Source: an uncultured Clostridia bacterium
GTDB taxonomy: Bacteria; Bacillota; Clostridia; TANB77; CAG-508
Assembly: GCA_934167965.1 (NCBI GenBank)
Contig: CAKPMJ010000002.1
Coordinates: forward strand, 90,907-154,906
DNA: 64,000 bases
Direction: 5' to 3'
Part shown: positions 1 through 64,000 of the stretch, piece by piece
Layout of the letters: the number at the start of each line of letters is the position of its first letter
How positions within the stretch are numbered: position 1 is the first letter of the stretch
Notes under the pieces: generated by a model
Databases searched by the model: none
What the model was told of the DNA's origin: nothing
The model's input: only the letters and a program-made list of their open reading frames with translations
Translations under genes and position numbers: made by a program

Positions 1-991
1 CTCCTTTTTTCGAGCACGACCTTTTAATTATAACATTTTTTTCACGTTTTGTCAAATTTTTGACATTTATTGTCACTTCTCCCATTTCATCAGTTCTATA
101 AATTTGTATATTTTTTGCCTCTAAATCTTGTATTGTAATGTCTGCTGGATGCCCAAATTTGTTGTCTTTTCCCACTCCAATTAATGCATATTTTGGATTA
201 ACTGCATTTATAAAATCTATTGTAGATGATGTTTTTGATCCATGATGAGCAACCTTTAAGACAGTTGATTTTAACAGATTCTTATATTTAACTATAATTG
301 CTTTTTCTGCAATTTCTTCAATATCTCCTGTAAATAATATAGAAAATCTTTTATGCACCAATTTACAAACTAACGAATTATTATTAATAGCATTTTGAGT
401 AATTATATTATCTGAGTCTGGCCATAAAACATCAAAATATAAATCTCTTTCTATACTAATTCTACTTCCTGCTTCTACAATTTTTACTTTAATATTTTTC
501 TCTTTTATTATATTAACAAATTTCTTATAATTATCATTTTCTTCATATTGTTTTCCAATAATTACATTTTGAACCTTCATTTCTTGCATAATATAAAGTA
601 AACCTTGACAATGATCTGTATCAAAATGACTTATAATTATATAATCAATTTTTCTTATCCTCCTTGCAAGTAAATATGGCATCAAAGTTTTTTCTCCTAC
701 ATTATAGTCGCCAAGTTCTGTACCTCCTCCGTCAATTAAAATTTTTTTATTTAGTGGTGTTATTATCAAAGTAGAATCCCCTTGACCTACATCTATAAAA
801 TATATCCTTAAATTTTTTGGTACTATTGCTATAATAAAAGAACATATACATATTATACATATAGTACTTATCACTTTATTTTTATTTTTTCTATACTTAT
901 ATTTAGCTAAACTCACTAGGTTTCTTATTCTTTGATAAAAAACTGATGGATTTTTTTCTTTATATACTGAGAATAAAAAATTTCCGAATTA
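1..991 (-). pseudogene. comEC: ComEC C-terminal metallo-beta-lactamase domain segment, partial (runs off the window start). It is in a different reading frame from the upstream ComEC ORF, so ComEC is frameshifted here or the sequence has an error.
   Basis: Hand translation of the minus strand gives ...IYFIDVGQGDSTLIITPLNKKILIDGGGTELGDYNVGEKTLMPYLLARRIRKIDYIIISHFDTDH..., with the MBL motifs DVGQGDS and HxHxDH. Its codon phase differs from ORF 960..2435. This frame has a stop near 989-991. Confidence 0.6.
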
Positions 992-2435
992 AAATTATGA
1001 TATAATAAATAATTATTTCTAATATTGATGGGGTAATGAGATATGTACTACTAAAAGGTAACTTAGCTCCCATTTTAGAAATTTCTAATACCAACCTTAT
1101 AACAAATTCTAAAATTTTTATATATAAACATTTTATTATTCCTAATTCAAAAAAACTTAAAATAATAAATATAAAGCATAAAATTATTACTGGTCCAATT
1201 ATAAATCCTACCAATATACTTATAATTAGACTGGATATAGCTAATTTATTAAAATAAATTACCATTATTGGAATTATGAATAACATTGCCGAAACTGTGA
1301 CTGACTTTGTATTTTTATATAACAATATAATGCCTATTGTCCCAGCATAAGAGAGTAATACACTTGTGCTTTTTATTAAAAATGGATTACATATTAGCAA
1401 TACTAAAGCAGATAATGCAATGTTATTCCATGTATCATTTTTTCTATGAATTACTCCTGATAAAATTGCTATAATTCTCATAATTCCTGCTCTTACTACT
1501 GATGGCAAACATCCTGTTAAAAAGACGTAAAAAATAAGAATTATGCTAGTTCCTATCTTTGATTTTCCTTTTCCTATTATTTTATCTAATATCCAGCCAA
1601 CAAAAAATATTATATATCCAACATGTAATCCCGATATTGCTAAAACATGCGATATATTGCTATCCTGAAAATCTTGTTTTACTTCTTTACTAATATCATT
1701 TGTATCACCTAATGTTAACCCCAATAACATACTTGATATTTCTTTATTAAGTAAGCTTTGCACTCTATTTTTTATACTTAAAGTTATATTATTTAAAATT
1801 TTTAATGGTGAATTTCTAGCTTCTTCTATATCAATTACATTTTTTAGTTCTAGAGTTCCATAAATCTTTTTTGTCTTTAAATATTCTTTATAATCAAAAC
1901 CTTTATAATTTCTTCTTGAAGTTGGTTCCTTAAAAATTCCATTAATTTTTATTTGCTGCCCATAATTTAATTCATCTATTTTTTGCTTTTTATTTATACT
2001 TAAAATTAAATAAGTGTTTTTATATACTCTACTATTATTTACTGATTTAACTTTTATTTTATATACATCTTTATTTTGTTTTTCTTCTACATTGCTTATA
2101 ACAACTGCCTCTACAATCACCTCTTTATTATTAAAATTAACATATAAATTTTGGTATTTGTTATTTTGAAATATTGTTATTGAATTTGAAATCACTGAAC
2201 TAATAATTATTATTTTTAATACTTTTGATGTGAATATAATTTTTAAATATCTACTATATCTCTTAAATGATACTAGTTTAAATTTTGATTTTTTTACTTT
2301 TTTATTTTTATTAACTATATTGATTAAATATATAACCAGATATAAAAAGACTATACTGATTTTACAGTATAGCCCCAATATTATTCCTATTATATATCCA
2401 ATTACACAACTTATAATTGGTCTTACTTCTAACAT
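960..2435 (-). CDS. comEC: ComEC/Rec2 DNA internalization channel protein: N-terminal DUF4131 plus competence domain. The C-terminal MBL domain is out of frame (see 1..991).
   Basis: Polytopic membrane protein with a competence-domain signature (LLGLTLGDTNDISKEVKQDFQDSNISHVLAISGLHVGYIIFFVGWIL). Confidence 0.75.
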   Translation of the reverse strand: MLEVRPIISCVIGYIIGIILGLYCKISIVFLYLVIYLINIVNKNKKVKKSKFKLVSFKRYSRYLKIIFTSKVLKIIIISSVISNSITIFQNNKYQNLYVNFNNKEVIVEAVVISNVEEKQNKDVYKIKVKSVNNSRVYKNTYLILSINKKQKIDELNYGQQIKINGIFKEPTSRRNYKGFDYKEYLKTKKIYGTLELKNVIDIEEARNSPLKILNNITLSIKNRVQSLLNKEISSMLLGLTLGDTNDISKEVKQDFQDSNISHVLAISGLHVGYIIFFVGWILDKIIGKGKSKIGTSIILIFYVFLTGCLPSVVRAGIMRIIAILSGVIHRKNDTWNNIALSALVLLICNPFLIKSTSVLLSYAGTIGIILLYKNTKSVTVSAMLFIIPIMVIYFNKLAISSLIISILVGFIIGPVIILCFIFIILSFFELGIIKCLYIKILEFVIRLVLEISKMGAKLPFSSTYLITPSILEIIIYYIIILIRKFFILSI

Positions 2436-2443
2436 TTTTCTCC

Positions 2444-3853
2444 TTAATCTATTATTCTTCTTGCTGTAATATAAGTTTTTTTGTAATAGCTATTTGATAA
2501 AGATGTTATTATAATTCCTTTTTTAGGATTTGCAGCATGTATGAAATTATTTCCCCCTATATATATTCCTACATGTCCTGAAAAACATACAAGATCCCCT
2601 GCTTTCAAGTTTGCTTTTTTCACTTCTTTACCATTACTTCTTTGCCCACCTGATGTTCTACTTAAAGAATATCCAAAATGTTTATATACATATGATGTAA
2701 ATCCTGAACAGTCAAATGTATCAGGTCCTGCAGTTCCATATACATATTTATGTCCTAAATATTTTTTTGCATATTCTACAACTTTTGCACCTGTAACACT
2801 ATTGTTGTCTTCTTTCTTACTTTCAGTTTTATTTTTAATTTTACTCTCTTTCTTTTCTTCTTTTTTGTTTTCAGCTTTTGCGTCTTTTTCTTCCTTTTTT
2901 TCTTCTTTTTGATCTTTTGGTTCTATTTCCGGAGTTCTATCATTCTCTAGGCTTCTTGATGATACTTCTTCTACCTTTTTGTTTGATAAATATTCAGTTG
3001 ATATATATCCTGTAAGATTTCCAATTTTTACTTTACTCCATGTATTGTCTACTTTTTCTATTACTGTAACTTCTGTATTTCTTAATAATTGATCCATTAT
3101 TTCAGAAGTTGTATTTGCTTCTCTTCTTAAATTAACTGTCTTAGAACTTATATACATTTTTTTAGTTTGTGTTGTTTTGCTTTCTTCTTTTTTAGTTTCT
3201 TCCTTTTTTTCCTCTTTCTTAGTTTCTGTTTTCTCCTCTTTCTTTTCTTCTGTTTTTGGTTCTGCTTCTGGTTCATTATTTGCAATATTATTTTCTAAGT
3301 TAGTTTTTATCACCCAACCACTTTGCTTATCTGATTCTACATAGCACCAGTTTCCTAATATTTCAGAGATTGTTACATCACTATTTTTAGATATATTTTC
3401 TACTTTGCTTGAGTTAATTAGTGGTAATATTCTTATCTCTATTTTTCTTGATACTTTTATTGTGTTTCCTTCTTTTATTTCAACCTTTTGAGAAGTGTTA
3501 TCCACATTTTCTTCTACTTTTGTTGATTTTTCTACTGTTTCCTCTTTTTTTTCTTCTGTTTTAGTTTCTTCTTTTTTGGCTACTGATAATAAATCGTTTC
3601 TAATATATCCTTCATACTCTAATCCATTTGACTTGTATTTTACTTTATACCATTCTCCTTCTTCTCCAAGTATCTCTACTTTTTTATTTTTAGATATAGA
3701 TACTACTGTTTCTGAACTTGTTGATGCCTTCTGTCTTATTCTTGTTGAATCATTTTTTGTTTTTCCTTCAGTAGCAGCATATACTTGTGTATTTATTAAT
3801 ATTAATCCTATGTAAATTATTACTGATATTATTATCAATTTTATTTTTTTCAT
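2444..3853 (-). CDS. Secreted NlpC/P60 (C40) cell-wall peptidase with SH3b-like repeats and a Glu/Lys-rich linker
   Basis: N-terminal signal peptide; C-terminus reads ...GHKYVYGTAGPDTFDCSGFTSYVYKHFGYSL...GDLVCFSGHVGIYIGGNNFIHAANPKKG (Cys-His catalytic core of NlpC/P60). Confidence 0.8.
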   Translation of the reverse strand: MKKIKLIIISVIIYIGLILINTQVYAATEGKTKNDSTRIRQKASTSSETVVSISKNKKVEILGEEGEWYKVKYKSNGLEYEGYIRNDLLSVAKKEETKTEEKKEETVEKSTKVEENVDNTSQKVEIKEGNTIKVSRKIEIRILPLINSSKVENISKNSDVTISEILGNWCYVESDKQSGWVIKTNLENNIANNEPEAEPKTEEKKEEKTETKKEEKKEETKKEESKTTQTKKMYISSKTVNLRREANTTSEIMDQLLRNTEVTVIEKVDNTWSKVKIGNLTGYISTEYLSNKKVEEVSSRSLENDRTPEIEPKDQKEEKKEEKDAKAENKKEEKKESKIKNKTESKKEDNNSVTGAKVVEYAKKYLGHKYVYGTAGPDTFDCSGFTSYVYKHFGYSLSRTSGGQRSNGKEVKKANLKAGDLVCFSGHVGIYIGGNNFIHAANPKKGIIITSLSNSYYKKTYITARRIID

Positions 3854-3980
3854 AATCTACTCCTATTATATTTTTTAATAGTATTAGTATATACTTTTTA
3901 ACAAAAATTGTCAATGTTTTTTGAAACAAAAATATAATAAACACTACATAGCTATTTAAAGCATCTGTAGTGTTTTTATA

Positions 3981-4793
3981 TTATGCACTCTTAAGTTCTA
4001 ATCTTAGCTTATCAGCAATCATAGCAATGAACTCGCTATTTGTAGGCTTACCCTTTGCTGCTGATACTGTATAACCAAATATATTCTCCATTATAGTTGG
4101 TTCTCCTCTGCCCCAAGCAACTTCTATTGCATGGCGAATTGCACGTTCTACTCTTGATGGAGTAGTGCTAAATTTTTGAGCAATTTGTGGATATAAACTT
4201 TTAGTAATCTGATTTATTACATCAATATCATTTATAACCATAATTATAGCTTCTCTTAAGTACTGATATCCTTTTATATGTGCTGGTACACCAACTTCAT
4301 GAATCATGTTGGTAACCAAGGCTTCTAAATTCTCGTTTCCTTTCATGTTATTTATTTCTATGTATGATCTTTGAGTTGTTTCCCTTGAAATGAAATTATT
4401 ATTAGGCATTGGTCTAAAGTTTTTAATTTCTCTAATTCTCCTAATTAATAATTCAATGTCAAAAGGTTTTACTACATAGTATTCTGCTCCTAACGCAATT
4501 GCTTTTTGCGTTATTTTGTCTTGACCGACTGCTGATAACATAATGCAAATTGGCTTTTTTATTACATTACTATTATTGATTCTTTCTAAAACTCCTAGTC
4601 CATCTAAATGTGGCATTATTACATCTAATATTGCTACATCTGGTGATAATTCTTTCACTTTTTCTACAGCTTCTACTCCATCTTTTACCATTCCTACAAT
4701 TTCCATATCCTCTTCATTTTCTAGATATGTTGCAAGAGTTCTACTAAACTCTTCATTGTCATCTGCAATTAATACCGTAATTTTCTCTTTCAC
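3981..4793 (-). CDS. spo0A: Stage 0 sporulation protein A (Spo0A)
   Basis: Receiver domain (LIADDN...D56-like) plus the Spo0A-specific C-terminal domain: [14 protein letters not shown]...[19 protein letters not shown]...[17 protein letters not shown]. Confidence 0.95.
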
Positions 4794-4924
4794 AGTTTTA
4801 TCCTCCTATAAAATATTTGTAAAAATAATTGGAAATTTTTTACAATTTTAATTATAGTATATTATTTTATAAAATGCAATAGTTTTTTGGAATTTTTTTC
4901 CATTTATTATCAAAATTACATATA

Positions 4925-4960
4925 AAAAAACCTTACAGCGTTAATACTGTAAGATTTTAA
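4925..4960 (-). terminator. Rho-independent terminator downstream of clpX
   Basis: Hairpin CTTACAG-N-CTGTAAG followed by a T-run on the minus strand. Confidence 0.5.
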
Positions 4961-4976
4961 ATATTATTAATATTAT

Positions 4977-6302
4977 CTATGCTGTTTCCTTTTTTTGTTT
5001 TGGCTTTACTTTGTTAATCTTTTTTGTATTGTCTTTTTGAACTCGAGTTCCATCAATAACTACTTCCGGTTTAGAATTATTTAAAACTGTGTCTTTATTT
5101 ACTGTACATTTTGCTATTTGTCGATTTGATGGTATTTCAAACATAATGTCAGTCATTATTTCTTCTATAATAGAGCGAAGTCCTCTTGCTCCTGTATTAC
5201 GCTCTATTGCCTTACCAACTATTGCATCTATAGCATCATCAGTAAATTCAAGTTCTACATTATCAAATTCAAATAATTTTTTATATTGTTTAATCAAAGA
5301 ATTTTTAGGTTCAACTAAGATTCTTGCTAATGCTTCTCTATCTAGCTCTTTAAGTGTTCCTATTATAGGAAGTCTTCCTATAAATTCTGGAATTAAACCA
5401 AATTTTAATAAATCTTGTGGTAATAATTGTTCAAATATTTCATATTTTCCAATATCTTTTTTGCTTTCTATCTCTGCAGTAAATCCTATTGTCTTTTTAC
5501 CTGTTCTATCTCTTATAATGTTCTCTAATCCTTCAAATGCCCCACCACAGATAAATAATATATTTTCTGTGTTTATTTGAAGCATTTCTTGATGAGGATG
5601 TTTTCTTCCTCCTTGTGGTGGTACTGAAGCAACTGTTCCTTCTATTATTTTAAGTAATGCTTGTTGTACCCCTTCTCCACTAACATCTCTTGTTATTGAT
5701 GGATTTTCTGATTTTCTTGTTATTTTATCAATTTCATCTATATATACTATTCCTTTTTCTGCTTTTGATATATCTCCATCAGCTGCTTGAATAAGTTTTA
5801 GAAGTATGTTTTCTACATCTTCTCCTACATATCCTGCCTCTGTTAAAGTTGTAGCATCTGCTATTGCAAATGGTACATTTAATATCTTAGCTAAAGTGCT
5901 TGCTAATAGTGTTTTTCCACAACCAGTTGGTCCTAACAATAATATATTACTTTTATGGATTTCAACATCATCTTTTTCTTTTGATTTTTCTTCATGACTT
6001 ATTCTTTTATAATGATTATACACTGCAACAGACAATATTTTCTTTGCCTTTTCTTGCCCTATTACATAATCATCTAATATCTTTTTTATTTCTTCAGGAC
6101 TTGGAATTTTTTGCTCTTGTTGTTCATCATAATCTTCATCATAATACTCATCTATTCCGTCATTTTCTAATATCCCTTGACACAAATTTATACATTCATT
6201 ACAAATATATACTCCTGGTCCTGCAATTATCTTTTTTACACTTTCTTGTGGTAAACCACAGAAAGAACATCTTACATTTTTAGGTTCATTACTCTTTGCC
6301 AT
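4977..6302 (-). CDS. clpX: ATP-dependent Clp protease ATP-binding subunit ClpX (Lys-rich C-terminal tail)
   Basis: N-terminal C4 zinc-binding motif (CSFCG...CNEC), Walker [15 protein letters not shown], and the ClpX IGF-loop region. Confidence 0.95.
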
Positions 6303-6313
6303 AGATTTCTCCT

Positions 6314-6919
6314 TTATTTTCTATTTACTAGTATTTCATCTATCAAACCATATTCCAATGCTTCTTCAGCCGTCATATAGTGATCTCTTTCTGTATCTTC
6401 CATTACTCTTTCTATAGGTTGACCTGTTCTATCACTTAATATTTTTGTTAATCTTTCTCTCGTTTTTATCATTTGCTCTGCATGGATTTTAATATCTGTT
6501 GTTTGACCTGATATTCCATTTCCACCAATTAATGGTTGATGTATTAGAATTTCTGCATTTGGTGTTGCATATCTTTTTCCTTTTGTACCATTTGCTAATA
6601 GTACCGCCCCAAAACTAGCTGCTAATCCTAAACAAATTGTTTTTACTGGACATTTTATATAATTCATTGTGTCAACTATTGCTAATCCATCTGTTACACT
6701 TCCTCCAGGTGAATTTATATATAAACTTATTTCTTTATCTGGATCTTCTGATTCTAAGAATAACATTTGTGCAACTATTAAACTAGATGTAGTTGCATTT
6801 ACGTCCTCTCCTAAAAAAATTATTCTATCTTTTAATAATCTAGAGAATATATCATATGATCTTTCTCCTTTACTTGTTTGCTCTATTACATAAGGTACTA
6901 AACTGTCTTGTTCTCTCAT
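6314..6919 (-). CDS. clpP: ATP-dependent Clp protease proteolytic subunit ClpP
   Basis: ClpP family sequence (IIFLGEDVN...[16 protein letters not shown]...). Confidence 0.95.
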
Positions 6920-7004
6920 AATTTTTTATTCCTCCTTGAAATTTTTATTAAAAATAGGGAACTTAAAAATATATTTCATTTTTTAACCTCCCTTTTTACT
7001 TTTA

Positions 7005-8339
7005 TTATTCTGATTTTTTAGCTTTGCTTTCTGTTTTGGTTGTCTTTTTTGCTACTGCTTTTTTTACTTTAGAATTTTCAACTAGCAAGTCTATTGCTTT
7101 TTCATTTTCTATTCCTTGTTTTATGTAATTTTTTATATTTTCATTTTCTAATAATTCTTCTGGTTTTTTACCATAGTTTTTAGCCATTTCTTCTATTTTT
7201 GCTTTTACTTCATCTTCTGTTGCTTCTATTTTTTCTGCTTTTATTATAGCTTCTAATGCTAATCTTGATTTTATAGCTTCAATTGCTTGAGGTTCATATT
7301 CTTTTCTGAATTCTTCTTCTGTTTTATTTAACATTTGTAGATATTGTTCTAATTTTAGTCCTTGATATGACATTCTTTGTTCCATATCTTTAACCATATT
7401 ATCTACTTCCATTTCAATCATTCCTGATGGAATATCTGCTTTTAATTCATCACATACTACTTTTAATACAGCATCTTGTTTTTCATATTTTTCTCTATCT
7501 GCATTTTGTTTTTCTAGTTTTTCTTTTATGCTGTCTTTTAATTCTTTTATTGTATCAAATTCACTAACATCTTTAGCAAATTCATCATCTAATTCTGGTA
7601 ATTCTTTCTTCTTTATTTCATGAACTTTTACTTTAAATGTTGCATCTTTTCCAGCTAAATCTTTTGAAAAATATTCTTCTGGGAATTTAACTTTTATGTC
7701 TTTTTCTTCGTCTACTTTCATTCCTACTACTTGATCTTCAAATCCAGGAATAAATGATCCACTTCCTATTTCTAATTCATGATTTTCAGCTTTTCCACCT
7801 TCAAATGCAACTCCATCTACAAATCCTTCAAAATCTATAACTGCTATATTTCCATTTTCAACTGGTGTTTCAATACTTACAAGTCTTGCATTTTTTTCTT
7901 GCATTTGCTTTATTTCATTATCAATGTCTTCAGCTTTTACATTATACTCTATTTTTGGTATTTCTATACCTTTATAGCTTCCTAATTCTACTTCTGGCTT
8001 TGTTTGTACTGTTGCAGTAAATACTAGGTCTTGTCCTTTTTCCATTGTTATTATATCTATTTGTGGCTTGCTTACAGCTTCTATTTTATTTTCTTCTAAT
8101 GCTTTTTCATATTCATCTGGTACTAATTCATTGAAAGCATCTTCATAGAATATTTCTTTTCCATAATATTTTTCTACTATATTTTGTGGTGCTTTTCCTT
8201 TTCTAAATCCTGGTATATTAAAATATTTTGCGCTTTGGAAATATACCTTTTTTATAGCTTCATTAAATTTTTCAGCTTCTATTTCTATTTTTAATTTTAC
8301 TTCATTTGCATTTTGTGTTTTTTCTACTTTACACTTCAT
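7005..8339 (-). CDS. tig: Trigger factor (ribosome-associated PPIase chaperone)
   Basis: 444 aa; trigger-factor N-terminal ribosome-binding region (GFRKGKAP), and the tig-clpP-clpX gene order. Confidence 0.9.
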   Translation of the reverse strand: MKCKVEKTQNANEVKLKIEIEAEKFNEAIKKVYFQSAKYFNIPGFRKGKAPQNIVEKYYGKEIFYEDAFNELVPDEYEKALEENKIEAVSKPQIDIITMEKGQDLVFTATVQTKPEVELGSYKGIEIPKIEYNVKAEDIDNEIKQMQEKNARLVSIETPVENGNIAVIDFEGFVDGVAFEGGKAENHELEIGSGSFIPGFEDQVVGMKVDEEKDIKVKFPEEYFSKDLAGKDATFKVKVHEIKKKELPELDDEFAKDVSEFDTIKELKDSIKEKLEKQNADREKYEKQDAVLKVVCDELKADIPSGMIEMEVDNMVKDMEQRMSYQGLKLEQYLQMLNKTEEEFRKEYEPQAIEAIKSRLALEAIIKAEKIEATEDEVKAKIEEMAKNYGKKPEELLENENIKNYIKQGIENEKAIDLLVENSKVKKAVAKKTTKTESKAKKSE

Positions 8340-8515
8340 TTAAAATCTTCCTTTCACTGTGTTAAAATTTTGTATTTTCAATAATACGCTTAATTATTAT
8401 ATCATATTTTTGGTAAATTGCAACAAATTTTCAATATTTTTTTGATTTTGTCTTGTATTTTTTTTGATTTTGTGATAAACTTATTGTTAGTCAGTTTTAT
8501 TTTAGAATTTAGGAG

Positions 8516-8728
8516 GTGCAATTTATCATGGCTAAATGCGCAATTTGTGAAAAAGAACCAGTTGTTGGTAACAAACTTAGCATTACTCGTTCTCATATAA
8601 GTAAAAGAACTTCTCGTACATGGAAACCTAACTTAAGAAGTGTTAAAGCTGAAATTAATGGAGAAGTTAAAAGAATACATGTATGTGCTAAATGTTTAAA
8701 AAATGGAAAAGTTAACAGAGTATCATAA
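8516..8728 (+). CDS. rpmB: 50S ribosomal protein L28
   Basis: MAKCAICEKEPVVGN...SHISKRTSRTWKPNL...VCAKCLKNGKV matches the L28 family; RBS AGGAGG upstream. Confidence 0.9.
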   Translation: MQFIMAKCAICEKEPVVGNKLSITRSHISKRTSRTWKPNLRSVKAEINGEVKRIHVCAKCLKNGKVNRVS

Positions 8729-8730
8729 TA

Positions 8731-8766
8731 AAAAATGAGATTTTTTAGAAATCTCATTTTTTATTT
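8731..8766. terminator. Bidirectional intrinsic terminator (rpmB and the convergent small genes)
   Basis: AAAAATGAGATT-loop-AATCTCATTTTTT, with A-run and T-run flanks. Confidence 0.7.
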
Positions 8767-8858
8767 TATTCTTTTATTCCAAATAATAATTTTACAATTC
8801 CCCTCAAGGCTTTGGGAACTTTTTTTACAACAATAGTCATCTATGTACCCTCCTCTTC

Positions 8859-9008
8859 TTAGCATGTAAGCCACATACATCCAACAATAGCTATTGCTAG
8901 ACCTATTATAAATAGCCACCCTGCAATTGGAAGTAAAAGTACTAACAATATTCCTAGTCCTAATCCTATAAAACATACACCTATTGTTTTTCTAAATGCC
9001 TTAAACAT
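8859..9008 (-). CDS. Small hydrophobic membrane protein (49 aa), absent from the ORF track. A 24-aa basic ORF with its own GGAGGG RBS follows at ~8768..8840.
   Basis: Hand translation MFKAFRKTIGVCFIGLGLGILLVLLLPIAGWLFIIGLAIAVVGCMWLTC; RBS GGAGG 8 nt upstream of the ATG. The alternative frame in the ORF track (8761..8976) reads as low-complexity nonsense. Confidence 0.45.
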   Translation of the reverse strand: MFKAFRKTIGVCFIGLGLGILLVLLLPIAGWLFIIGLAIAIVGCMWLTC

Positions 9009-9132
9009 TCTATTACCTCCAATCTTTTTTATTATATTATATTGTTTTTTGTAATTTTATGTTCCCTTTTTTATTAACATATTAAAAATCCCATCTATGA
9101 TGATGGGATTTCCTTCAAAGAAATTATCTAGT

Positions 9133-9471
9133 TTAAAGAAATACTCTATACTTAATTGGATAATATTTTATATCATATTTATCTAAGGTTTTCAGCTGAT
9201 CTTTCTTTAGATTCCTAACAATTGTATCTCTCCCTTTTTTATGAGCAAAATGAATATCTTTTAAAATCCCATTTACATTTTTAGGATTTCTGAAATATTT
9301 TGTTTCAATAAGATATAATTCTACTGAAATATCATATCCTAATTGAAAAAGATATTCTCTTTCCTCTGTTGAAAGACTCCACGTTACATACTTTCTTCCT
9401 TTTGCCTTCCGCAACTCTAGTTCTTTTTTTAATTTGTGTAAGTGATATTGTTTTCGCTTCATTCCCTTCAC
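9133..9471 (-). CDS. Hypothetical basic protein (112 aa), possibly a PD-(D/E)xK-like fold
   Basis: ORF with no recognisable family; D-x7-E-x-K arrangement (YDISVELYLIETK). Confidence 0.4.
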   Translation of the reverse strand: MKGMKRKQYHLHKLKKELELRKAKGRKYVTWSLSTEEREYLFQLGYDISVELYLIETKYFRNPKNVNGILKDIHFAHKKGRDTIVRNLKKDQLKTLDKYDIKYYPIKYRVFL

Positions 9472-9622
9472 TCCTTTAAAATATTCTTTGAAGTTAAATT
9501 AAACTAGATATTCGTATTATAACATACATGTCGAATTATGTAAATATTTATAATGTTTTTTGTTGTAAGAAAATATAATTTATGTTATAATTTTTTTAGT
9601 ATATAAAAATGGAGGGTTTAAT

Positions 9623-10261
9623 TTGAAAAAAGAAGAAACTAATAACTTAATTGATATTTTAAGAAAAACATATCCTGAAGCCAAATGCAGCCTTGATTTT
9701 ACAACTCCATTCGAATTAGTTGTTGCTGTAATGTTATCTGCTCAATGTACTGATGAAAGAGTAAATTTAACAACGCCTACACTATTTGCAAAATGTAAAA
9801 CTATTCAAAACTTTGCAAACATAGATTTAACTGAACTTGAAAATATTATTCACCCTTGTGGATTCTATAAAAATAAGGCAAAAAATATAAAAAAATGTGC
9901 AACTCAGGTTTTAGAAAATTTTAACGGCAAAGTTCCTTGCAATATGGATGATTTATTAACTCTAGCTGGAGTTGGTAGGAAAAGTGCAAATGTTATTTTA
10001 TTAGAAGTATTTGGAATAGCAAATGGGATTGCTGTAGATACACATTGTAAGAGAATTTCTAATAGAATTGGTTTGTCTAATCAAACTAATCCATCTAAAA
10101 TAGAACAAGATTTATTAAAACAAATTGACAAAGTTAACTTAAAAGATGTTAATCATTTATTCATTTGGCATGGAAGATATTGTTGTACTGCAAGAAATCC
10201 TAAATGTGATATTTGCTCTATACGTTCTTTTTGTAAAACATTAAAAAAAGATGAACATTAA
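9623..10261 (+). CDS. nth: Endonuclease III (DNA glycosylase/AP lyase, HhH-GPD, 4Fe-4S)
   Basis: HhH motif LLTLAGVGRKSANVIL, catalytic region IAVDTHCKRISNRIGL, C-terminal Cys cluster CCTARNPKCDICSIRSFC. Confidence 0.9.
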   Translation: MKKEETNNLIDILRKTYPEAKCSLDFTTPFELVVAVMLSAQCTDERVNLTTPTLFAKCKTIQNFANIDLTELENIIHPCGFYKNKAKNIKKCATQVLENFNGKVPCNMDDLLTLAGVGRKSANVILLEVFGIANGIAVDTHCKRISNRIGLSNQTNPSKIEQDLLKQIDKVNLKDVNHLFIWHGRYCCTARNPKCDICSIRSFCKTLKKDEH

Positions 10262-11193
10262 CGTTCATCTTTTTCACCTAGTATTTTTTTTTTATATTCT
10301 TCATTTACTTTTATAATCTGCATTAGTATTTCTTTTTCTTCTTCACTAATTGTTCTTCCATTAAATAATTCCTTTATAGAATTAACCTTTTCTATAAATC
10401 CATCATTTGCAATTCTTTCATCTTCTTTTCTTCCACCTAATACTGCAAACTTTGAACTTCTAAACCTACCTAATTCTTTTTCTGTACTGTCATATATTTT
10501 TACCGGTTGGTTTGGCATAGTCCCTCTTTTATATATTTCAATAACATCAACTATTCCTGATTTTTCAATTTTGTCTATAGTTTTAGGCATCTCATCATAA
10601 GTCTCATAAAAATGACTTAATGTAACTAATCTTCCCCAGCCTTTAGTTGCAACTTGTGCTTCATACCTTTCTAATATTGAGTGTAAACAATTTAATTCAT
10701 GTACTGCCATTCCTCTAACTGTAACATGATATCCTTGCATCTTTTCTTTTATTGTATCTAAAATTCTAGCGTTTCTTCCTGTTCCTTCAAATATAACATT
10801 ATATCCTTGTTTTAATGCTTCATCAAATAATGCACTTGTCCATGTATTACTTTCTTGATCTGTTACTTTTGTATAATACTCTGGATATAATTTTGCAATT
10901 TCATCTATCTTAGGATGAAAAGGTTTTAATTCGTCACTATTTATTATTACAACATTGTTATCTTCAAATTGTTCTTGTCCATATCCATTTAAACCTGTTT
11001 TTCCTGATGCCGGTGGAGCTATATCTATTATTGCTCTCGGATTTTCTACAGGATATTTATCAAATAGCATTATCATTTTTATTTTTTCTTCTATTTCTTT
11101 ATGTTCTTCATCTGAAAGTTTGTACTTTTTCTTTACTGTTTCTAAATCTTCATTCATTTTTCTTAATTCCTTTCTTTGCCTAAACATTGTCAT
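10258..11193 (-). CDS. Zeta-toxin family P-loop kinase (PezT/zeta, UNAG-kinase-like)
   Basis: Walker A APPASGKTG; co-linear similarity to zeta/PezT blocks (VVIINSDELKPFHP; GYNVIFEGTGR; QGYHVTVRGMA; LHSILERYE). Confidence 0.7.
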   Translation of the reverse strand: MTMFRQRKELRKMNEDLETVKKKYKLSDEEHKEIEEKIKMIMLFDKYPVENPRAIIDIAPPASGKTGLNGYGQEQFEDNNVVIINSDELKPFHPKIDEIAKLYPEYYTKVTDQESNTWTSALFDEALKQGYNVIFEGTGRNARILDTIKEKMQGYHVTVRGMAVHELNCLHSILERYEAQVATKGWGRLVTLSHFYETYDEMPKTIDKIEKSGIVDVIEIYKRGTMPNQPVKIYDSTEKELGRFRSSKFAVLGGRKEDERIANDGFIEKVNSIKELFNGRTISEEEKEILMQIIKVNEEYKKKILGEKDER

Positions 11194-11461
11194 ATTTTTG
11201 TTTTATTTCTGGTCCATATTCTCTAATTATTTTATCTATCGTTTCTTCATCACCTGAGTACATTTTTGTTCTTTCTTCTAAGAGTTTTTTCATTTGATCA
11301 TCATCTACACTATAACCTTCCTTAGAAAGATTAGCTATTTTAGCTGATATAACTTCTATTGCTACTTCTAATTTAGTATTTTTTGTCATTTTATTAATAT
11401 CTACCATATTTGCATCTTCCTTTCTTAAAGGATTATAACACTTTTCTTTTATTTTGTACAT
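11180..11461 (-). CDS. Putative epsilon-like antitoxin partner of the zeta-family kinase (93 aa, acidic, helical)
   Basis: Small ORF immediately upstream, overlapping the zeta gene start by 14 nt (operon arrangement typical of epsilon/zeta and PezAT). No direct sequence signature; assignment is by context. Confidence 0.4.
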   Translation of the reverse strand: MYKIKEKCYNPLRKEDANMVDINKMTKNTKLEVAIEVISAKIANLSKEGYSVDDDQMKKLLEERTKMYSGDEETIDKIIREYGPEIKQKYDNV

Positions 11462-11527
11462 ACTTTCCTTGATTTTTTAGTTATAATCCTATATAATATT
11501 CACATAATCAGATTATGGAGGTAAAAA

Positions 11528-12919
11528 ATGACAAAAACAACAATAAAAAATTTATTTAAAAATACACATGACTATGAAAATAAAGAAGTCCAAATTGAAG
11601 GATGGGTAAAAACTTTAAGAGATTCTAAGACATTTGGGTTTATAGAATTAAATGATGGTACATTTTTTAAAAATGTCCAAATAGTAATAAGTGACAAACT
11701 AAATAATTTTAAAGATTTAGTAAAACTTTCTATTTGTTCTTCCATTAAAGTTACTGGAACTTTAGTAGTAACAGAAAATGCTAAACAACCATTTGAAATA
11801 CAAGCTACAAATGTGGAAATTCTAAATATTTGTGATAGTTCATATCCTTTGCAAAAAAAGAAACATAGTTTTGAATATTTAAGAACAATATCACATCTTC
11901 GTCCTCGTGCAAATACTTTCTATGCTGTATTCAGAGTACGTAGTGTACTTTCTTATGCAATTCATAAATTTTTTCAAGATAAAGGGTTCGTATATGTTCA
12001 CACACCAATCATAACTTCTAGTGATGCTGAAGGTGCAGGAGAAATGTTTAATGTTAATTCATTTGATTTATCAAATATACCATTAGATGATAAAAATAAA
12101 ATAGATTATTCTAAAGATTTCTTTGGAAAACCTGCTCATTTAACTGTAAGTGGTCAATTAGATGTTGAAACTTATGCTTCTGCATTTAGAAATGTCTATA
12201 CTTTTGGTCCAACTTTCAGAGCAGAAAATTCAAATACAGTAAAACATGCTGCAGAATTTTGGATGATTGAACCAGAAATATGTTTTGCTGACTTACAAGA
12301 TGATATGGATTTAGCAGAAGAAATGATTAAATACATTTTTTCTTATGTTATAGAAAACTGTCCAGAAGAAATGGAATTCTTTAATAAATTTATTGACACA
12401 TCACTTTTAGAAAGATTAAATCATGTTATAAATTCTGACTTTGCTAGGATTTCTTATACTGATGCAGTTAAAGAGTTAGAAAAACATAATGATAAATTTG
12501 AATATAAAGTTTCTTGGGGTATTGATTTACAAACAGAACATGAGAGATACTTATGTGAAGAAATATTCCATAAACCTGTATTTGTTACAGATTATCCTAT
12601 GGATATAAAGGCCTTTTATATGAAACAAAATCCAGACGGCAAAACAGTTGCCGCAGCCGATTTACTTGTTCCTGGTATAGGTGAAATTATCGGTGGAAGT
12701 CAAAGAGAAGAAAATTATGATAAATTACTAAATAGAATGAAAACTTTAAATATGAATTTAGATGAATATTGGTGGTACCTAGATTTAAGAAGATATGGTA
12801 GTGTTCCTCATTCAGGATTCGGTCTTGGATTTGAAAGAGCTATTATGTATTTAACTGGAATGCAAAACATAAGAGATGTTATACCATTCCCTAGAACTCC
12901 AAAGAATTGTGAATTTTAA
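11528..12919 (+). CDS. asnS: Asparagine--tRNA ligase
   Basis: Class IIb aaRS with N-terminal OB fold and motifs ([23 protein letters not shown]); 463 aa. Confidence 0.95.
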
Positions 12920-12935
12920 AAATATTAAACATATA

Positions 12936-12966
12936 AAAGAAACCTTACATAGTAAGGTTTCTTTTC
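12936..12966. terminator. Bidirectional intrinsic terminator between the convergent asnS and ftsZ
   Basis: AAGAAACCTTAC-ATAG-TAAGGTTTCTTTTC. Confidence 0.75.
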
Positions 12967-12971
12967 ATTTA

Positions 12972-14087
12972 TTATAAACTTTTATTTTTATTCTTTCTTA
13001 GGAAAGAAGGTATATCTAAATCATTTTGTGAATTATTCATGTCTTGGCTTGATGGAATTGAATTTATTTTCTTTTCCCATGTTTTAGAAACTAAGTTATC
13101 AACTCTTTTGCTGTTAGCTGATTCATCTTCAAATCCTGTTGCAATAACAGTAATTTGAATTTCATCTTTCATTTCAGGATCTATAACTGTACCAAATATA
13201 ATATTAGCTTCTGGATCTACACTGCGTTGAACAAGTTCAGCAGCTGTGTTTACTTCTTGAAGTCCTAAATCTTCTCCACCAGTAATATTTATAATAACAC
13301 CTCTAGCTCCTTCTATTGTTGTTTCTAGTAATGGACTTTGAATTGCTTGTTTTGCTGCATCTTCTGCTTTATTTTCTCCTGATGCTCTACCAATTCCCAT
13401 ATGTGCCATTCCTGTATTTAACATGATTGTTTTTACATCTGCAAAGTCAAGGTTTACTGTACCAGTTACAGTGATTAAATCTGATATTCCTTGTACACCT
13501 TGTCTTAAAATATCGTCTGCCATCATAAATGCTTCTGCCATTGATGTTTTTCTGTCTATAACTTGAAGTAGTTTGTCATTTGGTATTACTATTAAAGTAT
13601 CTACTTTTCCTTTTAAACTTTCTATTCCACGTTCTGCTTGTGCTAAACGTTTCTTTCCTTCAAATGTAAATGGTTTTGTAACAACTGCTATTGTTAGTAT
13701 TCCCATTTCTTTTGCTAATCCTGCAACTATTGGTGCTGCTCCTGTACCTGTTCCTCCACCCATTCCGGCTGTAACAAATACCATATCTGCTCCTCTAATT
13801 GCTTCTGTTATTTCTGTTTTGCTTTCTTCTGCTGATTGAGCTCCAATGTCAGGGTTTGCTCCTGCACCTAATCCTCTAGTAATTTTTTCTCCTATTTGGA
13901 TTTTTGTACTAGCTTTTGATTTTTGTAATGCTTGTCTATCTGTGTTTACAGCTATAAAGTCTACATTTTTTATTCCTAATTCTAGCATTCTGTTTACTGC
14001 GTTATTTCCTGCACCACCTACACCTATTACTTTTATTGTAGCAGCTCCATCTTTCATTGTTAAATTTTCATCATCAAAATCCATCAT
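12972..14087 (-). CDS. ftsZ: Cell division GTPase FtsZ
   Basis: Tubulin signature GGGTGTG ([15 protein letters not shown]) and T7 loop; 371 aa. Confidence 0.97.
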
Positions 14088-14205
14088 AAATGATTTTCCT
14101 CCCTTTCATGTTGGGAAGCTATTATTTTCTTCAATTGTCCCAACTTATATATAATAATATTAAAATTAAAAACTTTTTTATTGGCTTTTACAGCCCTTTT
14201 ATGTA

Positions 14206-15435
14206 TTAACTATAGAAAAATTCTTTTACTCTTGACATTAGAACTTTCCAAACACTTTCTTTTGTGTTTGTGTCTATTTTGCTAGATACATTTTTTGTAA
14301 ATGGTCTTGCAGCTATGTATCTTATTAATGCATAACATGTCCTAAATTCTGTTTTTACAGTACTAACTGCTCTTCCTGTAGATACTTTTACTGGTATATT
14401 TAAAGCAATTTTACCTGCTACATCACTTTTGCTTATATTGGTTATTCCTTGACCTGTTAATACTACATTATTTATTTTTGATTTTATGCCTTCATTTGTT
14501 ATTGCTTTATTTACTAAAGAGAATATTTCTTCTATTCTTGCTTCCATTATTTCAATTAGTTCTGAGCTTTTTATTACCTTACTTCTACTCTCATCTCTAC
14601 ATGTATTTAACATTATTTCATTATCATTATCTATAAATGATTTTAATGCTAGTCCATATTGTCTCTTTAATTTATCGGCTTCTTCTGTTGATATACCTAA
14701 TACTACTGAAATATCACTTGTTATATTGTCTCCACCTAAAGGTATTGTATTAGTATATATCATTCTATTTCCTTCAAAAACACCAATATCAGTATTTCCA
14801 GCTCCAACGTCTAATAACATTACATTGTCATGCAATTCATTTTTATCAAGTACTAAATTTCTCTCTGCAAGTGTTACAGGAACTATACCATCTATTTCTA
14901 TTCCAGCCTTCTTAAATATACCTGCTAATTTTCTTGTATATTCTCTTTCTGCTAATAGAACTTCTGCATTTATACTAAAACTTCCACATAAATTTCCTAC
15001 CGGATCTGTAGTTACGTTGCCATTGTCTAGCACAACTTCATTTATTGATATATCTATTATAGTTTGATTTTCTGGAACTTCGATGTCTTTTACTTGCATT
15101 ATTGCATTTTGTAAATCTTTTTGAGTTACTCCTGTTAACTTGTCTTTTACTTCTTTTGTGACATTATTTTGGACTATTGTTACATATTTACCTGGAATAG
15201 TTACATAAGCTGAGTTTATTTTTAATCCTGTTTCTTCTTCTGCTTCTTTTATAGTTTTAGAGATGCTTAAACTGATATCATCTTCATTGACTATTTTACC
15301 TTTTTTCAATCCGTTACATTTATAAGAGGTATTACATATTACTTCTATTTGTCCAAAGTTATTTACTTCTCCTAATATAGTGCAAACTTTGGTCGTTCCA
15401 ATGTCAATACCTACTATGATATCACCTATTGCCAA
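14206..15435 (-). CDS. ftsA: Cell division protein FtsA
   Basis: Actin-like ATPase (VGIDIGTTKV..., LLDVGAGNTDIGVF), immediately upstream of ftsZ. Confidence 0.9.
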   Translation of the reverse strand: MAIGDIIVGIDIGTTKVCTILGEVNNFGQIEVICNTSYKCNGLKKGKIVNEDDISLSISKTIKEAEEETGLKINSAYVTIPGKYVTIVQNNVTKEVKDKLTGVTQKDLQNAIMQVKDIEVPENQTIIDISINEVVLDNGNVTTDPVGNLCGSFSINAEVLLAEREYTRKLAGIFKKAGIEIDGIVPVTLAERNLVLDKNELHDNVMLLDVGAGNTDIGVFEGNRMIYTNTIPLGGDNITSDISVVLGISTEEADKLKRQYGLALKSFIDNDNEIMLNTCRDESRSKVIKSSELIEIMEARIEEIFSLVNKAITNEGIKSKINNVVLTGQGITNISKSDVAGKIALNIPVKVSTGRAVSTVKTEFRTCYALIRYIAARPFTKNVSSKIDTNTKESVWKVLMSRVKEFFYS

Positions 15436-15567
15436 GTTAATTCCTCCATTTTTTTATGATTTTTTATATATTATTATATATTACATTTTAAGATAAATGT
15501 CAAGTAATTTTGTAATATTTTTGAAATATTTTTGTAATAGTTTTGTAATATGCTTTTTTACTTTTTT

Positions 15568-15939
15568 CTACAGCTCTTTCTCCTTGCGTTTTTGCAACTT
15601 TTGTGACCATTTATCTATGTAATATTTTCTTATAATTGTTAGGTTTATAAACATTCTTCCTACAAATACCACTATAGTAGCTAAATAAACATCCACATTT
15701 AACTTATTTCCTAAATATGTTAATAATATTGCCAATATTGAATTACAAAAGAAACCTGATATAAATACTTTAAAATCAAATTCTGATTTTAATACACCTG
15801 TAATTCCTCCAAATACAGAATCCAATGCTGCAATTATTGCTATTGCTAAATAACTTGAATATGAATATGATATTATTGGTAAATTAATACCTATTAATGC
15901 TCCTAAAATACATCCTATTAAAATTGCTATTAAAACCAT
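15568..15939 (-). CDS. sbp: Small basic protein Sbp (DUF1290 membrane protein of the ftsA-upstream cluster)
   Basis: 123-aa polytopic membrane protein with a basic C-terminus, in the conserved ylxW-ylxX-sbp-ftsA-ftsZ context. Confidence 0.6.
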   Translation of the reverse strand: MVLIAILIGCILGALIGINLPIISYSYSSYLAIAIIAALDSVFGGITGVLKSEFDFKVFISGFFCNSILAILLTYLGNKLNVDVYLATIVVFVGRMFINLTIIRKYYIDKWSQKLQKRKEKEL

Positions 15940-15957
15940 TTTCTTTCATCCTTTCTT

Positions 15958-16656
15958 TTATTTACTTTTCATATATTTTGTAGACATATCTCCTTGATAT
16001 TTAGTAATTTTTACTTTATTTTTTTCTTCAACTGTCACAGTATGACCTACTGCTTGTAATTTTTCAATATATCCATCTTTTCCTACTAAAGCACTTTTTA
16101 AATAATCTTGATCCCCAATTGCTTTTATCTCATAAGGAGATGATATCCTTTGACTATTTACTTTTATAAATGTTTGTATGTATGCAAAATCGGTTTTATT
16201 TACTACTCTTTGACCATTTACTGATATAGCATCTGCTCCAGCATCTCTTAAATAATTTACTATTCTTAACAAAACATTAGCATCAATACTTTCAGTAGAT
16301 TCTGATGTTTCCTTTAATGTTATAATTATTCCTTTTCCTTCAACATCCGTCTGACCTAAAGCCTCTTTTAGTTTTTGTAATTCTTCTTCTAAATTTGCTT
16401 TTGATTTTTCATCTGAATTTGACTCTTCTTTATATTTATTCAAAGTTGCTGAAACTTCTTCATATTTTGATTGTGCTTCTGTATATTTTGTTTTCCAATT
16501 TACAAGTTCTGTTTGTAAATCTGCTTCTCTCATTTTATCTATAGCTGTTACATCTGTTTCATGAACTACTTTAAATTGCATAAATATAATCATAGATAAA
16601 ACAAAACATGCAATTCCTGTTGTTACTGTCATTATTATTGTTCCTTTTTTCTTCAT
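15958..16656 (-). CDS. DUF881 (YlxW/YlxX-like) division-associated membrane protein
   Basis: N-terminal TM, coiled coil, and a DUF881-like C-terminal domain (LLRIVNYLRDAGADAISVNGQRVV...SPYEIKAIGD). Confidence 0.65.
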   Translation of the reverse strand: MKKKGTIIMTVTTGIACFVLSMIIFMQFKVVHETDVTAIDKMREADLQTELVNWKTKYTEAQSKYEEVSATLNKYKEESNSDEKSKANLEEELQKLKEALGQTDVEGKGIIITLKETSESTESIDANVLLRIVNYLRDAGADAISVNGQRVVNKTDFAYIQTFIKVNSQRISSPYEIKAIGDQDYLKSALVGKDGYIEKLQAVGHTVTVEEKNKVKITKYQGDMSTKYMKSK

Positions 16657-16674
16657 AGCTCTCCTCCAATATTA

Positions 16675-17388
16675 TTATTTTGATGTGCTTTTTGCAGTTT
16701 TAAAACTTATTACTCCTGTATATTTAGGTATTGTTAAATTTTTAGCCTTTTTTAAATCTGTTTTTATTGTATATCCTTCTAAAAATTCTTTTAAATATCC
16801 TCCTGGTCTATTTAATGTTGCCATTTGTTCTGGAAGCCCTATTGCATTTATTACAAATGGAGAACTTGTTTTTTCTCCATTTATTGTTATAACATTTCCA
16901 TCACACATTATTGATGTTGTTGATACTATTCTATGTCCATTTACTTCAATCGCTTCTGCACCAGCATTTTTAAGTTCATTTACTATATATAGTATATCTA
17001 AATCATGTATTAACAAATCTTCTGGATTTAATGTGTTTGCTGTAGCTTTTCCATCTTCAACTGTTACTGTAACTCCCTGTCCTGTAACATCTGTTGAACC
17101 TAATAGCATATTGCATTTCTTTATTTCTTTTTCTAAATTTTCTAATTCCTTATTGTTACTTGATACATTTTGTCTAACTTGCTCAAGTTCTTTTTCTGCT
17201 CTTGTCAACATATAATATGTGTTATCATATTTTTCTTTAGTTTTTAAAACTTGATCCTTTAATTCTGTTACTTTGTTATTTCCTAAAGTTGTTCCATTAT
17301 TCATTACAGTTTTTACCTGTACACATATTGCAATTGTTAATATTAAACACATTATGCCTAATATTAAGGCTTGAATTTTTTTACTCAT
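16675..17388 (-). CDS. DUF881 (YlxW/YlxX-like) division-associated membrane protein, paralog
   Basis: Same architecture (LYIVNELKNAGAEAIEVNGHRIV...SPFVINAIG). Confidence 0.65.
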   Translation of the reverse strand: MSKKIQALILGIMCLILTIAICVQVKTVMNNGTTLGNNKVTELKDQVLKTKEKYDNTYYMLTRAEKELEQVRQNVSSNNKELENLEKEIKKCNMLLGSTDVTGQGVTVTVEDGKATANTLNPEDLLIHDLDILYIVNELKNAGAEAIEVNGHRIVSTTSIMCDGNVITINGEKTSSPFVINAIGLPEQMATLNRPGGYLKEFLEGYTIKTDLKKAKNLTIPKYTGVISFKTAKSTSK

Positions 17389-18160
17389 TTTTTTCTCCTT
17401 CCTCTATCACTTGTTCTCTAAAATATGGTTTAAATCCTTCACTTATATTTCCATTTACAAATATTATTCCTGGATTTTTCTTTTCCTCTTTTAACATTGT
17501 TTGGATATATAATATTTTGTTGTTTAAATTAGTACCATCTCCTAGATATATATACTTATTTTCTTTTTTTAGATATAATTTGTATTCATTCGGTTCTTTA
17601 ATATCTATTGAAGTTATTAAATTTTCTATTTCAATAGTTTTGGCTGATTCCATTATTTTAAGTACAGTATTTAATTTGGTTAAATCATTTTTATTTAATC
17701 TTTTTCCATTTAATAATTCATCTTGTGATGTCTCTATTCCATCTATAATAGGAACATTTTCTTTTTGACTTGAATTTTCTAATATATATCCTTGATTATC
17801 AATATATATATATCCATCTATAAGTTTTATTTGATATGCTACTTCTCTTTCTTGAATATCAATTTCAACTGTTCCTGGTAAATTTCTTTTTATTATAACT
17901 TTTTTTATATAAGAATTTTCTTGTATTTTTTTTATTATTTTTGATTTCTTGTTTCTAAATATGTTTTCTCCTTCACTTAATCCTGAAAGGCTTATTATTG
18001 TTTCTGCTTCTACTTTATTATTTCCTTTTACTTCTATTTTTGTTATATTAAATATTGGTGTTATTAATGAAAATACGACTATTGCTATTATAATAAATAT
18101 TAATAATATAAATTTTCTTAGTCCTGTTTTTTTTCTCTTCTTTTTTATATTTTTTTTCAT
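17381..18160 (-). CDS. divIB: Cell division protein DivIB/FtsQ (POTRA domain)
   Basis: Basic N-terminus, single TM, then POTRA-like KIEVKGNNKV...; position in the dcw-like cluster. Confidence 0.7.
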   Translation of the reverse strand: MKKNIKKKRKKTGLRKFILLIFIIIAIVVFSLITPIFNITKIEVKGNNKVEAETIISLSGLSEGENIFRNKKSKIIKKIQENSYIKKVIIKRNLPGTVEIDIQEREVAYQIKLIDGYIYIDNQGYILENSSQKENVPIIDGIETSQDELLNGKRLNKNDLTKLNTVLKIMESAKTIEIENLITSIDIKEPNEYKLYLKKENKYIYLGDGTNLNNKILYIQTMLKEEKKNPGIIFVNGNISEGFKPYFREQVIEEGEKNE

Positions 18161-18337
18161 TTTACCACCCCTTTGTAAGGATTTTTATAGATATTGATTG
18201 CTCTCATTTTTCGGCAATTTATATTTTACTATGAAATCATTAAAATATCAAGATTTTATTGAAAAAAGTTGCAGTAATTTTGTTTACACGACACAAAAGA
18301 AGAATGTAATTTTCAAACATTCTTCTTTTAATTTATT

Positions 18338-19360
18338 CTATTGTAAGTCGTTTACCTCTGAAATAGTAACTCCTGTATAAAAATGTTTAATAATATCTTC
18401 ATAATTACTTCCATTTTTAGCCATACTATCTGCGCCTGTTTGACTCATTCCTACTCCATGGCCATAACCTATAACAGAAAATATAACATCATCATTTTCT
18501 ATTTTTACAGTAAAATTAGCCGACTTTACCCCTAATAAACTTCTTGCTTCTGTTCCAGCAATTTGTATATTTCCAAATTTTATAGTTTTAACTCTTCCTC
18601 CACTTGTATAGTCAATAATTTTAATTGCCTCTTTGTCTTTAAAATCGATTTTTATATCATTATGTTTTTCTTTTAATTTTTTTATTAAATCATCTTTTGA
18701 TAATTTAACCTCTGAACTATATTGGGAATACTCCGTCTCGCCTGCTGTTTCAACACTTTGCAAATATGGAAAATTGCTTCCTCCCCATACATCTGCAACC
18801 GCCTCTGTTTTTCCTCCACTATTTGAGTGAAAAAACGCATCTATTGGTTTATTTTTATATGTAATAATTTTTCCTGATGTACTGTTTACTGCTTCAGTTA
18901 TCTTTTTCCAGTTACTTTCTCTTACATCTTCTTTCCATTTTTTCAGCCTATCTTCTTTAGATATCCACGCTTGACAACAAGCATAGTTATCACAAATATT
19001 TGCATCTTTATGTCTTTTTTTGCCATTCATAATTTGATATAATGTATATGTACGTGATACGACAGCTTGGGCTTTCAATGCTTCTATGTCATAACTTGCA
19101 GGCATCTCTGCTGATACTGTTCCATACAAATATTCATCAAATGGTACTTCTTCTATTTTTTCAGTAGCAGTATGATATAGTTTTATAGTTTTGTATTTTG
19201 AATAATTATATGTAGCTTCTTCTTGCTTACTTTCTTCTACTTTCTGTTCCTCTTTTACCTCTTCTTTTTTGTTTTCTTTTACAGTCCTTTTTGTACATAT
19301 TGCAGGCAAAACAAATATAATTATTAAAAAAATGGCAAAATATTTTAAATATTTTTTCAA
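18338..19360 (-). CDS. spoIID: Stage II sporulation protein D (SpoIID lytic transglycosylase family)
   Basis: SpoIID family motifs (ANICDNYACCQAW; GYGHGVGMSQTGADSMAKNG). Confidence 0.85.
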   Translation of the reverse strand: MKKYLKYFAIFLIIIFVLPAICTKRTVKENKKEEVKEEQKVEESKQEEATYNYSKYKTIKLYHTATEKIEEVPFDEYLYGTVSAEMPASYDIEALKAQAVVSRTYTLYQIMNGKKRHKDANICDNYACCQAWISKEDRLKKWKEDVRESNWKKITEAVNSTSGKIITYKNKPIDAFFHSNSGGKTEAVADVWGGSNFPYLQSVETAGETEYSQYSSEVKLSKDDLIKKLKEKHNDIKIDFKDKEAIKIIDYTSGGRVKTIKFGNIQIAGTEARSLLGVKSANFTVKIENDDVIFSVIGYGHGVGMSQTGADSMAKNGSNYEDIIKHFYTGVTISEVNDLQ

Positions 19361-19395
19361 AACAAATCTCCTCTGTCAAAAGTCTTACTATAATA

Positions 19396-20121
19396 CTATG
19401 AGACAAGTTCAGTTTTCATTCCATTTAAAATCTTTTTTTCAATTCTTGATACTTGAACTTGCGAGATTCCCAATATTTTAGCCACTTCTGTTTGAGTTTT
19501 GTTTTTGTAAAATCTAAGCAAAATTATCTCCTTATCTCTGCTATCTAAATCCTCAATTAGTCTTTGTATAGTAATTTTGTCTATTATTAGCCCTGCCTCA
19601 TCTTGATCAGTTGATAAAGTATCTATTATACTTAAAGATTTATTTGATTTTTCACTATCATATACACTTTCTTCTATTGATTCCGTTAGCCTTCCTATTT
19701 CCATCGCCATTGCAATTTCTTCTTTAGGTATTTTTAATATTTCTGATATTTGCAATAAATTTAATTCTTTACCTTGTTTTAAGTACTCTTTTTGAATCTC
19801 TGCTATTTTAGTATTCAATTCTCTTAAACTTCTACTAACTTTTACAGGTCCATCATCTCTTAAAAATTTTTTTATTTCTCCTAATATATATGGAACTGCA
19901 TAAGTAGAAAGTTTGACATCAAAATCAGAATCAAACCTCCTTATTGCTTTTATAAATCCTAAACAACCAATTTGGTATATATCTTCTTTGTCATACCCTC
20001 TTCCTAAAAATCTTTTTACTATACTCCAAATAAGCCCTTGATTATTCTCTACTAATTTCGCCATCTCATCTTTGTCACCATTTTGTGCCTTTTTTATAGT
20101 TTCAATACTGTTTTCATGCAA
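19396..20121 (-). CDS. sigF: Sporulation sigma factor SigF
   Basis: Sigma-70 regions 2-4; directly downstream of spoIIAA-spoIIAB. Confidence 0.85.
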   Translation of the reverse strand: MHENSIETIKKAQNGDKDEMAKLVENNQGLIWSIVKRFLGRGYDKEDIYQIGCLGFIKAIRRFDSDFDVKLSTYAVPYILGEIKKFLRDDGPVKVSRSLRELNTKIAEIQKEYLKQGKELNLLQISEILKIPKEEIAMAMEIGRLTESIEESVYDSEKSNKSLSIIDTLSTDQDEAGLIIDKITIQRLIEDLDSRDKEIILLRFYKNKTQTEVAKILGISQVQVSRIEKKILNGMKTELVS

Positions 20122-20127
20122 ATCCTT

Positions 20128-20619
20128 TTACCCCCTTAGAGCTTCCTCTAAAGTTACAGGCATATTATCTTCTTCTTCAGTTTTCTTTATTTTTTTCTTC
20201 ATAGTAACTTTAGTACCTAATCCTAATATAGATTCTACTTCAAGTTCATCCATAAAACTTTCCATTATTGTAAATCCCATTCCTGATCTTTCTAAGTTTG
20301 GTTTAGTTGTATACAATGGTTGTTTTGCCATATCTATGTCTTCTATTCCTTTTCCATTATCAGATACTTTTATCATTATTTCATTATCAGTTATTTTACA
20401 AACTACTGTAACTAATCCTAAGCCATCTTCATACCCATGTACTATTGAATTTGTAACCGCTTCTGATACAGCTGTCTTTATATCTGATAACTCCTCTATT
20501 GTTGGGTCTAATTGTGATACAAATGCTGCAACACTGATTCTTGCAAATGCTTCATTATTTGACTTACTTATAAATTCTAATTTCATTTCATTTTCTGTAA
20601 TTTTATTTTTTATACTCAT
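20128..20619 (-). CDS. spoIIAB: Anti-sigma F factor SpoIIAB (GHKL serine kinase)
   Basis: HATPase_c motifs ([11 protein letters not shown]; DNGKGIED; [13 protein letters not shown]). Confidence 0.9.
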
Positions 20620-20984
20620 AAGTTTACTACCTCCTTTTTCTTTTCATTTGAAATTACCTTTTTCATTTTTTCATCTAAGTCTATTTCTGGAATTATCTTC
20701 AATACTCCACTCATAGCAAATATTTTTCTCACGCTATCTGTTAAATTTGCTATACTCATTTTTCCACCAAGCATATTTGTTTCTTTATATCTACCTATTA
20801 CCATTCCTATTCCTGCACTGTCCATGAAAGTAACACGATCAAAATCAAATATAACTTCTCTAGGCATAAATCTTTCAATTTCATAATCAGCTTTCCTCCT
20901 TATTTCTTTTACACTACATTCATCTATTTCCTCATTTATTTTAAATATGAGTAACTTGTCCTGTTTATAGTATCTCGTCTCCAT
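20616..20984 (-). CDS. spoIIAA: Anti-sigma F factor antagonist SpoIIAA (STAS domain)
   Basis: STAS fold with phosphorylatable Ser in the [12 protein letters not shown] context; 4-nt overlap with spoIIAB. Confidence 0.9.
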
Positions 20985-21035
20985 TTTTTCCTCCTTTGAG
21001 TTTTTATTTAAGTGTATTGTAATACTTAAAATTGA

Positions 21036-21072
21036 AAAAGACTGTCGAAACCTGACAGTCTTTTAATTTTTT
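21036..21072. terminator. Intrinsic terminator hairpin between the yunB-like gene and the spoIIA operon
   Basis: AAAAGACTGTC-GAAACC-TGACAGTCTTTT followed by a T-run. Confidence 0.7.
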
Positions 21073-21793
21073 ATTCTAATGTTTCTAATACCTCATTTTT
21101 ACCTTCTAATCCTTCTAAATTATAATAAGTATTTGGTATTTCCCCTACAATTACATTTTCTGCTAACAGTACCTGATTATAAATTCTATCTTCTATTGTA
21201 GAAAAAGGTGTTAATATATTAACCTTACATTCGATATTTAAATACACTCTATGTAATGTATGATTTATGCTTTGTTCTATAAATTCACTTTTTAAGTCTG
21301 TATCTACACTTCCTACTGTTGCAATTTTTAAGTTTACTTTTGGTCCTGAACCTGCAAGCATTTTTATACCTGTTGCACTTCCTAGTGATATTTTTATATT
21401 TTCATCTGCTGTGTCATTTAATCTCTTTTGTATATTTAAAGCAATATCTGATGTTATTTCATTTATTGTTAAAATATTTGCACTAACCATTTGTATTTTA
21501 TCATTTTCATCTTTTTGTATTGTAAAAAATTGATCATAACTATATCTTTTCATTACCACGGTTGACTCTTCATTAGTTATATGTGTAGCTATTGATTTTG
21601 CCTCATCTTTGCATATTGTTTCAAATATTGGATCAATAGACCTCCATATTAAATAACATGTACAAAAAGCTACTATTACTACGCCACACAGTGGAGTTAT
21701 TTTTTTAATTTTTTGCTTAAATCTACTATTCCCTTTTGGACTTAAACAAAATCTTTTTCTAGAATAGATCTTATAGTTTTTAGGATCAGACAT
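21071..21793 (-). CDS. Sporulation protein YunB-like
   Basis: 240 aa, N-terminal TM; resemblance to the YunB family; 8-nt overlap with the upstream LysM gene. Confidence 0.5.
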   Translation of the reverse strand: MSDPKNYKIYSRKRFCLSPKGNSRFKQKIKKITPLCGVVIVAFCTCYLIWRSIDPIFETICKDEAKSIATHITNEESTVVMKRYSYDQFFTIQKDENDKIQMVSANILTINEITSDIALNIQKRLNDTADENIKISLGSATGIKMLAGSGPKVNLKIATVGSVDTDLKSEFIEQSINHTLHRVYLNIECKVNILTPFSTIEDRIYNQVLLAENVIVGEIPNTYYNLEGLEGKNEVLETLE

Positions 21794-23348
21794 TTACAGT
21801 TTCTTTCCTATTAGTATAACTAAATTTTGGAATATATAATTTATTTCCACTATATATTACATCTGGATTTTCTATACCATTCATTCTTACTATTTCATCA
21901 ACTGTAGTTCTAAATCTCTTAGCTATTTTCCACAATGTATCACCTGGTTGAATAATATATAAAATCAAACTATCGTATTCCATATTTACATCTCTGTTTT
22001 CTTGTATTTCTATATTGTCAATAATTGATATACTTGTATTTCTGTTTAAGCTCATATCAAATCCCATATCAATATTGCATTCTATTTCTCCATTACTCTT
22101 TACATCAAATTTTTGGTTGTTTATCATTACTTTTGTATCTACATTTATTTGGTCATTTGATATTGGATTTTCAACTGCAAATTCAAATGGTATTTTTGAT
22201 ATTTTACTATTTACGCTGTTGCTTTCTTGCATAAAGATAAAGTTTAATACCAATTCACCTTCATAAGTTATTTTTGATGTTGTTATTTTTTCATTATTTA
22301 TCAAAGGTCTTACTTCTACATCTAAAAGATTTCCTTCTTTAATCTCTGGTATGTTTGCTTTACTTGTTACTGTAAATTCTTTGCTTTTTGATGTTCTATC
22401 TGTTAATGTTGTTATTTTCCTTTGATTAAATCCTAATTCCATTGTTGGGCTATATAAATCTTGTATTATATTTATTTCTTTTTTCTGGAATGCCATACAT
22501 GTTACTTCCAATTCTACTTCTACATATATTGAATGCTCTTCTACTGAATTTGGTCTTATTTGCATATTTTTTATTTCATAATTCACATTACAATTATCAT
22601 CTTCTGATACATCTGGCATATCTACAAATCCTACTGCTGGTATTCTTCCCGTTACAGTATTTATTCTATTATCTTCTGTTAGATACATTATTTTTATATC
22701 AACTTCTGATTTTGTTAAAACTTTATTGTAACTAATTTTTGTATCACTTTCTACTAGGTTTATATCTGTTTTTAATATTTCTGCTAATTCGTCTTGACTA
22801 TCTATGTTGAATGTCTCTTTTGCATATATTTTTGTGTCACCACTTCCAACTAATGAATTTATTGTAAAATTTTTGTCTAGTGTTTGTATATTTTCTACAT
22901 TGTTAATTTGATTTATTATTGCAACATCTTCATTTGAATATAATTTTATATTTACTTCTAAACCAACTTTTATATTTATCTTTCTTCCATTTAATACCTT
23001 ACATTCCATGTCTTTAATTGTGACACATGTTATTGCTCTCATTCCTTCTCTACATCCTGGTACTGCAATAGCTTGTGAGAAACTTAAATTTGCTGTTAAG
23101 CCTCTTAGATTGTCTTCTTTACTGTCAGGAAGATACATTATATATGTATTTATATCTCCATCTATTTTTACCTTGTCTTCCATAACTTCTTTTTTGTATA
23201 TACATACATTTCCATTAAGATTTATAGTATTTAAGATGTCCGGTTTTGAATCAGGAACAATCATATCCTCTTCTACAAATACTAGTTCTTTCTTTTCACA
23301 TACCAACTTATTTATACATAAGTTATCTCTGCTTACTTCTACCTCCAT
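21786..23348 (-). CDS. SipL/SpoVID-like spore morphogenetic protein (DUF3794 repeats plus C-terminal LysM)
   Basis: C-terminal LysM (YIIQPGDTLWKIAKRFRTTVDEIVRMNGIENPDVIYSGNKLYIP); ~520 aa, like Clostridial SipL. Confidence 0.5.
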   Translation of the reverse strand: MEVEVSRDNLCINKLVCEKKELVFVEEDMIVPDSKPDILNTINLNGNVCIYKKEVMEDKVKIDGDINTYIMYLPDSKEDNLRGLTANLSFSQAIAVPGCREGMRAITCVTIKDMECKVLNGRKINIKVGLEVNIKLYSNEDVAIINQINNVENIQTLDKNFTINSLVGSGDTKIYAKETFNIDSQDELAEILKTDINLVESDTKISYNKVLTKSEVDIKIMYLTEDNRINTVTGRIPAVGFVDMPDVSEDDNCNVNYEIKNMQIRPNSVEEHSIYVEVELEVTCMAFQKKEINIIQDLYSPTMELGFNQRKITTLTDRTSKSKEFTVTSKANIPEIKEGNLLDVEVRPLINNEKITTSKITYEGELVLNFIFMQESNSVNSKISKIPFEFAVENPISNDQINVDTKVMINNQKFDVKSNGEIECNIDMGFDMSLNRNTSISIIDNIEIQENRDVNMEYDSLILYIIQPGDTLWKIAKRFRTTVDEIVRMNGIENPDVIYSGNKLYIPKFSYTNRKETVNV

Positions 23349-23464
23349 ATTTACCTCCTACATTTTTGTTTATACAAATATATGTGAAAAAGATTTTTTT
23401 AGTACAAAAAAACAAAATTAATTATGATTTTTACATAATTAATTTTGTTTAATTTCAATTTATT

Positions 23465-23932
23465 TTAGTAGTTATTTTGTACAGAGCCTTTGCAATTGCA
23501 TATATGTTGTATTGTATTACATACATCTTGTTGTCCTAATTTTTTATCATTTTGAGCTAAATTTCCCATTGTTAATATTCCTACCATTTTATTGTTTTCA
23601 TCTAATACGGGTACTCTTCTTACTTGAAAACTAGCCATTGTGCTTTGAGCATCACACATATCTTCTTCACATCCACATGTACATACATTTTTTGTCATTA
23701 TATCACTTACTGGTGTATTTTTAGAGTCTTTATTACATGCAACAGTACGTAGTACTATGTCTCTATCTGTTAATATTCCCACTACTTTTTTATCTTCATC
23801 ACATACTGGTATACATCCTATATGATTTTCACACATTATTCTTGCTGCATCATATACTTTGCAATCAGGCTTTACAAAACATACATCATGACACATACAT
23901 TCTTTTACTTTCATTTTTGATTCCCCTTTCAT
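23465..23932 (-). CDS. CBS-pair domain protein, unusually cysteine-rich (>=14 Cys)
   Basis: Two CBS motifs (GCIPVCDEDKKVVGILTDRDIV; RRVPVLDENNKMVGILTMGNL) with CxC/CxxC clusters. Confidence 0.7.
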   Translation of the reverse strand: MKGESKMKVKECMCHDVCFVKPDCKVYDAARIMCENHIGCIPVCDEDKKVVGILTDRDIVLRTVACNKDSKNTPVSDIMTKNVCTCGCEEDMCDAQSTMASFQVRRVPVLDENNKMVGILTMGNLAQNDKKLGQQDVCNTIQHICNCKGSVQNNY

Positions 23933-24052
23933 TTTTTATATATTTTTATTTTTTACATTTATTTTTTATATATTCATTTTTTATTTTGTAAAAAATTTAC
24001 TTTTTAAAGATAAAAAAAAGAAATTAGAATTTTATCTAACTTCTTAAAAATC

Positions 24053-24265
24053 TTATGCAAGACCATATTTCTTTTTAAATTTATCAGCTCTACTTCCTGC
24101 TGTATCTTGTCTCATTAAGTTTCCTGTCCAGAATGGATGACATTTTGAACATATATCAACTTTTATATCTTTTTTTGTTGAACCAACTTTCATTACATTT
24201 CCACAAGCACATGTAATTGTTGTTTCTTCATATGCTGGATGTATTCCTTCTTTCATGTAATTCAC
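24053..24265 (-). CDS. rpmE: 50S ribosomal protein L31 (start most likely at MKEGIHP)
   Basis: GIHPAYEETTITCACGN...CSKCHPFWTG matches the L31 zinc-ribbon family. Confidence 0.9.
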   Translation of the reverse strand: MNYMKEGIHPAYEETTITCACGNVMKVGSTKKDIKVDICSKCHPFWTGNLMRQDTAGSRADKFKKKYGLA

Positions 24266-24334
24266 CTCTTTCTACCTACTGTTTTTTAGACTGTTATTTT
24301 CTATGTTACCATATTTTATGAATTTTTTCAAGTA

Positions 24335-24508
24335 TTATTTTATTACGTTTTCTTCTTTTTCATACTTGTATTCTTCATACATGTATTGAGCAGAAGATCT
24401 TAGTTCTTTATTAAGAGACACTTTATTAACAAGTTTAATACATACATTGAATAAACATGCTAATATTAATATTACTAAACATACTTTTTTCCATATTTTA
24501 GCTAACAT
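24335..24508 (-). CDS. Small membrane protein (57 aa), not in the ORF track
   Basis: RBS AAGGAG 9 nt upstream; MLAKIWKKVCLVILILACLFNVCIKLV... has one TM plus an acidic/Tyr-rich tail. Confidence 0.35.
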   Translation of the reverse strand: MLAKIWKKVCLVILILACLFNVCIKLVNKVSLNKELRSSAQYMYEEYKYEKEENVIK

Positions 24509-24734
24509 ATAACTTCTCCTTTTTTTTACTACATATTACATTATACTATTTTTTTCAAATTTGTCAAGTGTTTAGCAAGTTTTGATAGCATAAATTTTCA
24601 GTAGGATTTCTCTTTTATAAAATTGTGAAACTATTTCTGCTGTTGAAATTCGAATTTCTAATTTAATTTTATATTTTTATCTTAATTTTTCTGTATTTTT
24701 AGAGTTCACTTAATAAACCTTTTTTAGACTATTT

Positions 24735-25601
24735 TCAAAATATCATATTTCCCTTATCTCTTATCTTCATTCTGTATTCATTTATTTTATATCCACAAAA
24801 ATTTACTCCTTGTTTTCCTTTAAATATTTGTGTTTTTTTATTTAATTCTAACTGTAATTTTTCTTTTAAAAATTTTGTTATTTGCTCTAGTGCATTTTTT
24901 GCCTCCTGTTTTGTTTCTACAATTAATACACTGTCATCTAAATACCTCGCATAATATTTTATATGTAATTTATGTTTTACAAATTGGTCTATTTCATTTA
25001 AATAAATATTTCCAAACATTTGAGATGTATAATTTCCTATTTCTAATCCTTTTTTTCTGGACTGTGAATATAATATTTCTTTTATAAGCCATATTATTTT
25101 TTTGTCTTTTATTTTTCTTTCTATTATTTCTAATAATATTTTTTTATTTATATTATCGAAATATTTGGCTACATCCATTTTTAATATATAATAATTTTTC
25201 CATTTATTTTTTGCTTTTTTCATACATGATTGTACATACAATGCTGCTCTATGCATTCCCCTTCCTTTTAAACAAGCATAAGAATTACTTATAAACGTTG
25301 GTACAAATGCTGGTTCTAAAAAGTTATCTACTAACCATCTATGTACTATTCTGTCTATATACCTAGATTTTTCTATTTTTCTTATTTTAGGTTCTGTTAC
25401 ATAAAATACTGTATATCCTCCATGTTTATATGTCATATCTTTTAATTTTTTATATAAATACATTATATATTCTTCTTGTTTTAAATAAAAATTTATATTT
25501 TCTATTCTATATCCTTTTCCCTTTTTAGATTTTATGTGTGCATCCATTAATTTTTCATAACTTAATTTTTTGTCATATTCATTTCTTATTGTCTTTGGCA
25601 T
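24735..25601 (-). CDS. Diversity-generating retroelement (DGR) reverse transcriptase
   Basis: RVT_1 domain with YARYLDD (YxDD) and the DGR-specific motif-4 variant LEIGNYTSQMFGNIYLNEID (IGxxxSQ instead of QGxxxSP). No maturase or endonuclease domain; N-terminus ...EPKIRKI...DRIVHRWL is typical of bRT-like RTs. Confidence 0.8.
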   Translation of the reverse strand: MPKTIRNEYDKKLSYEKLMDAHIKSKKGKGYRIENINFYLKQEEYIMYLYKKLKDMTYKHGGYTVFYVTEPKIRKIEKSRYIDRIVHRWLVDNFLEPAFVPTFISNSYACLKGRGMHRAALYVQSCMKKAKNKWKNYYILKMDVAKYFDNINKKILLEIIERKIKDKKIIWLIKEILYSQSRKKGLEIGNYTSQMFGNIYLNEIDQFVKHKLHIKYYARYLDDSVLIVETKQEAKNALEQITKFLKEKLQLELNKKTQIFKGKQGVNFCGYKINEYRMKIRDKGNMIF

Positions 25602-25962
25602 AATATTTTAATAATCCCCCTATTATTTTTCCTATTTCATATATCTGTTCTATTGCAATATTAAATTTTTTATTATCTATCCATCTGTTTTTATACATTA
25701 TTCTTAAAAATATTCGTTGAGTATTAAGCTCTGCATCTATTGCATTTATTATATTTAGACAATCTTTTGTTTCTTGTATTTTGCTTATATATAATACATC
25801 TTTTATCATTTTGTACATACTTGTTTTATATTCTGTCCCTATACTGAACTTTTCTATTCTTGGTATTTTTATTATTAAATTAATCATATATTCTACGTAT
25901 TTTTCTGTTTTAGGTATTAATATTAATTTATTTTCTTTTTCCTTATTCAATCTATTCACCAA
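25579..25962 (-). CDS. Avd-like accessory variability determinant (four-helix-bundle protein, PF05635-like)
   Basis: 127-aa basic helical protein overlapping the RT start by 23 nt. It resembles the four-helix-bundle/23S-IVS protein family (…AELNTQ…EIGKIIGGLLKYY). Confidence 0.65.
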   Translation of the reverse strand: MVNRLNKEKENKLILIPKTEKYVEYMINLIIKIPRIEKFSIGTEYKTSMYKMIKDVLYISKIQETKDCLNIINAIDAELNTQRIFLRIMYKNRWIDNKKFNIAIEQIYEIGKIIGGLLKYYAKDNKK

Positions 25963-26161
25963 CTTCTATCTCTAAATATCTTTCTAATGCAATTTCATAA
26001 TTCGTTTTTTCTTTGTGAATATTTTTAAGACATTCACTACATTTTTTATTTAATAATACCGCATCTTCTCCTATTGCAATATAAAATGCACCACATGATA
26101 CTAATATTATTTCATTTATATATATTTCTTTTAGTTTTAATATCATTTCATAAAAATTCAT
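25952..26161 (-). CDS. Small hypothetical ORF (69 aa) between the DGR target and avd
   Basis: ORF only; overlaps the avd start; function unknown. Confidence 0.3.
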   Translation of the reverse strand: MNFYEMILKLKEIYINEIILVSCGAFYIAIGEDAVLLNKKCSECLKNIHKEKTNYEIALERYLEIEVGE

Positions 26162-26288
26162 CTTTTATCATTCCTTTCTTTCTAAAAAAGGTGATATGCT
26201 ATTTTTTTGAACAAAAAAATAGCACACCACGCTAGTGGTGCACCACGCTAATTGCATTCGCTAATTATTATTAGCTTCTAATTTCCTA

Positions 26289-26373
26289 TATTTTCATAGC
26301 AATAGCCTTTTCTAGGTTATCGCTTTTAGAGTTCAGACCTACTTTATATAAAGTGTGAGGCGAGTAGAATAGT
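26289..26373 (-). repeat. Conserved post-VR element (IMH-like GC-rich block CTCGCCTCACAC, stop codon, 3' UTR), copy 1. The other copy, with one mismatch, is at 55861..55945.
   Basis: Direct comparison of the two loci. Confidence 0.7.
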
Positions 26374-27589
26374 TGGTGCTAGTATAGAGTGGACCGTCGT
26401 CGCTGCGAAGGCTAGGTGAATTGCTAATGCCGTGAAAACCACCACTGTAAGTACGACTGTAAGTGCTGTACGCCTCTAATGTCCACTCTAAACTATTTCC
26501 CAATAAATCATATATATTATTTAACTTATCTGTTGATACTGTTCCTGTTTTTCGCGTTGTATTTCTACTTGTTTTTACTCCTTCTAAATTTTTTGGAGTA
26601 GTTGATGTTACATCTATTCCATTTCCTTGCATCCACATCATCATTTGATCATATTGACTTCCCCATATCATACTACTTCCTACTACATTTGTTAATTTAT
26701 TTTTTCCACTATATTCTTTATCTTTTTGATATAATCCATACCATGTATTTGCACTACTAGTTTGCGCTGTTGCTGAAGTTGCTCCTGATACTGATTGGGC
26801 ATTTTTGGATGTTTCATTTAAACTAGTTTCATATCTTCCTACATAAAATCCTTTATTTTTTCCTACATATTTTATCATCTCATCAAATTCATTTTGTAAT
26901 TGTGTTTTCCACTTAGTTAGTATTTCTTCATCTGTTCCATTTAATCCTACTATATTTTTTAATAATCCAATTCCTTTTGTATCATCTCCTGTTACAGCAT
27001 CTCCAATTGTTGGATTTGATAAATAATCTGGTTCTCTCCTTCCTGTCACACTTGTCAATGCCATTATTCCTGATGTTTCTGTCCAGTTTAATGCTGTATA
27101 TCCACCTGAAGTAAAATCATAAAGTTTTCCTAGTTTCTTTCCTTCTGCATTTGTACCATACATTTTACTTACATCTTTTACTGGTACCCATACAAATTCA
27201 CTATTATCTGGGGCTACTACTACTATTCCTTTTTTTACTTCTGTTGGTGAATCTTCTTTTATTTTAAATCCTACTGGCACTACTATAGTTTCTCCATTAT
27301 CATCTTGTAATTTTGCTTTTCTTCCTTCTATAATTTTATTTTTATTGTCTTTTACCTTTCCTAAATTTCCTGTACTTTCCTCCATTAAGATTTCTAGATC
27401 TGTTAAGTCTTCTGTTTCATTTGCTTGTGCTTGCTCTGTTTTTGTTTTAGCCTCTGCTGCCTTTTTTAATATTCCATTCTCTCCTGATAGCATTGCTATT
27501 GCTACTCCTGCTAATATCAATAACACTATTATTGTTATTACTAGTGCTATTAATGTTATACCTTTGCTGGTATTTAATCTTTTTGTCAT
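26339..27589 (-). CDS. DGR target protein 1: pilin-like N-terminal signal/anchor plus C-terminal FGE-sulfatase/CLec-fold domain carrying a variable region
   Basis: N-terminus KGITLIALVITIIVLLILAGVAIAMLSGENGIL (type IV pilin/pseudopilin-like class III signal). C-terminus FYVGRYETS...NTWYGLYQ...SSMIWGSQYDQMMMW...NIYDLLGNSLEWTLE...RGG (FGE-sulfatase/CLec motifs). Its 3' end is a VR relative to the paralog at 55911..57149. Confidence 0.8.
   Translation of the reverse strand: MTKRLNTSKGITLIALVITIIVLLILAGVAIAMLSGENGILKKAAEAKTKTEQAQANETEDLTDLEILMEESTGNLGKVKDNKNKIIEGRKAKLQDDNGETIVVPVGFKIKEDSPTEVKKGIVVVAPDNSEFVWVPVKDVSKMYGTNAEGKKLGKLYDFTSGGYTALNWTETSGIMALTSVTGRREPDYLSNPTIGDAVTGDDTKGIGLLKNIVGLNGTDEEILTKWKTQLQNEFDEMIKYVGKNKGFYVGRYETSLNETSKNAQSVSGATSATAQTSSANTWYGLYQKDKEYSGKNKLTNVVGSSMIWGSQYDQMMMWMQGNGIDVTSTTPKNLEGVKTSRNTTRKTGTVSTDKLNNIYDLLGNSLEWTLEAYSTYSRTYSGGFHGISNSPSLRSDDGPLYTSTNYSTRLTLYIK
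26374..26510 (-). other. DGR variable region VR1 at the 3' end of target 1
   Basis: Locally GC-richer segment. It aligns gap-free with 55946..56080 and differs at 32 of 98 core positions, while both flanks are identical. Confidence 0.75.
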
Positions 27590-28111
27590 ATCGTTAATCT
27601 CCTTTCATTTTTTTCTAAAGTTTTGTAATTTTTTTAATTTTATTTTTATGTTTTTATTTTATTTAATAATAAAATTTTGTATTTTTTTATTCAAAATAAA
27701 TAATAGTTTATTGAACTATTCAGCAAAGATATTTAATTTTCAATGTGCTATTATTCATTTTTTCCTAAAAATTTACACGTTTATTATAGCATAGGGATTT
27801 TTATTTTTCAACCATTTTTAACAATTTATTTTTGCCTTACAAACTACATTTTACTTTTACTATTTACCAAATTTATTTTTATTTGCCATCTTTTTATTTT
27901 CTGATTTTACTCTCCGTACATATCTTTTCCACTCACATTATAATTGGTCATTTCTGTCGCTAAATTTTTTTCTGCTATTGTTAATGTTGGTAAAAAATCT
28001 GCAAGTGATCTATTTTCTTTTATTCCATATCTTGTCATCAACATATAAGTCTTCGATTTCTCTTTTGGCTCCCTTAGCTAAATTTATCTTTTATATCCAA
28101 GTTGCTCTTGA

Positions 28112-29860
28112 TCATTTCTTTGCTAATATTTTTTCAAATTCTTTAAATCTTTTTACTTTTTGAGTAGTAGTCTTTTCAAGTGGCTCAGTTGTTATTATTA
28201 ATTCTTTTATTCTCTTAAATACTGGTAAGCTCTTATTTATTTCTTTTATATCTTCCCATACCAAGTTTTTATATTCTTTTTCTGTTTTATCGCCGAATTT
28301 TTCTTTTATAATTTCTGGATCATATACTAATTTTATTCCTAGACTAATTTCTCCTTTTGTATTTTCTCTTGGATATAATATACTTTCTGTAACATAAGGT
28401 AATTTATTTACTAAGAATTCAATGTCACTTGGAAATACATTTTCACCATTTTTTAATACTATCACATCTTTCTTTCTTCCAGATATAAATAAATATCCAT
28501 CTTTATTATAGTATCCTAAGTCTCCTGTATGGAACCATCCATCTTTCATAACACTTTCTGTTGCTTCTGGGTTCTCATAATATCCAAGCATAACATTAGG
28601 TCCTTTTACAACTATTTCTCCAACACCATTTTCATCAACATCTTCTAATTTTAATTCAACATTATATGGTGCCATTCCTACACTTCCTGGGCATTTTTGT
28701 TTATCTGTTTCAGCTGCAACTAATGGTGATGTTTCTGTTAAACCATATCCTTGAACTGTTTCTATACCAAAACTGTTGTATCCATCTATTACTTTTTTAT
28801 CCATTGCTGCTGCTCCAAAATATGCTATTCTTAAATTCCCTCCAAGTTGATCTAACACACTTTTAAATAATTTTCTTCTTACATCTATATGTAGTTTTAA
28901 TAATCCATTGGCTAATCCACTCATTGTATCAACTAGTTTTGCTTTTCCTTGATCTTCTATAGATTTTCTTATCTTTTTATATATTGTTTCTAATACTAAT
29001 GGTACAGCAACAAATACACTTACTTTATATTCTACTAAGTTCTTAGCAATATATTTTAATCCATCACAAAATGCTACTGTAACTCCACTATAAAATCCAT
29101 ATAAAAATGTTATTGTGCATTCAAATGTATGATGTAATGGTAAAAATGATAATAAGACATCATTATCATACATTTTAGACATCTTAGCCATAGCAATTAT
29201 ATTAGATGTAATATTTTTTTGTGATAACATTACACCTTTTGCCATGCTTGTTGTTCCTGATGTAAATATTAATATACTCATTTTATTGTTATCAATTTTC
29301 ACATCTGCATATCTATGGTCACCATCTTCTATTTTCTTCATTCCTTGTTCAACTAATTCTTTAAATGATAATATACCATTTTCCTCTTTTTTCAAGTCCA
29401 TATTTATATAGTATTTTATTGTTTCGTTTTCTTCTCTTATACTATTGAAAACTTCGTTATATTTATTTTCATATATAACAGCATCAACTTTACTTCTTTC
29501 AATTAGATTTTTTATTTCTTGTTCTGGTAATGCTTTATCTAATGGCACTACTACCATATTAGATGTTGTTATTGCAAAATAACTTTCACACCATTCATAT
29601 CTATTATTTCCTATTAATGCAATTTTTTTATTTTCCAATCCTAATTCAAGTAACATTGTTCCCAATGCTTCTACTTCTTTTTTTACCTCTGAATAAGTTT
29701 TTTCTATTACTTTTTGATTCTTCTTCCCTAAGTTTTCTTTAAACTTGTATGCTACATTATTTGGGTATGTTTCACAACTATGGTTTATTAACTCCCTAAA
29801 ATTATTAATTTCATAAACTTCATAAAGATTACTATTTAATTTTTTCATTTTTCCCTCCAT
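28112..29860 (-). CDS. AMP-dependent synthetase/ligase (long-chain acyl-CoA synthetase, FAA1-type)
   Basis: AMP-binding motifs (IFTSGTTSMAKGV; GYGLTETSP; TGDLGYYNKDGYLFISGRKKD; VKRFKEFEK). Confidence 0.85.
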   Translation of the reverse strand: MEGKMKKLNSNLYEVYEINNFRELINHSCETYPNNVAYKFKENLGKKNQKVIEKTYSEVKKEVEALGTMLLELGLENKKIALIGNNRYEWCESYFAITTSNMVVVPLDKALPEQEIKNLIERSKVDAVIYENKYNEVFNSIREENETIKYYINMDLKKEENGILSFKELVEQGMKKIEDGDHRYADVKIDNNKMSILIFTSGTTSMAKGVMLSQKNITSNIIAMAKMSKMYDNDVLLSFLPLHHTFECTITFLYGFYSGVTVAFCDGLKYIAKNLVEYKVSVFVAVPLVLETIYKKIRKSIEDQGKAKLVDTMSGLANGLLKLHIDVRRKLFKSVLDQLGGNLRIAYFGAAAMDKKVIDGYNSFGIETVQGYGLTETSPLVAAETDKQKCPGSVGMAPYNVELKLEDVDENGVGEIVVKGPNVMLGYYENPEATESVMKDGWFHTGDLGYYNKDGYLFISGRKKDVIVLKNGENVFPSDIEFLVNKLPYVTESILYPRENTKGEISLGIKLVYDPEIIKEKFGDKTEKEYKNLVWEDIKEINKSLPVFKRIKELIITTEPLEKTTTQKVKRFKEFEKILAKK

Positions 29861-30011
29861 ATTGTTTTATTTTTACTTATATACTTTAGCACAAATCTAT
29901 ATAAAAAATCAAGAAAATCTTATAATTTGCACATTCTACTTTTTTGTGGTATACTAGTAGAGTAAAAAATAGAATTCTACCCACAGTAGAATATGGAGGA
30001 AATATATTGTT

Positions 30012-30596
30012 ATGAGTGATTTAAAAGAAATTATTGCAACCAATATAACTAAGTTAAGAAAAAACCAAAAAATAACTCAAGTTCAATTTTCAAATGAATT
30101 AAATTATTCTGATAAAGCTGTTTCAAAATGGGAAAGAGCAGAATCTATCCCTGATATAATTGTTTTAAAACAAATTGCAGACTTTTTTGGAGTAACAGTT
30201 GATTTTTTATTAAATGAACATGATGAAAATGAAGAGTTGCCAAAAACTACTGAGAAAAAAAGTACTATAAATAAATTACCATTAACTCTTTTGTCTGTAT
30301 CTCCTGTATGGGCAATTGCATGCCTTATATTTACTTTAATTGCTCTTTTTAAAAATCTATATATTTGGCCTATATTTTATGTTTGTGTTCCAATTACATT
30401 GCTATTATTTATTATTTTTAATAGTATATGGGGAGATAGAAAGAGAAATTATTTCATAATCTCTGCTTTTATATGGTCTATACTTATTTGTTTATACATA
30501 ATTTTTATAAATTATAATAATATATGGCAAATTTTTATTTTAGGAATACCAGCTCAAATTATAATATGGCTTTGGTCTAGATTAAAGAAAAGATAA
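30012..30596 (+). CDS. XRE-family HTH regulator with C-terminal transmembrane segments
   Basis: HTH_3 (ITQVQFSNELNYSDKAVSKWERAESIPDIIVLKQIADFFGVTVDFLL) followed by ~4 TM helices. Palindrome GTAGAATTCTAC sits in its promoter region (29968-29990). Confidence 0.75.
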   Translation: MSDLKEIIATNITKLRKNQKITQVQFSNELNYSDKAVSKWERAESIPDIIVLKQIADFFGVTVDFLLNEHDENEELPKTTEKKSTINKLPLTLLSVSPVWAIACLIFTLIALFKNLYIWPIFYVCVPITLLLFIIFNSIWGDRKRNYFIISAFIWSILICLYIIFINYNNIWQIFILGIPAQIIIWLWSRLKKR

Positions 30597-30639
30597 TTAT
30601 TAAATGTTTTTAACATCTAATAATTATCTTTTTTAAATT

Positions 30640-31401
30640 TTACTCATAATCTACAACATTTATCCATTTGCTTAGAAATTCTTGTTCTTCTTCTTTTCCT
30701 TTAGACATTTGAGTTGCAGCAACTATAGGAATCCATCTTTGAATATTTGATTTTGCAATTCCTGTTTTTTCTGAAAATAAATTAATATATTTTTCAGCTA
30801 ATTCAGTCTGTCCTTCAATAGATAGTATTAAAAATGTTCTTGCTGCATCTGCTGATGCATTTCCTTGTGTTACATGCGCCCAGTCTATTACATAAGCTTC
30901 TCCATTATCTTTTATAATTATGTTACTTGGATTAAAATCTCCATGGCATAGTTTAGTGTGATTTTTCATTCCTTCTAATCTTTGTAATAATTCATATTTT
31001 GTATTATCATCAATATTTTTAGCATCATTTAGTTTTCTTCTAAATTTGTCTTTAGTTCTATTTAATAATGTAACTGTATTTGATAATATCTTCATTTGAA
31101 TATCAACAAAAAGATTTAGATATTCTCCCTCTTTTTCTGGATGTTCACTCATTAATTTATCAAGTGGAGTTCCCTCTATATGTTCTGATACTAATGCCCA
31201 TCTATTGTCTATTTTAGTTACTTCTAATAGTTTTGGTACATTTAATTCTGTCCCCTCTTCCACTCTTGCTTGATTTAAAGCCTCATTTAATATATCAGCT
31301 TTTGAATAATTTTCTATAAATAATTTTATAGTTTTATCATTATCTTTGTAAACTGTTTTTGTTTTTCTTTCTACTATTGGATTATTTAAATTATAATTCA
31401 T
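30640..31401 (-). CDS. Phosphotransferase (APH/choline-kinase-like) family protein
   Basis: Catalytic loop HGDFNPSNIII and DWAHV (HGD..N...D). Confidence 0.7.
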   Translation of the reverse strand: MNYNLNNPIVERKTKTVYKDNDKTIKLFIENYSKADILNEALNQARVEEGTELNVPKLLEVTKIDNRWALVSEHIEGTPLDKLMSEHPEKEGEYLNLFVDIQMKILSNTVTLLNRTKDKFRRKLNDAKNIDDNTKYELLQRLEGMKNHTKLCHGDFNPSNIIIKDNGEAYVIDWAHVTQGNASADAARTFLILSIEGQTELAEKYINLFSEKTGIAKSNIQRWIPIVAATQMSKGKEEEQEFLSKWINVVDYE

Positions 31402-31421
31402 ATCTTTTCTTCCTTTCTAAT

Positions 31422-34025
31422 TTATTCTCCATAATATGCTTTTAAATACATTTCTTTAATCTCACTAATCAATGGATATCTAGGGTTAGCACCAGTACAT
31501 TGATCGTCAAATGCCTGTTCTGACATTTCATCAAGTTTTTCTAGGAAGTATTTTTCATCAACACCATAATCTTTAATAGTCTTCTTAATTCCAATTTTCT
31601 CTTTCAATTCATCAATAGCTTTAATTAAGTTTTCCAAACTTTCTTCATCGTTTGCTCCACCCATTCCTAAGTTTTCAGCAACTTCTGCATATCTTCTTAA
31701 TGTATGTGGGTGATCATATTGTGGAAATGTTCCCATTTTACTTGGTACTTCAGCACTATTAAATCTTAAAACTAAATCTATCATTAATGCATTTGCAATT
31801 CCATGTGGTATATGATGGAAAGCTCCAAGTTTATGTGCCATAGAGTGGCATACTCCTAAAAATGCATTTGCGAACGCCATACCTGCCATTGTAGCTGCAT
31901 TTGCCATTTTTTCTCTTGCTTCTGGATCATTTGCTCCATTTTCATATGCTCTTGGTAAATACTTAAATATATTCTTTAATGATTCAATAGCTAATCCATC
32001 TGTATATTCTGTAGCCATCATTGATGCATATGCTTCTAAGCAGTGTGTAACTGCATCTATACCTGATGCTGATGTTAAACCTTTAGGTGCATTCATCATC
32101 ATATTGCAATCTACAATTGCCATTTTTGGTAGTAATTCATAATCTGCAAGAGGATATTTTGTTCCTGTCTTCTCATCTGTTATAACTGCAAAAGGTGTTA
32201 CTTCAGAACCTGTACCAGCTGATGTTGGAACAGCTATAAAATATGCTTTTTCACCCATTTTAGGGAAAGTATATACTCTCTTTCTGATATCCATAAATCT
32301 CATTGCCATATCTAAGAAGTCAACTTCAGGATGTTCATACATAACCCACATAATTTTACCAGCATCCATTGCAGAGCCTCCACCAACTGCAATTATTGCA
32401 TCTGGTTTAAATTCATTCATTGCTCTTGTTCCTTCTATTGCACAACTAAGTGTAGGATCAGGTTCAACATTTGAAAATGTTGTGTGTTCAATTCCTAATT
32501 CATCTAATTTATCTGTTATAGGTTTTGTATAACCATTTTGGAATAAGAATGTATCTGTTACTATAAATACCTTTTTCTTATCCATTACATTTTTTAATTC
32601 TTCTAAGGCTACAGGTAAGCAACCTCTTTTTATATATACCTTTTCAGGTGCTCTAAACCAAAGCATATTTTCTCTCCTTTCAGCAACTGTTTTTATATTT
32701 ACTAAATGTTTTATTCCTACATTTTCTGATACTGAGTTTCCTCCCCATGAACCGCAACCAAGTGTTAATGATGGAGCTAATTTAAAGTTATATAAATCTC
32801 CTATCCCACCTTGTGATGATGGAGTATTTATAAGTACTCTACATGTTCTCATATTACTATAGAATTTTTCGATTTTTTCTTTGCCTGAAATTGTATCAAC
32901 ATATAATGATGATGTATGTCCTAATCCTCCATCATTTATTAAATGTGCTGCTTTTCCTATTGCATCATCAAAATCTTTAGCTCTATACATTGCAAGAACC
33001 GGTGATAATTTTTCATGTGCAAATTCTTCTGAAAGTTCTACACTTTCAACCTCTCCAATTAATATTTTTGCATTTTCTGGAACATTGACTTCTGCTAATG
33101 CTGCTATTGTATGTGCTTTTTGTCCAACTATTTTCGCATTTAATGCTCCATTTATAATTATTGTTTTTCTTACTTTTTCTGTTTCTTCAGGATTTAAGAA
33201 ATAACATCCTCTTTTTTCAAATTCTTTTTTTACTTCATCATAAATTTTATCTAACACAATTACTGACTGTTCAGATGCACAAATCATACCATTATCAAAT
33301 GTTTTTGAGTGTATTATTGAGTTTACTGCTAAAATTATATTTGCTGATTCATCTATTACAGCTGGTGTATTTCCTGCACCAACTCCAAGTGCTGGCTTTC
33401 CACTTGAATATGCTGATTTTACCATACCTGGTCCACCTGTTGCCAAAATTGTATCAGCTGATTGCATTAATGTATTTGTAAGTTCAAGTGATGGTACATC
33501 TATCCATGCAATTATTCCTTCTGGAGCTCCAGCTTCTACTGCTGCTTCTAAAACTATTTTTGCAGCTTCAATAGTTGAATTTTTTGCTCTTGGATGTGGA
33601 CTTATTATAATTCCATTTCTTGTTTTTAAACAAATTAATGTTTTAAATATTGCTGTTGATGTTGGATTTGTTGTTGGTATAACTGCTGCAATTACACCTA
33701 TTGGTTCTAAGACTTTTTTTATACCATAATAAGTATCCTCTTCAACTACTCCACATGTTTTTTCATTTTTATACTTGTTGTAGATATATTCAGATGCATA
33801 ATGATTTTTTATTATTTTATCTTCTACAACACCCATTCCAGTTTCCTCTACTGCCATCTTAGCTAATGGAATTCTAGCTTTATTTGCTGCAATCGCAGCA
33901 GCTTTAAAAATTTCATCAACTTTTTCTTGTGAAAATTTTGCAAACTCTTCTTGTGCCATTCTAACTTTTGCGATAGTTTCTTGTAATCTGTCTACACTAT
34001 CTACGATTTCGTACTCTTTACTCAT
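31422..34025 (-). CDS. adhE: Bifunctional aldehyde/alcohol dehydrogenase AdhE
   Basis: 867 aa: N-terminal ALDH domain, C-terminal Fe-ADH domain (GGGSAMDAGK..., HxxxH iron site). Confidence 0.95.
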   Translation of the reverse strand: MSKEYEIVDSVDRLQETIAKVRMAQEEFAKFSQEKVDEIFKAAAIAANKARIPLAKMAVEETGMGVVEDKIIKNHYASEYIYNKYKNEKTCGVVEEDTYYGIKKVLEPIGVIAAVIPTTNPTSTAIFKTLICLKTRNGIIISPHPRAKNSTIEAAKIVLEAAVEAGAPEGIIAWIDVPSLELTNTLMQSADTILATGGPGMVKSAYSSGKPALGVGAGNTPAVIDESANIILAVNSIIHSKTFDNGMICASEQSVIVLDKIYDEVKKEFEKRGCYFLNPEETEKVRKTIIINGALNAKIVGQKAHTIAALAEVNVPENAKILIGEVESVELSEEFAHEKLSPVLAMYRAKDFDDAIGKAAHLINDGGLGHTSSLYVDTISGKEKIEKFYSNMRTCRVLINTPSSQGGIGDLYNFKLAPSLTLGCGSWGGNSVSENVGIKHLVNIKTVAERRENMLWFRAPEKVYIKRGCLPVALEELKNVMDKKKVFIVTDTFLFQNGYTKPITDKLDELGIEHTTFSNVEPDPTLSCAIEGTRAMNEFKPDAIIAVGGGSAMDAGKIMWVMYEHPEVDFLDMAMRFMDIRKRVYTFPKMGEKAYFIAVPTSAGTGSEVTPFAVITDEKTGTKYPLADYELLPKMAIVDCNMMMNAPKGLTSASGIDAVTHCLEAYASMMATEYTDGLAIESLKNIFKYLPRAYENGANDPEAREKMANAATMAGMAFANAFLGVCHSMAHKLGAFHHIPHGIANALMIDLVLRFNSAEVPSKMGTFPQYDHPHTLRRYAEVAENLGMGGANDEESLENLIKAIDELKEKIGIKKTIKDYGVDEKYFLEKLDEMSEQAFDDQCTGANPRYPLISEIKEMYLKAYYGE

Positions 34026-35475
34026 GTTGTTTTTCCTCCTTATTTTTTTTATTGTTTAAATTATATAACTTTATTGAATTTTGGATATCTTGCTCTTTAG
34101 CTTGTTTTCCAAATTTATCAATTTCTACAACATTTTTTGGCCCATGATGTATGCATAACGCTCCATTTAAGCATCCACCATCACATGCCATTCCTTCAAA
34201 GAAATTGTTTAGTGATTTACCCATTTTTAGTTTTAATAAATTTACTTTGCATTCTGTAATACCGTTCATTGCAACAGGTTTAATATCATCTATATCAAAA
34301 TATTCTTTTGCAACACTTTCAATTCCTTGTGATATTCCTCCTGACTTTGCAAATATTCTACCATAAAATGATGCATTATTCAAAACAGTTTCTTCCAATT
34401 TTTCCATATTTATTTCTTTAGCATCTAAAAATGCTTGTAATTCTTCGAATGATATAACTGTATCAATTGCTCCTTTTGTTTTTTCTAGTTTATACTCCAT
34501 TTTTTTACTTGTACATGGACCTATAAATATAACTTTTGCTGTTGGATCTGACTCTTTTATAAGTTCACCTGTATATACCATTGGAGATACAGAACTTGAT
34601 ATGTACTTTTTTAGTTCTGGAAAATTTTTTTCCACATACATTACAAAAGATGGACAACAAGATGTTGTTAATATTCCTTTTTCTTTGAATTCTTCTGCTT
34701 CATGATATAGTGTTATATCTGCACCAAGTGCCGCTTCTACAACCTGATGAAATCCTAGTTTCATTATTCCAGTAACTACTTGTTCTGGTTTTACATTTTC
34801 AAATTGTCCTGCTATTGATGGTGCTATAACTGCATATACTTTATAATTTTTATTATTGTCAGATTTTCTTAGTATATCTATTGCATCTAATATATTAGAT
34901 TTATCTGATATTGCTCCAAATGGACATTGATATACACACGCTCCGCATGATATACATTTATCATTATCAATTTTAGCTTTTTTATTTTCATCAATTGAGA
35001 TTGCATCAACTTTACATGCTTTTATACATGGTCTTTCTTGCTTTATTATTGCCGAATATGGACAAACTGTGGTACACTTACCACATTCTACACATTTTTC
35101 CTTATTAATGCAAGCCTTATGATTAATTATTGAAATTGCACCTCTAGGACATACTTCTACACATCTATGTACTAAACATCCTCTACATGCTGGTGTAACA
35201 TACATTCCCTCTGTTGGACATTCATCACACGCTATGTCTATTACTTCAACAGAATTAGGATTTTCTTTATTTCCTCCTAAAGCTAAAGTTACTCTTTCTT
35301 CTATGATTGCTCTATCTTTATATACACAACAACGAGCAATAGGTTTTGGTCCTGGTGATATTTTCTTTGGTATATCTTTATAGCAGGAAACTAAGTCGTC
35401 ATTATATGCTTTTTTTATTATTTCTTTCAGCACATCATATTTCAATTGCTGCACATAAGTATCAAATTTATTCAT
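34018..35475 (-). CDS. [FeFe]-hydrogenase-like protein (HfsD-like: 4Fe-4S ferredoxin domains plus H-cluster domain)
   Basis: Multiple CxxCxxCxxxCP motifs. H-cluster motifs P1 TSCCPSF, P2 GPCTSKKME, P3 EGMACDGGCLNG. 8-nt overlap with adhE. Confidence 0.75.
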   Translation of the reverse strand: MNKFDTYVQQLKYDVLKEIIKKAYNDDLVSCYKDIPKKISPGPKPIARCCVYKDRAIIEERVTLALGGNKENPNSVEVIDIACDECPTEGMYVTPACRGCLVHRCVEVCPRGAISIINHKACINKEKCVECGKCTTVCPYSAIIKQERPCIKACKVDAISIDENKKAKIDNDKCISCGACVYQCPFGAISDKSNILDAIDILRKSDNNKNYKVYAVIAPSIAGQFENVKPEQVVTGIMKLGFHQVVEAALGADITLYHEAEEFKEKGILTTSCCPSFVMYVEKNFPELKKYISSSVSPMVYTGELIKESDPTAKVIFIGPCTSKKMEYKLEKTKGAIDTVISFEELQAFLDAKEINMEKLEETVLNNASFYGRIFAKSGGISQGIESVAKEYFDIDDIKPVAMNGITECKVNLLKLKMGKSLNNFFEGMACDGGCLNGALCIHHGPKNVVEIDKFGKQAKEQDIQNSIKLYNLNNKKNKEEKQHE

Positions 35476-35488
35476 TGCAACACTTCCT

Positions 35489-36650
35489 TTAATAATATTT
35501 AACTTCTATTCTTTTTCCCATTAATTTCAAGTTTTCTGAAAGTTTTTCTACTAATTTAAACTTTAATGTACTGTCTATTGGTAATCCTGTATGAGCTTCA
35601 TTTACTGCTTGACCAACAAAAAAATGTACATCTGTTGCCTGTTCAAACAAAAAATTTGCAAGTTGTGAAGCTCCATCTTTTTTTAAGAAATTTTTTGGTA
35701 TATCACTATCTATTTTCAAATATTCTTCTGATAGTTCAATTAATTTTCTTATTGTCAATACTCCCTCTGTTGTTAAATCAATTCCCTTTATATAACCGAT
35801 TGGTGGAATCTCGCTGTCTATATAATTAAAATCTGTTTCTACTTTTTCTCCTAAATAATCTGCTACTATTTGAGATGTTGTTCCTCCACATACAATCCTA
35901 ATTCCCTTATTTTCCAAAAAGTCTTCAACATATTTTCCACAATCTTCTCTTCTTACAGGTGGTCCAATCATAATGTTTACTTGACTTTCTTTTCTTATTT
36001 TAATTGCTGCAACTGTAGTATCATCTCCTGGTTCTCCCATATAGAGAGATTCACTTGAACTTGCTAAAACATTTGCAATACATCTAGCCGACATTTTTGA
36101 ATTTATATTTTCTTTTAGATATTCTATAATATCTTCTCTCTGCCAACCCAAGTTTAATGTCTTACCAATTCCTGCATGTGGTACTCCATCTGACATAAGT
36201 AGTATAACATCTTGATCTTTTAAATTTAAATTAGTTTTATATATTTTTTTATTTAATATATTTAATTCTTTTCTCTCTAATTCTCTTGGTACTCCATTGC
36301 TTAAAAAAATGCATTTAGGATTATCAAACTCAAACATAAATCCTTTTCCATCATTATTTATATGAATTACAGAAAATGTTGAATATGCAACTCCTCTTTC
36401 CTTACAGACTGGCAATGTTTGTGCAATTGTTTCTATACACTCTTCCATAGGAATATCATTAGATACCATCGTACTTAATATTTTAGATGTTAATGTTGCT
36501 AAAATATTTGCTTTTACTCCGGCTCCCTAATCCATCTGCTAATACTAGAGTTGTATATTCACCTTTTTTTACAATGGAAACCATATCTCCACATAATTCT
36601 TCTCCAAATTTATTAAATGAAGTATAACCATATTCAAGAAAAAGTCCCAT
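35489..36650 (-). pseudogene. PP2C/SpoIIE-type serine phosphatase (HfsC-like) interrupted by a +1 frameshift near 36520-36530
   Basis: N-terminal 55 codons start at ATG 36650 (TAATG-coupled to the upstream gene) and read ...CGDMVSIVKKGEYTTLVLADGLGS. After one extra C/G in the run CCGGCTCCC, the frame continues as GVKANILATLTSKILSTMVSNDIP... into ORF 35489..36469. Confidence 0.6.
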
Positions 36651-38350
36651 TATTTTTCTCCTTTATTCTCATCACTTAAAGTTTTTCTTAAATTTACTAA
36701 TGCAACTTTAGCTTCTGCTGTTGTTTCTCCCAAAAGTGATGCTATTTCTTGTGCTACTCTCATTTGTTTTTTTATTACTTCATCAGTAGTAGCAATTGTT
36801 TCTAATTTTACTTCTTTTAATTTTTCATCATAATTTACTTTATCAGTTATATCTTTTAAAATAGCAAACATCATATTATGATTTTCCATATGAGTAATTG
36901 ATAATTCAACATATGAATTTGTTTTTGAAATTTTCACTTGTTTAGAATATATATTTTTTTGTTCTGATAGTGCTTCTATAAAATCAATACTATCTTCTAC
37001 ACAATTTAATATACATGTTTTTTTAGGTCTAAAACCACTTATTCCTAATAAGGCTTTTGCTTTATTATTTATATCAATTATATTAAATTCTTTATCTATT
37101 ACAACAATTCCATTTGGGCTATTTTTTATAATCTCATAAGACATGTTTTCAGCTCTTTCTCTCATGTATGGTAAGCACATCTCTATATCTGCATATCCAT
37201 TTATTACAGCCCATGCCTTTTCTCTACATGTTGAATAACCACAAGCTCCACAGTTTAGTTCATCTTCTCTTGAATATTTTCCTGTTCTTTCTAAGACCTC
37301 TTTTATTTGTTCTTCTGTAGGTTCAATATCTTCTAGTTCTTTCATATTGTGATTATGACTTATATCAATTTTCTCTATATTTTCTCTTTTTACTTCTTCA
37401 TTTATTAATGCATTATTTTTTACATAATTACGAACTTTAGAGTTAGCTGTTATCGCAGTGTTATCTTTATTTAAACTACATGGTCCATTTATACATGAAG
37501 ATTGACATGTATTTAATTCAAGAAATACATTTTCCAAATTATCTATTTCTGCAAGTGTTTGCTTACATCTCTCTACTCCATCTACTGCTATATATTCATA
37601 TCCATCTGCAAGTTCTTTAAAAGATTTTATTATTCCTCTGCTTATTGGAAAAAATCTTGCTTTATTCCAACTAGCTTCTGTATTTGCATTAATTTCTTGT
37701 ATATTTATATTATATTCTTCAAATAAGCTTAATAAATCTTCAAAAGTCAATACTCCATCTATTAAACCTGACTCTTTTGCTTCTTTTTTCTTGGCTATAC
37801 AAGGTCCAATAAATACTATTTTACAGTCAGGATTTTCTTTTTTTAATAGCTTTGCATGAGCTATTGCAGGTGAATCAACTGGTGCTAAATATTTAAGAGC
37901 ATTTGGATAGTATAAGCTAATCATATTATTTACAGCTGGGCAACAAGAAGTTATAAAATTTTTATATTTCTTTTCTTTTAGTATTTTTTCATATTCTTCT
38001 ATAACTAGTTCTGCTCCTCTTGCAGTTTCTTCTGCAAAAGCAAAACCAACCTGTTTTAAAGCTTCATTAAATCCAGCAAAATTATTTAAATTAAAACTTG
38101 ATATAAATGATGGTGCAACACTTGCTATTACTTTATTATTTTTTAGAAGCCCTTTAACATCTTCTAATTCACTATGTACTTTTTTTGCATTTTGTGGACA
38201 AATTAATGTACATCTCCCACATAAAATACATCTTTCTTCTATAATTTTTGCTTGATTTTCTTCTATTTTTATTGCTTTAACAGGACAATTTTTTAAGCAT
38301 TTATAACAATTCTTACACTTAGCTTCTTTAAATTCTAAATACTTTAACAT
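36650..38350 (-). CDS. Sensory [FeFe]-hydrogenase-like protein with C-terminal PAS domain (HfsB-like, group C/D putative H2 sensor)
   Basis: N-terminal Fe-S Cys motifs; H-cluster-like motifs SCCPAVNNM and GPCIAKKKE; C-terminal PAS-like region. Confidence 0.7.
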   Translation of the reverse strand: MLKYLEFKEAKCKNCYKCLKNCPVKAIKIEENQAKIIEERCILCGRCTLICPQNAKKVHSELEDVKGLLKNNKVIASVAPSFISSFNLNNFAGFNEALKQVGFAFAEETARGAELVIEEYEKILKEKKYKNFITSCCPAVNNMISLYYPNALKYLAPVDSPAIAHAKLLKKENPDCKIVFIGPCIAKKKEAKESGLIDGVLTFEDLLSLFEEYNINIQEINANTEASWNKARFFPISRGIIKSFKELADGYEYIAVDGVERCKQTLAEIDNLENVFLELNTCQSSCINGPCSLNKDNTAITANSKVRNYVKNNALINEEVKRENIEKIDISHNHNMKELEDIEPTEEQIKEVLERTGKYSREDELNCGACGYSTCREKAWAVINGYADIEMCLPYMRERAENMSYEIIKNSPNGIVVIDKEFNIIDINNKAKALLGISGFRPKKTCILNCVEDSIDFIEALSEQKNIYSKQVKISKTNSYVELSITHMENHNMMFAILKDITDKVNYDEKLKEVKLETIATTDEVIKKQMRVAQEIASLLGETTAEAKVALVNLRKTLSDENKGEK

Positions 38351-38366
38351 ATTAATGACCTCTTCT

Positions 38367-38609
38367 TTAAATTTTATTTATTATTTGTTCATTAAATATT
38401 TTTTCTATATTTTCTGGACTTACATTTGATACAAGTTCATCATCAATCTTCATTGAAACACCATTTGAACAATTACCTAAACAAAAACTTGCTTTTAGTT
38501 CTATTTTATCTTCTAGTTCTTTTTCTTCTATCAAAGACTTTAATTTCTGTATTACATCATATGAACCTTTTAAATGACATGAACTTCCAACACATACCTT
38601 TATTTCCAT
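38367..38609 (-). CDS. Thioredoxin-like [2Fe-2S] ferredoxin (HfsA/NuoE-like)
   Basis: 80 aa with four Cys (CVGSSC...CLGNC). Confidence 0.6.
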   Translation of the reverse strand: MEIKVCVGSSCHLKGSYDVIQKLKSLIEEKELEDKIELKASFCLGNCSNGVSMKIDDELVSNVSPENIEKIFNEQIINKI

Positions 38610-38612
38610 TTT

Positions 38613-39236
38613 CTATACTCCTTTTTCCTTTAAATTTTTTAATAATACTAATAATGAAGCTGATAAATCTTCATTTTTTATTACTATATTTTCTGGTACT
38701 TTCAAATTTACTGGTGCAAAATTCCATATAGCCTTTATTCCACATTTTATCATTTTATCACATACTTCTTGTGCCGCTTCTTTAGGAACTGTTATTATAC
38801 CAATATGTATATTCATTCTTTTTATTAAATTCTCCATTTTATCTATGTAAAATGTTTTTTTATTATCACATTTTGATTTGTCTATGTCAAATGCTATTAA
38901 AATATTAGTGTTATTCTCAAAACCTTTATAATTCATTAATGCTTGTCCTAATTTTCCTGCTCCAACTATTATTGCATCTGTCATATTATTTAGATTTAAG
39001 AACTCTTCCATGTCTAAAATTAAGTTTTTAGTACAAAATCCTATTCCTGGTTTTCCATCACTTTTACTTACTAATGCTAAATCTTTTCTTACTTGTATTG
39101 GATTTAAATTTAATTCTTTTGCTATTGCAGTTGACGATATTAATTCTACTCCATTTTCCTTTTTATCTTTTAAAACTCTTAGATATTTAGGAAGTCTTTT
39201 TAAACTCGCTTGTGAAATATATTGATTATCTTCCAT
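38613..39236 (-). CDS. rex: Redox-sensing transcriptional repressor Rex
   Basis: N-terminal winged helix (LKRLPKYLRVL) and Rossmann NADH-binding motif IVGAGKLGQAL. Confidence 0.9.
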   Translation of the reverse strand: MEDNQYISQASLKRLPKYLRVLKDKKENGVELISSTAIAKELNLNPIQVRKDLALVSKSDGKPGIGFCTKNLILDMEEFLNLNNMTDAIIVGAGKLGQALMNYKGFENNTNILIAFDIDKSKCDNKKTFYIDKMENLIKRMNIHIGIITVPKEAAQEVCDKMIKCGIKAIWNFAPVNLKVPENIVIKNEDLSASLLVLLKNLKEKGV

Positions 39237-39420
39237 GCAAGCCTCCTCGATATTTTTTTATCGATTTAATATTAACATATGTATAATTTTTTTTCAACAT
39301 TTTTCGCATATATTTTAGTCAATTTTTTTCCATACATACAATAAAAATAGAGAATTCAAAAATTTATTTTCAAATTCTCTATTTTCAGTAGCCTCCTATC
39401 AAATCATCCTCTATGCATAT

Positions 39421-40110
39421 TTAATTATTTTCTTGTATTTTATATTGGCTAATATCAGGCTCTACAAATATACTATCATCTACATTGTCAAATTCATAAT
39501 AATATTCTGCAACTATTGCTTCTTCTGTTCCATCTTCTTTTACCGAGTATCCATTATTTGCTTTTAATGTAAGACCTGTTTGCTTTTGTATATATGCATT
39601 ATCTGCTATTAATGATTGAACAAAGTAACACTCTTTTCCTTCATATTTTACAGTTTTTATTTTACTCATAGCAGCTAATTTAAATAAACTCCATAAATTA
39701 TTCTCATAATCAAATCCCATAATCATAATTTGAGATTGTACTTCATCCTTATTAGCACCTAGCATCGCTATTTTAGAATCTTCAACATCTATATAAGTAT
39801 TTACTGTGTCTCCTTTGGTATATTGCATTAACTTTCTATTTTTACCTGTGTCTTTTTCTTTTAAAGTATATATCATCAAAGCATTCTCATCTTTTAAATA
39901 AAACTCTGTCATACCTCCAGAATTATTTACAATTTTTTCATAATGATTATTACTATTTATGTACTTTGAAACTTTATTGTTTAAATCTCTAATTATAATC
40001 ATCTTCCTAATTGTTATTGCTAAAAAAATAATTATCGCAATTAATATAAATAATAAAATAATTTTCAATACTTTCTTTTTATTCATATAAATTCCTCCTT
40101 TTCTAAGCAA
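39421..40110 (-). CDS. Hypothetical membrane-anchored protein
   Basis: N-terminal TM; no recognisable domain. Confidence 0.5.
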   Translation of the reverse strand: MLRKGGIYMNKKKVLKIILLFILIAIIIFLAITIRKMIIIRDLNNKVSKYINSNNHYEKIVNNSGGMTEFYLKDENALMIYTLKEKDTGKNRKLMQYTKGDTVNTYIDVEDSKIAMLGANKDEVQSQIMIMGFDYENNLWSLFKLAAMSKIKTVKYEGKECYFVQSLIADNAYIQKQTGLTLKANNGYSVKEDGTEEAIVAEYYYEFDNVDDSIFVEPDISQYKIQENN

Positions 40111-40298
40111 CCTTGCAATTCTGAGCTATTATATAATCTTTAGACCATTGGCTTTTCGTCATAAACTTTCATTTACTTTGCTTTTTAACCTATTTCTATT
40201 ATACCATATTTTAGCTTTTTTTTGCAAATGAGAACTTTTCTATAATAAAAAAAGTGAATTTCTGTTAATACAGTTTTTCACTTTTTTCTTAATTTACT

Positions 40299-40835
40299 TT
40301 ATGAAATTTTATTTACATTACTTAAGAATATTATGCTTTCTATAATATCCAAAACAGCATATATTAGAACTAATGCACCTATAGTTGCAATAACAATACC
40401 TGATGTGCATACTGTATATATACCACATATTAGCATTAATACAGCTATAATCAAACTATATATCCATGTTTTTGTGTACATGTCTTTTAATTTAAATGAT
40501 ATATTCATCCTTATTATAGAACTATATATTATCCATATTCCTATTAACACTCTAAATATTGCTCCTATTTGAGTACCATATACCATAACTATAATTCCTA
40601 ATATTGCTGTAATAAATCCATATGCCATATCATAATTATAAAAGTTATATTCTCCTCTATTTTTGATATCAATTATAACTTTATATAGACCAATTAAAAT
40701 TAGCAATATACCTATCACATATGATATAGCCTTTACAATTCCTTCTGGGTTTGTAATTAATAAAATTCCCAATACTGCAAATACGATTGATGCTAATAGT
40801 GATTCCCATCCTGCTTTCTTTAATATTTTTTCCAT
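40299..40835 (-). CDS. DUF308/HdeD-like small polytopic membrane protein
   Basis: 178 aa, 6 predicted TM helices with a repeat structure. Confidence 0.5.
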   Translation of the reverse strand: MEKILKKAGWESLLASIVFAVLGILLITNPEGIVKAISYVIGILLILIGLYKVIIDIKNRGEYNFYNYDMAYGFITAILGIIVMVYGTQIGAIFRVLIGIWIIYSSIIRMNISFKLKDMYTKTWIYSLIIAVLMLICGIYTVCTSGIVIATIGALVLIYAVLDIIESIIFLSNVNKIS

Positions 40836-40910
40836 AAATCATCCCTCCTATTTTGTATATTTATCATACTTTTGTGAATTTTATATGAATTTTTAGTAAA
40901 TTTTGTTATT

Positions 40911-42146
40911 TTAATTGTTTTTATCTTTATATACTTTAACTATATCTTTAAAACTCATTTTTGTACCATAATTTAAAATAGCATTTGAATATATTTTTAT
41001 AGTTACTTTTGATATTACTAATATTGTAACAATAAGTACTGCTATTGATATTAAAACATCTGTATTACTTGCTAATCCCATCATTATTCTAAATGGCATA
41101 CAAAATGGTGATGATATTGGAAATATTGAAGCAAATACATTAAGATTGCTTGTAGGATTCATCATTGTGAAATATGATAAATAGAATCCAATTACGGCAA
41201 GCATTGCTACTGGTCCATTTGCAGATTGTATATCTTCTGGCTTTGCTACAGTAGAACCTGTTAATGCATATAATAATGCATAAGTTAAATATCCTAATAT
41301 AAAATATAAAACTGTAATTACTCCTAAATATGGAGTTATTGCTGACATATCTAATATTGAATCTATCATTTCTGGTTCTAAGCATGTTTTTGCACAAATA
41401 AGTGCTACTCCAACTAAAATCACCATTTGCAATAATCCAACTAATCCAATTCCTATTGTTTTACCCAATACAATAGTTTTAGGAGTTGTTGATGTTACAA
41501 GTGTTTCTATAATTTTTGACGTTTTTTCTGTTGTTATTGAACTTGAAACTTGGTATGCACAAAAATATATTGCATAAAATAGTACAATAGATAGCAACAT
41601 CATTGCAAAAACATTCCCTTTAGCTTCTTTTTCTTCTGTTTGCTCTAATGAAAATTCAAAGTCTGGAGTAATTGATTTTAGCTGTTCTTCAGTTAATCCT
41701 AGTTTACTTATTTGTAAATTAGAATATATTGTATTTATTGATGTAACTATATCTTCTGGCACTTCTGTCATCATTGTTGAACTTTTTACTATATATCTTA
41801 CTTTTACTTTTTCATCTTGTTTTTCTATTATTATTGCTGATTCAATATCTTCATTGTCTATTTTTTGTTTTATTTGCTCATATGATTCTTTTGATATTTC
41901 TATTTCATATCCTGTATCCATATCTTTTAAGCTCTCAAGAGCACCTTCAAAAATGTTATTTTCATCTACTATAACAAGTTTATCACCAGTACTTTCTCCT
42001 TTAACAGCCTTTAAAATATTTGGAATATTAAAACCAATAATTATCATTATTAGAAAAATGATAGTTGAAATTATAAAAGATTTTCTTTTTACCATATCTT
42101 TCATTGTAAAATTCATTACTGTTAATAAATCTCTCATGTTATTCAC
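40911..42146 (-). CDS. ABC-2 family transporter permease
   Basis: N-terminal TM, large extracytoplasmic loop, C-terminal 5 TM; overlaps the ATPase gene. Confidence 0.7.
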   Translation of the reverse strand: MNNMRDLLTVMNFTMKDMVKRKSFIISTIIFLIMIIIGFNIPNILKAVKGESTGDKLVIVDENNIFEGALESLKDMDTGYEIEISKESYEQIKQKIDNEDIESAIIIEKQDEKVKVRYIVKSSTMMTEVPEDIVTSINTIYSNLQISKLGLTEEQLKSITPDFEFSLEQTEEKEAKGNVFAMMLLSIVLFYAIYFCAYQVSSSITTEKTSKIIETLVTSTTPKTIVLGKTIGIGLVGLLQMVILVGVALICAKTCLEPEMIDSILDMSAITPYLGVITVLYFILGYLTYALLYALTGSTVAKPEDIQSANGPVAMLAVIGFYLSYFTMMNPTSNLNVFASIFPISSPFCMPFRIMMGLASNTDVLISIAVLIVTILVISKVTIKIYSNAILNYGTKMSFKDIVKVYKDKNN

Positions 42147-43056
42147 CTACCTTTTCTATAAAGATATCATTTAATGTTGGTTTCATTATTTCAAACTTAT
42201 TTACTGTTACTTCATTTTTAACAAGTTCTTTTAGAAGTTCGTGAGCCTGATTTTCATTCTCTATTTTTATTATATAGTCATTATTGTTATTAATCTCTTT
42301 TTCTAATTTTAATTTTTCAATATATGTATCTATTTGTTCATTTGTTTGTATCTTAAGTCTATTAGCTGGATATCCTTCTTTAATTTTTCTTAAATTTCCT
42401 TGTAATACAGTTTTACCTTTATTTAATATTAATATATCACTGCAAAACTGTTCTATTGTTGACATTTGATGTGCTGACATTATTACATATTTTTGATTTT
42501 CAACCAATTCAATTATTATATTTTTTAATAATTCTGTATTTACAGGGTCTAATCCACTAAATGGTTCATCCAAAACAACCAATTCTGGATTATGTATTAC
42601 TGCAGTCATAAATTGGATTTTTTGTTGATTTCCTTTTGATAATTTCTCTGCAAGCATATCCATATATTCTTCAACTTTTAATTTATGTGCCCAATTCTTT
42701 ATTGATTTATCTGCATCTGTTTGGCTCATTCCTTTTAATTTTGCAAAATACATTAATTGGTCATATATCTTTACTTTTGGATATACTCCTCTTTCTTCTG
42801 GAAGATAACCAAAATTAACTGATTTTCTATCTACTTTTTTACCATTCCAGGTTATTTCTCCACTATCTTTTTTTATTATTCCAAGCAACATTCTTATAGT
42901 TGTTGTTTTTCCCGCTCCATTAGTTCCAAGAAGTCCAAAAACTCCCGGTTTTTCTAATGAAAATGAAATTCCATCTACTGCAGTTTTACCAATAAATGTT
43001 TTAGAAACATTCTCTAAAATTAATCCCATTTTATTTATTCTCCTATTAACCAACAA
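42139..43056 (-). CDS. ABC transporter ATP-binding protein (with C-terminal extension domain)
   Basis: Walker A GTNGAGKTT, signature LSKGNQQK, Walker B VVLDEP. Confidence 0.9.
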   Translation of the reverse strand: MLVNRRINKMGLILENVSKTFIGKTAVDGISFSLEKPGVFGLLGTNGAGKTTTIRMLLGIIKKDSGEITWNGKKVDRKSVNFGYLPEERGVYPKVKIYDQLMYFAKLKGMSQTDADKSIKNWAHKLKVEEYMDMLAEKLSKGNQQKIQFMTAVIHNPELVVLDEPFSGLDPVNTELLKNIIIELVENQKYVIMSAHQMSTIEQFCSDILILNKGKTVLQGNLRKIKEGYPANRLKIQTNEQIDTYIEKLKLEKEINNNNDYIIKIENENQAHELLKELVKNEVTVNKFEIMKPTLNDIFIEKVGE

Positions 43057-43687
43057 AATTACTTCCTAACCATATTCTTGATATAAGATCTATAGAAAAT
43101 AAGGTTAAAGTACTTATTGCCAAGGTATTTACTACTTTTTTATTATTTAATACAAATCTATTTAACATTGGTTGCATCCAATATATGGATATAAGTGCAA
43201 TAATCCCAAACTTTGCATCTGGTATTAGTGCTATTCTTCCTTGAAAGTTCATGAAATTCTCGCTATAATCCCATAATGTTTTAAAGTTTCCTCCGTTGTA
43301 ATCAATTATATATGTTGTTGCTAATTCTACTGCTGTTGCCAATATACATGATTCTAAATATATAATTAATGGTCTAATATTTACTTTTCCAATTTTTATT
43401 GGCTTATTCTTTGTTCTATAAAATATTATTGTTATTAGTAAACCTCCAACTCCATAAATAGGTAGCCATGGTCCAAATAAAAATCCTCTATTTAAAAGTT
43501 GATGTTCTTCTACTACAAAAACAATTCCTTCATATATCCATCCAACTATGCAATATATTATAAAAAATATAAATATATCTCTTATTACTTCAACTTTTTT
43601 CATTTTTGAAAAATCTATACCAAAATTAAATATCTCGTTTATCCCCATTTTTATTCTCCGTTTCTTGTTACATTTTCTATTCAACAT
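43046..43687 (-). CDS. Putative ABC-transporter type IV membrane protein (CmpB/DUF1113-like)
   Basis: WIYEGIVFVVEEHQLLNRGFLFGPWLPIYGVGG matches the family core. Confidence 0.55.
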   Translation of the reverse strand: MLNRKCNKKRRIKMGINEIFNFGIDFSKMKKVEVIRDIFIFFIIYCIVGWIYEGIVFVVEEHQLLNRGFLFGPWLPIYGVGGLLITIIFYRTKNKPIKIGKVNIRPLIIYLESCILATAVELATTYIIDYNGGNFKTLWDYSENFMNFQGRIALIPDAKFGIIALISIYWMQPMLNRFVLNNKKVVNTLAISTLTLFSIDLISRIWLGSNFVG

Positions 43688-44468
43688 TTACACCTTTTTT
43701 TATTATCTTACTTCCAATTATATAATAAATCAATATATATACCAAATATAATATAATTCCTCCATGCATCATAAGTTGAATTGTATCTTTATTTGGTAAC
43801 TCCACTGTATCAAATAAATTCATTATATTGCTATTAAATAATCCTGCCACAAATAGCAATAATAAAGTAGTAATACTCATTACCATAAAAGCACAAAATC
43901 CATATATAACAGATTTTACTATTCTTTTATTGTTTGACTTATGTCCTAATACAATTCCTAAATACCCTGCAATTAAAATAAATGTAAATTCTAATATCAA
44001 TATCACTGCTATTACAATTACTAATATGTTTATATTAATTTCTAGTATTGATGCAACTGGTGTAAGTATTCCTTTAATTATTTCAATATTGTTTTTTGTT
44101 CCATATCCTATTGCAATACATATAAATATTACCACAAATGAAGTTATTATTGCAATAAAACCAGACAAAACTTTTGATAAAAATATTGTTTTATTTTTTA
44201 CAGGTAATGTATGAGTTAAATAAGATTCATCTTTGTATACATTTCTCACTAATCTAACCCAACATCTCATAAAATTATTTATTATGATATTAAACATCAT
44301 AGCTATTGATATACCATAGCATACTTGTGTTACAATATTAAATATTATAGAATTTTCTATATTACTTAGTCCTCTTGCTATTCCTGAAAAAACTAATCCT
44401 AAAATATAGAAAATAATTAATGGTTTATATATCCATTTTAAATCATATTTCATTAATTTTCCTAGCAT
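43677..44468 (-). CDS. ABC-2 family permease (YtrC/D-like)
   Basis: 6-TM hydrophobic protein overlapping the upstream ATPase. Confidence 0.65.
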   Translation of the reverse strand: MLGKLMKYDLKWIYKPLIIFYILGLVFSGIARGLSNIENSIIFNIVTQVCYGISIAMMFNIIINNFMRCWVRLVRNVYKDESYLTHTLPVKNKTIFLSKVLSGFIAIITSFVVIFICIAIGYGTKNNIEIIKGILTPVASILEININILVIVIAVILILEFTFILIAGYLGIVLGHKSNNKRIVKSVIYGFCAFMVMSITTLLLLFVAGLFNSNIMNLFDTVELPNKDTIQLMMHGGIILYLVYILIYYIIGSKIIKKGVNVE

Positions 44469-45157
44469 TTAAAACACCTCCTAAATATTTCATCTATTGA
44501 TCCCTTTTCTTTTTCTCTTAATTCATCTGCTGGAGATGTTAATATAATTTCACCATTATTCATGAATATTACTTCATCTAATATTCTTTCTATATCAGCA
44601 ATTAAATGTGTTGATATAATTAAACTTGCACCTTCCTTAAAATTTGACAATATCGTATCTAAAATATAATCTCTTGTTGCAGGATCAACGCCTCCTAGCG
44701 GTTCATCTAATATGTACAAGTCCGCTTCTCTACTCATTACTAGAACCAATTGTAGTTTTTCTTGCATACCTTTAGACATTTTCGAAATTTTCTTATTTAT
44801 GTCCAAATTCAAATCCTTTAATAATTTCTTTGCTTTATTACTATCAAAATTATCATAAAAATCCTCAAAAAATTTAAACACTTCTGATATTTTCATATCT
44901 TTGTCTAAATATGTTCTTTCTGGTAAATATGATATAATTTTTTTGGAGTTTACACCCGGTTTTTCACCATTTATATAAATCTCGCCACTTGTAGGTATTA
45001 GTAAATCATTAATTAATTTTATAAGTGTTGATTTTCCTACACCATTCATTCCTAAAAGACCTATAATTTTGCCTCTTTCAATCTTCAAGTTTATGTCTTT
45101 TAAAATTGGAGTATTATCAAAATTTTTACACAAGTGCTTACATTCTAATAATTCCAT
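44462..45157 (-). CDS. ABC transporter ATP-binding protein
   Basis: Walker A GMNGVGKST, signature MSKGMQEK, Walker B ILDEP. Confidence 0.9.
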   Translation of the reverse strand: MELLECKHLCKNFDNTPILKDINLKIERGKIIGLLGMNGVGKSTLIKLINDLLIPTSGEIYINGEKPGVNSKKIISYLPERTYLDKDMKISEVFKFFEDFYDNFDSNKAKKLLKDLNLDINKKISKMSKGMQEKLQLVLVMSREADLYILDEPLGGVDPATRDYILDTILSNFKEGASLIISTHLIADIERILDEVIFMNNGEIILTSPADELREKEKGSIDEIFRRCFKC

Positions 45158-45158
45158 A

Positions 45159-45563
45159 CTATTTTCCTCCTAATTCCTGCAAGCAGTGGATAGCCTCTTC
45201 TTTACCAAATCCTATATTTTTCATTCCTTCTAGGTAATTTTCTATTTTTTCTTTTGCCAATTTTCGTTTTATCTCTTCAATTAATTCATCATTATTTGTT
45301 ACAAATTTTCCATTGGTTCTTTCAGTGTAAAGTAATCCTTCATTTTCAAGTTCTGTTAATGCTTTTTGCATTGTATTTGGATTTACTCTTGCTGTAAGTG
45401 CTAGCTCTCTTACAGACGGAATTCGTTCTCCCTTTTTTAACTCACCAGATACAATTTGTATTCGCAACATTTCTACTAATTGAATATAAATTGGCCTTTC
45501 ATCATCAAAAATATATTTCACAATATCTATCCTTTCTATTATTGTATTACTTGCATAATACAA
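45159..45563 (-). CDS. GntR-family (YtrA-subfamily) transcriptional regulator
   Basis: Winged HTH (ERIPSVRELALTARVNPNTMQKALTELENEGLL); short C-terminus typical of YtrA; leads the ABC operon. Confidence 0.85.
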   Translation of the reverse strand: MYYASNTIIERIDIVKYIFDDERPIYIQLVEMLRIQIVSGELKKGERIPSVRELALTARVNPNTMQKALTELENEGLLYTERTNGKFVTNNDELIEEIKRKLAKEKIENYLEGMKNIGFGKEEAIHCLQELGGK

Positions 45564-45613
45564 TAATACTATTTTGTGTTTTAATTGTCAATATTTTATT
45601 TGAATTTTTTTAA

Positions 45614-45642
45614 GTTGTCAAAAAGGAACGTCCCCATTGACA
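45614..45642. repeat. 29-nt palindromic motif, copy A: TTGTCAAAAAGGAACGTCCCCATTGACAA
   Basis: 7-nt inverted arms TTGTCAA/TTGACAA around a 15-nt asymmetric core. Other copies at 57180..57208 and 49616..49682; degenerate copy at ~50829..50851. Confidence 0.7.
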
Positions 45643-45861
45643 ATAAGTTTGTATCTCACCAATCCCTTTTTCTATGTATTGCCTAACTTCATTATTTTCA
45701 ATATTCATTTTTTTGTAAGCATCAAATATCAAATTATATATTTCTTGTTTTGACTTATTTTTAAATTTCTCATATATATTTTGTACATCATTCAAATCTA
45801 ATTTTAATTCTAAATAATCTCTACCTGCTAATATACATCCTATTGCCTGTACTAAAACAAT

Positions 45862-45897
45862 ACAAAAAAGACTAACTTTTGAAGTTAGTCTTACTTA
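45862..45897 (-). terminator. Intrinsic terminator downstream of gene 45902..47005
   Basis: AAGACTAACTT-CAAA-AGTTAGTCTT plus a T-run (minus-strand orientation). Confidence 0.6.
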
Positions 45898-45901
45898 TTT
45901 T

Positions 45902-47005
45902 TTATTTTTCTATATATCCTTTTATTGACTTAGTATACATGTCATCTGTTATTGATTGATATTTCTTTCCATCATAATCATCTGTAAATCCATTATATGC
46001 TTTATAAACATCTCCTGTTTCTGTATTATATACTCTTTCATATCCTAAAGTTGCATCACTTTGTTTTTGACTCATTATATCATAAGAAGCATTTCTTGAT
46101 TCCCATGAAGACATTATACTATCTGTCATCTGATTACATATATTTCTAACATTTTGGAAATTTTTCATTACAGCATCTTCTTGGCTATAAAATTGATTTA
46201 CAAATGTATCTGTAAATTGTAAAGATGATGACATCTTATTTAAAACACTTTCCCAATTTATTAGTTCATCTTTTGGAGCTGTAATAAACATTGTATTATA
46301 TACATTTAAATAATATATATCTATTTTCTTTCCTGAGAAAACGTTTTCTTGAACATAATATGGTCCCGCATCATATACATATGCAGTAAATATTCCTTCT
46401 GCTTCTCTTCCATTTTCATTCTTAAAAGTTGCTCTTAATATATCTCCATCATTTATTGGAGATTTACCAATCTTTTCTGTTACTTTAAAATTAGTTAATG
46501 TTGGAAATGTAAATTCAGCTGTATTATTTACTGGTCCTAATTCATTAAATATCTTATAAAAACCTTCTGTAGTTTTTTCCGATATTACTGGATTTTTTGC
46601 AAATATACTATCTGGATAATATTTATTTTGAAAGTCTTTAGCATCTTGTGATTTGTTATATCCTTCTGTTTTCATATTAAAGAAAAATTGATATGCAGTA
46701 TCTTTTGGATTATATACCTTAATAGTATAATGTATACAATCTCCTATTACTTGAGTCTCCCATCCTTCTGGTATATCCATTGATACTAACCCATTATTAA
46801 AGTTAGTATATTTAATACTTGCAGTTTCACTTTCTTTTATTTTTACATCTTCTTTTTTAGAAAAAATACCACTACTTTTTGAAGATCCATTTTCATTCTC
46901 ATTTTTATTATTTTTTATAACTATCCCCCCTATAATACAAATTACTAAAATAATTGCTATACTTGCAATTATTAACAATACTTTTTTGTTTTTTATTTTT
47001 TCCAT
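45902..47005 (-). CDS. Hypothetical N-terminally anchored extracellular protein (367 aa)
   Basis: N-terminal TM/signal anchor; no C-terminal sorting signal; unknown domain. Confidence 0.5.
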   Translation of the reverse strand: MEKIKNKKVLLIIASIAIILVICIIGGIVIKNNKNENENGSSKSSGIFSKKEDVKIKESETASIKYTNFNNGLVSMDIPEGWETQVIGDCIHYTIKVYNPKDTAYQFFFNMKTEGYNKSQDAKDFQNKYYPDSIFAKNPVISEKTTEGFYKIFNELGPVNNTAEFTFPTLTNFKVTEKIGKSPINDGDILRATFKNENGREAEGIFTAYVYDAGPYYVQENVFSGKKIDIYYLNVYNTMFITAPKDELINWESVLNKMSSSLQFTDTFVNQFYSQEDAVMKNFQNVRNICNQMTDSIMSSWESRNASYDIMSQKQSDATLGYERVYNTETGDVYKAYNGFTDDYDGKKYQSITDDMYTKSIKGYIEK

Positions 47006-47009
47006 ATCA

Positions 47010-47768
47010 CTATTCCTCCTCTATTATTTTTTTAGCATGTACTACCACTCTATACTTGTTATTATTAGCACATGTTGACAATGTTAAAATAGAATCTTTT
47101 TTTGATACATCTATTTTAAAATCTTTGATACTTCTTTCTTTTATAGTTTGTATAAATTTCTCAAACTCACTATCATTTTTAAATTCAGTCTTAATATAAT
47201 AATCTTCTTCCTCTATCTTATAAATAGAAAATATTTGATATATATCATTTTGCTTCTCTGTATTAAGTATAATTTTTTCATTTTCTTTATTATTATACCA
47301 CTCCGATTTTAAAACTTTTTTCAAACTTCCAAACATTGAATTATCTCTTCTATTATGCCCATAAATCACAATATTTTTGTCTGTATTATCAAATTTATTT
47401 TTGTAGTCAGCAAAAATCCAACCGGCCGAGTTTATTTTTTTATTAAAACTATGTGTTAAATAAAATTCATTGTCTTTTGCCCTTACAATAGGATATTCAA
47501 TATTTGTATTATTTACTTTAATCCATGCAATAGTGTCATCATTTTGTTCTTTTAGTGATTTAAAATTTATATTATATTTTTCTTTTCCTTCATCAGAATT
47601 ATCATTTTCAACAATTACTGAATTATTTATTTGCCCCATTATATCATTACTCTCATTATTCTCTTTATACCATTTGTATATTTTTCCTTCTGAATATACT
47701 AACATACAAAATAATATCAAATAAATAAGTATATATTTTTTCTTCATCAAAACTCCCTTTCTCCACAT
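47010..47768 (-). CDS. srtB: Class B sortase (SrtB)
   Basis: Catalytic His in IYGHN and Cys in TLSTC; N-terminal signal anchor; size and motifs match SrtB. Confidence 0.8.
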   Translation of the reverse strand: MWRKGVLMKKKYILIYLILFCMLVYSEGKIYKWYKENNESNDIMGQINNSVIVENDNSDEGKEKYNINFKSLKEQNDDTIAWIKVNNTNIEYPIVRAKDNEFYLTHSFNKKINSAGWIFADYKNKFDNTDKNIVIYGHNRRDNSMFGSLKKVLKSEWYNNKENEKIILNTEKQNDIYQIFSIYKIEEEDYYIKTEFKNDSEFEKFIQTIKERSIKDFKIDVSKKDSILTLSTCANNNKYRVVVHAKKIIEEE

Positions 47769-47805
47769 ATATATTTTATCATATTATTTTTTATTTTTCA
47801 CGTTT

Positions 47806-47834
47806 TTACCAATATTTCCGTGACTCTTTGGTAA
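47806..47834. promoter_or_regulatory. Inverted repeat TTACCAA-N15-TTGGTAA in the promoter region of the double-HTH regulator, followed by TATAAT at ~47845
   Basis: Same 7-N15-7 geometry as the repeated palindromic motif, different sequence. Confidence 0.35.
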
Positions 47835-47895
47835 TTGATTTTTTTATAATTATGTGCTATATTATACCCATATAAATTTAACTTTGGAGGTTATT

Positions 47896-49617
47896 ATGAC
47901 TTTTTGTGAACAATTAAACAAATATATAGAACAAATCAACTGCTCTTCTCAAGAGCTAGTAACAGCTTCAGAACTTTCATCTACCGTTATTAGCCGTTAT
48001 CGTAAAGGTGATAGAACACCAAATATAAAAAGTAAACAATTAAAACAATTAGCAGATGGATTATACAAACTTAGCAATGAAAAAAATATCAATTTATCTA
48101 AAGATGAAATATATAATTCTTTAGCTAATACTTTAAATGATATTACTATTGATTTTGAGCAACTAAGCCAAAACTTTAATGAAATTATTTCAACACTAAA
48201 TATTAGCATTGCCGACTTGTCTCGTTTTATGGGATATGACTCTTCTTTTATTTCTAAAATTCGTACTGGAAGTAGAAATCCCTCAAAACCTCAAGACTTT
48301 ATAACATCAGTTTGCAATTTTATTGTAACAAAATATAACTCTGAAAGTGATAAAAAGACAATCTCTCTTCTTATTGGCTGTAAATTAGAAGACCTAAAAA
48401 ATGACTCAGCTTATCTTGAAAAACTAACTAATTGGTTTTCTACTAATTCGTCATTATCTAAAGTTGGTAATTTTTTAAATAACTTGAATGATTTTGATCT
48501 AAATGAATATATAAAAGCAATTCACTTTGATGAAATGAAAGTTCCTTTTGTTCCATTTTATAAATCTGGAACAAAAAATTATTATGGAATTGAGGAAATG
48601 AAAAAAGGTGAAATAGACTTTTTCAAAGCTACTGTCCTTTCTAAATCAAATGAACCTATTTTTATGTGTAGTGATATGCCAATGGAAGATATGGCTAAAG
48701 ATGTTGATTTTGGCAAAAAGTGGATGTTTGCCATTGCAATGACTTTAAAGAAAGGACTGCACTTAAATATAATTCATAACCTTGACCGACCATTTAATGA
48801 AATGATGCTTGGTCTAGAAAGTTGGATTCCTATTTATATGACAGGACAAGTTTCTCCTTATTACCTAAAAGGTATACAAAATTCAGTTTATTGTCACTTA
48901 AATTACGTGTCAGGTGTTGCTGCACTTACTGGAGAATGTATAAGTGGTTATCATAATAGTGGAAAATACTTTTTAACAAGCAATAAAGCAGATGTCTCAT
49001 ACTATCAAACTAAATCTAAAAATTTACTTAATATTGCTAAACCTCTTATGGAAATCTACAGATCAGAATCAAAAAATGCTTTTATAGCATTTATGTCTGC
49101 AAATGCTAAACTTAATGGAACACGTAGAAGAATCTTATCTTCTTTGCCAATTCAAACCATTTCAGATGAATTACTATTAAAAATTTTAAAACGAAATAAC
49201 GTAAATGATAATGATATAAAAAATATAATGGATTCTATAAAAGAACAAAAACAAATCATTCAAACAATACTAAAAAATAATACAATTGAAGATGAAATAT
49301 CAGAAATTTCTAAGGAAGATTTTGATAATTGTACTCCTACTCTTTCTCTTTCAAATTGTTTTTATGAAAATAAAGTTTATTATAATTATGAAGAATATTT
49401 AGAACATTTAAATTTAACTAAAGATTTTGAAAAAAGTAATAAAAATTATAAATTATCTACCAATTATAAACATACTTTTAGGAACATACAAATTCACATA
49501 TCTGAAAATAATTGGGTTATGATTTCTAAAGACAATTGCCCTTCTATACATTTTGTAATACAACATCCTAAACTTAGAGATGCAATTGAAAACTTTATTC
49601 CACCTGTAGTTGAATAA
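47896..49617 (+). CDS. Large transcriptional regulator with two N-terminal XRE-type HTH domains. Probable true start is ATG 47896; the ORF track starts it at 47854.
   Basis: RBS GGAGG at 47886-47890. Two HTH-like segments (QELVTASELSSTVISRYRKGDRTP and IADLSRFMGYDSSFISKIRTGSRNP) followed by ~450 aa of unknown domain. Confidence 0.6.
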   Translation: MTFCEQLNKYIEQINCSSQELVTASELSSTVISRYRKGDRTPNIKSKQLKQLADGLYKLSNEKNINLSKDEIYNSLANTLNDITIDFEQLSQNFNEIISTLNISIADLSRFMGYDSSFISKIRTGSRNPSKPQDFITSVCNFIVTKYNSESDKKTISLLIGCKLEDLKNDSAYLEKLTNWFSTNSSLSKVGNFLNNLNDFDLNEYIKAIHFDEMKVPFVPFYKSGTKNYYGIEEMKKGEIDFFKATVLSKSNEPIFMCSDMPMEDMAKDVDFGKKWMFAIAMTLKKGLHLNIIHNLDRPFNEMMLGLESWIPIYMTGQVSPYYLKGIQNSVYCHLNYVSGVAALTGECISGYHNSGKYFLTSNKADVSYYQTKSKNLLNIAKPLMEIYRSESKNAFIAFMSANAKLNGTRRRILSSLPIQTISDELLLKILKRNNVNDNDIKNIMDSIKEQKQIIQTILKNNTIEDEISEISKEDFDNCTPTLSLSNCFYENKVYYNYEEYLEHLNLTKDFEKSNKNYKLSTNYKHTFRNIQIHISENNWVMISKDNCPSIHFVIQHPKLRDAIENFIPPVVE

Positions 49618-49682
49618 GAGTGTCAAATGGGACGTTCCTTAATGACAATATATTGTCATTAAGGAACGTCCCATTTGACACT
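49616..49682. repeat. Perfect 67-nt palindrome made of two inverted copies of the 29-nt motif (GAGTGTCAAATGGGACGTTCCTTAATGACAATAT|ATATTGTCATTAAGGAACGTCCCATTTGACACTC)
   Basis: Read directly from the sequence; lies between convergent genes and may also act as a bidirectional terminator. Confidence 0.8.
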
Positions 49683-49690
49683 CTCTAACA

Positions 49691-50443
49691 TTAAATTCTA
49701 GTAGCCATAAGTATCTTTAATATTTTCTCCTTTGGGGTAAACACTTTATATTTAATAAAGTATTTCTGAATTGGATTGAAAAATGTATCTAATAACAAAA
49801 TATCTTTTATCCTAAATTTCACTCCTTTTCTTTCTAAATAGTCACATGTAAATAATTTACATCCTATACATTTAGCATCACATGTATAATTTTCCTTATT
49901 TAAATACTCACACAATACTAATTTTGTTAATGGTCCTAAACATTTTATTCTAAAATGGTGACAACATCCAGTTAATGATTTGGCATTTCTTTTTTCTCCA
50001 CATTTATTATTTTGAAAATCACACAGATTTTTTCCATAAAAGTGGCTGTCTAAATAGTTGCATACTGTATCATAAATATAATTGTATCTATTGTAACACT
50101 TATCATAAAAAATTGCATTTATACCATTAATAAAGTCTTTATGAAATATGTTGTTTTCATCATAATTTAATACATAGCCTATTATTATTTTATTATCTTC
50201 TTCTACACCTATCTTCACTTTTTGATGTAAAATCTTTGTTTTTACTTTAAGTAGTTTTCTTAACAACTTTTTATATTCTTTTTCATTAAATGTTCTAAAA
50301 TTTATTCTCAGTGTAAGTACACTTTTATTTTTTATTTCATTTGTACTAAAATTTATGATATCTATACTTCTTTCTTTGTTTTTTTCTTTATTATCCATAA
50401 TCTTCAAGTAATATTCATTATCTAGTTCTATATATTTTTCCAT
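49691..50443 (-). CDS. Hypothetical protein with a Cys-rich C-terminal half (CCHH..C..C..CxxC)
   Basis: ORF; no recognisable family; possible metal-binding protein. Confidence 0.45.
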   Translation of the reverse strand: MEKYIELDNEYYLKIMDNKEKNKERSIDIINFSTNEIKNKSVLTLRINFRTFNEKEYKKLLRKLLKVKTKILHQKVKIGVEEDNKIIIGYVLNYDENNIFHKDFINGINAIFYDKCYNRYNYIYDTVCNYLDSHFYGKNLCDFQNNKCGEKRNAKSLTGCCHHFRIKCLGPLTKLVLCEYLNKENYTCDAKCIGCKLFTCDYLERKGVKFRIKDILLLDTFFNPIQKYFIKYKVFTPKEKILKILMATRI

Positions 50444-50507
50444 ATGTTACCTCCTTTTTTATTATAACTCATAATTTGATTTTATTCAAGTATTTTTTTG
50501 TTTTTTA

Positions 50508-50536
50508 TTGACATAATATTTTATATATGGTATACT
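50508..50536 (+). promoter_or_regulatory. Near-consensus sigma-A promoter: TTGACA, 17-nt spacer, TGgTATACT (extended -10)
   Basis: Read from the sequence; about 50 nt upstream of the small ORF 50587..50760. Confidence 0.55.
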
Positions 50537-50586
50537 AATAGTATGATAATTTTATTATCAAATATTTCTGAAAGGAGGGTACTATT

Positions 50587-50760
50587 ATGGCATACAAAGA
50601 TAGTCAAGACTTCCGTAATGATTATCCTGGTGGATATTCAAAAAACGGCGATGTTTACGACGGCAATGACAATCGCGTTGGTTATGTAACTGGTGATGGT
50701 GATTATCGTATAAATAACGATAAAACCAACGATGGTCAACTGTACAGTAACAGAAAATAA
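50587..50760 (+). CDS. Small Gly/Asp/Asn/Tyr-rich hydrophilic protein (57 aa), not in the ORF track
   Basis: Strong RBS AAAGGAGGG; MAYKDSQDFRNDYPGGYSKNGDVYDGNDNRVGYVTGDGDYRINNDKTNDGQLYSNRK; followed by a strong terminator. Confidence 0.6.
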   Translation: MAYKDSQDFRNDYPGGYSKNGDVYDGNDNRVGYVTGDGDYRINNDKTNDGQLYSNRK

Positions 50761-50774
50761 GTAGTACCCCAAAT

Positions 50775-50818
50775 AACAAGACTGTTCAACAAATGTTGAA
50801 CAGTCTTGTTATTTTTTT
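50775..50818 (+). terminator. Intrinsic terminator (16-bp stem AACAAGACTGTTCAAC...GTTGAACAGTCTTGTT plus T7)
   Basis: Read from the sequence. Confidence 0.8.
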
Positions 50819-50898
50819 ATTAAAAGGTGCCAAAAGGAACATCCCTCTCGACCTTTCCATCAACACAAAAACCATCTCATTAAGAGATGGTTTAAATA

Positions 50899-50975
50899 TG
50901 GTGCTCCCTCAAGGATTCGAACCTTGGACCCACCGGTTATGAGCCGGTTGCTCTGACCAACTGAGCTAAGGGAGC
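50899..50975 (-). tRNA. tRNA with anticodon CAT (Met; could be tRNA-Ile2 after lysidine modification)
   Basis: Minus-strand cloverleaf GCTCCCT/TAGCTCAGTTGGTCAGAGC/AACCGGCTCATAACCGG/TGGGTC/CAAGGTTCGAATCCTTG/AGGGAGC-A-CCA, with encoded CCA. A terminator hairpin follows at 50865-50892. Confidence 0.85.
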
Positions 50976-51132
50976 AATTATTCACGACATTTAGTAGTAT
51001 ATATTATTTTTTTTGTTTTGTCAATAGTTTTTTTGTATTTTTTTGTTTATTTTGTTTTTATTTTATTAAAATATAACAATAGTTAATATATTAGCATTAA
51101 ACTAATATATTAACTATACATAAAAAACTAAA

Positions 51133-52065
51133 TTATATGTTTTCTCCTCTACCTTCTGGTAATGCATTACTTGGAAGTTCGATTCTAATTTTAATTCTAA
51201 ATACATAAGTTGCTGCTCTAACGATTTTGCTATTTTTAATTCTTTGCCATAATGATGGTTTAGCTTCAAATGTTGTTGCTTCTTGATATGCTTGTTGTTC
51301 TTCTTTCTCTGCAACTTCTGCTGCTACTACATTTTCTTGTTTTGCTTCTTCTTGTTTGTTTTCAACTGCTTCAACAGTCTGAACAGCTTGAGCATTTTCT
51401 TGAGCCATTGCTTCTTGTTCTTCAATAGCTTCTATTTGTTCTTCTGGTGTTGGTATTAATTTTAATGCATCTGCAATTTCAATTCCTATAAAACTTAATG
51501 CCTTAGAACTATCTTCTAATCTTTCCATATCTATTTCTATATGTAAATTAGACTCTAAATTATTTATTCTTGCTTTTAATAATTTAATAGAATCTAAATA
51601 ATTTTGTGATGTTTTTGTTTTGCATCTTCCTAAAGTATTTAAAGTTTCTATTATATCCTCAGAGAATTTTTCTGTTGCTGCTTCTATATCTTCTTTCCAT
51701 CCTTCTTCTTTGTTAGATACTTTTTCCACTAATTCTTTAAGCTCTGCTGCCAATGATATATTTTCTTCTCTTTGCTTAATTAATTCTTCTATTTTTTGAG
51801 TATTTTCTTCAAATTGTGTTGTAGCAAATTCAACTAAGCCATAAGCAGCTTTATATACACTTATAGGGAAATTTTTCTTTTTTGGATATTCTATTAAATA
51901 TGTTTTTATAGATTCAATTAGATCTTTGAAATATGTATCTTCTTCTAATTGAATTATTTGTTTTTTGCTGTTTGGATTTATTAATTTTTGTACTTTTTCT
52001 ATATTTGATAAAATCTTTTCTTCCGTAATTACCATCCTTACATTTACTATGCCAGATCTAGACAT
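51133..52065 (-). CDS. Hypothetical coiled-coil protein with a Glu/Ala/Gln-rich segment
   Basis: ORF only. Confidence 0.45.
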   Translation of the reverse strand: MSRSGIVNVRMVITEEKILSNIEKVQKLINPNSKKQIIQLEEDTYFKDLIESIKTYLIEYPKKKNFPISVYKAAYGLVEFATTQFEENTQKIEELIKQREENISLAAELKELVEKVSNKEEGWKEDIEAATEKFSEDIIETLNTLGRCKTKTSQNYLDSIKLLKARINNLESNLHIEIDMERLEDSSKALSFIGIEIADALKLIPTPEEQIEAIEEQEAMAQENAQAVQTVEAVENKQEEAKQENVVAAEVAEKEEQQAYQEATTFEAKPSLWQRIKNSKIVRAATYVFRIKIRIELPSNALPEGRGENI

Positions 52066-52210
52066 TGTAAACTTCCCTCCTTTGTTTCTAATTATTACAT
52101 TATATACTTTGATTATACAACATCTTACAAAAAACTACAAGCCATTTTCCGTAAGTTTTTATTTACATTTCTGTTACATAAATATTACAAAAATATTACA
52201 AGGATTCAAG

Positions 52211-53917
52211 TTATCCTTGTAATATTTTTTCCATCTCAACTTTTCTTTTTATTTTATGAGTTGTAGTCTTTTCAAACTCTTCATCTGTTATTAATAGATT
52301 TTTTATCCATTTATATTTTGGCATTGTTCTATTAACTACTTTTACTTCTTTCCATATAAGCTCTTTAATCTCATCTTCCGTAAGGTTTCCATATTTTTCT
52401 TGTATGTAATTTTTATCATATACAACCTTTACACTTACAGTTATGTCTTTATCCTTAAAATCTTCAGCACCATAAACCATTGATTCATCAACTAATGGAG
52501 AATTATTTAACAAAGTTTCTAGCTCTTCTGGATATACATTTTTTCCATTTGATAAAACAATAACAAATTTCTTTCTTCCTGAAATAAATATGTATCCATC
52601 TTTATCAATTTTTGCATAATCTCCTGTATGAAGCCATCCATCTTCTGTAAAAGCCTCTTTATTCGCTTCATCATCTCCAAAGTAACCTAGCATTACGCTA
52701 TCACCTTTTACAAGTAATTCGCCTACTCCTGTTTTTTCATCAACTTCATCTAATTTAACTTCTACACTTGGTAGTTTCTTTCCGATAGAGCCTATTCTTC
52801 TTTGATTTGTAAGCTCTGCTGCAATTACTGGTGATGTCTCTGTCAAACCATATCCTTGTAATAAATTAAATCCTAAGTCAAAAAATCCTTTTTCTACTTC
52901 TGGGCTTAAAGCTGCTCCTCCAGCAACCATAACCTTAATCTTTCCACCTAAGTTTTGATGAATATCTTTAAATAATCTTTTACGTACATCTATACCTACT
53001 TTAGATAAAATGTTGCTCATTTTTACTGCTGTTTTTACTGTTCCATCTTTACCTTTATCTTTTATTCCTTTTAGTAACTTTCCATACATTTTTTCATATA
53101 CAACTGGTACACAAATCATTGCAGTTATTCCAAATGTTTTCAATTCATCTGCAATATGTCTTACACCTTTAGAAAATACAATACTTGCTCCAATTGATAT
53201 TGGATATAAAAATCCTACTGTACATTCAAATGTATGATGTAATGGTAAAAATGATAATAATATATCTTCATCAGTAAGTTCAAAGGATTCTTGGATATCC
53301 ATAATATTAGTACATATATTTTTATGAGATAGCATTACTGCTTTTGATTTATTTGTTGTTCCTGATGTAAATAACATTATTCCCATTTCTTCGTTATTGA
53401 TTTCTGCATCTATAAATTCCTTATTTCCGCTATCTACTAATTCTTTTCCTTTTTCTAATATCTCTTTTAGAGAATATTTATCAAATACATGTTTTTCTAA
53501 ATCCATAGAAATAAAATATTTTAATTTTGAATCTCCCTTTTTTTGGATGTTTGCCATTGCCTCATCATATTTATTTGAATAGACTATAGCTTCAACTTCT
53601 GAACGCAAAATTAAACTTTCTATTTCATTTTCTGGTAATGCCTTATCTAAAGGTACAACTACACCAACTCCTGTAGCAATAGCAAGATATGCTAATTCCC
53701 ATTCATATCTGTTTTCACCTATTACAGCTATTCTTTTACCTTTTAAGCCCATTTCTATCATTGCAGTACCTAAATAATTTATTTCTTCTCTGAATTGTTT
53801 ATGTGTAATTTCTCTTACTCCAGATTTTTCTTGTAATAAATATGCTTTTTTGTCTCCATATTTTTCACCTGTCTGTTTTAACATATCTTTTAAATCTTTA
53901 AATTCCATAGTTCTCAT
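52211..53917 (-). CDS. AMP-dependent synthetase/ligase (long-chain acyl-CoA synthetase), paralog of 28112..29860
   Basis: LFTSGTTNKSKAV; GYGLTETSP; TGDYAKIDKDGYIFISGRKKF; C-terminal KIKRKVEMEK. Confidence 0.85.
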   Translation of the reverse strand: MRTMEFKDLKDMLKQTGEKYGDKKAYLLQEKSGVREITHKQFREEINYLGTAMIEMGLKGKRIAVIGENRYEWELAYLAIATGVGVVVPLDKALPENEIESLILRSEVEAIVYSNKYDEAMANIQKKGDSKLKYFISMDLEKHVFDKYSLKEILEKGKELVDSGNKEFIDAEINNEEMGIMLFTSGTTNKSKAVMLSHKNICTNIMDIQESFELTDEDILLSFLPLHHTFECTVGFLYPISIGASIVFSKGVRHIADELKTFGITAMICVPVVYEKMYGKLLKGIKDKGKDGTVKTAVKMSNILSKVGIDVRKRLFKDIHQNLGGKIKVMVAGGAALSPEVEKGFFDLGFNLLQGYGLTETSPVIAAELTNQRRIGSIGKKLPSVEVKLDEVDEKTGVGELLVKGDSVMLGYFGDDEANKEAFTEDGWLHTGDYAKIDKDGYIFISGRKKFVIVLSNGKNVYPEELETLLNNSPLVDESMVYGAEDFKDKDITVSVKVVYDKNYIQEKYGNLTEDEIKELIWKEVKVVNRTMPKYKWIKNLLITDEEFEKTTTHKIKRKVEMEKILQG

Positions 53918-55657
53918 TTATTCTGTTCCTTTCTCATTTTCCTGTTTTAATTTTAAATATCCCAATTCATTCCAACTATTATATGCTAAGTTCAATCTAA
54001 ATACAACTTTAGGTTTAGCTCCTGCTCTATTTTTATCAACAACACATGCATAATATCTAACATCAGGGTCATCAAATTTTTCTAAGTCATAAAATTTTGT
54101 ATCTACTTCTTTTAATGAATATTCATATTGGTCTAATGTGCTTCTTGGTATTTGTTTTATTAAACATAATGTATCTAATACCTCTTTTACTGTTCTACTA
54201 GCAGATAAATCATTTACATCTAAGTTTATAGGCAATGTTGCACTTTCTGTTAATTGAAGTGTTGACCCTATAAATATATTAAAGTCTTGCGCTAAATTTG
54301 ACAATATTGTTGCTGTTTTCTTTACCTCTTCTCCATTTCCAATATGTGCAGTATCTGTTTTTAATGTATCATAAAACATATATTGTATTTGTTCTTTATA
54401 ATAATAATTTTTTATTACTTTGCTTAATTCATCATTTGTATGATCTGTAATGTTTATAAAATATATTGCATTGTTTACTTGAGTATTTAACCAATCTGTA
54501 GCTTTCAATGTTTTATTAAAGTCTGATGAATATTTTTTTAATTTTTCTATAAACTCTGTTTGTGTTTCTTTTTTATTTCTTGCTATATAACCATTTTCGT
54601 CTATTTCTACATCATCTTTATTATCTGGTCTAAATTTTAATTCTAGTAATTCACCTTCGCTAATCTTTATTTTTTGTCCATGTATTTTTTGAATCTCTGG
54701 ATTATTTATAATTGTTGTAATCAAACATAGCTTCATTTTTTCTTCTGACATTTCATTTGAAATTACTAACACTTTCTTTTTATGTACAAAAGCAAGATAT
54801 GCGGCTAAATTTATTGTAAATCTACTTTTACCAGAGTTTGATGGCATTGCAAAAGCTGTTGTTTCTCCTCTTCTTATACCTTTAAACACACTTGATAATA
54901 TATTAAATGGTAAATTAAGACCTTTGGCTAAGTTATTTTCTCCTGCTGTCAAAAATTCTGTTATTCCTTCATTTAATACAGCTTGTTTAAATTTAGCTGT
55001 TACCTGTGCCTGATTCACTGCGCTTTCAACTTCCTCAATTGACATTTGGTCATATAATTCATAATTTACTATATCTACAATTTTATTTTGAATTGATTTT
55101 ATTGGTATTTCTAAATAACTTTTTCTTAATATAAATAATTTCTTTAGTTCAACATAAACTTTTTCAAAATCTATTCTTTCATTTTCGACTTTGTTTTTTA
55201 AATCTAATTTTAGTTGATATGACTCTTTTGTATCTTTTGCAAAATTATAATTTCTTTTTGCTTTTTCAGAGGCGTATTTATCACCTTCTGTAAATAAAAC
55301 ACTTTTATATAAATTTAATATCTCTTGATTTGCAAAATAATTTTCTTCAAATACAAAATAGTACATACTTATAGATTTAGGGTCATTCAACAAAAGTCCC
55401 ATATATTGCTCTTCAAGTTCTTCATTCATCAACGCATTTGGGTATATTTGCCCTTCTTCTGTTAAATAATCATCTTCTATTTTTTCCTCTTCTTCATCTG
55501 TTTTGTTTTCTTGTAATTTTTTTAATTCATATACTGCTTGCTCAACTTCATCGTTGTCTAACATTTCTTTTATCTCTTCTAATTTTTCTCTATTTCCCTT
55601 TGTTACAGGAATTGCTTTTAATAATTGATACATTTTTTCTTTTATTTCAGGATTCAT
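53918..55657 (-). CDS. Divergent DnaB-family helicase-like protein (N-terminal DnaB_N-like plus RecA-like C-terminal domain)
   Basis: YMGLLLNDPKSISMYYFVFEENYFAN (DnaB N-terminal pattern). Walker A-like GETTAFAMPSNSGKSRFTINLAAYLA. C-terminal VVDKNRAGAKPKVVFRL (DnaB KqRnGptG-like). Stop TAA abuts the ATG of the downstream ligase gene. Confidence 0.55.
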   Translation of the reverse strand: MNPEIKEKMYQLLKAIPVTKGNREKLEEIKEMLDNDEVEQAVYELKKLQENKTDEEEEKIEDDYLTEEGQIYPNALMNEELEEQYMGLLLNDPKSISMYYFVFEENYFANQEILNLYKSVLFTEGDKYASEKAKRNYNFAKDTKESYQLKLDLKNKVENERIDFEKVYVELKKLFILRKSYLEIPIKSIQNKIVDIVNYELYDQMSIEEVESAVNQAQVTAKFKQAVLNEGITEFLTAGENNLAKGLNLPFNILSSVFKGIRRGETTAFAMPSNSGKSRFTINLAAYLAFVHKKKVLVISNEMSEEKMKLCLITTIINNPEIQKIHGQKIKISEGELLELKFRPDNKDDVEIDENGYIARNKKETQTEFIEKLKKYSSDFNKTLKATDWLNTQVNNAIYFINITDHTNDELSKVIKNYYYKEQIQYMFYDTLKTDTAHIGNGEEVKKTATILSNLAQDFNIFIGSTLQLTESATLPINLDVNDLSASRTVKEVLDTLCLIKQIPRSTLDQYEYSLKEVDTKFYDLEKFDDPDVRYYACVVDKNRAGAKPKVVFRLNLAYNSWNELGYLKLKQENEKGTE

Positions 55658-55910
55658 ATTTTTTTTCCTCCTAGTATTTGTTCTTGCTTATTATATCATT
55701 TAGTTTTTTGTATTTCAAGTATTTTGTTAATAAATACTCCTGTATATATTTTTTTCATACTAATCTTGGTAAGCCTTTATTAACAAAAAAATTAGCCAAA
55801 ATCCTTAAATTTACTTTAAGAATTATTTGACTAATTTTTCCTTCTTTTATTAATTTTCTATATTTTCATAACAATAGCCTTTTCTAGGTTATCGCTTTTA
55901 GAGTTCAGAC

Positions 55911-57149
55911 CTACTTTATATAAAGTGTGAGGCGAGTAGAATAGTCGCTGCTAGTAAGGTACGGATGGTTGTTGGGGCGATTGCTAGGTGAAAAGCTAAG
56001 GCTGAAATAACCACCTCTGAGAGCACGACGGCTAGTGTAGTTCGCCTCTAATGTCCATTCATAACTATTTCCTAGTAAATCATATATATTGTTTAATTTA
56101 TCTGTTGAGACTGTTCCTGTTTTTCGTGTTGTATTTCTACTTGTTGTTACTCCTTCTAAATTTGTTGGAGTTTTTGATGTTACGTCTATTCCATTTTCTT
56201 GCATCCATATCATCATTTGATCATATTGACTTCCCCATATCATACTACTTCCTACTACATTTTTTATTTTATCTTGCCCACTATATTCTTTATCTTTTTG
56301 ATATAATCCATACCATGTATTTGCACTACTTGTTTCTGCTGTTGCCGATGCTACGCCAGATATTGATTGAGCATTTTTTGTTTCTGTGTTTAAACTTGTT
56401 TCATATCTTCCTACATAGAATCCTTTATTTTTTTCTACATATTTTATCATTTCATCAAATTCGTTTTGTAATTGTGTTTTCCATTTCGTTAGTATCTCTT
56501 CATCTGTTCCATTTAAACCTACTATACTTTTCAATAAAGCTATTCCTTTTGCATCATCCCCTGTTATTGCATCTCCATATGCTGTACTTGATAAATAGTC
56601 TGGCTCTCTGTAGTCTGTTGCACCTGTCCATTTCATAACTCCTGATGTCTCTGTCCAACTATTCGCTCTATATCCACTTGAAGTAAAGTTATAAAGTTTT
56701 CCTAGTTTCTTTTCTTCTGCATTTGTTCCATACATTTTACTTACATCTTTTACTGGCACCCATACAAATTCACTATTATCTGGTGCTACTACTACTATTC
56801 CTTTTTTTACTTCTGTCGGTGAATCTTCTTTTATTTTAAATCCTACTGGCACTACTATAGTTTCTCCATTGTCATCTTGTAATTTTACTTTTCTTCCTTC
56901 TATAACTTTATTTTTATTGTCTTTTACCTTTCCTAAGTTTCCTGTACTTTCTTCCATTAAAATTTCTAAATCTGTTAAGTCTTCTGTTTCATTTGTTTGT
57001 GCTTCTTCTGTTTTCATTTTAGCATCTGCAGCCTTCTTTAATATTCCATTTTCTCCTGATAGCATTGCTATTGCGACTCCTGCTAATATCAATAACACTA
57101 TTATTGTTATTACTAGTGCTATTAATGTTATTCCATTGTTTTTCTTCAT
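55911..57149 (-). CDS. DGR target protein 2 (paralog of 26339..27589) with a distinct C-terminal variable region
   Basis: Same pilin-like N-terminus (NGITLIALVITIIVLLILAGVAIAMLSGENGIL) and FGE/CLec domain. The C-terminal ~45 aa differ (…EANYTSRRALRGGYFSLSFSPSNRPNNHPYLTSSDYSTRLTLYIK). Confidence 0.8.
   Translation of the reverse strand: MKKNNGITLIALVITIIVLLILAGVAIAMLSGENGILKKAADAKMKTEEAQTNETEDLTDLEILMEESTGNLGKVKDNKNKVIEGRKVKLQDDNGETIVVPVGFKIKEDSPTEVKKGIVVVAPDNSEFVWVPVKDVSKMYGTNAEEKKLGKLYNFTSSGYRANSWTETSGVMKWTGATDYREPDYLSSTAYGDAITGDDAKGIALLKSIVGLNGTDEEILTKWKTQLQNEFDEMIKYVEKNKGFYVGRYETSLNTETKNAQSISGVASATAETSSANTWYGLYQKDKEYSGQDKIKNVVGSSMIWGSQYDQMMIWMQENGIDVTSKTPTNLEGVTTSRNTTRKTGTVSTDKLNNIYDLLGNSYEWTLEANYTSRRALRGGYFSLSFSPSNRPNNHPYLTSSDYSTRLTLYIK
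55946..56080 (-). other. DGR variable region VR2
   Basis: See VR1; mismatches are confined to this block. Confidence 0.75.
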
Positions 57150-57179
57150 ATTATTTCTTCCTTTCTTTATTTTTTATTA

Positions 57180-57208
57180 TTGTCAAAAATGAACGTCCCC
57201 ATTGACAA
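57180..57208. repeat. 29-nt palindromic motif, copy B (TTGTCAAAAATGAACGTCCCCATTGACAA), 30 nt upstream of the target-2 start codon
   Basis: 27/29 identical to copy A. Confidence 0.7.
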
Positions 57209-57324
57209 CTTTAATGCACCATAAAAAGACAATATAAACTTATCCAGTATCATAATACTTACCAGATAAGCCAATATTGCCTTTTTCACTATATATCTTA
57301 TTATTTATTTTTACTAAACTAATT

Positions 57325-57344
57325 GTGTGTGTGTGTGTGTGTGT
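57325..57344. repeat. (GT)10 dinucleotide microsatellite
   Basis: Read directly: GTGTGTGTGTGTGTGTGTGT, ~175 nt upstream of DGR target 2, between divergent genes. Confidence 0.9.
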
Positions 57345-57645
57345 ACAGCCTCAACGGTTCTAGCTTTTTTCATCTTTTACACCAACTTTCTACTTTATTC
57401 TTTTTATATTTTACTAAAACATCATTTTCTTGTAAATACTTTTTGCCAATTTATTTAAAAATTTGTATAATTTATAGTACACTAAAATTATAACTAACAT
57501 TAATTAATAAAATTCTGCAAAAATGTTTCAAAATTTTTCCAATAAATACATCTATAAATTATTGCAATTTCAATGATTTTGTAATATAATAGTTCTATAT
57601 AAATTTCATAAAATCATTATAAATTTTTTAGGAGGATGAAATTAT

Positions 57646-57987
57646 ATGTGTTGTCACAACAAACATTCAATTACAATTTTAAAAACACCATATGGTTATC
57701 TGACTAATACTGGCTTTACAGAAAATATCAATTCCCGGGATATTGTTGCTGTTTGGAGTAACAATTTAAAAGGCAAAAATAAAAAAAGACAGCTAAGATA
57801 TTTTTTTAAGCACTGTTTTCTTTCATCAAAAATAAAACAAGTATTAGAACAGGCTTGCCTTGATGAATGCATTATATGGGCGTTCGAATGTCCATATGCC
57901 AATTCCTGTTACTCTTGTTACAATTCTAAATATTGTAACTTCTGGAATGGCAATCGTGACAAACTTGAATTTACAAAATTAAATTAA
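57646..57987 (+). CDS. Small Cys-rich hypothetical protein (113 aa, 12 Cys)
   Basis: RBS AGGAGG 8 nt upstream; terminator directly downstream. Confidence 0.55.
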   Translation: MCCHNKHSITILKTPYGYLTNTGFTENINSRDIVAVWSNNLKGKNKKRQLRYFFKHCFLSSKIKQVLEQACLDECIIWAFECPYANSCYSCYNSKYCNFWNGNRDKLEFTKLN

Positions 57988-57997
57988 TTTTGTAAAT

Positions 57998-58031
57998 AAA
58001 GCTCATGTATAAAACATGAGCTTTATTTTTA
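57998..58031. terminator. Bidirectional intrinsic terminator (AAAGCTCATGT-ATAAA-ACATGAGCTTT plus T-run) between the Cys-rich gene and sigK
   Basis: Read from the sequence. Confidence 0.75.
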
Positions 58032-58730
58032 TTCTTCCATTTCTTCAGATAACTTGCTTATTGCTTTGCTTTCTATCCTTGATACATATGAACGAGAAAT
58101 TCCCATTGATTCAGCAATCTCATTTTGTGTTTTAGGTTTACTTCCGTTTAACCCAAACCTTAATTCTATAATAGTTTTCTCTCTATCCTTTAACACTTCC
58201 TTCATTTTTGCATATAATTTTTTAATTTTTAACTTTAAATCAACAACATCTTCTACACTTCTTTGATCATTTTCTAACACCTCTTCTAATGTAACCACAT
58301 TATCATCCTTATCTTTACCTACTGTATCATTTAAATAAACTTCTGCATTTAGTTTTTTTATAGATCTTAAATACATTAAAATCTCATTATCTATGCAACG
58401 TGAAACATATGTTGACAATCTTGCTCCTTTCTCAACGTTAAAACTATTAATTCCTTTTATTAATCCTATTGTACCTATTGATAATAAATCATCTTGATCA
58501 ACATTTGTATTAGCATATTTTTTACATACATGTGCAACTAGTCTTAAATTTTTTTCTATAAGTAAATTTCTTGCCTCCTCATCTCCTTGTGACATTTTTA
58601 TTAATGCGTTTTTTTCTTCTTCTGCAGATAATGGCTCTGGAAAGACTGTTGTTCCAGAAATATATCCTACTGCAAATATAGCAGTTTTTAAAAAGCTGAA
58701 AAACCCTGATAGACAAAGGCTAGATAACAT
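58029..58730 (-). CDS. sigK: Sporulation sigma factor SigK (pro-sigma-K with ~20-aa pro-sequence). The gene is intact, with no intervening element.
   Basis: Closest to sigma-K: YISGTTVFPEPLS (processing-site region), LRLVAHVCKKY, GTIGLIKGINSF, GISRSYVSRIESKA. RBS GGAGG precedes ATG 58730; the upstream in-frame Met at 58760 is unlikely. Confidence 0.8.
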   Translation of the reverse strand: MLSSLCLSGFFSFLKTAIFAVGYISGTTVFPEPLSAEEEKNALIKMSQGDEEARNLLIEKNLRLVAHVCKKYANTNVDQDDLLSIGTIGLIKGINSFNVEKGARLSTYVSRCIDNEILMYLRSIKKLNAEVYLNDTVGKDKDDNVVTLEEVLENDQRSVEDVVDLKLKIKKLYAKMKEVLKDREKTIIELRFGLNGSKPKTQNEIAESMGISRSYVSRIESKAISKLSEEMEE

Positions 58731-58875
58731 AAATGCACCTCCATTTTTTCTATAACACATTATATGCTTTAGAAAAATAAAAGTGCCTGACCATAAAAAA
58801 CTTTATTTTTTTCATATTCCCTTGAAATTATATCATAATCATGATATAATTTTCATACATTAAATAAAAGGAGGA

Positions 58876-59235
58876 ATGACTATGGCAGTTATAAGACCAT
58901 GCGCAGATTTAAGAAATAAATATAATGAAATCTCTAAAATTTGCCACCAAACTCAAAAACCTATATATATTACTAAAAACGGTACAAATGATCTGGTAGT
59001 TTTAAGTGATGAGGCTTATGAGGAAATCGTAAAATCAACACAAGAAAAAGTTGAAGAAAAAATTAAAAAACTTATTTCTAAACAATTTGATAAACATTAT
59101 AATGATTTTGAGCAATTTAAAAAAGACATTTTCAGGAAAATTGAACAATCCATTAAAGAAATAGAAAATGGTAATTGTATACCTATGGAAAACATCGTTG
59201 CAGAAATGGAGGAAATCTATGACTCCACTAAATAA
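58876..59235 (+). CDS. Phd/YefM-family type II antitoxin (with a longer C-terminal helical extension)
   Basis: N-terminus RNKYNEISKICHQTQKPIYITKNGTNDLVVLSDEAYEEI matches the Phd/YefM fold. Confidence 0.7.
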   Translation: MTMAVIRPCADLRNKYNEISKICHQTQKPIYITKNGTNDLVVLSDEAYEEIVKSTQEKVEEKIKKLISKQFDKHYNDFEQFKKDIFRKIEQSIKEIENGNCIPMENIVAEMEEIYDSTK

Positions 59236-59515
59236 ATACCAAATCTCTTGGTCTCCTCAAGCTTATAAAGATCTTAAGGAAATATATAATTATATTTCGA
59301 ATACTTTAAAAGAAAAAAACATAGCCAAAAAAATTACTAGTAAACTTTTAAAATCAATATTAAACTTGAGTTATCTACCAGAAAGATATCCAAAAATTTC
59401 AAATTTTAATGATAATAGCAAGAACATTCGAAAAATGCTGGTAGATAACTACATAATTATTTATGAAATTCATAATTTTACTCGGAAAAGTATTTATATT
59501 AAATATATTTCATAG
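59219..59515 (+). CDS. RelE/ParE-family type II toxin
   Basis: Start ATG 59219 with RBS GGAGG; overlaps the antitoxin by 17 nt; YQISWSPQAYKDLKEI...IRKMLVDNYIIIYEI pattern. Confidence 0.65.
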   Translation: MTPLNKYQISWSPQAYKDLKEIYNYISNTLKEKNIAKKITSKLLKSILNLSYLPERYPKISNFNDNSKNIRKMLVDNYIIIYEIHNFTRKSIYIKYIS

Positions 59516-59601
59516 TTTACAGGATTATTTTTCTAAATTATAATCAAAATCTTTAAATTTTTATAATCAATTTAGTTTAATTTTTATATTATATTCTTAT
59601 A

Positions 59602-59640
59602 AAATATTTTGCTAAAAAAATTCAGCAAAGTTCTAAACTT
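59602..59640. terminator. Intrinsic terminator hairpin after the TA operon, facing the convergent large gene
   Basis: ATTCAGCAAAGT-N-ACTTTACTGAAT plus a T-run. Confidence 0.5.
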
Positions 59641-59655
59641 TACTGAATTTTTATT

Positions 59656-62600
59656 TTATTTACTTATTTTCAAATCCAAAGAATTCGAAATATGATATTT
59701 TCCATCAACATTACTTACAATGTTTTCAAATTTATATTTGCCCTCATAAGCAACTATTAAAGGTATATATAACTTCTTACATTTTTTGGTCTTATACATT
59801 GTAATATAATCTATTCTGTTATTTACTAAATAATATTTATTATAATCATATTTGCCTTCTGCTAATCTTAAAGAATTTGGAAGTGCAATTCTTAATACTC
59901 CTTCAAAAGTACTATTGCATGTAACTTCAAGTGTAACGTTATTTCCTTTTTTCAAAGTTCCATTTAATTTTATTTTCATATCTTTTGATATGTTTTTGTT
60001 CTCAATATTATCTAAAGATGTTTGGTAATAATATGAAACCATTAAATCATTGCTTTCTGTCTCAAATTTTATTGTATCTAAATCTTCATTATTTATTGTA
60101 TAGGTTTTTACTTCCATTCCATTTACTGTAAGTGTCTCATTTAAGTTTTTGCTTACTATTTTTACATCTTCATTTTTGCTAATATCTTCTGAATTATTTT
60201 CAAAGAATGATAGTATAGCAAACCTTAAATACTCATCAGATGGATTTTTCTTTATTAATTCATTTATTTTCTTGGCTGCATCTTTTTTGTTTATAAATGT
60301 ATCAATTATAGCAATTATAGACTTGTATTCTTTCTTTTCCTTATCTGTTAATTTTATCTGCTTATACAATTCTTTTGCATTTTGGAAGTCACCTGTAAAT
60401 TCTAATGACAATGTTACTAACAATTTATCATAATTAGAGATGTCTTTTTCATCTTTTAAGTATAATAAATCTAATAATACTGATTCTTTATTTGCTGCTG
60501 CTAACAGATAATATTCAAATATATTTGCATCTTTTGAAAGTTGCTCTTTCTCTGTTAGTTTATCTCTGTTGAAGTAATCTATTGCATAATATGATGTTAA
60601 TGCTGAAAGCACTATATCTTCTTTTCCGTTCTCTAGGTTTTTTAAGTAATTATCTCCTTGATATTTTTCTATATCTATATAATTTATAGTATTTTTCTCA
60701 TTATAGTATTTATTTTTTATTTCTTGTACTTTGTTATATGCAATTTTAGTATCTAATCTATCTGTATTTGTTGATTCTATAAATTCAATATATTTTAAAT
60801 ATTGTTCCATATTTTTATTATAAACTTCTAATACTATTGGATTCTTAGATGGTTTTATCTCTGCATTGTTGTTTATACTTAATGTTTTTTTATCTTTTAC
60901 TTCTTGTGTAGATTCTACTACATTAAATTTATATTCTACTCCATCATTTAAATTATCATGTTTTCCTTTTATTGTTACAGTATATGTTCCATACTTTAAT
61001 TTTCCAAAATTTACTGTTGCTATTGAATTTGTATTTGCTGTTGTTTTTAATGTTTTATTTAATTCTTTTATTGTAAATTCATAATCAACTTTGTAATTTT
61101 GTTCTGCAACTGATGTAGCATTTAATACAACATCATCTGTAGTCTTTATGTTTCTTGGCTCTGTAAATTGTACAAAGAAATCCAGTTTAGAAACAATATC
61201 TTTTTTTCCTACTCCAACATATAGGTCTTTGTTTGCACTATGTGCTGTCACTGTATATGTTGTTACATTATCTGGAAGAGTAAATGTTACAGTTGCTATT
61301 CCTTTTGCATCTGTATTTACTGTCTCAAAACATGCCGTATCACCAAATTTTCCTCTTAATTGCCCGTCTCCGCCTCCGGCGCCTCCCATTGTTCCTTGTA
61401 AGTAATCATTATAGGTTGAATAATTATATACTGGATATAATCTATCTTCATATATTCTTTCCAATATATTTGTTTCATCTTCTCTTAATTCAAATATTGC
61501 CTTATTTACAACACTAACATTTACAGTTGTTTTTATTGGTTTATTTTTATTTGTTGTTTTTACAGTTAATGTTACTTTATCACCTGGTTTATATTGTTCC
61601 TTATCTGCTGTTATTTCTATATCTACTTTTCTATCTTCCTCTTTAAAGTCAAAATAATATACTGGCATTCTATAAAATTTTCCATTTACAAAATATGCTG
61701 ATGTCATTTTACATCCAGGAAAATCTTTATCTGTGAATGTATGTTTTATATCATTATTTGTGATTATACCTGTTGTAGTTATATCTTCTTTTAATACTAT
61801 TTTTAGTAATTTTCCATCATTGTTTATGTCTTTTATTCCATTCTCTGTACTTTCTGCTAAAGTGAAGTTTGCAGTATCTCCTATTGAAAATTTATAAGTT
61901 TCATTTTTTAAGAAATATCTATATATGTAATATGCTTCAGTATTTATTGCTTCTGAAAAATATCCGTCCCATATTATATCACTAAAATAGCTATATCCAA
62001 GAGTTCTATTTTCATGTTCTTGACCTATATAAATATATTCTATTTCCTCAATTTTTCTTCCTTGTCTGTCTTTATATTCAAATTCTATTTGATAATTATA
62101 TGTTATATCTTCTGTATCTTTTTTGTACTGTACTTTAGTTGTATCAAACTCTGCTGTTCCATTATTTGTTTTTAATTCTTCACTGTAAAGTGTTTTACTG
62201 TCTTTATCTTCATATTCATAAACTGGCTCTTTTTCTTTTGTATATTCATTGTATCTATACTCTGCAATCTTCCTTTCTCTTGTTTCTTCTACAATTTTTA
62301 TTTTTATATTTGTATCGTATTTTCCATCATATAATTTAGTTCTATCTTCTCCTGTCATTACATCCTTATCTTTTATTAATTTATTTAATGTAATTTTGCA
62401 CTTCTTATCTTTTGTTTCAGTTTGTGTATCAACATCTCTTGATAATGCACAAATAGTAAAATAATCTTCACTCTCTGTATCTACATATTCTTCAACATCT
62501 CCATTATATACAGCAACACTTTGATATGCTAAATATCTATCATATTTCTCTTTTTTTACTTTAAAGCTAAAATGAGCTATACCATTTTTGTTTGTTGTTG

Positions 62601-64000
62601 CTCTGTATTTTTTTCCTTCATAATCTACTACTACTGATTTATTTGGTACCATCAATCCTGTTATATGTGATACTTTTACATCAAACTCGAATTTATCACC
62701 CACATATGCATAATCTTTATTCATCATAATTTCATAAGTGTAATTTTTTAATTCATAGTTTTGTATAGTAAGTTGTCTATTTGCTATTGATGTATTTTTA
62801 TAATATAAAGATATGTGGCTGTAATCTTCTTCTGTATCCATATGGTTTTTAAGTTCTATTTTATAAGTAAATACTCCATTTTCATCTACTGTTACTTTCT
62901 GTTTACCCTCTTTATTTAGTTCAACATAGAATTCATCTTCTATTTTATCATAGAATAATTGCCTTGGTATAAATCCCCATACATTTATTGTATCTGTGTT
63001 TTTATAAAGAGGTCTATCTGTATAAATGTAAGCACTTGGATAATTTGATAATTCATAATTATATAATCCAACTACCAATTTTTGATCTTCATTTCCTATT
63101 TTTAAATATTTTATATTTTCAGATCCATCTAAAATATCATCAAATTTTGCAATACCATCATTATCTGTCTTTTCTTCTTTATCTAAATAATTTACTTTTA
63201 TATTTTTAGCTAAATTATCTCCTTCAGCTACCCATGCAAGAACATCTCTTTCTGTTTCTATTGCATAAGCTGATAATTTATTTATTTGTATAGGACAATT
63301 AAATATCTCTTTTCCTTTTGATGTTTTTACTATTGCTACATAATATCCTGTTTGTAAAGTCTTGTTTAGTTGTAAATAGTTTTTGCTAAATGATATTTTA
63401 TAATCTCCTAAACTTTTAGACTTACTAAAATCTTTTGTCTCTATGTATTCTATAAACTCATCAGCTGTATTAAATTGTTTTACTTCAACTTTAGACATTT
63501 TTATATCACTATTTACATATTCATTATATTCATAATAAATCTTTACTTCTTCATTTGGTTTATATGTGCTTACTCCATCCATTGAAACTGATCTATATTC
63601 ATACTTATCTGAAATATTATTTTCTTCATCTATTATAAAATTAAATATATAATCATTTTCTAAAGTTTCATCTCCGGCTTTTATTCCTTTGTTTATTTTA
63701 ACTACATATTTCTGACCTTTTGTTAGTTTCTTTTTAGGTGTAAATCTCCATATTTTACCTAAATGTTCCCACTTTCCATCAACTTTTGGTGATATACTAA
63801 CATTTTTCTTAATACTCTCTATATCTGCATAAGAAAATTTTAATTCTATTGTAGTATTTGGAGTTACTGTTTCTGCTCCATTATCTGGATAAGTGCTTAC
63901 AACACTCAATTTATTTGATGTTTGATAAGCCCAACTATCCTGTGTTATTTGGTCTTTTACATATTGTAATTTTACTATAGTATTATCTGGAATATTTTGT
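59656..64000 (-). CDS. Very large secreted alpha-2-macroglobulin-like protein (MG/Ig-like domain repeats; no CxEQ thioester motif seen). Probably 5'-partial: the frame is open to the window edge.
   Basis: >1417 aa. Big_5/SbsA-like Ig segment near the N-terminus (SVVSTYPDNGAETVTPNTTIELKFS). MG-domain-like LPDNVTTYTVTAHS (LPDxxTtWrv pattern). Confidence 0.5.
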   Translation of the reverse strand, partial: QNIPDNTIVKLQYVKDQITQDSWAYQTSNKLSVVSTYPDNGAETVTPNTTIELKFSYADIESIKKNVSISPKVDGKWEHLGKIWRFTPKKKLTKGQKYVVKINKGIKAGDETLENDYIFNFIIDEENNISDKYEYRSVSMDGVSTYKPNEEVKIYYEYNEYVNSDIKMSKVEVKQFNTADEFIEYIETKDFSKSKSLGDYKISFSKNYLQLNKTLQTGYYVAIVKTSKGKEIFNCPIQINKLSAYAIETERDVLAWVAEGDNLAKNIKVNYLDKEEKTDNDGIAKFDDILDGSENIKYLKIGNEDQKLVVGLYNYELSNYPSAYIYTDRPLYKNTDTINVWGFIPRQLFYDKIEDEFYVELNKEGKQKVTVDENGVFTYKIELKNHMDTEEDYSHISLYYKNTSIANRQLTIQNYELKNYTYEIMMNKDYAYVGDKFEFDVKVSHITGLMVPNKSVVVDYEGKKYRATTNKNGIAHFSFKVKKEKYDRYLAYQSVAVYNGDVEEYVDTESEDYFTICALSRDVDTQTETKDKKCKITLNKLIKDKDVMTGEDRTKLYDGKYDTNIKIKIVEETRERKIAEYRYNEYTKEKEPVYEYEDKDSKTLYSEELKTNNGTAEFDTTKVQYKKDTEDITYNYQIEFEYKDRQGRKIEEIEYIYIGQEHENRTLGYSYFSDIIWDGYFSEAINTEAYYIYRYFLKNETYKFSIGDTANFTLAESTENGIKDINNDGKLLKIVLKEDITTTGIITNNDIKHTFTDKDFPGCKMTSAYFVNGKFYRMPVYYFDFKEEDRKVDIEITADKEQYKPGDKVTLTVKTTNKNKPIKTTVNVSVVNKAIFELREDETNILERIYEDRLYPVYNYSTYNDYLQGTMGGAGGGDGQLRGKFGDTACFETVNTDAKGIATVTFTLPDNVTTYTVTAHSANKDLYVGVGKKDIVSKLDFFVQFTEPRNIKTTDDVVLNATSVAEQNYKVDYEFTIKELNKTLKTTANTNSIATVNFGKLKYGTYTVTIKGKHDNLNDGVEYKFNVVESTQEVKDKKTLSINNNAEIKPSKNPIVLEVYNKNMEQYLKYIEFIESTNTDRLDTKIAYNKVQEIKNKYYNEKNTINYIDIEKYQGDNYLKNLENGKEDIVLSALTSYYAIDYFNRDKLTEKEQLSKDANIFEYYLLAAANKESVLLDLLYLKDEKDISNYDKLLVTLSLEFTGDFQNAKELYKQIKLTDKEKKEYKSIIAIIDTFINKKDAAKKINELIKKNPSDEYLRFAILSFFENNSEDISKNEDVKIVSKNLNETLTVNGMEVKTYTINNEDLDTIKFETESNDLMVSYYYQTSLDNIENKNISKDMKIKLNGTLKKGNNVTLEVTCNSTFEGVLRIALPNSLRLAEGKYDYNKYYLVNNRIDYITMYKTKKCKKLYIPLIVAYEGKYKFENIVSNVDGKYHISNSLDLKISK

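What the first reader, a model, noticed from the sequence alone, without database searches (positions are those of the whole stretch)
24520..26340. No template repeat (TR) detectable next to the RT or anywhere in the window
DGRs need a ~100-150-bp TR, normally between avd and RT or just beyond the RT. Here avd and RT overlap by 23 nt. I scanned the avd-target spacer (25962-26339), the region downstream of the RT (24265-24735), the AT-rich 27590-28110 spacer and the surroundings of target 2. None holds a VR-like A-rich copy. Either the TR lies outside this 64-kb window, the cassette is a TR-less remnant, or the TR has diverged beyond recognition.
Basis: inference. Interest (0 to 1): 0.6.

Follow-up and report, generated by a model that had tools for sequence, protein, structure and literature searches.

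The report
Decayed DGR that lost its template
The mutagenesis cassette (DGR) here really has no template repeat, because a deletion or rearrangement cut off the end of its reverse transcriptase gene together with the adjacent template and its helper RNA, leaving a dead remnant and two 'frozen' variable genes; this is an ordinary case of gene-cassette decay.

Summary
The window holds two VR-bearing target genes and a MSL-Avd-RT cassette but no TR. A masked scan that scores a true TR 88/97 gives at best 47/97 elsewhere in the window. RT homologs are 336-339 aa; this one is 288 aa. In six relatives the TR lies about 21 nt after the RT stop, directly followed by the Rfam RT-14 RNA and a small SSB-like ORF. 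A sibling cassette (L015/L016/L018) is 98% identical in DNA up to window position 24748, RT codon ~285, where homology stops. The RT C-terminus, TR, RT-14 RNA and SSB-like ORF are absent from the window. The sibling's TR explains the window's VRs: 23/23 (VR2) and 22/25 (VR1) mismatches fall on TR adenines. The MSL gene also has an in-frame 67-aa deletion. The same junction and identical VRs recur in independent metagenome assemblies, so it is not an assembly artefact and diversification has stopped. Other strains carry different deletions of the same cassette. A second intact DGR elsewhere in the genome cannot be formally excluded. Interest is low: a known kind of decay, as with the Treponema denticola DGR remnants.

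The parts
26339..27589 (-). Target gene 1 (416 aa). It has a prepilin-like hydrophobic N-terminus and a C-terminal variable region.
   Evidence: ORF. It is 84% identical to target 2. The exact protein occurs on 4 contigs and is the only member of its 90% cluster.
26352..26474 (-). VR1 (123 nt).
   Evidence: Against the sibling TR (L018:3234-3356) there are 25 mismatches, 22 of them at TR adenines. VR1 is identical in L001, L003 and L004.
26212..26250 (-). Hairpin plus T-run after target 1 (GTGGTG/CACCAC repeats). It is terminator-like and conserved in relatives.
   Evidence: Read from the sequence (the same motif occurs in L012, L011 and L010). Function is inferred.
25952..26161 (-). MSL (MutS-domain-I-like) accessory gene remnant of 69 aa. 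It carries an in-frame 67-aa (201-nt) internal deletion between two AAATAAAAAAT direct repeats; the junction is at about 26041-26056.
   Evidence: Pfam MutS_I E=8.7e-5. The full-length 136-aa versions in L015 and L019 are identical on both sides of the gap.
25579..25962 (-). Avd accessory gene, intact (126-127 aa).
   Evidence: Pfam bAvd E=8e-17. NCBIfam DivGenRetAVD E=9e-19. 96% aa identity to L016 Avd.
24735..25601 (-). 3'-truncated DGR reverse transcriptase (288 aa). Residues 1-284 are homologous to relatives. The last 4 codons (NMIF) and the stop come from unrelated sequence.
   Evidence: Pfam RVT_1. Homologs are 336-339 aa. tblastn of the sibling RT covers only residues 1-284.
24745..24748 (-). 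Breakpoint. Homology to all relatives ends here (RT codon ~285), inside an A-rich tract.
24509..24744 (-). Sequence joined to the broken RT. It is unrelated to any relative's post-RT region and carries a promoter-like TTGACA-17-TATAAT ahead of a 57-aa ORF and rpmE (L31).
   Evidence: Local alignments to five relatives' post-RT regions score within the shuffled null. Sequence read.
55911..57149 (-). Target gene 2 (412 aa), a remote target with no cassette beside it.
   Evidence: The exact protein occurs on 8 contigs from at least 6 samples and is the only member of its 90% cluster.
55924..56046 (-). VR2 (123 nt).
   Evidence: Against the sibling TR there are 23 mismatches, all 23 at TR adenines.

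Best explanation
This is a decayed diversity-generating retroelement of the MSL-Avd-RT-TR type. The ancestral cassette read: target(VR) - MSL - Avd - RT - TR - RT-14 RNA - small SSB-like ORF. It diversified both target genes by adenine-specific mutagenic retrohoming.

In this lineage a deletion or rearrangement occurred with its left breakpoint in an A-rich tract at RT codon ~285. It removed the last ~50 residues of the RT (the part aligning to the C-terminal ~50 residues of Bordetella bRT). It also removed the TR, the structured RNA that abuts it, and the SSB-like ORF. The RT stub was joined to unrelated chromosomal DNA upstream of a 57-aa ORF and rpmE. A second, repeat-mediated in-frame deletion removed half of MSL.

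Without template RNA and with a truncated RT the cassette cannot make cDNA, so VR1 and VR2 are frozen at their last state.

Shown: the absence of the TR, RT-14 and RT C-terminus; the breakpoint; the A-specific VR pattern relative to the sibling TR; and VR invariance across samples. Inferred: the order of events, whether the right-hand side was lost by simple deletion or by translocation, and the loss of activity.
For: 1. RT length: 288 aa here against 336-339 aa in more than 100 homologs. The alignment shows loss after ...IRDKG.

2. Position of the TR in relatives. In L007, L010, L011, L012, L016 and L018 the TR starts about 21 nt after the RT stop. Avd and RT overlap by 23 nt just as here. 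Their own TR/VR pairs differ only or almost only at adenines: 23/23, 20/20 and 22/24.

3. Breakpoint. The sibling cassette L015/L016/L018/L019 is 98% identical in DNA to window 26056-24748, and homology then stops.

4. The sibling TR explains the window's VRs. VR2 has 23/23 and VR1 22/25 mismatches at TR adenines, while A makes up 51 of 123 TR positions.

5. RT-14 RNA. Rfam RT-14 (108-124 bits) abuts the TR in all seven relatives that keep that region. It is absent from the window, even at E<=10, and from its twin L001.

6. No RT C-terminus, SSB-like ORF or second RT anywhere in the window.

7. MSL has a 67-aa in-frame deletion.

8. The truncated RT occurs on 11-13 contigs from independent assemblies (SPAdes, MEGAHIT, Logan; Hadza and other cohorts) with the same junction.

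9. VR1 is identical in 4 contigs. The exact target-2 protein is on 8 contigs from at least 6 samples. Neither target has any variant in its 90% cluster.

10. Sister lesions show that this cassette decays readily. L019 has RT codon ~286 fused into the SSB-like ORF via an AAAGGAAAAA repeat, with TR and RT-14 lost. L013 has Avd codon ~10 joined to RT codon ~286 via a 15-nt repeat, with most of the TR deleted. L010 has MSL fused to RT residue ~33.
Against: The sequence to the right of the breakpoint matches nothing in the relatives. A simple internal deletion therefore cannot be demonstrated, and the cassette sits in different genomic contexts in different genomes.

The strains carrying it are nearly clonal: 0-1 mismatch in 11-20 kb. 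VR invariance therefore covers a short evolutionary time.

dN/dS of the remaining RT against its siblings (0.07-0.37 from 12-19 substitutions) shows no clear relaxation, though power is minimal.

The rest of the genome could not be searched. The window's genome is not among the GTDB representatives scanned.
Confidence: 0.85

Rival explanations
1. The TR, probably with a second intact RT cassette, lies elsewhere in the same genome outside the 64-kb window. It still diversifies VR1 and VR2 in trans, and the truncated cassette is a dead paralogue.
For: DGRs commonly act on remote targets, and target 2 here is itself remote. Three metagenomes (ERZ28573803, ERZ28573899, ERZ27233311) contain both the P0001-type and the P0124-type cassette, so two paralogous cassettes may coexist in related genomes. 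The genome outside the window could not be searched.
Against: VR1 and VR2 are identical in every sample that carries this strain, and no variants exist in their 90% clusters. VRs are assembled contiguously in a 371-kb scaffold.

None of the samples yielding the full-length or fusion members of the RT's 90% cluster (P0001, P0124, P0125, P0127, P0128) is a sample that carries the window strain.

In this family the TR is always fixed next to its RT. The GTDB and JGI scans for the TR/VR pattern found no cognate TR.
Confidence: 0.1
2. The TR is still in the window but has diverged beyond recognition.
For: None beyond the AT-rich intergenic stretches available at 24265-24735 and 27590-28110.
Against: Homology to a 98%-identical sibling stops abruptly at 24748 rather than fading. 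The flanking markers are all absent: the RT C-terminus, the RT-14 RNA (very well conserved at 108-124 bits across 75-98%-identical relatives) and the SSB-like ORF. The best masked-scan score is 47/97 against 88/97 for a real TR.
Confidence: 0.01
3. An assembly artefact, either collapse of the TR onto a VR or a chimeric join, hides an intact RT-TR.
For: TR and VR are about 80% identical repeats, which can confuse assemblers.
Against: The identical junction sequence occurs in at least 6 independent assemblies made with different assemblers and from different cohorts, at 100% identity across the junction. The RT C-terminus, which is not repeated, is missing too. Collapse of a 125-nt repeat would not remove about 750 nt of unique sequence.
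Confidence: 0.02

Closest known systems
MSL-containing DGRs ('architecture D', with avd-RT-TR core order B2) of Wu, Zimmerly et al. 2018 (PMC5758913)
   Same: The gene order is target-MSL-avd-RT-(TR), all on one strand. The RT belongs to the DGR clade and Avd is present. The intact siblings (L015/L016/L018) fit this architecture fully.
   Different: The TR is missing here, the RT lacks its last ~50 aa, and MSL is 69 aa against the described 112-283 aa. The family also carries an RT-14 RNA and an SSB-like ORF that are not part of the published description.
Bordetella phage BPP-1 DGR (bRT-Avd-TR-Sp RNA; PDB 8ub7 series)
   Same: The sibling RT aligns to bRT residues 3-316 at E=1.6e-35. Mutagenesis is adenine-specific, the VR is at the 3' end of the target gene, and a structured RNA lies next to the TR (RT-10 in BPP-1, per Weinberg 2017, PMC5737381; RT-14 here).
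   Different: The order is avd-TR-RT in BPP-1 and avd-RT-TR here. This element is chromosomal rather than phage-borne. The window copy ends at the equivalent of bRT residue ~275 and has no TR or spacer RNA.
[quoted passage not shown] 2016, PMC4891356)
   Same: Targets are retained whose VRs differ from a TR found only in other strains, mostly at adenine positions. These were interpreted as loss or partial loss of the DGR.
   Different: There both RT and TR are gone. Here most of the RT, Avd and part of MSL survive, so the breakpoint can be mapped to the nucleotide.

Membership tests
Diversity-generating retroelement (functional) | RT of the DGR clade with the (I/L)GxxxSQ motif and YxDD | tested here: met
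   IGNYTSQ and YLDD are present in the ORF. Pfam RVT_1 matches. The best solved homolog of the sibling RT is bRT 8ub7 at E=1.6e-35.
Diversity-generating retroelement (functional) | Full-length RT including the C-terminal region | tested here: not met
   288 aa against 336-339 aa. Residues after 284 are replaced by NMIF and a stop. The missing part aligns to bRT residues ~276-316.
Diversity-generating retroelement (functional) | Template repeat (TR) homologous to the VR | tested here: not met
   None in 64 kb. The rest of the genome is not testable with these tools.
Diversity-generating retroelement (functional) | VR/TR differences confined to TR adenines | tested here: met
   Tested against the sibling's TR, not a TR of this genome: VR2 23/23 and VR1 22/25.
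Diversity-generating retroelement (functional) | Accessory protein Avd | tested here: met
   Pfam bAvd E=8e-17 and NCBIfam DivGenRetAVD E=9e-19.
Diversity-generating retroelement (functional) | Structured RNA next to the TR (spacer/priming RNA; RT-14 in this family) | tested here: not met
   Rfam RT-14 is present in 7 relatives and absent from the window at E<=10.
Diversity-generating retroelement (functional) | Ongoing VR diversification between and within populations | tested here: not met
   VR1 is identical in 4 contigs. The target-2 protein is identical in 8 contigs from at least 6 samples. Both 90% clusters are singletons. Read-level heterogeneity is not testable here.
Diversity-generating retroelement (functional) | VR in a C-type-lectin/FGE-sulfatase-fold C-terminal domain of the target | tested here: inconclusive
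   No Pfam or NCBIfam hit for the window's targets. A related target in L011 has only a faint FGE-sulfatase hit. No structure was predicted.
MSL-type DGR (architecture D, Wu et al. 2018) | MSL accessory gene of 112-283 aa with MutS-domain-I similarity | tested here: not met
   MutS_I similarity is kept (E=8.7e-5), but the ORF is 69 aa after a 67-aa internal deletion. The siblings have 136 aa at E=3e-10.

The most novel reading that the evidence does not exclude
The remnant may be more than random junk. Three different rearrangements break within a few nucleotides of each other in the A-rich tract GATAAAGGAAAAAGAAAAT at RT codon ~285: the window, L019 and L013. In L019 and L013 the join runs through 10-15-nt direct repeats; the window's junction partner is unidentified. 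All three leave intact target genes. This tract could act as a recurrent, possibly selected, off-switch that freezes a useful VR variant in gut Clostridia. Alternatively, the retained Avd plus RT stub could still work with a template RNA supplied in trans.
Probability: 0.12. Interest if true: 0.45.

Novelty: new member of a known kind. Interest (0 to 1): 0.22.

Why it matters
It settles the flagged puzzle: the missing TR is real and has a mundane cause. For annotation, the two target genes should be treated as formerly diversified and now fixed, and the RT, Avd and MSL as pseudogene-like remnants.

The case is a cleanly mapped example of how DGRs die, by microhomology deletions in A-rich coding tracts. 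The comparative set also gives two small leads of wider use. The orphan Rfam motif RT-14 is the TR-adjacent RNA of an MSL-type DGR family. A conserved SSB-like ORF travels with it.

Tried and rejected
- **Finding the window's genome in GTDB.** I scanned the GTDB species representatives with a TR/VR pattern, using N at the variable sites. It returned only the TR of a different, also damaged, DGR (L010, UMGS1734). The window's own VRs were not found, so this genome is not in that collection.
- **JGI metagenome scan.** The same type of scan gave only L026 (the same contig as L010) and an orphan VR (L025). No cognate TR turned up.
- **Looking for the right-hand side of the deletion.** I aligned window 24509-24747 to the post-RT regions of five relatives. 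All scores fell within the shuffled null. Simple deletion and translocation therefore remain unresolved. A tempting alignment of the junction to the L019 RT::ORF80 fusion was judged not significant.
- **dN/dS of the surviving RT and Avd against siblings.** There are too few substitutions (12-19) to show relaxed selection.
- **Looking for an intact near-identical RT in the same samples as the window strain.** The five other long members of the 90% cluster come from other samples. This is only weak evidence.
- **Literature search for a general survey statement on TR-less DGR remnants.** It found only the Treponema case.
- **Loss of a long hairpin between VR and MSL.** L010-L012 have such a hairpin. 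I considered and dropped its absence as a further lesion, because the closest intact siblings (L015/L018) lack it too.

Full report
**1. What is at the coordinates**

The window is low-GC (about 27%) chromosomal DNA of a spore-forming Clostridia-type gut bacterium. Its neighbours include SipL, YunB, SpoIID and sigma-F operon genes. It is 100% identical to part of a 371-kb human-gut metagenome scaffold (L001).

The DGR parts lie on the minus strand:
- Target 1 at 26339-27589 (416 aa).
- A 69-aa ORF with MutS-domain-I similarity at 25952-26161.
- Avd at 25579-25962 (Pfam bAvd E=8e-17; NCBIfam DGR Avd E=9e-19).
- An RT at 24735-25601 (RVT_1, IGNYTSQ and YLDD motifs).

A second target, 84% identical, lies 30 kb away at 55911-57149. 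The two VRs (26352-26474 and 55924-56046) differ at 32 sites within 97 nt, while their flanks are identical.

**2. Is the TR really absent?**

Yes, on four independent tests:
- blastn with 7-nt words finds only the two VRs.
- An ungapped scan scoring only the 97 positions invariant between VR1 and VR2 gives 97/97 for the VRs. The best score elsewhere is 47/97 (background mean about 22-25 depending on strand, sd 4.4). A genuine cognate TR from a sibling cassette scores 88/97 in that same scan, so the test had power.
- The real TR plus downstream sequence of relatives hits only VR1 and VR2 in the window.
- There is no second RT, no RT C-terminus and no copy of the downstream small ORF in the window.

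**3. What the family normally looks like**

More than 100 close RT homologs are 336-339 aa; the window's RT is 288 aa and stops after ...IRDKG.

I fetched contigs of relatives at 75-98% identity: L007-L009, L010, L011, L012, L015-L018. All show one architecture: target(VR) - MSL (117-136 aa) - Avd - RT (avd and RT overlapping by 23 nt) - about 21 nt - TR (123-131 nt) - conserved RNA - small ORF of 80-95 aa.

Their own TR/VR pairs differ only or almost only at TR adenines: L018/L015 23/23, L011 20/20, L010 22/24. These are therefore bona fide DGRs.

The conserved RNA is Rfam RT-14 (RF02921). It gives full-length matches of 108-124 bits in seven relatives and abuts the TR's 3' end. RT-14 is one of the orphan 'RT motifs' of Weinberg et al. 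2017. Those authors showed that RT-10 is the TR-RT spacer of phage BPP-1 and guessed that other RT motifs serve other DGRs (PMC5737381).

The small ORF is SSB/OB-fold-like (Pfam SSB E=3.5e-5 for the L010 copy).

The architecture corresponds to the MSL-containing 'architecture D' with avd-RT-TR order of Wu et al. 2018 (PMC5758913).

**4. The lesion**

The sibling cassette L015/L016/L018/L019 is 98% identical in DNA to window 26056-24748. Homology then stops dead at 24748 (24745 for L019), which is RT codon ~285. The break lies inside the A-rich tract GATAAAGGAAAAAGAAAATTAAAG. The window reads GATAAGGGAAA|TATGATATTTTGA, so four foreign codons (NMIF) and a stop close the ORF.

Compared with L016, at least about 750 nt are missing: the RT C-terminal ~52 codons, the 21-nt linker, the TR, RT-14 and the SSB-like ORF. 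RT-14 is not found in the window even at E<=10.

The sibling RT aligns with Bordetella bRT (PDB 8ub7) over bRT residues 3-316. The window copy ends at the equivalent of bRT residue ~275, so it lacks the whole C-terminal region.

What follows the breakpoint (24744-24509) is a promoter-like element and a 57-aa ORF ahead of rpmE. It has no significant similarity to any relative's post-RT region. I therefore cannot say whether the loss was a larger in-situ deletion or a rearrangement that moved a partial cassette.

A second lesion affects MSL. The window's MSL is the 136-aa sibling protein minus 67 internal residues, deleted in frame between two AAATAAAAAAT repeats 201 nt apart.

**5. The VRs were made from the missing TR**

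Against the sibling TR (51 A in 123 nt), VR2 has 23 mismatches, all at adenines. VR1 has 25, of which 22 are at adenines. The chance of 23/23 is about 0.41^23, roughly 1e-9. The three non-A changes in VR1 are compatible with ordinary substitutions.

**6. Not an artefact, and no longer active**

The truncated RT with the same junction occurs on 11-13 contigs from SPAdes, MEGAHIT and Logan assemblies of several cohorts, including Hadza. These contigs are 100% identical across the junction.

VR1 is identical in all four contigs that include it. The exact target-2 protein is on 8 contigs from at least 6 samples. Neither target has any variant within its 90% cluster.

Active DGRs typically produce VR heterogeneity between and within samples; here there is none. 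One caveat is that the strains are almost clonal (0-1 mismatch in 11-20 kb). Read-level data were also not available.

**7. Decay is recurrent in this cassette**

Several relatives carry their own lesions:
- L019 fuses RT codon ~286 into the SSB-like ORF through an AAAGGAAAAA direct repeat, deleting the TR and RT-14. This gives the 356-aa 'RT' P0125.
- L013 sits in the genomic context of the window's target-2 locus. It joins Avd codon ~10 to RT codon ~286 through a 15-nt repeat (AAGGAAAAAGAAAAT). It also deletes all but the last 23 nt of the TR, yet keeps RT-14 and the small ORF.
- L010/L026 (UMGS1734) fuses MSL to RT residue ~33, losing Avd.
- L018 has stop codons in MSL and in the small ORF.

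These are documented.

Three breakpoints fall in the same A-rich RT tract. The window shares the MSL deletion with L013, but its RT is closest to that of L019, which has a full-length MSL. This mosaic pattern is unexplained; it could reflect recombination between cassettes or recurrent repeat-mediated deletion.

**8. Rivals**

- **A paralogous intact cassette elsewhere in the genome.** This cannot be excluded, because the genome is not in the scanned GTDB set and the JGI scan found nothing cognate. Related metagenomes do hold two cassette types together. Against it stand the frozen VRs and the lack of sample co-occurrence with intact close RTs. I give it about 0.1.
- **Divergence beyond recognition.** Rejected by the abrupt end of homology and the absence of all flanking markers.
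- **Assembly collapse.** Rejected by the independent assemblies and by the loss of unique sequence, which a repeat collapse would not remove.

**9. Comparison with what is known, and verdict**

Functionally and by descent this is a DGR of the MSL/avd-RT-TR type. It fails the defining tests for a working member: TR, full-length RT, TR-adjacent RNA, intact MSL and ongoing diversification. It is best filed as a DGR remnant.

Loss of the core DGR with retention of A-patterned VR targets has been described in Treponema denticola isolates (PMC4891356). The present case is a further instance, and here the breakpoint is mapped to the nucleotide.

Interest is low (0.22). The flagged anomaly is real but ordinary. 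The by-products are modest leads: RT-14 as the TR-adjacent RNA of this DGR family, a co-travelling SSB-like ORF, and a deletion hot spot in the RT.

Noticed in passing
L007:1274-1417, L010:702-845(-), L011:9166-9314, L012:3161-3304, L016:2095-2238, L018:3355-3498, L013:1541-1684: The orphan Rfam motif RT-14 (RF02921) abuts the 3' end of the TR in every relative that keeps that region. It is probably the spacer/priming RNA of this MSL-type DGR family. It is absent from the window.
   Followed up: partly
L007:1449-1697, L011:9372-9620, L012:3341-3628, L013:1716-1958, L010 (minus strand, about 420-680): A conserved 80-95-aa SSB/OB-fold-like ORF follows RT-14 in all relatives (Pfam SSB E=3.5e-5 for the L010 copy, just under the cut-off). 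It is a candidate additional DGR accessory gene, is not in the published accessory list I read, and is absent from the window.
   Followed up: partly
L013:1000-2100, compared with window 55737-55851: In a related strain the window's target-2 locus (upstream of the DnaB_C-like gene) carries a heavily deleted cassette: MSL-69, an Avd/RT stub, the last 23 nt of the TR, RT-14 and the SSB-like ORF. The window has only 114 nt of unique sequence there. The cassette therefore once sat at locus 2, or moved between loci.
   Followed up: partly
window 25952-26161 compared with L013 and L019: The window shares its 67-aa MSL deletion with L013, but its RT is most similar to that of L019 (12 substitutions), which has a full-length MSL. 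This mosaic history is unexplained; it could be recombination or a recurrent repeat-mediated deletion.
   Followed up: no
L010:1-3176 (UMGS1734, uncultured Clostridium) and L025: This is another damaged relative: the MSL ORF runs directly into RT residue ~33 and Avd is missing, although the TR, RT-14 and an A-patterned VR are present. L025 is an orphan VR-bearing target of the same type with no cassette beside it.
   Followed up: no
window 27480-27589 and 57050-57149 (N-termini of both targets): Both DGR targets start with a prepilin-like motif (KG|ITLIALVITIIVLLILAG; Pfam N_methyl E=0.07, sub-threshold, and lacking the usual Glu5). This suggests pilin- or pseudopilin-like surface display of the variable domain.
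   Followed up: partly
window 28112-29860 and 52211-53917: Two paralogous AMP-binding (acyl-CoA-ligase-like) genes, about 66% identical in DNA, lie next to the two target loci. A 579-aa DnaB_C-like gene (53918-55657) lies directly after target 2.
   Followed up: no
window 40103-40191 (-), 50902-50975 (-), 49590-49687 (-): A c-di-GMP-I riboswitch (45 bits), a tRNA, and a sub-threshold rli31-like match (41.5 bits against a gathering score of 80).
   Followed up: no
L007:5171-5740: A full-length OLE RNA (334 bits) lies in the relative's contig a few kb from its DGR.
   Followed up: no

What the first reader, a model, noticed from the sequence alone, without database searches (positions are those of the whole stretch)
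24735..27589. Diversity-generating retroelement cassette: target(VR) - small ORF - avd - RT
The 288-aa RT carries the IGxxxSQ motif-4 variant (LEIGNYTSQMFGNIYL) that separates DGR RTs from group II intron and retron RTs. It also has YARYLDD and lacks maturase and endonuclease domains. The RT start overlaps a 127-aa basic four-helix-bundle, Avd-like gene. Upstream on the same strand is a 416-aa protein with a C-terminal FGE-sulfatase/CLec-fold domain. Its last ~45 codons are hypervariable relative to a paralog at 55.9 kb. The whole minus-strand block is a DGR in the classic mtd-avd-TR-brt order, apart from the missing TR.
Basis: partly seen in the sequence, partly recalled or inferred. Interest (0 to 1): 0.85.

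Follow-up and report, generated by a model that had tools for sequence, protein, structure and literature searches.

The report
Truncated, template-less diversity-generating retroelement remnant
This is a real diversity-generating retroelement in a gut Clostridia chromosome, but a deletion has removed its template repeat and the end of its reverse transcriptase, so on its own it can no longer rewrite its two pilin-like lectin target genes; broken copies like this are common.

Summary
The four minus-strand ORFs exist as described. The cassette is DGR-derived. Avd is recognised by Pfam, NCBIfam and PHROGs. The RT's best solved homolog is a 328-aa RT that I take to be the Bordetella phage DGR RT. 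The target C-terminus models as a CLec/FGE fold.

It is not an intact DGR. About 98%-identical sister cassettes (L094, L096-L098) read target - MutS-like gene (136 aa) - avd - RT (337 aa) - TR. In the window, homology to them stops at 24748, after RT codon 284. The last 53 RT codons (thumb) and the TR are gone. The "small ORF" is the MutS-like gene with a 201-nt in-frame deletion.

No TR lies in the 64 kb. Against the sister TR, VR-B differs at 23 sites, all TR adenines. VR-A differs at 25 sites, 22 of them TR adenines. Both variable regions are therefore past products of mutagenic retrohoming.

VR-A is identical in every contig that carries the truncated RT together with this part of the target (window, L001, L003, L004), and in a fifth contig (L091) that lacks the RT region.

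The most likely state is an inactivated remnant with frozen target alleles. Diversification in trans by another copy outside the window is not excluded. This is a new member of a known kind, of low to moderate interest.

The parts
27783..27811 (-). Sigma-70-type promoter of target A (TTGAAA-17-TATAAT with TG extension). It lies inside the 250-nt upstream stretch (27590-27839) that is shared with sister cassettes.
   Evidence: 11/12 match. One search shows it conserved in L094 and L092. One search shows homology to L094, L095 and L092 starting at 27839.
26339..27589 (-). Target gene A. It has a pilin-like N-terminal hydrophobic segment, a long helix, a beta-rich middle domain and a C-terminal CLec/FGE-fold domain that carries the VR.
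   Evidence: pilin N-terminus E=0.003; SUMF2 E=0.03; pLDDT 91.3; Mtd, TaqVP, TvpA and FGE top matches.
26349..26475 (-). Variable region A (VR-A). Over the 119-nt core it has 25 mismatches to the sister TR, 22 of them at TR adenines.
   Evidence: blastn of the L096 TR 1973-2099 against 26475-26349. Identical in L001, L003, L004 and L091.
26279..26348 (-). Element after the VR. It is 100% identical downstream of VR-A and VR-B and includes the stop codon, a CTGAA motif conserved across the family, and a weak hairpin at 26298-26324. Candidate IMH / target-recognition element (inferred).
   Evidence: hairpin -5.5 kcal/mol, z -1.4, not significant alone; motif after the stop codon in relatives.
26191..26246 (-). 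Intrinsic terminator-like hairpins with T-runs between target A and the accessory genes.
   Evidence: (-22.2 kcal/mol, z -6.3).
25952..26161 (-). MutS-like (MSL) accessory gene with a 201-nt in-frame internal deletion (69 aa versus 136 aa in sister L094). The junction is near 26052/26053 and is flanked in the sister by the direct repeat TAAATAAAAAAT.
   Evidence: MutS_I, 8.7e-5, model positions 7-53 only; alignment with L094; relatives of 117-161 aa match MutS_I positions 9-85.
25579..25962 (-). avd, apparently intact. It differs at 2 residues from sister L094.
24735..25601 (-). Truncated DGR reverse transcriptase. Codons 1-284 are homologous (fingers and palm, with IGNYTSQ and YLDD present). 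Homology ends at 24748. The last 4 codons and the stop come from unrelated flank. The thumb (about 53 residues) is missing.
24509..24747 (-). Unrelated chromosomal flank where sisters carry the RT 3' end, the TR and a small OB-like ORF. It contains a perfect promoter (24567-24540) for the next gene. No TR is present.
55911..57149 (-). Target gene B, a remote paralog (84% amino-acid identity) with no DGR core genes nearby.
55921..56047 (-). Variable region B (VR-B). Over the 119-nt core it has 23 mismatches to the sister TR, all at TR adenines.
55851..55920 (-). Element after the VR of target B, identical to the one after target A.
   Evidence: (D1).

Best explanation
The block is a chromosomal diversity-generating retroelement of the MSL + Avd type, in an uncultured, low-GC, spore-forming gut Clostridia bacterium. 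It has been inactivated by deletion.

Intact form, as seen in sisters: target(VR) - terminator - MSL - avd - RT - TR - small OB-like ORF. The expected mechanism is the established DGR one. TR RNA is reverse-transcribed by RT/Avd with misincorporation opposite adenines. The cDNA then replaces the VR at the 3' end of pilin-like, CLec-fold surface proteins and changes their ligand-binding face.

Shown: in this lineage that process wrote both VR-A and the remote VR-B. Also shown: a rearrangement or deletion ending at 24748 then removed the last ~53 RT codons (thumb), the TR and everything downstream, and a separate 201-nt deletion gutted MSL.

Inferred: without a template and with a thumb-less RT, the cassette cannot diversify anything by itself. 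The two target genes keep their promoters and open reading frames, so they now encode fixed alleles of a formerly variable adhesin-like protein.
For: DGR identity:
- Avd models match.
- The full-length sister RT (P0242) matches the 328-aa solved RT 8ub7 end to end (E=1.6e-35), better than group II or retron RTs.
- The RT carries the IGxxxSQ motif.
- In 47 related genome loci, a 90-nt stretch 1-150 nt after the RT matches a stretch upstream in the target, with 6-24 mismatches at TR adenines and at most 1 elsewhere.

Truncation:
- Nearly all of the 120 best RT homologs are 336-339 aa.
- The window RT diverges after KIRDKG.
- DNA identity to L094 is 98.2% over 26056-24748 and then stops. In L094 and L096 the RT 3' end and the TR follow.
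- The same junction occurs in independent assemblies from several samples, including a 372-kb scaffold and a 12.7-kb Hadza contig.

No TR in the window:
- An adenine-tolerant scan and blastn with the sister TR find only the two VRs.
- There is no second RT, avd or MSL in the window.

Past activity:
- VR-B is 23/23 and VR-A 22/25 mismatches at adenines of the sister TR, which has 51 A in 119 nt. The chance probabilities are 3e-9 and 4e-6.
- 30 of the 32 A-versus-B differences are at codon positions 1 or 2.

Frozen state:
- VR-A is identical in the window, L001, L003, L004 and L091.
- The 90% clusters of target A and target B each hold a single sequence, seen on 4 and 8 contigs.
- No intact RT of the same 90% cluster was found in the samples that carry the truncated one.

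MSL deletion.
Against: - Only 64 kb of the genome is visible. Related genomes carry 2-3 copies of this DGR family, and related strains have targets with no RT nearby (L092). A second, intact core elsewhere in this genome could therefore still act on VR-A and VR-B.
- Both VRs retain a perfectly conserved element downstream.
- Identical VRs across samples are also seen for the intact sister (L094, L095, L098), so VR identity across samples is weak evidence of inactivity.
- The truncated RT shows no excess of non-synonymous change on its branch (5 synonymous, 4 non-synonymous). The loss is therefore recent, and decay cannot be shown from substitutions.
- That a thumb-less RT is inactive is inferred from general RT knowledge and was not tested.
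Confidence: 0.85

Rival explanations
1. The cassette is a decayed spare copy, but its targets are still live. Another intact DGR core of the same family elsewhere in the genome supplies RT, Avd and a matching TR in trans, so VR-A and VR-B continue to be diversified.
For: - The family is multi-copy in related MAGs (for example L013+L025 and L029+L037+L042).
- Related strains hold tandem targets with no core nearby (L092).
- VR-B is already a remote target, 29.5 kb from the core.
- The element after the VR is 100% conserved at both targets.
- VR-A and VR-B seem to derive from slightly different TR alleles, at positions 36, 81 and 94.
Against: - No other RT, avd, MSL or TR lies in the 64 kb.
- No intact RT of the same 90% cluster was found in any sample that carries the truncated one.
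- Neither target has a VR variant anywhere in its 90% cluster.
- VR-A is identical in five contigs.
Confidence: 0.12
2. The junction at 24748 is an assembly artefact, a chimeric join at a repeat. The real genome would then carry an intact RT and TR.
For: Metagenome assemblers often break or misjoin at DGR repeats. Many related contigs end at the VR or TR (L005 starts exactly at the VR 3' end; L094 ends just after its TR).
Against: - The same 288-aa product and the same downstream genes (57-aa ORF, rpmE, CBS, SipL) occur in independent assemblies from different studies.
- The break is inside a unique coding sequence, not at the VR/TR repeat.
- An independent sister, L099, has a different deletion at the same site.
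Confidence: 0.02
3. The RT/Avd pair is not a DGR but a defence or retron-type RT system that happens to sit next to a variable paralog family.
For: NCBIfam gives only sub-threshold hits, the best to group II RT/maturase, followed by Drt3a and a retron RT. No TR is present.
Against: - The full-length sister RT (P0242) is closest to the solved RT 8ub7 that I take to be bRT.
- Avd-specific models match.
- 47 relatives carry TR/VR pairs with adenine-only mismatches.
- The sister TR explains both VRs in the window.
Confidence: 0.01

Closest known systems
MSL-containing DGRs (Architecture D of Wu et al. 2018, PMC5758913), which include the Legionella pneumophila DGR
   Same: A small MutS domain I-like accessory gene sits together with avd, a DGR-clade RT and a CLec-type target with a C-terminal VR. 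All genes are on one strand.
   Different: Here the MSL is cut down to 69 aa. Published MSLs are 112-283 aa and the sisters have 117-161 aa. The TR in this family follows the RT, and a conserved ~82-95-aa ORF (82-92 aa in the three examples read in full) follows the TR in relatives. The window copy lacks the TR and the RT thumb.
Bordetella phage BPP-1 DGR (mtd-avd-TR-brt)
   Same: The full-length sister RT aligns end to end with the 328-aa solved RT (8ub7), which I recognise from memory as bRT. Avd is present. The target has a CLec fold with the VR at its C-terminus, and Mtd is the top structural match. The VRs show adenine-specific mutagenesis.
   Different: The gene order is target-MSL-avd-RT-TR, not mtd-avd-TR-brt. 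The element is chromosomal, not on a phage tail-fibre gene. The targets are pilin-like. There are two targets, one of them remote. This copy is truncated and has no template.
Inactivated or incomplete DGRs discarded in surveys (Wu et al. [quoted passage not shown]
   Same: Truncated RT, no usable TR, VR left as a fossil.
   Different: Here the intact sister, at about 98% identity, is available. The lesions can therefore be mapped to the nucleotide, and the fossil VRs can be assigned to their lost template.
Bacteroides DGRs that diversify Type V pilus adhesins (bioRxiv 10.1101/2024.11.15.621889)
   Same: A gut commensal DGR acting on pilus-associated, adhesin-like surface proteins, with several targets per element.
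   Different: Different phylum and a different pilus type. Here the N-terminus resembles a type IV pilin or pseudopilin, weakly supported. G-type pilin domains on DGR targets have been noted only as rare cases (PMC11661182).

Membership tests
Diversity-generating retroelement (DGR) | Reverse transcriptase of the DGR clade (motif 4 [I/V/L]GxxxSQ; closest to bRT rather than to group II or retron RTs) | tested here: met
   IGNYTSQ and YLDD are present. The full-length sister RT (P0242) matches the solved 328-aa RT 8ub7 (bRT from my own knowledge of its sequence) at 1.6e-35, against 3.9e-21 for GsI-IIC and 4e-16 for a retron-type RT.
Diversity-generating retroelement (DGR) | Complete RT including the thumb domain | tested here: not met
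   The RT is 288 aa against 336-339 aa in homologs. Homology ends at codon 284. The missing part aligns to residues ~272-316 of 8ub7 and to the thumb region of GsI-IIC.
Diversity-generating retroelement (DGR) | Template repeat near the RT that matches the VR except at adenines | tested here: not met
   No TR is present in the 64-kb window. In sisters the TR lies 20-30 nt after the RT stop, a region deleted here.
Diversity-generating retroelement (DGR) | Variable region whose differences from the template are adenine-specific | tested here: met
   Against the TR of the 98%-identical sister, VR-B is 23/23 and VR-A 22/25 mismatches at TR adenines. Neither VR can be the template of the other (13/32 and 12/32).
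Diversity-generating retroelement (DGR) | Avd accessory protein | tested here: met
   PF22296 at 8.4e-17, above its cutoff. NF033474 at 9e-19, below its cutoff. PHROG 3206 'Avd protein of DGR' at 3.5e-18.
Diversity-generating retroelement (DGR) | Target protein with a CLec/FGE-type fold that displays the VR at its C-terminus | tested here: met
   AlphaFold model with pLDDT 91.3 and pTM 0.85. The top Foldseek PDB matches are Mtd 1yu0, TaqVP 5vf4, TvpA 2y3c, FGE, SUMF2 and PvdO, at modest E-values of 5e-4 to 1e-2.
Diversity-generating retroelement (DGR) | IMH and hairpin element at the 3' end of the VR | tested here: inconclusive
   About 70 nt after the variable part are identical at both targets. 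A CTGAA motif after the stop codon recurs in relatives. The predicted hairpin is weak and not better than shuffles.
Diversity-generating retroelement (DGR) | Ongoing diversification (VR variation within a lineage or population) | tested here: inconclusive
   VR-A is identical in 5 contigs, and each target cluster holds a single sequence. Intact sisters also show identical VRs across samples. Read-level data were not available.
MSL (MutS-like) DGR accessory protein | Small protein homologous to MutS domain I, encoded beside avd | tested here: inconclusive
   MutS_I hit at 8.7e-5, above the Pfam cutoff, but covering only model positions 7-53. Only residues 1-38 align with full-length relatives. 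67 codons are deleted relative to L094.
Type IV pilin / pseudopilin-like proteins | N-terminal prepilin cleavage/methylation motif followed by a hydrophobic helix | tested here: inconclusive
   N_methyl PF07963 is below its cutoff (E=0.072 for A, 0.0022 for B). A profile hit to geopilin and MshA N-termini gives E=0.003-0.04. The model shows a long N-terminal helix. The canonical Glu at +5 is absent (sequence).

The most novel reading that the evidence does not exclude
Loss of the TR and RT thumb may not be random decay but a recurrent, possibly selected, off-switch. The A-rich tract just after RT codon 284 is the break or frameshift point in several independent family members: the window copy, the L099/P0243 and P0010 fusions to the downstream ORF, and frameshifts in P0042, P0100 and P0089. 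Such a switch would lock in a useful VR allele. Alternatively, the locked-looking targets may still be rewritten in trans by another copy. Either reading would make this family a natural system for studying how DGR activity is switched off or shared between loci.
Probability: 0.12. Interest if true: 0.55.

Novelty: new member of a known kind. Interest (0 to 1): 0.25.

Why it matters
- It shows that an RT + Avd + CLec-target block cannot be counted as an active DGR without checking RT length and the TR.
- It is a cleanly mapped natural example of DGR inactivation, in which the fossil variable regions can still be assigned to their lost template through a 98%-identical intact sister.
- At the family level, the element belongs to an abundant, multi-copy DGR lineage of uncultured gut Clostridia. 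That lineage diversifies pilin-like lectin proteins, carries an MSL gene, and has a conserved small ORF after the TR. This may interest DGR specialists, but it does not change current understanding.

Tried and rejected
- **TR inside the window.** An adenine-tolerant ungapped scan with VR-A, pattern searches with VR 3' sequences and blastn with the sister TR found only the two VRs.
- **One paralog's VR as the TR of the other.** Rejected: only 13/32 and 12/32 differences fall on adenines.
- **The missing RT end in another frame downstream.** Rejected: homology simply stops. The flank has no similarity to sister downstream DNA beyond shuffled controls.
- **Exact-pattern scans of IMG/VR and JGI metagenomes** for the sister TR core and for the VR 3' flank found nothing.
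- **The genome-contig scan** found no copy closer than 78%. It therefore gave no view of the rest of this genome.
- **Hairpin after the VR.** Present, but not better than shuffled sequence.
- **Substitution pattern on the truncated RT branch.** 5 synonymous and 4 non-synonymous changes, too few to show relaxed selection.
- **Pfam, NCBIfam and PHROGs** gave no domain for the target's C-terminus. The fold came only from structure prediction.
- **My first VR/TR register was offset by 4 nt.** Those counts are void and are replaced.
Full report
**1. What is in the sequence**

The window is AT-rich (about 26% GC). On the minus strand, one search confirms four ORFs:
- a 416-aa ORF at 26339-27589;
- a 69-aa ORF at 25952-26161;
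- a 127-aa ORF at 25579-25962;
- a 288-aa ORF at 24735-25601. The last two overlap.

The neighbours are ordinary chromosomal genes of a spore-former: L31, a CBS protein, SipL/LysM, YunB, SpoIID and an AMP-dependent ligase. There are no phage genes next to the block.

The exact 288-aa protein occurs on 13 human-gut metagenome contigs with the same neighbours. One is a 372-kb scaffold.

**2. Identity of the parts**

- **avd.** The 127-aa protein matches bAvd (PF22296, 8e-17), the NCBIfam DGR Avd model (9e-19, below its cutoff) and the PHROG 'Avd protein of DGR'.
- **RT.** The 288-aa protein is an RVT_1 reverse transcriptase carrying IGNYTSQ and YLDD. Its full-length sister P0242 aligns end to end with a solved 328-aa RT (8ub7, E=1.6e-35). 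From its sequence I recognise this as Bordetella phage bRT (my own knowledge). The match is far better than to group II (3.9e-21) or retron RTs.
- **Small ORF.** The 69-aa ORF hits MutS domain I. MutS-like 'MSL' genes are a described DGR accessory class that always co-occurs with avd (Wu et al. 2018, PMC5758913).
- **Target.** The 416-aa protein has no Pfam domain. A 38-sequence alignment gave a confident AlphaFold model (pLDDT 91.3). Its best PDB matches are the DGR variable proteins Mtd, TaqVP and TvpA and the FGE family. The N-terminus resembles type IV pilin leaders only weakly.

**3. The family is a bona fide DGR family, ordered target-MSL-avd-RT-TR**

- A scan of species-representative genomes returned 80 loci in uncultured gut Clostridia MAGs. 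Several MAGs hold 2-3 copies.
- 71 of these loci have RTs that align to residue 330 or beyond.
- In 47 loci, a 90-nt stretch starting 1-150 nt after the RT matches a stretch in the upstream target gene. There are 6-24 mismatches at template adenines and at most one elsewhere.
- Reconstructed TRs are 109-165 nt long.
- About half of the loci show an MSL homolog between the target and avd. Full-length MSLs are 117-161 aa.

**4. The window copy is truncated**

- Nearly all of the 120 best RT homologs are 336-339 aa. The window RT diverges after KIRDKG and ends four codons later.
- The decisive comparison is with L094, a 6.2-kb contig that carries target (416 aa) - MSL (136 aa) - avd - RT (337 aa) - TR.
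- L094 is 94.2% identical to the window over 27839-26037 and 98.2% identical over 26056-24748.
- The alignment shows two lesions in the window:
  - an exact 201-nt in-frame deletion inside MSL, flanked in L094 by the direct repeat TAAATAAAAAAT;
  - complete loss of homology after 24748, which is RT codon 284. In L094 the remaining 53 RT codons and the TR follow.
- L096, L097 and L098 (same RT, P0242) break homology at exactly the same point.
- The DNA after the break is unrelated to any sister downstream sequence. It carries a perfect promoter for the next chromosomal gene.
- The junction occurs in independent assemblies from different studies, so it is not an assembly artefact.
- The missing RT segment aligns to the C-terminal ~45 residues of 8ub7 and to the thumb region of the group II RT GsI-IIC.

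**5. No TR in the window, but the VRs are genuine DGR products**

- An adenine-tolerant scan and blastn with the sister TR find only two copies in the window: the 3' ends of target A (26349-26475) and of the paralog B (55921-56047).
- There is no other RT, avd or MSL in the window.
- The sister TR core has 51 A in 119 nt. Against it:
  - VR-B has 23 mismatches, all at adenines;
  - VR-A has 25 mismatches, 22 at adenines;
  - L094's own VR has 23 of 23 at adenines;
  - a fourth VR (L092/L093) has 22 of 24 at adenines.
- The chance probabilities are 3e-9 (23/23) and 4e-6 (22/25).
- The few non-adenine mismatches recur at the same TR positions (36 and 94) in VR-A and in the L092 VR. Their donor TR allele probably had A at those positions (inference).
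- The A-versus-B differences fall at codon positions 1 or 2 in 30 of 32 cases.
- Neither VR can be the template of the other (13/32 and 12/32 on adenines).

**6. Is anything still being diversified?**

- VR-A is identical in the window, L001, L003, L004 and L091.
- The 90%-identity clusters of target A and target B each contain one sequence only, seen on 4 and 8 contigs.
- No intact RT from the same 90% cluster was found in any sample that holds the truncated RT.
- These observations fit frozen alleles, but they are not strong:
  - the intact sisters also show one VR across three samples;
  - the family is multi-copy;
  - related strains carry tandem targets with no core nearby (L092);
  - both VRs in the window keep an identical ~70-nt downstream element.
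- A trans-acting intact copy elsewhere in the genome cannot be excluded from 64 kb.
- Substitutions on the truncated RT branch (5 synonymous, 4 non-synonymous) are too few to show relaxed constraint. The loss is recent.

**7. Mechanism**

- Established for DGRs, and supported for this family: TR RNA is copied by RT/Avd with adenine-specific errors, and the cDNA replaces the VR.
- Shown here: both target genes carry the signature of that process. The cassette now lacks the template and the RT thumb and has a gutted MSL.
- Inferred: the cassette cannot act autonomously. The targets, each with its own promoter (27811-27783 for A) and an intact ORF, now encode fixed variants of a pilin-like lectin.

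**8. Comparison and novelty**

- The element is a member of the known DGR kind, closest to the MSL + Avd 'Architecture D'.
- Inactivated DGRs are common. Wu et al. discarded more than half of their candidates for truncations, premature stops, poor TR-VR matches or incomplete sequence.
- Pilin-type domains on DGR targets have been noted as rare.
- The finding is therefore ordinary in kind. Its value lies in the precise mapping of the lesions and in some family-level observations.

**9. Side observations**

- A conserved ~82-95-aa ORF (82-92 aa in the three examples read in full) lies just after the TR in 57 of 67 relatives. It has a weak SSB/OB-fold hit.
- The A-rich tract after RT codon 284 is a recurrent site of deletion, fusion or frameshift in independent family members.
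- One strain's B locus carries the VR-A sequence exactly.

**Verdict**

The DGR identity is supported, and the intact-DGR reading is rejected. Interest is 0.25.

Noticed in passing
L007:1449-1697, L019:3776-4024, L032:7410-7688, L090:3341-3628 (absent from the window): A conserved ~82-95-aa ORF (82-92 aa in the three examples read in full) lies 305-720 nt after the RT end, just past the TR and on the same strand, in 57 of 67 related loci. It has a weak Pfam SSB hit (E=0.018) and no PHROG hit. It is a candidate extra accessory gene of this DGR family. It carries an in-frame stop in L096.
   Followed up: partly
window 24748; L099:1047-2117; proteins P0243, P0010, P0042, P0100, P0089: The A-rich tract just after RT codon 284 (KIRDKGKRKLKKK) is disrupted independently in several family members. 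L099/P0243 and P0010 fuse the RT to the downstream small ORF and lose the thumb and TR. P0042, P0100 and P0089 are frameshifted there. It is either a mutational hotspot or a possible off-switch.
   Followed up: partly
L091:129-1367, compared with window 26339-27589 and 55911-57149: In another sample, the ortholog of locus B (flanks 97.8% identical to window 50853-55744) carries the VR-A sequence and the A-type 3' end exactly. This points to gene conversion between the paralogs or to a chimeric assembly.
   Followed up: partly
L092:6001-9086: A related strain has two target paralogs in tandem (416 aa and 412 aa) next to gyrB and Tex, with no RT, avd or TR within 6 kb. Remote targets therefore seem normal in this lineage.
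   Followed up: no
window 45604-45643, 49642-49681, 57169-57208: A 40-nt repeat with inverted TTGTCAA...TTGACAA arms around GGAACGTCCCC occurs three times. The third copy lies about 20 nt upstream of the target B start codon. It may be an operator or promoter element.
   Followed up: no
window 28112-29860 and about 52200-53900: Paralogous AMP-binding (acyl-CoA ligase-like) genes, about 70-74% DNA identity, lie near both target loci but in different relative order. This is probably coincidental.
   Followed up: no
window 53918-55657: A 579-aa protein with only a partial DnaB_C helicase domain (1.2e-8) lies immediately downstream of target B. The arrangement is conserved in L091.
   Followed up: no
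L094:4268-4678, L096:318-587, L098:1578-1847, window 25952-26161: MSL length varies among near-identical sister cassettes (136 aa, an 89-aa ORF, and 69 aa). MSL therefore seems dispensable or decaying in this sub-lineage, even where the RT and TR are intact.
   Followed up: partly
sister TR positions 36, 81 and 94 (L094:6069-6187), compared with window 26352-26470: The non-adenine mismatches of VR-A recur at the same TR positions in the unrelated L092 VR. VR-A was therefore probably templated by a TR allele with A at those sites, different from the allele that fits VR-B.
   Followed up: partly

Follow-up and report, generated by a model that had tools for sequence, protein, structure and literature searches.

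Two paralogous genes of an uncultured, low-GC (27%), spore-forming Clostridia bacterium from human-gut metagenomes end in segments that differ strongly from each other between flanks that hardly differ at all. This raises the question which process wrote the differences and whether it still operates. Within the 64,000-nt stretch of DNA that was analysed (the window) the two genes and their variable ends are located as follows:

Target gene 1: 26339..27589, minus strand; 416 aa, with an N-terminal hydrophobic prepilin-like helix and a predicted C-terminal C-type-lectin/FGE-like domain ending in VR1.
VR1: 26349..26475, minus strand; 127 nt with homology to the template repeats (TRs) that relatives carry, with the mutagenised zone at about 26374-26471.
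Target gene 2: 55911..57149, minus strand; 412 aa, a paralogue of target 1 with VR2 at its 3' end.
VR2: 55921..56047, minus strand; non-adjacent variable repeat, about 29.6 kb away from VR1.

In diversity-generating retroelements (DGRs), RNA from a TR is reverse-transcribed by a reverse transcriptase (RT) together with Avd, random bases being placed opposite template adenines; the resulting cDNA then takes the place of the corresponding stretch at the 3' end of a target gene. As detailed below, it is likely that VR1 and VR2 are variable repeats of a DGR of the target-MSL-avd-RT-TR type, the cassette of which has now decayed.

The two target genes are 88.7% identical over 1291 nt of DNA, and both have their stop codon 10 nt past the end of the VR. 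Gap-free comparison of 26374-26471 with 55946-56043 reproduces the 32 differences over 98 positions (66 matches) that had been reported in a first-pass annotation of this DNA. On the forward strand they are located at positions 1, 3, 12, 13, 15-17, 21, 22, 25, 28, 30, 31, 36, 37, 48, and 49 in the first half and at positions 55, 58, 60, 61, 63, 71, 75, 76, 79, 85, 87, 88, 93, 94, and 97 in the second half, and every adjacent pair named in that annotation was recovered. Its statement that at least one copy has a T on this strand at 26 of the 32 sites needs a small correction, the number being 25 of 32 upon recounting. In the coding frame, 18, 12, and 2 of the 32 variable sites occupy codon positions 1, 2, and 3, respectively. 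Moreover, 29 of the 32 sites are located on adenines of an independently found TR. The difference pattern is not a product of chance.

As template we used the TR of the closest intact relative (contig L006:6064-6190; RT about 96% identical), i.e. a surrogate from another metagenome and not the cognate TR. This repeat contains 51 adenines and 18 AAC/AAT codons. VR1 can be aligned with the surrogate TR without gaps and exhibits 25 mismatches in the 124-nt TR/VR homology, 22 of which are at TR adenines, the three exceptions being T>C at 42 and 87 and G>C at 100. VR2 shows 23 mismatches to the same surrogate, all 23 on adenines, and every non-adenine position inside the homology matches. The differences between VR1 and VR2 map to surrogate-TR adenines at 29 of 32 sites (Fisher one-sided p = 4.7e-11). 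When the 64-kb window was scanned with the non-adenine skeleton, VR1 matched at 70/74 positions and VR2 at 73/74, the best background match being 37/74. The TR of contig L001 was tried as template as well; it leaves at least 10 non-adenine mismatches common to both VRs, and the closer L006 TR was thus preferred. The DGR reading of the first-pass annotation, i.e. adenine mutagenesis, gains support from the differences at surrogate-TR adenines and from the bAvd and RVT_1 RT genes that adjoin target 1. The conflict between non-adenine TR positions and invariant VR positions, named there as speaking against this reading, does not appear with the L006 TR, a surrogate rather than the cognate repeat. 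We conclude that VR1 and VR2 are almost certainly DGR variable repeats carrying an adenine-mutagenesis footprint. They differ from each other almost solely where the template has an adenine and represent separate products of one template, written independently, one beside the cassette and one 29.6 kb off.

The DGR cassette is found immediately downstream of target 1 and consists of the genes for a MutS-like (MSL) protein, Avd and the RT:

MSL accessory gene: 25952..26161, minus strand; 69 aa versus 136 aa in relatives, Pfam MutS_I E = 8.7e-5.
avd accessory gene: 25579..25962, minus strand; Pfam bAvd PF22296 E = 8.4e-17 (62 bits versus a cut-off of 40), NCBIfam DivGenRetAVD E = 9.2e-19.
DGR RT, 3'-truncated: 24735..25601, minus strand; 288 aa, RVT_1 E = 1.8e-19.
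Deletion junction: 24740..24750, minus strand; GATAAGGGAAA joined to TATGATATTTTGA, with the final 53 RT codons and the TR missing on its downstream side, as evident from a comparison of junctions.

The 136-aa MSL orthologue matches MutS_I with E = 3e-10, and the intact orthologue of the window RT aligns over its entire length with the RT of the Bordetella phage DGR (8ub7; E = 1.6e-35). The RT of intact relatives comprises 336-337 aa, whereas the homology of the window RT stops after residue 284, at 24748, in both protein and DNA alignments. The deletion begins in an A-tract of the RT, the C-terminus of which (KRKLKKKVKYLTNQIH...) is missing. The absent part corresponds to about the last 50 residues of bRT, i.e. 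the window RT is devoid of the thumb. The MSL gene, in turn, carries an in-frame deletion of 201 nt (67 codons), reflected by two BLAST blocks versus L006 that overlap by 16 nt at 26041-26056. Scans of the 64-kb window revealed no TR, the best non-self match in a scan of the invariant positions being 55/127 and the best non-VR match in the non-adenine scan 37/74. When the RT 3' end and TR of contig L007 were compared with the whole window by BLAST, the two VRs were the sole matches and the RT C-terminus was absent; the sequence past the junction gave nothing but weak AT-rich alignments with the downstream regions of L007 and L010. As the RT thumb and the TR are deleted and MSL lacks 67 codons, the cassette in this genome is, judged by its sequence, decayed. 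The reading frames of the remnant avd and RT are still open, and dN/dS of the RT remnant (0.33 versus L006 with 18 substitutions; 0.05 versus L010) gives no clear sign of relaxed selection, the substitutions being too few.

In the closest RT relatives the TR starts about 20 nt after the RT stop codon, and a TR-like stretch lies just downstream of the RT in 40 of 54 GTDB relatives examined. In nearly all of these 40 the stretch corresponds to the 3' end of an upstream gene, located some 1-2 kb ahead of the RT, the mismatches being almost exclusively at template adenines. Based on what is known of DGRs, RNA of the ~125-nt TR just downstream of the RT would, in intact relatives, be reverse-transcribed by RT and Avd, random bases would be put opposite template adenines and the cDNA would replace the matching 3' end of the target genes, bounded by the GC-rich CTCGCCTCACAC. 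Such mutagenesis would recode 29 of the last ~40 codons of the C-type-lectin-fold protein. In the genome studied here, the deletion starting from the RT A-tract has removed the last 53 codons, i.e. the thumb, together with the TR; the repeats are now most likely static.

The ends of the TR homology bear on how the conserved flanks arose. Two elements are relevant here:

GC-rich IMH-like element CTCGCCTCACAC: 26353..26364, minus strand; 3' end of VR1, common to both VRs and the TRs of L001 and L006.
Conserved 3' flank of target 1: 26279..26348, minus strand; last codons, stop codon and 3' UTR, beyond the TR homology.

The flanks had been described as 100% identical. This is correct for the 14-mer GCCTCTAATGTCCA (26472-26485) upstream of the variable zone, which is the same in both copies; the low-coordinate side (26279-26373 versus 55851-55945) is near-identical, with 2 of 95 positions differing. 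The 14-mer, which codes for the conserved W-T-L-E motif of the lectin fold, lies beyond the TR homology except for its last few bases. Two bases past CTCGCCTCACAC the boundary is marked by TR position 125, a C in TRs and a T in all VRs (the TR-type 3' end is CTCTAATACAAATTCAG), and the homology ends at 26352. The identity between the two copies runs ~70 nt further, and as the near-identical segment 26279-26351 is not contained in the TR, retrohoming fails to explain the identical flanks, contrary to the earlier suggestion that it had homogenised them. The 3' flank is also near-identical among target 1, target 2 (55851-55920), L006/L009, and L105 and starts with a CTGA-centred motif common to 40 relatives. 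The candidate IMH comprises 12 nt only, versus a 14-bp GC element and a 21-bp element in Bordetella phage BPP-1, where a GC-rich hairpin with a GRNA loop is located downstream of the VR (PMC3240598). A counterpart of this hairpin is not confirmed here: an imperfect hairpin is predicted ~29 nt beyond the end of the homology, its energy being not significant (z = -1.46), and RNAalifold yielded no consensus structure and no alignable conserved hairpin downstream of the VR over 40 relatives.

The truncated allele is not confined to this assembly. The RT truncation junction occurs in 13 contigs from several studies, among them metaSPAdes-style NODE, k141-named, and Logan contigs, and the 69-aa MSL ORF and the downstream rpmE context recur along with it. 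In several of these contigs VR1 and VR2, each with its own flanks, are 100% identical to those of the window. VR1 is also identical in L013 and L014, which were retrieved through the RT and not through the target; it is invariant in the three assemblies that can be checked without circularity. Such identity is no proof of inactivity, as the VRs of intact relatives are likewise the same from sample to sample and as the strains behind the truncated allele hardly differ between samples, ERZ4567950 and ERZ27286955 being among those with this allele. At the remote locus, the apparent variants L102 and L104 either deviate along the entire gene or have the look of chimeras, all of these being consensus assemblies. 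L104 had been considered as a case of VR2 diversification after the truncation and was rejected: its 140 differences are spread over the entire gene, whereas the 4.9 kb that follow show none, indicating an allele swap or an assembly chimera and not variation confined to DGR sites. The L104 allele equals P0141, found elsewhere in a tandem array. A pattern for the cognate TR, built from the positions common to both VRs and the L001 TR, recovers the window and L001-L003 and had no matches in genome contigs, JGI metagenome contigs or IMG/VR; the species is absent from these collections. A distant blastn search of the cassette against phage records, carried out in view of a possible phage association, found nothing.

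With the RT truncated and the TR site deleted, VR1 and VR2 appear frozen: as far as the sequences tell, the DGR is probably no longer at work in this genome and the two repeats are most likely static relics. The main competing view is that the adjacent cassette is a dead duplicate and that an intact DGR with a near-identical TR elsewhere in the genome diversifies VR1 and VR2 in trans. Action of DGRs in trans on non-adjacent targets is established (PMC5758913), MAGs of the clade often have 2-3 RT loci, and the metagenomes of relatives hold two intact cassettes, L001 and L008, at different loci in one sample. Moreover, the IMH-like element and the conserved 3' flank are intact in both targets and the remnant frames of avd and RT are open. 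Yet, none of the samples carrying the truncated allele yielded an intact RT of the same 90% cluster, the VR1 sequences that can be compared without circularity do not vary, and these VRs could not be written by a more distant DGR, the TR skeleton of which would differ. Our search for a TR and a copy acting in trans covered 64 kb of the genome. On balance, we regard diversification in trans as unlikely, albeit as the most serious alternative.

Far less probable are two views that dispense with the DGR or with the decay. With no retroelement involved, the C-termini of the paralogues might have diverged through ordinary point mutations favoured by diversifying selection, or gene conversion within a multigene family might have occurred. 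The family is indeed multigenic, alleles differ over whole genes or are mosaics (L102, L104, L105), and the backbones of the paralogues differ by ~11%. Ordinary mutation fits neither differences that cluster on the adenines of an independently found template nor the unchanged state of all non-adenine positions of VR2. The Avd and RT genes adjoining target 1 and a TR/VR relation that is also seen in most relatives examined speak against this view as well, and it is very improbable. Alternatively, the truncated RT, the absent TR or the VR sequences could be artefacts of metagenomic assembly, with chimeric joining at a repeat as the likely cause. The window does correspond to a scaffold from a metagenome (ERZ28614304 scaffold_10), and the common 95-nt 3' flank can mislead assemblers, L102 and L104 looking like such joins. 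However, the truncation recurs with its MSL ORF and rpmE context in 13 contigs of differing types from several studies, and VR1 and VR2 are identical, flanks included, across several contigs, so that an artefact is hardly credible. A DGR with a cassette that decayed next to its target remains the preferred reading.

The products of the target genes belong to a large family, with more than 7,700 matches among 8,000 candidates scored, and among 120 matches listed none has a Pfam domain over the part shared with the query. In the AlphaFold2 model of target 1 (mean pLDDT 90.5) the protein is predicted to adopt a C-type-lectin/FGE-like fold, as Foldseek matches in the PDB are FGE/CLec folds, namely Mtd (1yu0), TvpA (2y3c), and TaqVP (5vf4), with E values from 1e-3 to 2e-2; the Pfam FGE-sulfatase match is weak (E = 0.046). 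At the N-terminus a prepilin-like G10-I-T-L-x-A-L sequence is invariant in 44 homologues, position +5 being Ala and not the Glu of the G|FTLxE motif of class III signal peptides. Pfam N_methyl is below the cut-off of 21.2 bits in both window proteins (18.0 and 13.1 bits) and reaches E <= 0.01 in 20 of the 44 homologues; a profile search of PDB sequences matched pilin N-termini weakly (E = 0.004-0.05). The window ORFs scanned did not include any pilus genes. The loss of TR and RT thumb at one A-tract was observed twice independently, in the window and in L010. Based on these findings we speculate that the family might consist of modular type IV pilin-like proteins, in which a long helix would link the prepilin-like N-terminus and a lectin head that is hypervariable, and that such losses may be a recurrent way to freeze a chosen specificity, frozen alleles being shuffled between loci via the conserved 3' flank; that both parts hold is doubtful. 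If the pilin reading is true, this DGR family would, in uncultured monoderm gut Clostridia, diversify the tips with which type IV filaments bind, of which we found no description in the searchable literature.

The mechanism of DGRs is known and nothing in how they work is changed by our results; new is this decayed MSL-type locus. It provides a well-resolved natural example of DGR decay: the adenine footprint persists in two targets, while template and RT thumb have been lost. The decayed allele occurs in human-gut metagenomes from several studies. DGR surveys that screen for RT and TR would overlook or misclassify such loci, and orphan VRs can pass for active hypervariation. Moreover, our analysis suggests that DGR targets in gut Clostridia include a large family of surface proteins with a lectin head, which lacks annotation and has a possibly pilin-like N-terminus.

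Compared with the DGR of Bordetella phage BPP-1 (mtd-avd-TR-brt), the locus shares Avd and an RT, the intact orthologue of which is alignable with bRT over its full length, adenine-specific TR-to-VR differences (here relative to a surrogate TR), a GC-rich sequence that terminates the VR on its 3' side (here a candidate IMH), and a VR that forms the 3' end of the gene for a protein with a C-type-lectin fold, Mtd being among the fold matches. In contrast to the target-avd-TR-RT order of BPP-1, the order here is target-MSL-avd-RT-TR, the context is chromosomal without a phage match, there are two targets, and the window RT lacks the thumb and the TR is gone. The small MutS-domain-I-like gene next to avd resembles MSL-containing DGRs (architecture D, Wu et al. 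2018, PMC5758913), including the Legionella DGR, and non-adjacent targets are common in such chromosomal systems (PMC5758913). The window MSL, however, is with its 69 aa and 67-codon in-frame deletion below the published 112-283 aa (PMC5758913), and the host here is an uncultured gut Clostridia bacterium. As in the Treponema denticola DGR (TvpA), one TR serves several targets at different loci and the variable protein has an FGE/CLec fold (2y3c matched), whereas the accessory gene there is HRDC instead of MSL and Avd and the second target here is merely 29.6 kb off. Finally, the DGRs acting on type V pilus adhesins of Bacteroides (bioRxiv 10.1101/2024.11.15.621889) belong to another phylum and have another target architecture, the N-terminus here being weakly type IV prepilin-like, but just like the present locus they are found in the human gut and diversify surface proteins that are probably adhesive.

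On the minus strand, target gene 1 is followed by a MutS-like (MSL) ORF, avd, a reverse transcriptase (RT) gene, a small ORF and rpmE. This cassette, which the first-pass annotation of the two repeats leaves unmentioned, is a diversity-generating retroelement (DGR) of the MSL/avd type, an architecture described by Wu et al. 2018 (PMC5758913). Its MSL gene shows an in-frame loss of 201 nt between two copies of a 16-nt repeat.

26339-27589, minus strand: target gene 1, 416 aa, variable repeat VR1 at its 3' end
55911-57149, minus strand: target gene 2, 412 aa, variable repeat VR2 at its 3' end
25952-26161, minus strand: MutS-domain-I-like ORF (MSL), 69 aa, E = 8.7e-5
25579-25962, minus strand: avd, bAvd E = 8.4e-17
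24735-25601, minus strand: RT, 288 aa, RVT_1 E = 1.8e-19

Gap-free alignment of 26374-26471 with 55946-56043 reproduces the 32 mismatches in 98 positions reported by the first-pass annotation, at exactly the paired positions named there; the sites with T in at least one copy, given as 26, number 25 of 32 on recount. In the coding frame the variable sites fall on codon positions 1, 2 and 3 in the proportion 18/12/2. Intact RT versions exist within the 90% cluster of the window RT, and in the contigs of these relatives, which come from other metagenomes, a template repeat (TR) lies ~20 nt past the RT stop.

L001, 1152-1278: TR; RT 94% identical to the window RT
L006, 6064-6190: TR; RT about 96% identical, avd plus RT DNA 98.2% identical

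With the L006 TR as a surrogate template, 29 of the 32 VR1/VR2 differences lie on template adenines (Fisher p = 4.7e-11), which bears out the adenine-mutagenesis footprint first proposed. VR2 differs from this TR at 23 positions, all of them adenines (23/23), and VR1 at 22 adenines and three other positions (T>C, T>C, G>C), the latter being within ordinary divergence since the target backbone and avd plus RT differ from L006 by ~6% and ~2%, respectively. The TR skeleton is matched at two places only in the window, with 73/74 and 70/74 non-A positions, the next best match reaching 37. The TR contains 18 AAC/AAT codons and 51 adenines across 40 codons and permits ~10^28 peptide variants, a stop being possible at one codon only. 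In GTDB the RT has 118 relatives, the closest with 77% identity; they belong to MAGs of uncultured gut Clostridia whose hosts are human, chicken and rabbit. A TR-like stretch directly follows the RT in 40 of the 54 GTDB loci examined, and nearly all 40 match the 3' end of a gene ~1-2 kb before the RT, with mismatches almost only at A sites. Judged by comparison with a surrogate TR, a DGR origin of the VR1/VR2 pattern is well supported.

The flanks, initially described as identical, are so only in part, i.e. the 14-mer at 26472-26485 is the same in both copies, whereas the low-coordinate flank differs at 2 of 95 positions (26279-26373 vs 55851-55945). Over their whole length the two target genes are 88.7% identical. 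Only the last few bases of the 14-mer, which codes for W-T-L-E, a conserved motif in the lectin fold, are inside the TR homology. Two bases beyond CTCGCCTCACAC all VRs carry T and the TRs carry C, marking the end of TR/VR homology. As this homology stops at 26352 and near-identity continues for ~70 bases absent from the TR, retrohoming, which had been put forward as the cause of the identical flanks, is possible for the last ~20 bases of the repeat, but not beyond. The ~70 bases are near-identical between the paralogues and the targets of the related loci L006, L009 and L105. The 3' flank, taken as a candidate conserved cis element or recombination tract, starts with a post-stop motif with an invariant TG, which is conserved in 40 relatives (alignment A2).

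26325-26341 and 55897-55913: GTAG-nn-CTGA-nnn-CT motif, right after the target stop codon, outside the TR homology

This motif could be a target-recognition element of this DGR lineage. In BPP-1, target recognition requires a GC-rich hairpin with a GRNA loop, located 4-34 bp from the VR and outside the TR homology (PMC3240598). Here, an imperfect hairpin is predicted ~29 nt downstream of the homology end, which is statistically not unusual, and no consensus structure of the 3' flank was alignable across the family.

The target genes make up a multigene family, with copies in tandem and contigs of mosaic structure (L102:1-1560, L104:1-900, L105:1785-4760). In L104 another VR is found at the target-2 locus, adjoining 4.9 kb identical to the window; its target gene, allele P0141, differs from target 2 by 13%, and in L105 P0141 sits within a tandem array of target-like genes. 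In L102 the last 300 nt at the target-2 locus are identical to target 1 of the window. The difference in L104 extends over the whole gene, and in both contigs the allele changes precisely at the 3' flank that the paralogues have in common. L102 and L104 would thus be chimeric assemblies or true products of recombination between paralogues, and they do not speak for or against DGR activity.

The window has several other features. A 29-nt near-identical palindrome, TTGTCAA-N15-TTGACAA, occurs twice (0.06 expected): the copy at 57180-57208 precedes the start codon of target 2 by ~30 nt, and the copy at 45615-45643 lies upstream of ORF 45159-45563, which in turn precedes ABC-transporter genes. No copy lies upstream of target 1, and the palindrome may serve a common regulator as operator. 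An (AC)10 run (~57325-57345, minus strand) lies upstream of target 2, where it may be part of a short leader ORF (MKKARTVEAVHTHTHT...); in L105 (~4540-4580) its place is taken by a long (GA)n run, and this simple-sequence repeat could mediate phase variation. Directly downstream of target 2, 53918-55657 (minus strand) encodes a 579-aa protein with a weak DnaB_C match that is 100% conserved in several samples. Paralogous AMP-binding enzyme genes (28112-29860 and 52211-53917, 70-74% DNA identity) adjoin the two target loci in differing relative order. Elsewhere, ORF 39421-40110, for which Pfam gives no match, is immediately preceded by a c-di-GMP-I riboswitch (40103-40191, minus strand) that scores 45.1 bits and so exceeds the gathering score.

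The window RT has 288 aa vs 336-337 aa in almost all of the 120 relatives listed, and its homology to the closest relatives ends, in protein and DNA, after residue 284 (window 24748), within the run GATAAGGGAAA. Since 8ub7, the RT of the Bordetella phage, can be aligned with the full length of an intact orthologue, some 50 C-terminal residues, which make up the thumb, are missing from the window RT. The 64 kb contain no TR and no second place with the RT C-terminus. A scan at the VR1/VR2-invariant positions returned only the two repeats, and avd and RT overlap, leaving no room for a TR between them. Truncated RT, 69-aa MSL ORF and rpmE context are shared by 13 contigs from several human-gut studies, including metaSPAdes-style NODE, k141-named and Logan contigs, and thus the deletion is real and widespread. 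In the related locus L010 a second, independent deletion, which uses an 11-nt microhomology, has taken out 493 nt, from the C-terminal part of the RT through the TR into the beginning of the ORF that follows. Both deletions (24740-24750 in the window, 1892-1902 in L010) begin in one common RT A-tract, AAGGGAAAAA, and both cost thumb and TR.

The host is a spore-forming Clostridia bacterium with 27% GC, and the window matches scaffold_10 (371,860 bp) of ENA ERZ28614304. In this genome the system is probably inactive, i.e. frozen, as suggested by the recurrence of the deletion, the independent event in L010, the finding that samples with the truncated allele have no intact RT from this 90% cluster on record, and a VR1 that is unchanged in the contigs retrieved via the RT. 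Nevertheless, these points are not decisive, since the samples with the truncated allele carry almost one and the same strain, the VRs of intact relatives are likewise unchanged between samples, dN/dS is uninformative on inactivity and several RT loci are frequent in MAGs of this clade.

Pfam returned nothing above threshold for the target proteins, with weak N_methyl and FGE-sulfatase signals. An AlphaFold2 model built with 44 homologues is confident (pLDDT 90.5), and the PDB structures that it matches best have FGE/C-type-lectin folds; among them, with modest E-values (1e-3 to 2e-2), are the three DGR variable proteins of solved structure, Mtd, TvpA and TaqVP. The N-terminus is weakly prepilin-like, with a G-I-T-L-x-A-L motif invariant in the target family, an N_methyl match that reaches E <= 0.01 for 20 of the 44 homologues, and profile matches to pilin N-termini. 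It is the sole lead toward something less ordinary; no paper on a link between DGRs and type IV pilins was found in the searchable literature.

Compared with known systems, RT/Avd chemistry and the lectin-fold target match BPP-1, the architecture matches the MSL-type DGRs of Wu et al. 2018, and the occurrence of a non-adjacent target matches the Treponema DGR. RT type, Avd, MSL, adenine-restricted pattern and target fold are those of a DGR, and an intact RT and a TR are missing from the window. Taken together, the system is most fittingly counted as a further DGR, in a decayed state, with a mechanism and parts that match those of known ones.

Follow-up and report, generated by a model that had tools for sequence, protein, structure and literature searches.

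How are the variable proteins of a DGR held at the surface of the cell that makes them, and does the N-terminus that holds them belong with the type IV pilins? This question is raised by T1 and its paralog T2, predicted surface proteins of high variability that an uncultured gut Clostridium encodes in a 64-kb stretch of DNA (referred to here in its entirety as the window). From T1 codons 1-37 (27480-27589, minus strand) and their counterpart in T2, a sequence-only reading had proposed that both targets begin with a prepilin-type class III signal and that such a context departs from the familiar ones of DGR targets. The explanation that we favour, with a probability of roughly 45%, is that T1/T2 begin, over their first ~35 residues, with a class III signal of a divergent type IV-pilin type in which Glu5 is lacking.

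Two variable proteins and their DGR cassette

T1 and T2 are built alike: a basic leader and its glycine run into a 25-residue hydrophobic helix, the helix ends at a G[ED]NG hinge, and beyond it come a charged stalk and finally the FGE/C-type-lectin domain (Table 1). The leader is MTKRLNTSKG in T1 (net charge +3) and MKKNNG in T2 (net charge +2), each running directly into ITLIALVITIIVLLILAGVAIAMLSGENGILKK, i.e., in both proteins ITLIALVITIIVLLILAGVAIAMLSGENGIL comes after the leader glycine and residue +5 is Ala. Overall the two are 83% identical, and from this glycine to residue +35 there is no difference at all; the uncharged run that starts directly after it spans 26 residues in both, and an acidic residue appears at +27, within GENG. 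This bears out the earlier description of a short basic leader ending in Gly ahead of a hydrophobic helix on both targets. The T1 ATG is preceded, at a spacing of 8-9 nt, by an AAAGGAG ribosome-binding site, and a six-frame scan of the 64 kb placed prepilin-like motifs at an ORF start only at the T1 and T2 sites.

The C-terminal variable region (VR) of both proteins has been written by a DGR. It lies in a C-terminal domain of the DGR-type C-type-lectin/FGE fold, the variation is adenine-specific (AAY codons), and the differences between T1 and T2 across codons 374-406 fall nearly all on codon positions 1-2, the third base staying C/T. Composition tells the same codons (49% GC, 24% A) from the rest of the gene (31% GC, 47% A), and T1 is adjoined by avd and a reverse transcriptase (RT). 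On the strength of the fold, the codon positions and these two neighbours, the premise that T1/T2 are DGR targets holds. The cassette also contains a small MutS_I-like ORF, whose homologs are located between target and avd in related cassettes; MSL accessory genes of DGRs have been described (PMC5758913).

The DGR of the window is decayed, a point that the sequence-only reading overlooked. Its RT is truncated (intact relatives measure 335-349 aa, and homology stops at 24748-24755), and the template repeat (TR) is missing, as low-stringency blastn and a repeat finder returned none in the 64-kb window; the window thus offers neither an intact RT nor a cognate TR with A-to-N mismatches. In a related cassette (L011), TR/VR mismatches lie at TR adenines in 21 of 22 cases. 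The hairpin-bearing 3′ flank of T1 (26278..26341) is probably a DGR target-recognition element, a role that we assume from what is generally known of DGRs. A phage origin is unlikely, since 2.9 million viral contigs yielded just 2 ectodomain loci and 12 leader loci.

Table 1 Features of the T1 and T2 loci and of the DGR cassette (positions in the 64-kb window)
Feature	Position	Strand	Basis or remark
DGR reverse transcriptase remnant, 288 aa, without ~55 C-terminal residues	24735..25601	minus	RVT_1 1.8e-19
avd (DGR accessory variability determinant)	25579..25962	minus	Pfam bAvd 8.4e-17; NCBIfam DivGenRetAVD 9.2e-19
Small MutS_I-like (MSL-type) DGR accessory ORF, 69 aa	25952..26161	minus	Pfam MutS_I E 8.7e-5
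Terminator-like hairpins after T1	26191..26246	minus	
Stop codon and ~60 nt 3′ flank common to T1/T2 (2 mismatches), imperfect hairpin GCGATAACC-TAGAAAA-GGCTATTGC	26278..26341	minus	T1/T2 alignment
T1, 416-aa variable protein: pilin-like leader, helical stalk, FGE/C-type-lectin ectodomain	26339..27589	minus	
T1 ectodomain, ~residues 95-416, FGE/C-type-lectin fold of DGR variable proteins	26342..27307	minus	
T1 variable region, codons 374-406	26372..26470	minus	20 codons differ from T2
T1 charged helical stalk, residues 40-73	27371..27472	minus	AF2 model helix
T1 hinge G36-E37-N38-G39 (G[ED]NG), outer helix end	27473..27484	minus	Helix break at 36-39 in model
T1 hydrophobic helix I11-S35 (ITLIALVITIIVLLILAGVAIAMLS), pilin alpha1N-like, Ala +5	27485..27559	minus	Model helix 7-35, conservation, in-register profile matches
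T1 leader peptide M1-G10 (MTKRLNTSKG), charge +3, Gly at -1	27560..27589	minus	Gly -1 in 97-99% of family
Promoter-like site TTGAAA-17-TATAAT, 11/12 matches, TG extension	27783..27811	minus	~195 nt upstream of T1; consensus match only
T2, 412-aa T1 paralog; remote target, 28 kb from cassette	55911..57149	minus	
T2 variable region, codons 370-402	55944..56042	minus	
T2 leader M1-G6 (57132-57149) and hydrophobic helix I7-S31 (57057-57131)	57057..57149	minus	

Likeness to type IV pilin N-termini

Class III signals are defined by a short basic leader that ends in Gly/Ala and is followed by a hydrophobic stretch (PMC10191384). The leaders of T1/T2 are short, hydrophilic, positively charged, and end in Gly, and the 26 uncharged residues behind them, with a helix at 7-35 in the AF2 model, cover the 20-25 mainly hydrophobic, alpha-helical residues expected after the cleavage site. 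Glu/Asp at +5 is replaced by Ala in both; the same source has Glu5 occurring "often, but not always" and missing in the subunit that caps the tip (PMC10191384).

N_methyl (PF07963) is the best or near-best Pfam match for both leaders, at 13.1 bits for T1 and 18.0 bits for T2 against a cutoff of 21.2, i.e., below threshold; 40 of the 148 family representatives match it at E<=1e-3, and one member shown individually reaches 21.7 bits, just over the cutoff. TIGR02532 gave no match for T1/T2 at E<=1. Among the weak NCBIfam matches of the leader region, the FliL membrane anchor is the most frequent (135 of 148), compared with 12-13 for PilA or GspG, and one relative is named "type II secretion system GspH family protein" by NCBI. 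Run against 177,635 distinct PDB sequences, the leader profile returned seven matches at E<=10, six of which are type IV pilins (PilE1, E 0.0017; MshA, 0.0035; Geobacter PilA-N, 0.0042 and 0.011; and two PilA). These align in register at Gly -1, TLI (+2 to +4), and ILA (+15 to +17), as seen in the alignments for the four best and in the matched ranges for the remaining two, so that the similarity to bona fide pilins is in register with the predicted cleavage site. In terms of sequence profiles, which are only moderately specific among hydrophobic segments, the N-terminus of T1/T2 is statistically nearer to those of type IV pilins than to anything else in the PDB.

PilFind, which had been suggested as a check, does not recognize the two proteins. 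Applied as a regular expression, its rule (PMC3244431: [GAS]-x4-[DE], then 14 uncharged residues, one N-terminal TM, <350 aa) finds no N-terminal match in T1/T2 because Glu/Asp is missing at +5; the sole core motif, AMLSGE, sits after the helix, and the length limit is exceeded by both (416 and 412 aa). Structure prediction was a further suggested check: the T1 model has the helix at 7-35, the stalk at 40-73, and the lectin fold, but neither the pilin "lollipop" (alpha1C on a beta-sheet head) nor any pilin head domain. Modular pilins consist of a complete pilin module with an extra module (PMC8179133); in T1/T2 the functional module is present, and the pilin part amounts to an alpha1N-like helix and a stalk. 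The proposed class III prepilin signal is thus partly supported: its layout, the in-register likeness to pilins of the PDB, and N_methyl as the best or near-best Pfam match speak for it, whereas the sub-threshold N_methyl scores, the TIGR02532 and PilFind results, the lack of a head, and the lack of pilus genes nearby (see below) weigh against it.

The leader family and its genomic surroundings

Likewise overlooked by the sequence-only reading, the leader is common to a very large family that comprises at least 18,066 protein clusters at E<=1e-10. The domains found behind it (dockerin, LRR_5, Glug, and FGE) are extracellular binding modules, and most of the family is not linked to a DGR. The leader is not DGR-specific; on the explanation favoured here, it would serve uncultured gut Clostridia as a display module of general use. 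Each genome carries several to many paralogs of these leader proteins, which would be unusual for minor pilins. Used alone as a homology query, the 55-residue N-terminus matches mostly short fragments, and proteins of 56-60 aa with the same leader, considered as a short "major pilin", were rejected, being 5′ pieces of split or frameshifted genes.

Most of the family (97-99%) has Gly at -1 and the rest almost only Ala, the two residues that prepilin peptidases accept there, and leaders have a median length of 10. Conservation over residues +1 to +18 stands at 95-100% in proteins that are just 30-45% identical elsewhere, a figure that, as with the other conservation values given here, is partly selected, since the sequences were retrieved with the leader or the ectodomain as query; the sole columns to stay invariant once the most divergent leaders are included are Gly -1 and Thr +2. 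Three to six synonymous codons are used per conserved leader position, and this freedom at near-invariant residues points to protein-level selection residue by residue, as in pilin alpha1N; the same freely varying synonymous sites rule out gene conversion as the cause of the conservation. The hinge is kept as well (Gly +26 in 98%, Glu/Asp +27 in 88%, Asn +28 in 96%, and Gly +29 in 96%). Ala occupies +5 in T1, T2, and 374 of 378 relatives, with Glu/Asp in none of the 378, and the family forms a discrete Ala +5 class without intermediates. The exchange of Glu for Ala and the later acidic residue, first remarked upon in the two targets, are thus conserved features of the family. The conserved n/h boundary (Gly -1) argues for a class III signal, as a plain membrane anchor would have no reason to keep it.

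Genomic surroundings gave no link to filament machinery (ATPase, platform protein, or other pilins). PilB/PilC/PilD-like genes are absent from the 64-kb window and from the 10 kb past its left edge, an extension obtained by way of ComEC, and no Peptidase_A24 was found in the 64 kb and ~10 kb read of a scaffold of at least 372 kb. Neither the window nor the flanks of ~100 related loci contained pilus-biogenesis genes by motif screen and Pfam-annotated contexts. In ~1.2 Mb of DNA on either side of more than 80 related loci, a motif screen detected neither a T2SSE-type Walker A nor an A24-like GGGDxK nor a canonical G-F-T-L-x-E prepilin, and clustering of the flanking genes at more than 80 related loci brought up DGR parts as the only recurrent neighbour families.

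These surroundings are what one would expect if the N-terminus were an uncleaved signal anchor, making T1/T2 type II membrane proteins whose leader is conserved through another membrane partner or self-association and whose pilin likeness is convergent or vestigial. We regard this as a serious, if doubtful, alternative. The points that count against pilin membership count in its favour, i.e., T1/T2 have neither Glu5 nor a pilin head, no pilus genes lie near any examined locus, and homologs of the same ectodomain in other MAGs/species carry ordinary, generic transmembrane anchors without the G-ITL motif, from which simple membrane anchoring seems sufficient for function. The weak FliL-anchor matches (135 of 148) agree with it, as does the general report that cellular DGR targets are membrane-anchored (PMC8144416). 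However, a signal anchor leaves unexplained the invariant Gly/Ala at the n/h boundary together with the invariant Thr +2, the near-100% identity over 18 positions under free synonymous change, and the in-register PDB matches that are almost only to pilins. Moreover, a 34-residue stalk (~5 nm) would probably keep the lectin inside the Gram-positive wall, poorly placed to meet cells or particles.

It is rather improbable that the leader instead marks the cargo of a dedicated, undescribed type-IV-filament-like display system with machinery of its own (e.g., divergent clostridial Tad-like loci) and not of the classical Pil/Com kind. The size and uniformity of the family (18,066 clusters at E<=1e-10) and its discrete Ala +5 class would suit such a system, and clostridial tad-like loci without a recognisable prepilin substrate have been reported (Imam et al., PMC3244431). 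A divergent Tad-like locus, almost without Pfam-recognisable parts, does lie 6 kb from one relative (P0092), but proximity of this kind was seen in that relative only, and the locus encodes small putative pilins of another kind (MENASKALI...) but not a G-ITL protein, which speaks against it as the partner.

By the -3/-1 rule of signal peptidase I (SPase I), the small residues AIA ahead of M, behind a hydrophobic core, and an overall length (32 residues) that is usual for signal peptides of Gram-positive bacteria could make the N-terminus of T1/T2 an ordinary Sec signal peptide that is cut after A30-I31-A32 to release a soluble protein starting MLSGENG; this is very improbable, as the [AST]-I-[AS] motif is not conserved (AIA becomes INS, INL, IDL, or IQV in divergent members, i.e., N, Q, D, L, or V enter, with Gly -1/Thr +2 constant), the 26-residue uncharged run is long for an h-region, and Sec signal peptides are normally poorly conserved, whereas the T1/T2 leader is almost invariant.

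A possible route to the filament tip and its known parallels

If the N-terminus is a class III signal as we favour, T1 and T2 would be inserted via SRP/Sec with the leader in the cytoplasm, where a PilD/ComC-type prepilin peptidase could cut off M1-G10 of T1 or M1-G6 of T2. The helix would then be the N-terminus of the mature protein, holding it in the membrane, and from this membrane pool the protein may either be shown at the surface as it is or enter a type IV filament as its first subunit, capping the tip. At that place no Glu5 would be needed, and a 320-residue head would fit nowhere else; the lectin domain would presumably bind an external ligand. A subunit lacking Glu5 is known among pilins, where it caps the tip complex (PMC10191384), and pilins with grafted adhesive modules are widespread (PMC8179133).

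Among the latter, Streptococcus sanguinis PilB (vWA module) and PilC (lectin module) (PMC8179133, PMC9934059) resemble T1/T2 in combining a class III-type signal with a grafted adhesive module that is not pilus-specific, in a predicted location at the filament tip, and in their monoderm hosts. They differ in having a complete pilin module (alpha1 and a beta-sheet head) before the graft, IPR012902 motifs, and a place in the pil locus, whereas T1/T2 offer only an alpha1N-like helix and stalk, lack Glu5, and are encoded by genes scattered among housekeeping genes. The tip-capping pilins and pseudopilins of the GspK/PilK type (PMC10191384, PMC8179133) are likewise large subunits with a residue other than Glu at +5 and come first at the filament tip; GspK, unlike T1/T2, folds as a pilin into which an alpha-domain is inserted, and its gene shares the machinery operon with those of GspI and GspJ; past the N-terminus we found no sequence similarity between this type and T1/T2. 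Geobacter PilA-N (PDB 7tgg, 9egp), among the best in-register profile matches, shares with T1 a pilin part that is the alpha1 helix only, but it has Glu5, measures 60-70 aa, and works with a separate head protein (PilA-C), whereas the head of T1 is a covalent 320-residue ectodomain. A further parallel is found in ligand-binding proteins that are not classical filament subunits but whose prepilin-type signal, lacking Glu5, is reported to be cut by a prepilin peptidase (a 2007 study, ref. 43 in PMC10191384); unlike T1/T2, they are archaeal and depend on a dedicated Bas assembly system, and they have no sequence relation to T1/T2 and involve no DGR.

On the DGR side, variable proteins with the C-type-lectin/FGE fold include TaqVP (5vf4), TvpA (2y3c), and Mtd (1yu0); TvpA is a lipoprotein and Mtd the tip of a phage tail fibre, and neither has a pilin-like N-terminus, unlike T1/T2. 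Cellular DGR targets are reported to be anchored in the membrane by their N-terminus as a rule (PMC8144416), which takes away part of the novelty that the sequence-only reading had seen in this context; what is new here is the pilin-like nature of the anchor. Literature searches on DGRs with prepilins, on the leader sequence itself, and on DGRs with N-terminal methylation found nothing. In a preprint on Bacteroides DGRs and type V pilus adhesins (bioRxiv 10.1101/2024.11.15.621889), a gut-bacterial DGR is reported to diversify an adhesive pilus component; type V pili are unrelated to type IV filaments, being assembled from lipoprotein precursors by strand exchange in diderm Bacteroidota.

A bolder proposal, unlikely as it stands, is that proteins with the G-ITLIALVITIIVLLILAG leader, which has no Glu5, form a very large class at the surface of Clostridia and are cargo of a type-IV-filament-like display system, in which a helix-only pilin module would carry interchangeable binding domains (DGR-diversified lectin folds, dockerins, and LRRs) to the filament tip. 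The DGRs of gut Firmicutes would then diversify pilus-tip adhesins, in parallel to the type V case of Bacteroides. Should the prepilin signal be real, type IV filament machinery would present a large share of the proteins that uncultured gut Clostridia carry on their surface, among them dockerin proteins and the lectin domains diversified by DGRs, and the leader proteins would be ones that are missed by pilin predictors demanding Glu5. The filament tip would give a testable model for the location of a hypervariable binding domain, and the invariant leader could serve as a handle for cataloguing the leader proteins. Should the leader only be an anchor, what is left would be a DGR target of a familiar kind whose membrane anchor is well conserved. 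In one survey, a "GspG-type pilin" domain is listed among the rare domains that hold a VR (PMC11661182).

N-terminal leaders and variable regions of the two targets

The flagged positions 27480-27589, for which a sequence-only reading had proposed a type IV pilin class III signal, are codons 1-37 of T1, one of the two paralogous variable proteins of the diversity-generating retroelement (DGR). Its N-terminus reads MTKRLNTSKG, ending in the Gly counted as -1, then ITLIALVITIIVLLILAGVAIAMLSGENGILKK; T2 begins MKKNNG and continues with the same ITLIALVITIIVLLILAGVAIAMLSGENGILKK. The proteins are 83% identical overall, with no difference from the Gly through +35. Given the leader charges (+3 in T1, +2 in T2), an uncharged run of 26 residues after the Gly, Ala at +5 in both, and a six-frame scan of the window in which no other ORF start carries such a motif, the description of a basic leader, Gly, hydrophobic stretch and Ala at +5 is confirmed for both targets. 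An AlphaFold2 model of T1 (48 homologs as input, pLDDT 91.7, pTM 0.85) consists of a helix (7-35), a break at SGEN (36-39), a second helix (40-73) and a globular domain reaching the C-terminus. The FGE-like domain starts ~20 residues past the stalk helix, and a pilin head domain is absent.

Within T1 codons 374-406, 20 codons are unlike those of T2, nearly all at positions 1-2 and with C or T as the third base, while elsewhere third-position differences predominate; this segment has 49% GC and 24% A, the rest of the gene 31% and 47%. Such a pattern is what DGR mutagenesis leaves at AAY codons and, together with the avd and reverse transcriptase (RT) genes adjoining T1, it bears out the earlier assignment of T1 and T2 as DGR targets; as variable proteins they are bona fide and belong to the C-type-lectin/FGE type. 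Related cassettes have an RT of 335-349 aa and, directly on its 3' side, the template repeat (TR), whose mismatches follow the A-to-N pattern to be expected (in one cassette, L011, 21 of 22 are at TR adenines). The RT of the window has 288 aa, homology to these cassettes ends inside it at 24748-24755, and a TR was found nowhere in the 64 kb, including downstream of the RT to 24265. Thus, the targets are genuine and the local DGR is a remnant, so that, barring a second DGR acting in trans, their variable regions probably no longer change. The MutS_I-like ORF, with longer homologs (130-152 aa) at the equivalent position in related cassettes, seems to be a shortened member of the MSL (MutS-like) class of DGR accessory genes described by Wu et al. 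(PMC5758913). Both target genes have in common the stop codon and ~60 nt of 3' flank (26278-26341 and 55850-55913, minus strand; 2 mismatches), followed by full divergence; this flank holds an imperfect hairpin, GCGATAACC-TAGAAAA-GGCTATTGC. The motif TGAACTCTAAAA is found again directly past the truncated RT (about 24705-24720), a copy that may be the trace of the deletion that took out the TR.

Features of the window and of related loci (coordinates are those of the window unless a locus is named)
Feature	Coordinates	Strand	Remarks
DGR reverse transcriptase	24735-25601	minus	288 aa; after T1
avd	25579-25962	minus	after T1
Small MutS_I-like ORF	25952-26161	minus	69 aa; between T1 and avd; Pfam MutS_I E 8.7e-5
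T1	26339-27589	minus	416-aa ORF; good ribosome-binding site
Long-chain acyl-CoA synthetases (AMP-binding), paralogous	28112-29860, 52211-53917	minus	one near each target
Class B sortase-like gene	47010-47768	minus	translation inspection only
DnaB-like helicase	53918-55657		long N-terminal extension; follows T2
T2	55911-57149	minus	412 aa; paralog of T1
Phd/RelE-type toxin-antitoxin-like pair	58876-59515	plus	translation inspection only
Alpha-2-macroglobulin-like surface protein	59656-63909	minus	1417 aa; translation inspection only
Tandem leader genes	L104 16563-17876, 17892-19181		437 and 429 aa; ~4-7 kb past the window's left edge
Tad-like cluster	L103 7303-19190		6 kb from relative P0092; also at the end of L003

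Likeness of the leader to prepilins

As published, a class III signal has a hydrophilic leader with Gly or Ala as its last residue and then 20-25 hydrophobic residues, Glu standing at +5 "often, but not always" (PMC10191384); T1 and T2 match this description in all but Glu5. Among 196 distinct homolog N-termini, whose conservation statistics are partly selected because this leader or this ectodomain had served as the query, -1 is Gly (97%) or Ala (3%) and positions +1 to +18 show 94-99% conservation; the hinge L[ST]G[ED]NGIL..A..AK is conserved too, while the ectodomains of these proteins share only 30-45% identity. Three to six synonymous codons per conserved leader residue (79 distinct DNA copies) point to selection at the protein level and rule out recombination between paralogs as the cause of this conservation. 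Searched against all PDB chain sequences (E<=10), the leader profile gave seven matches, six of them type IV pilins: PilE1 (0.0017), MshA (0.0035), Geobacter PilA-N (0.0042 and 0.011) and two PilA. Gly aligns on Gly, TLI on TLI and ILA on ILA in the best four alignments, and by ranges in the other two. Pfam N_methyl scores 18.0 bits for T2 and 13.1 for T1, both under the 21.2 cutoff, and matches 40 of 148 leader-family representatives at E<=1e-3; one relative is labelled a "GspH family" pseudopilin by NCBI's pipeline.

The prepilin-like reading is partly supported, by leader layout and in-register pilin matches. PilFind, suggested earlier as a check, looks for [GAS]-x4-[DE], 14 uncharged residues and under 350 aa (PMC3244431); its rule fails here because +5 is Glu or Asp in none of 378 members examined. 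TIGR02532 did not match either protein. The window holds housekeeping and sporulation genes (spo0A, clpXP, ftsAZ, sigF, adhE and others), ComEC and sortase B, with no gene for a pilus ATPase, platform protein or peptidase. Motif screening of ~1.2 Mb around more than 80 related loci brought up neither a T2SSE Walker A nor an A24-like motif nor a canonical prepilin; recurrent neighbours were DGR parts only, in just 7 of 80 loci, and in Pfam-annotated contexts leader-family genes appear as single copies or tandem arrays flanked by housekeeping operons.

Proposed routes to the cell surface

For prepilin cleavage only the Gly or Ala at -1 is known to be critical. Building on the domain layout and conservation pattern, we postulate that SRP/Sec would insert T1 and T2 with the leader on the cytoplasmic side, a PilD/ComC-type peptidase would cut behind the invariant Gly, and the helix would keep the mature protein in the membrane, to be displayed as is or to start a type IV filament as its first subunit. 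We give this reading a probability of roughly 0.45. Among known systems, modular or tip minor pilins come closest to T1 and T2 in how they work, although as members of that class T1 and T2 fail on Glu5, head domain and genomic linkage. Type IV filament tip complexes have a capping subunit without Glu5 (PMC10191384), and the large heads of modular pilins are argued to fit at the tip only (PMC8179133); a tip position therefore suits a Glu5-less protein whose 320-residue head could be accommodated nowhere else. Without a filament, a 5-nm stalk would leave the lectin domain within the cell wall.

A helix that stays uncleaved and only holds the protein in the membrane is a somewhat less probable but serious alternative. 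Part of the same-ectodomain homologs have ordinary transmembrane anchors instead, and weak NCBIfam matches of the leader region are most often to the membrane anchor of FliL (135 of 148; PilA or GspG 12-13), so profile similarity of such segments should not be over-read. However, a plain anchor has no reason to fix a boundary residue, and in the most divergent leaders the invariant columns are Gly -1 and Thr +2 only. Handling of leader proteins by a dedicated, novel type-IV-filament-like system appears unlikely. Least credible is a Sec signal cleaved by signal peptidase I, as its possible site, AIA, becomes INS, INL, IDL or IQV in the most divergent leaders. Neither target has an LPXTG-type sorting signal, hence no apparent link to the sortase-like gene.

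The context had also been called unusual for DGR targets. That is too strong, N-terminal membrane anchors being the reported norm in cellular targets (PMC8144416); what survives is that we found neither the Glu5-less leader family nor a link of such leaders to DGRs described in the literature. A preprint reports type V pilus adhesins of Bacteroides diversified by DGR (bioRxiv 10.1101/2024.11.15.621889), a GspG-type pilin domain appears among the rare domains with variable regions in one survey (PMC11661182), and a large DGR survey nowhere mentions pilins (PMC5758913). The leader as prepilin signal is a concrete hypothesis, cheap to test.

The leader family beyond the window

Scored against 1.84 billion representative proteins, the leader profile recovered 31,217 clusters at E<=1e-3 and 18,066 at E<=1e-10, with lengths of 63 to 706 aa. 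Domains behind the leader in the best 148 proteins, i.e., dockerin (24), Glug (5), FGE-sulfatase (5) and BspA-type LRR (3), are all extracellular binding modules. The dockerins of these representatives (P0362-P0509) are type I, which suggests that assemblies of the cohesin/dockerin kind (cellulosome- or amylosome-like) are attached to the cell through this leader.

The T1 ectodomain has relatives at no fewer than 479 places in species-representative genomes, often several per genome and up to four in tandem; the 80 loci kept derive exclusively from uncultured gut Clostridia MAGs or Clostridium sp. CAG:273 (recognisable sources: rabbit, Hadza, goat, chicken, mouse). Viral contigs have almost no relatives of ectodomain or leader.

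Just past the left edge, a conspecific scaffold (L104) encodes two further leader proteins, with the identical leader and a different ectodomain, DUF1566/Lcl-like by appearance, ending in ...RPVVSLK. Their dense differences in the last ~35 residues could be further variable regions. In two MAGs (L025 2763-4393, L033 9351-10882) a common premature end falls in the leader (...LLILARNFDF), with the ectodomain in a second ORF, and other short "leader-only" ORFs (L086, L087) are split genes too; frameshift-prone tracts, phase variation or assembly errors could account for these. The highly divergent Tad-like cluster, almost devoid of Pfam matches, comprises a CpaB-like protein, two ParA/TadZ-like proteins, CpaF and a 695-aa polytopic protein, then four small proteins starting MENA(S/A)(K/E)AL.(I/M)AG plus a hydrophobic helix, which may be a distinct class of putative pilins.
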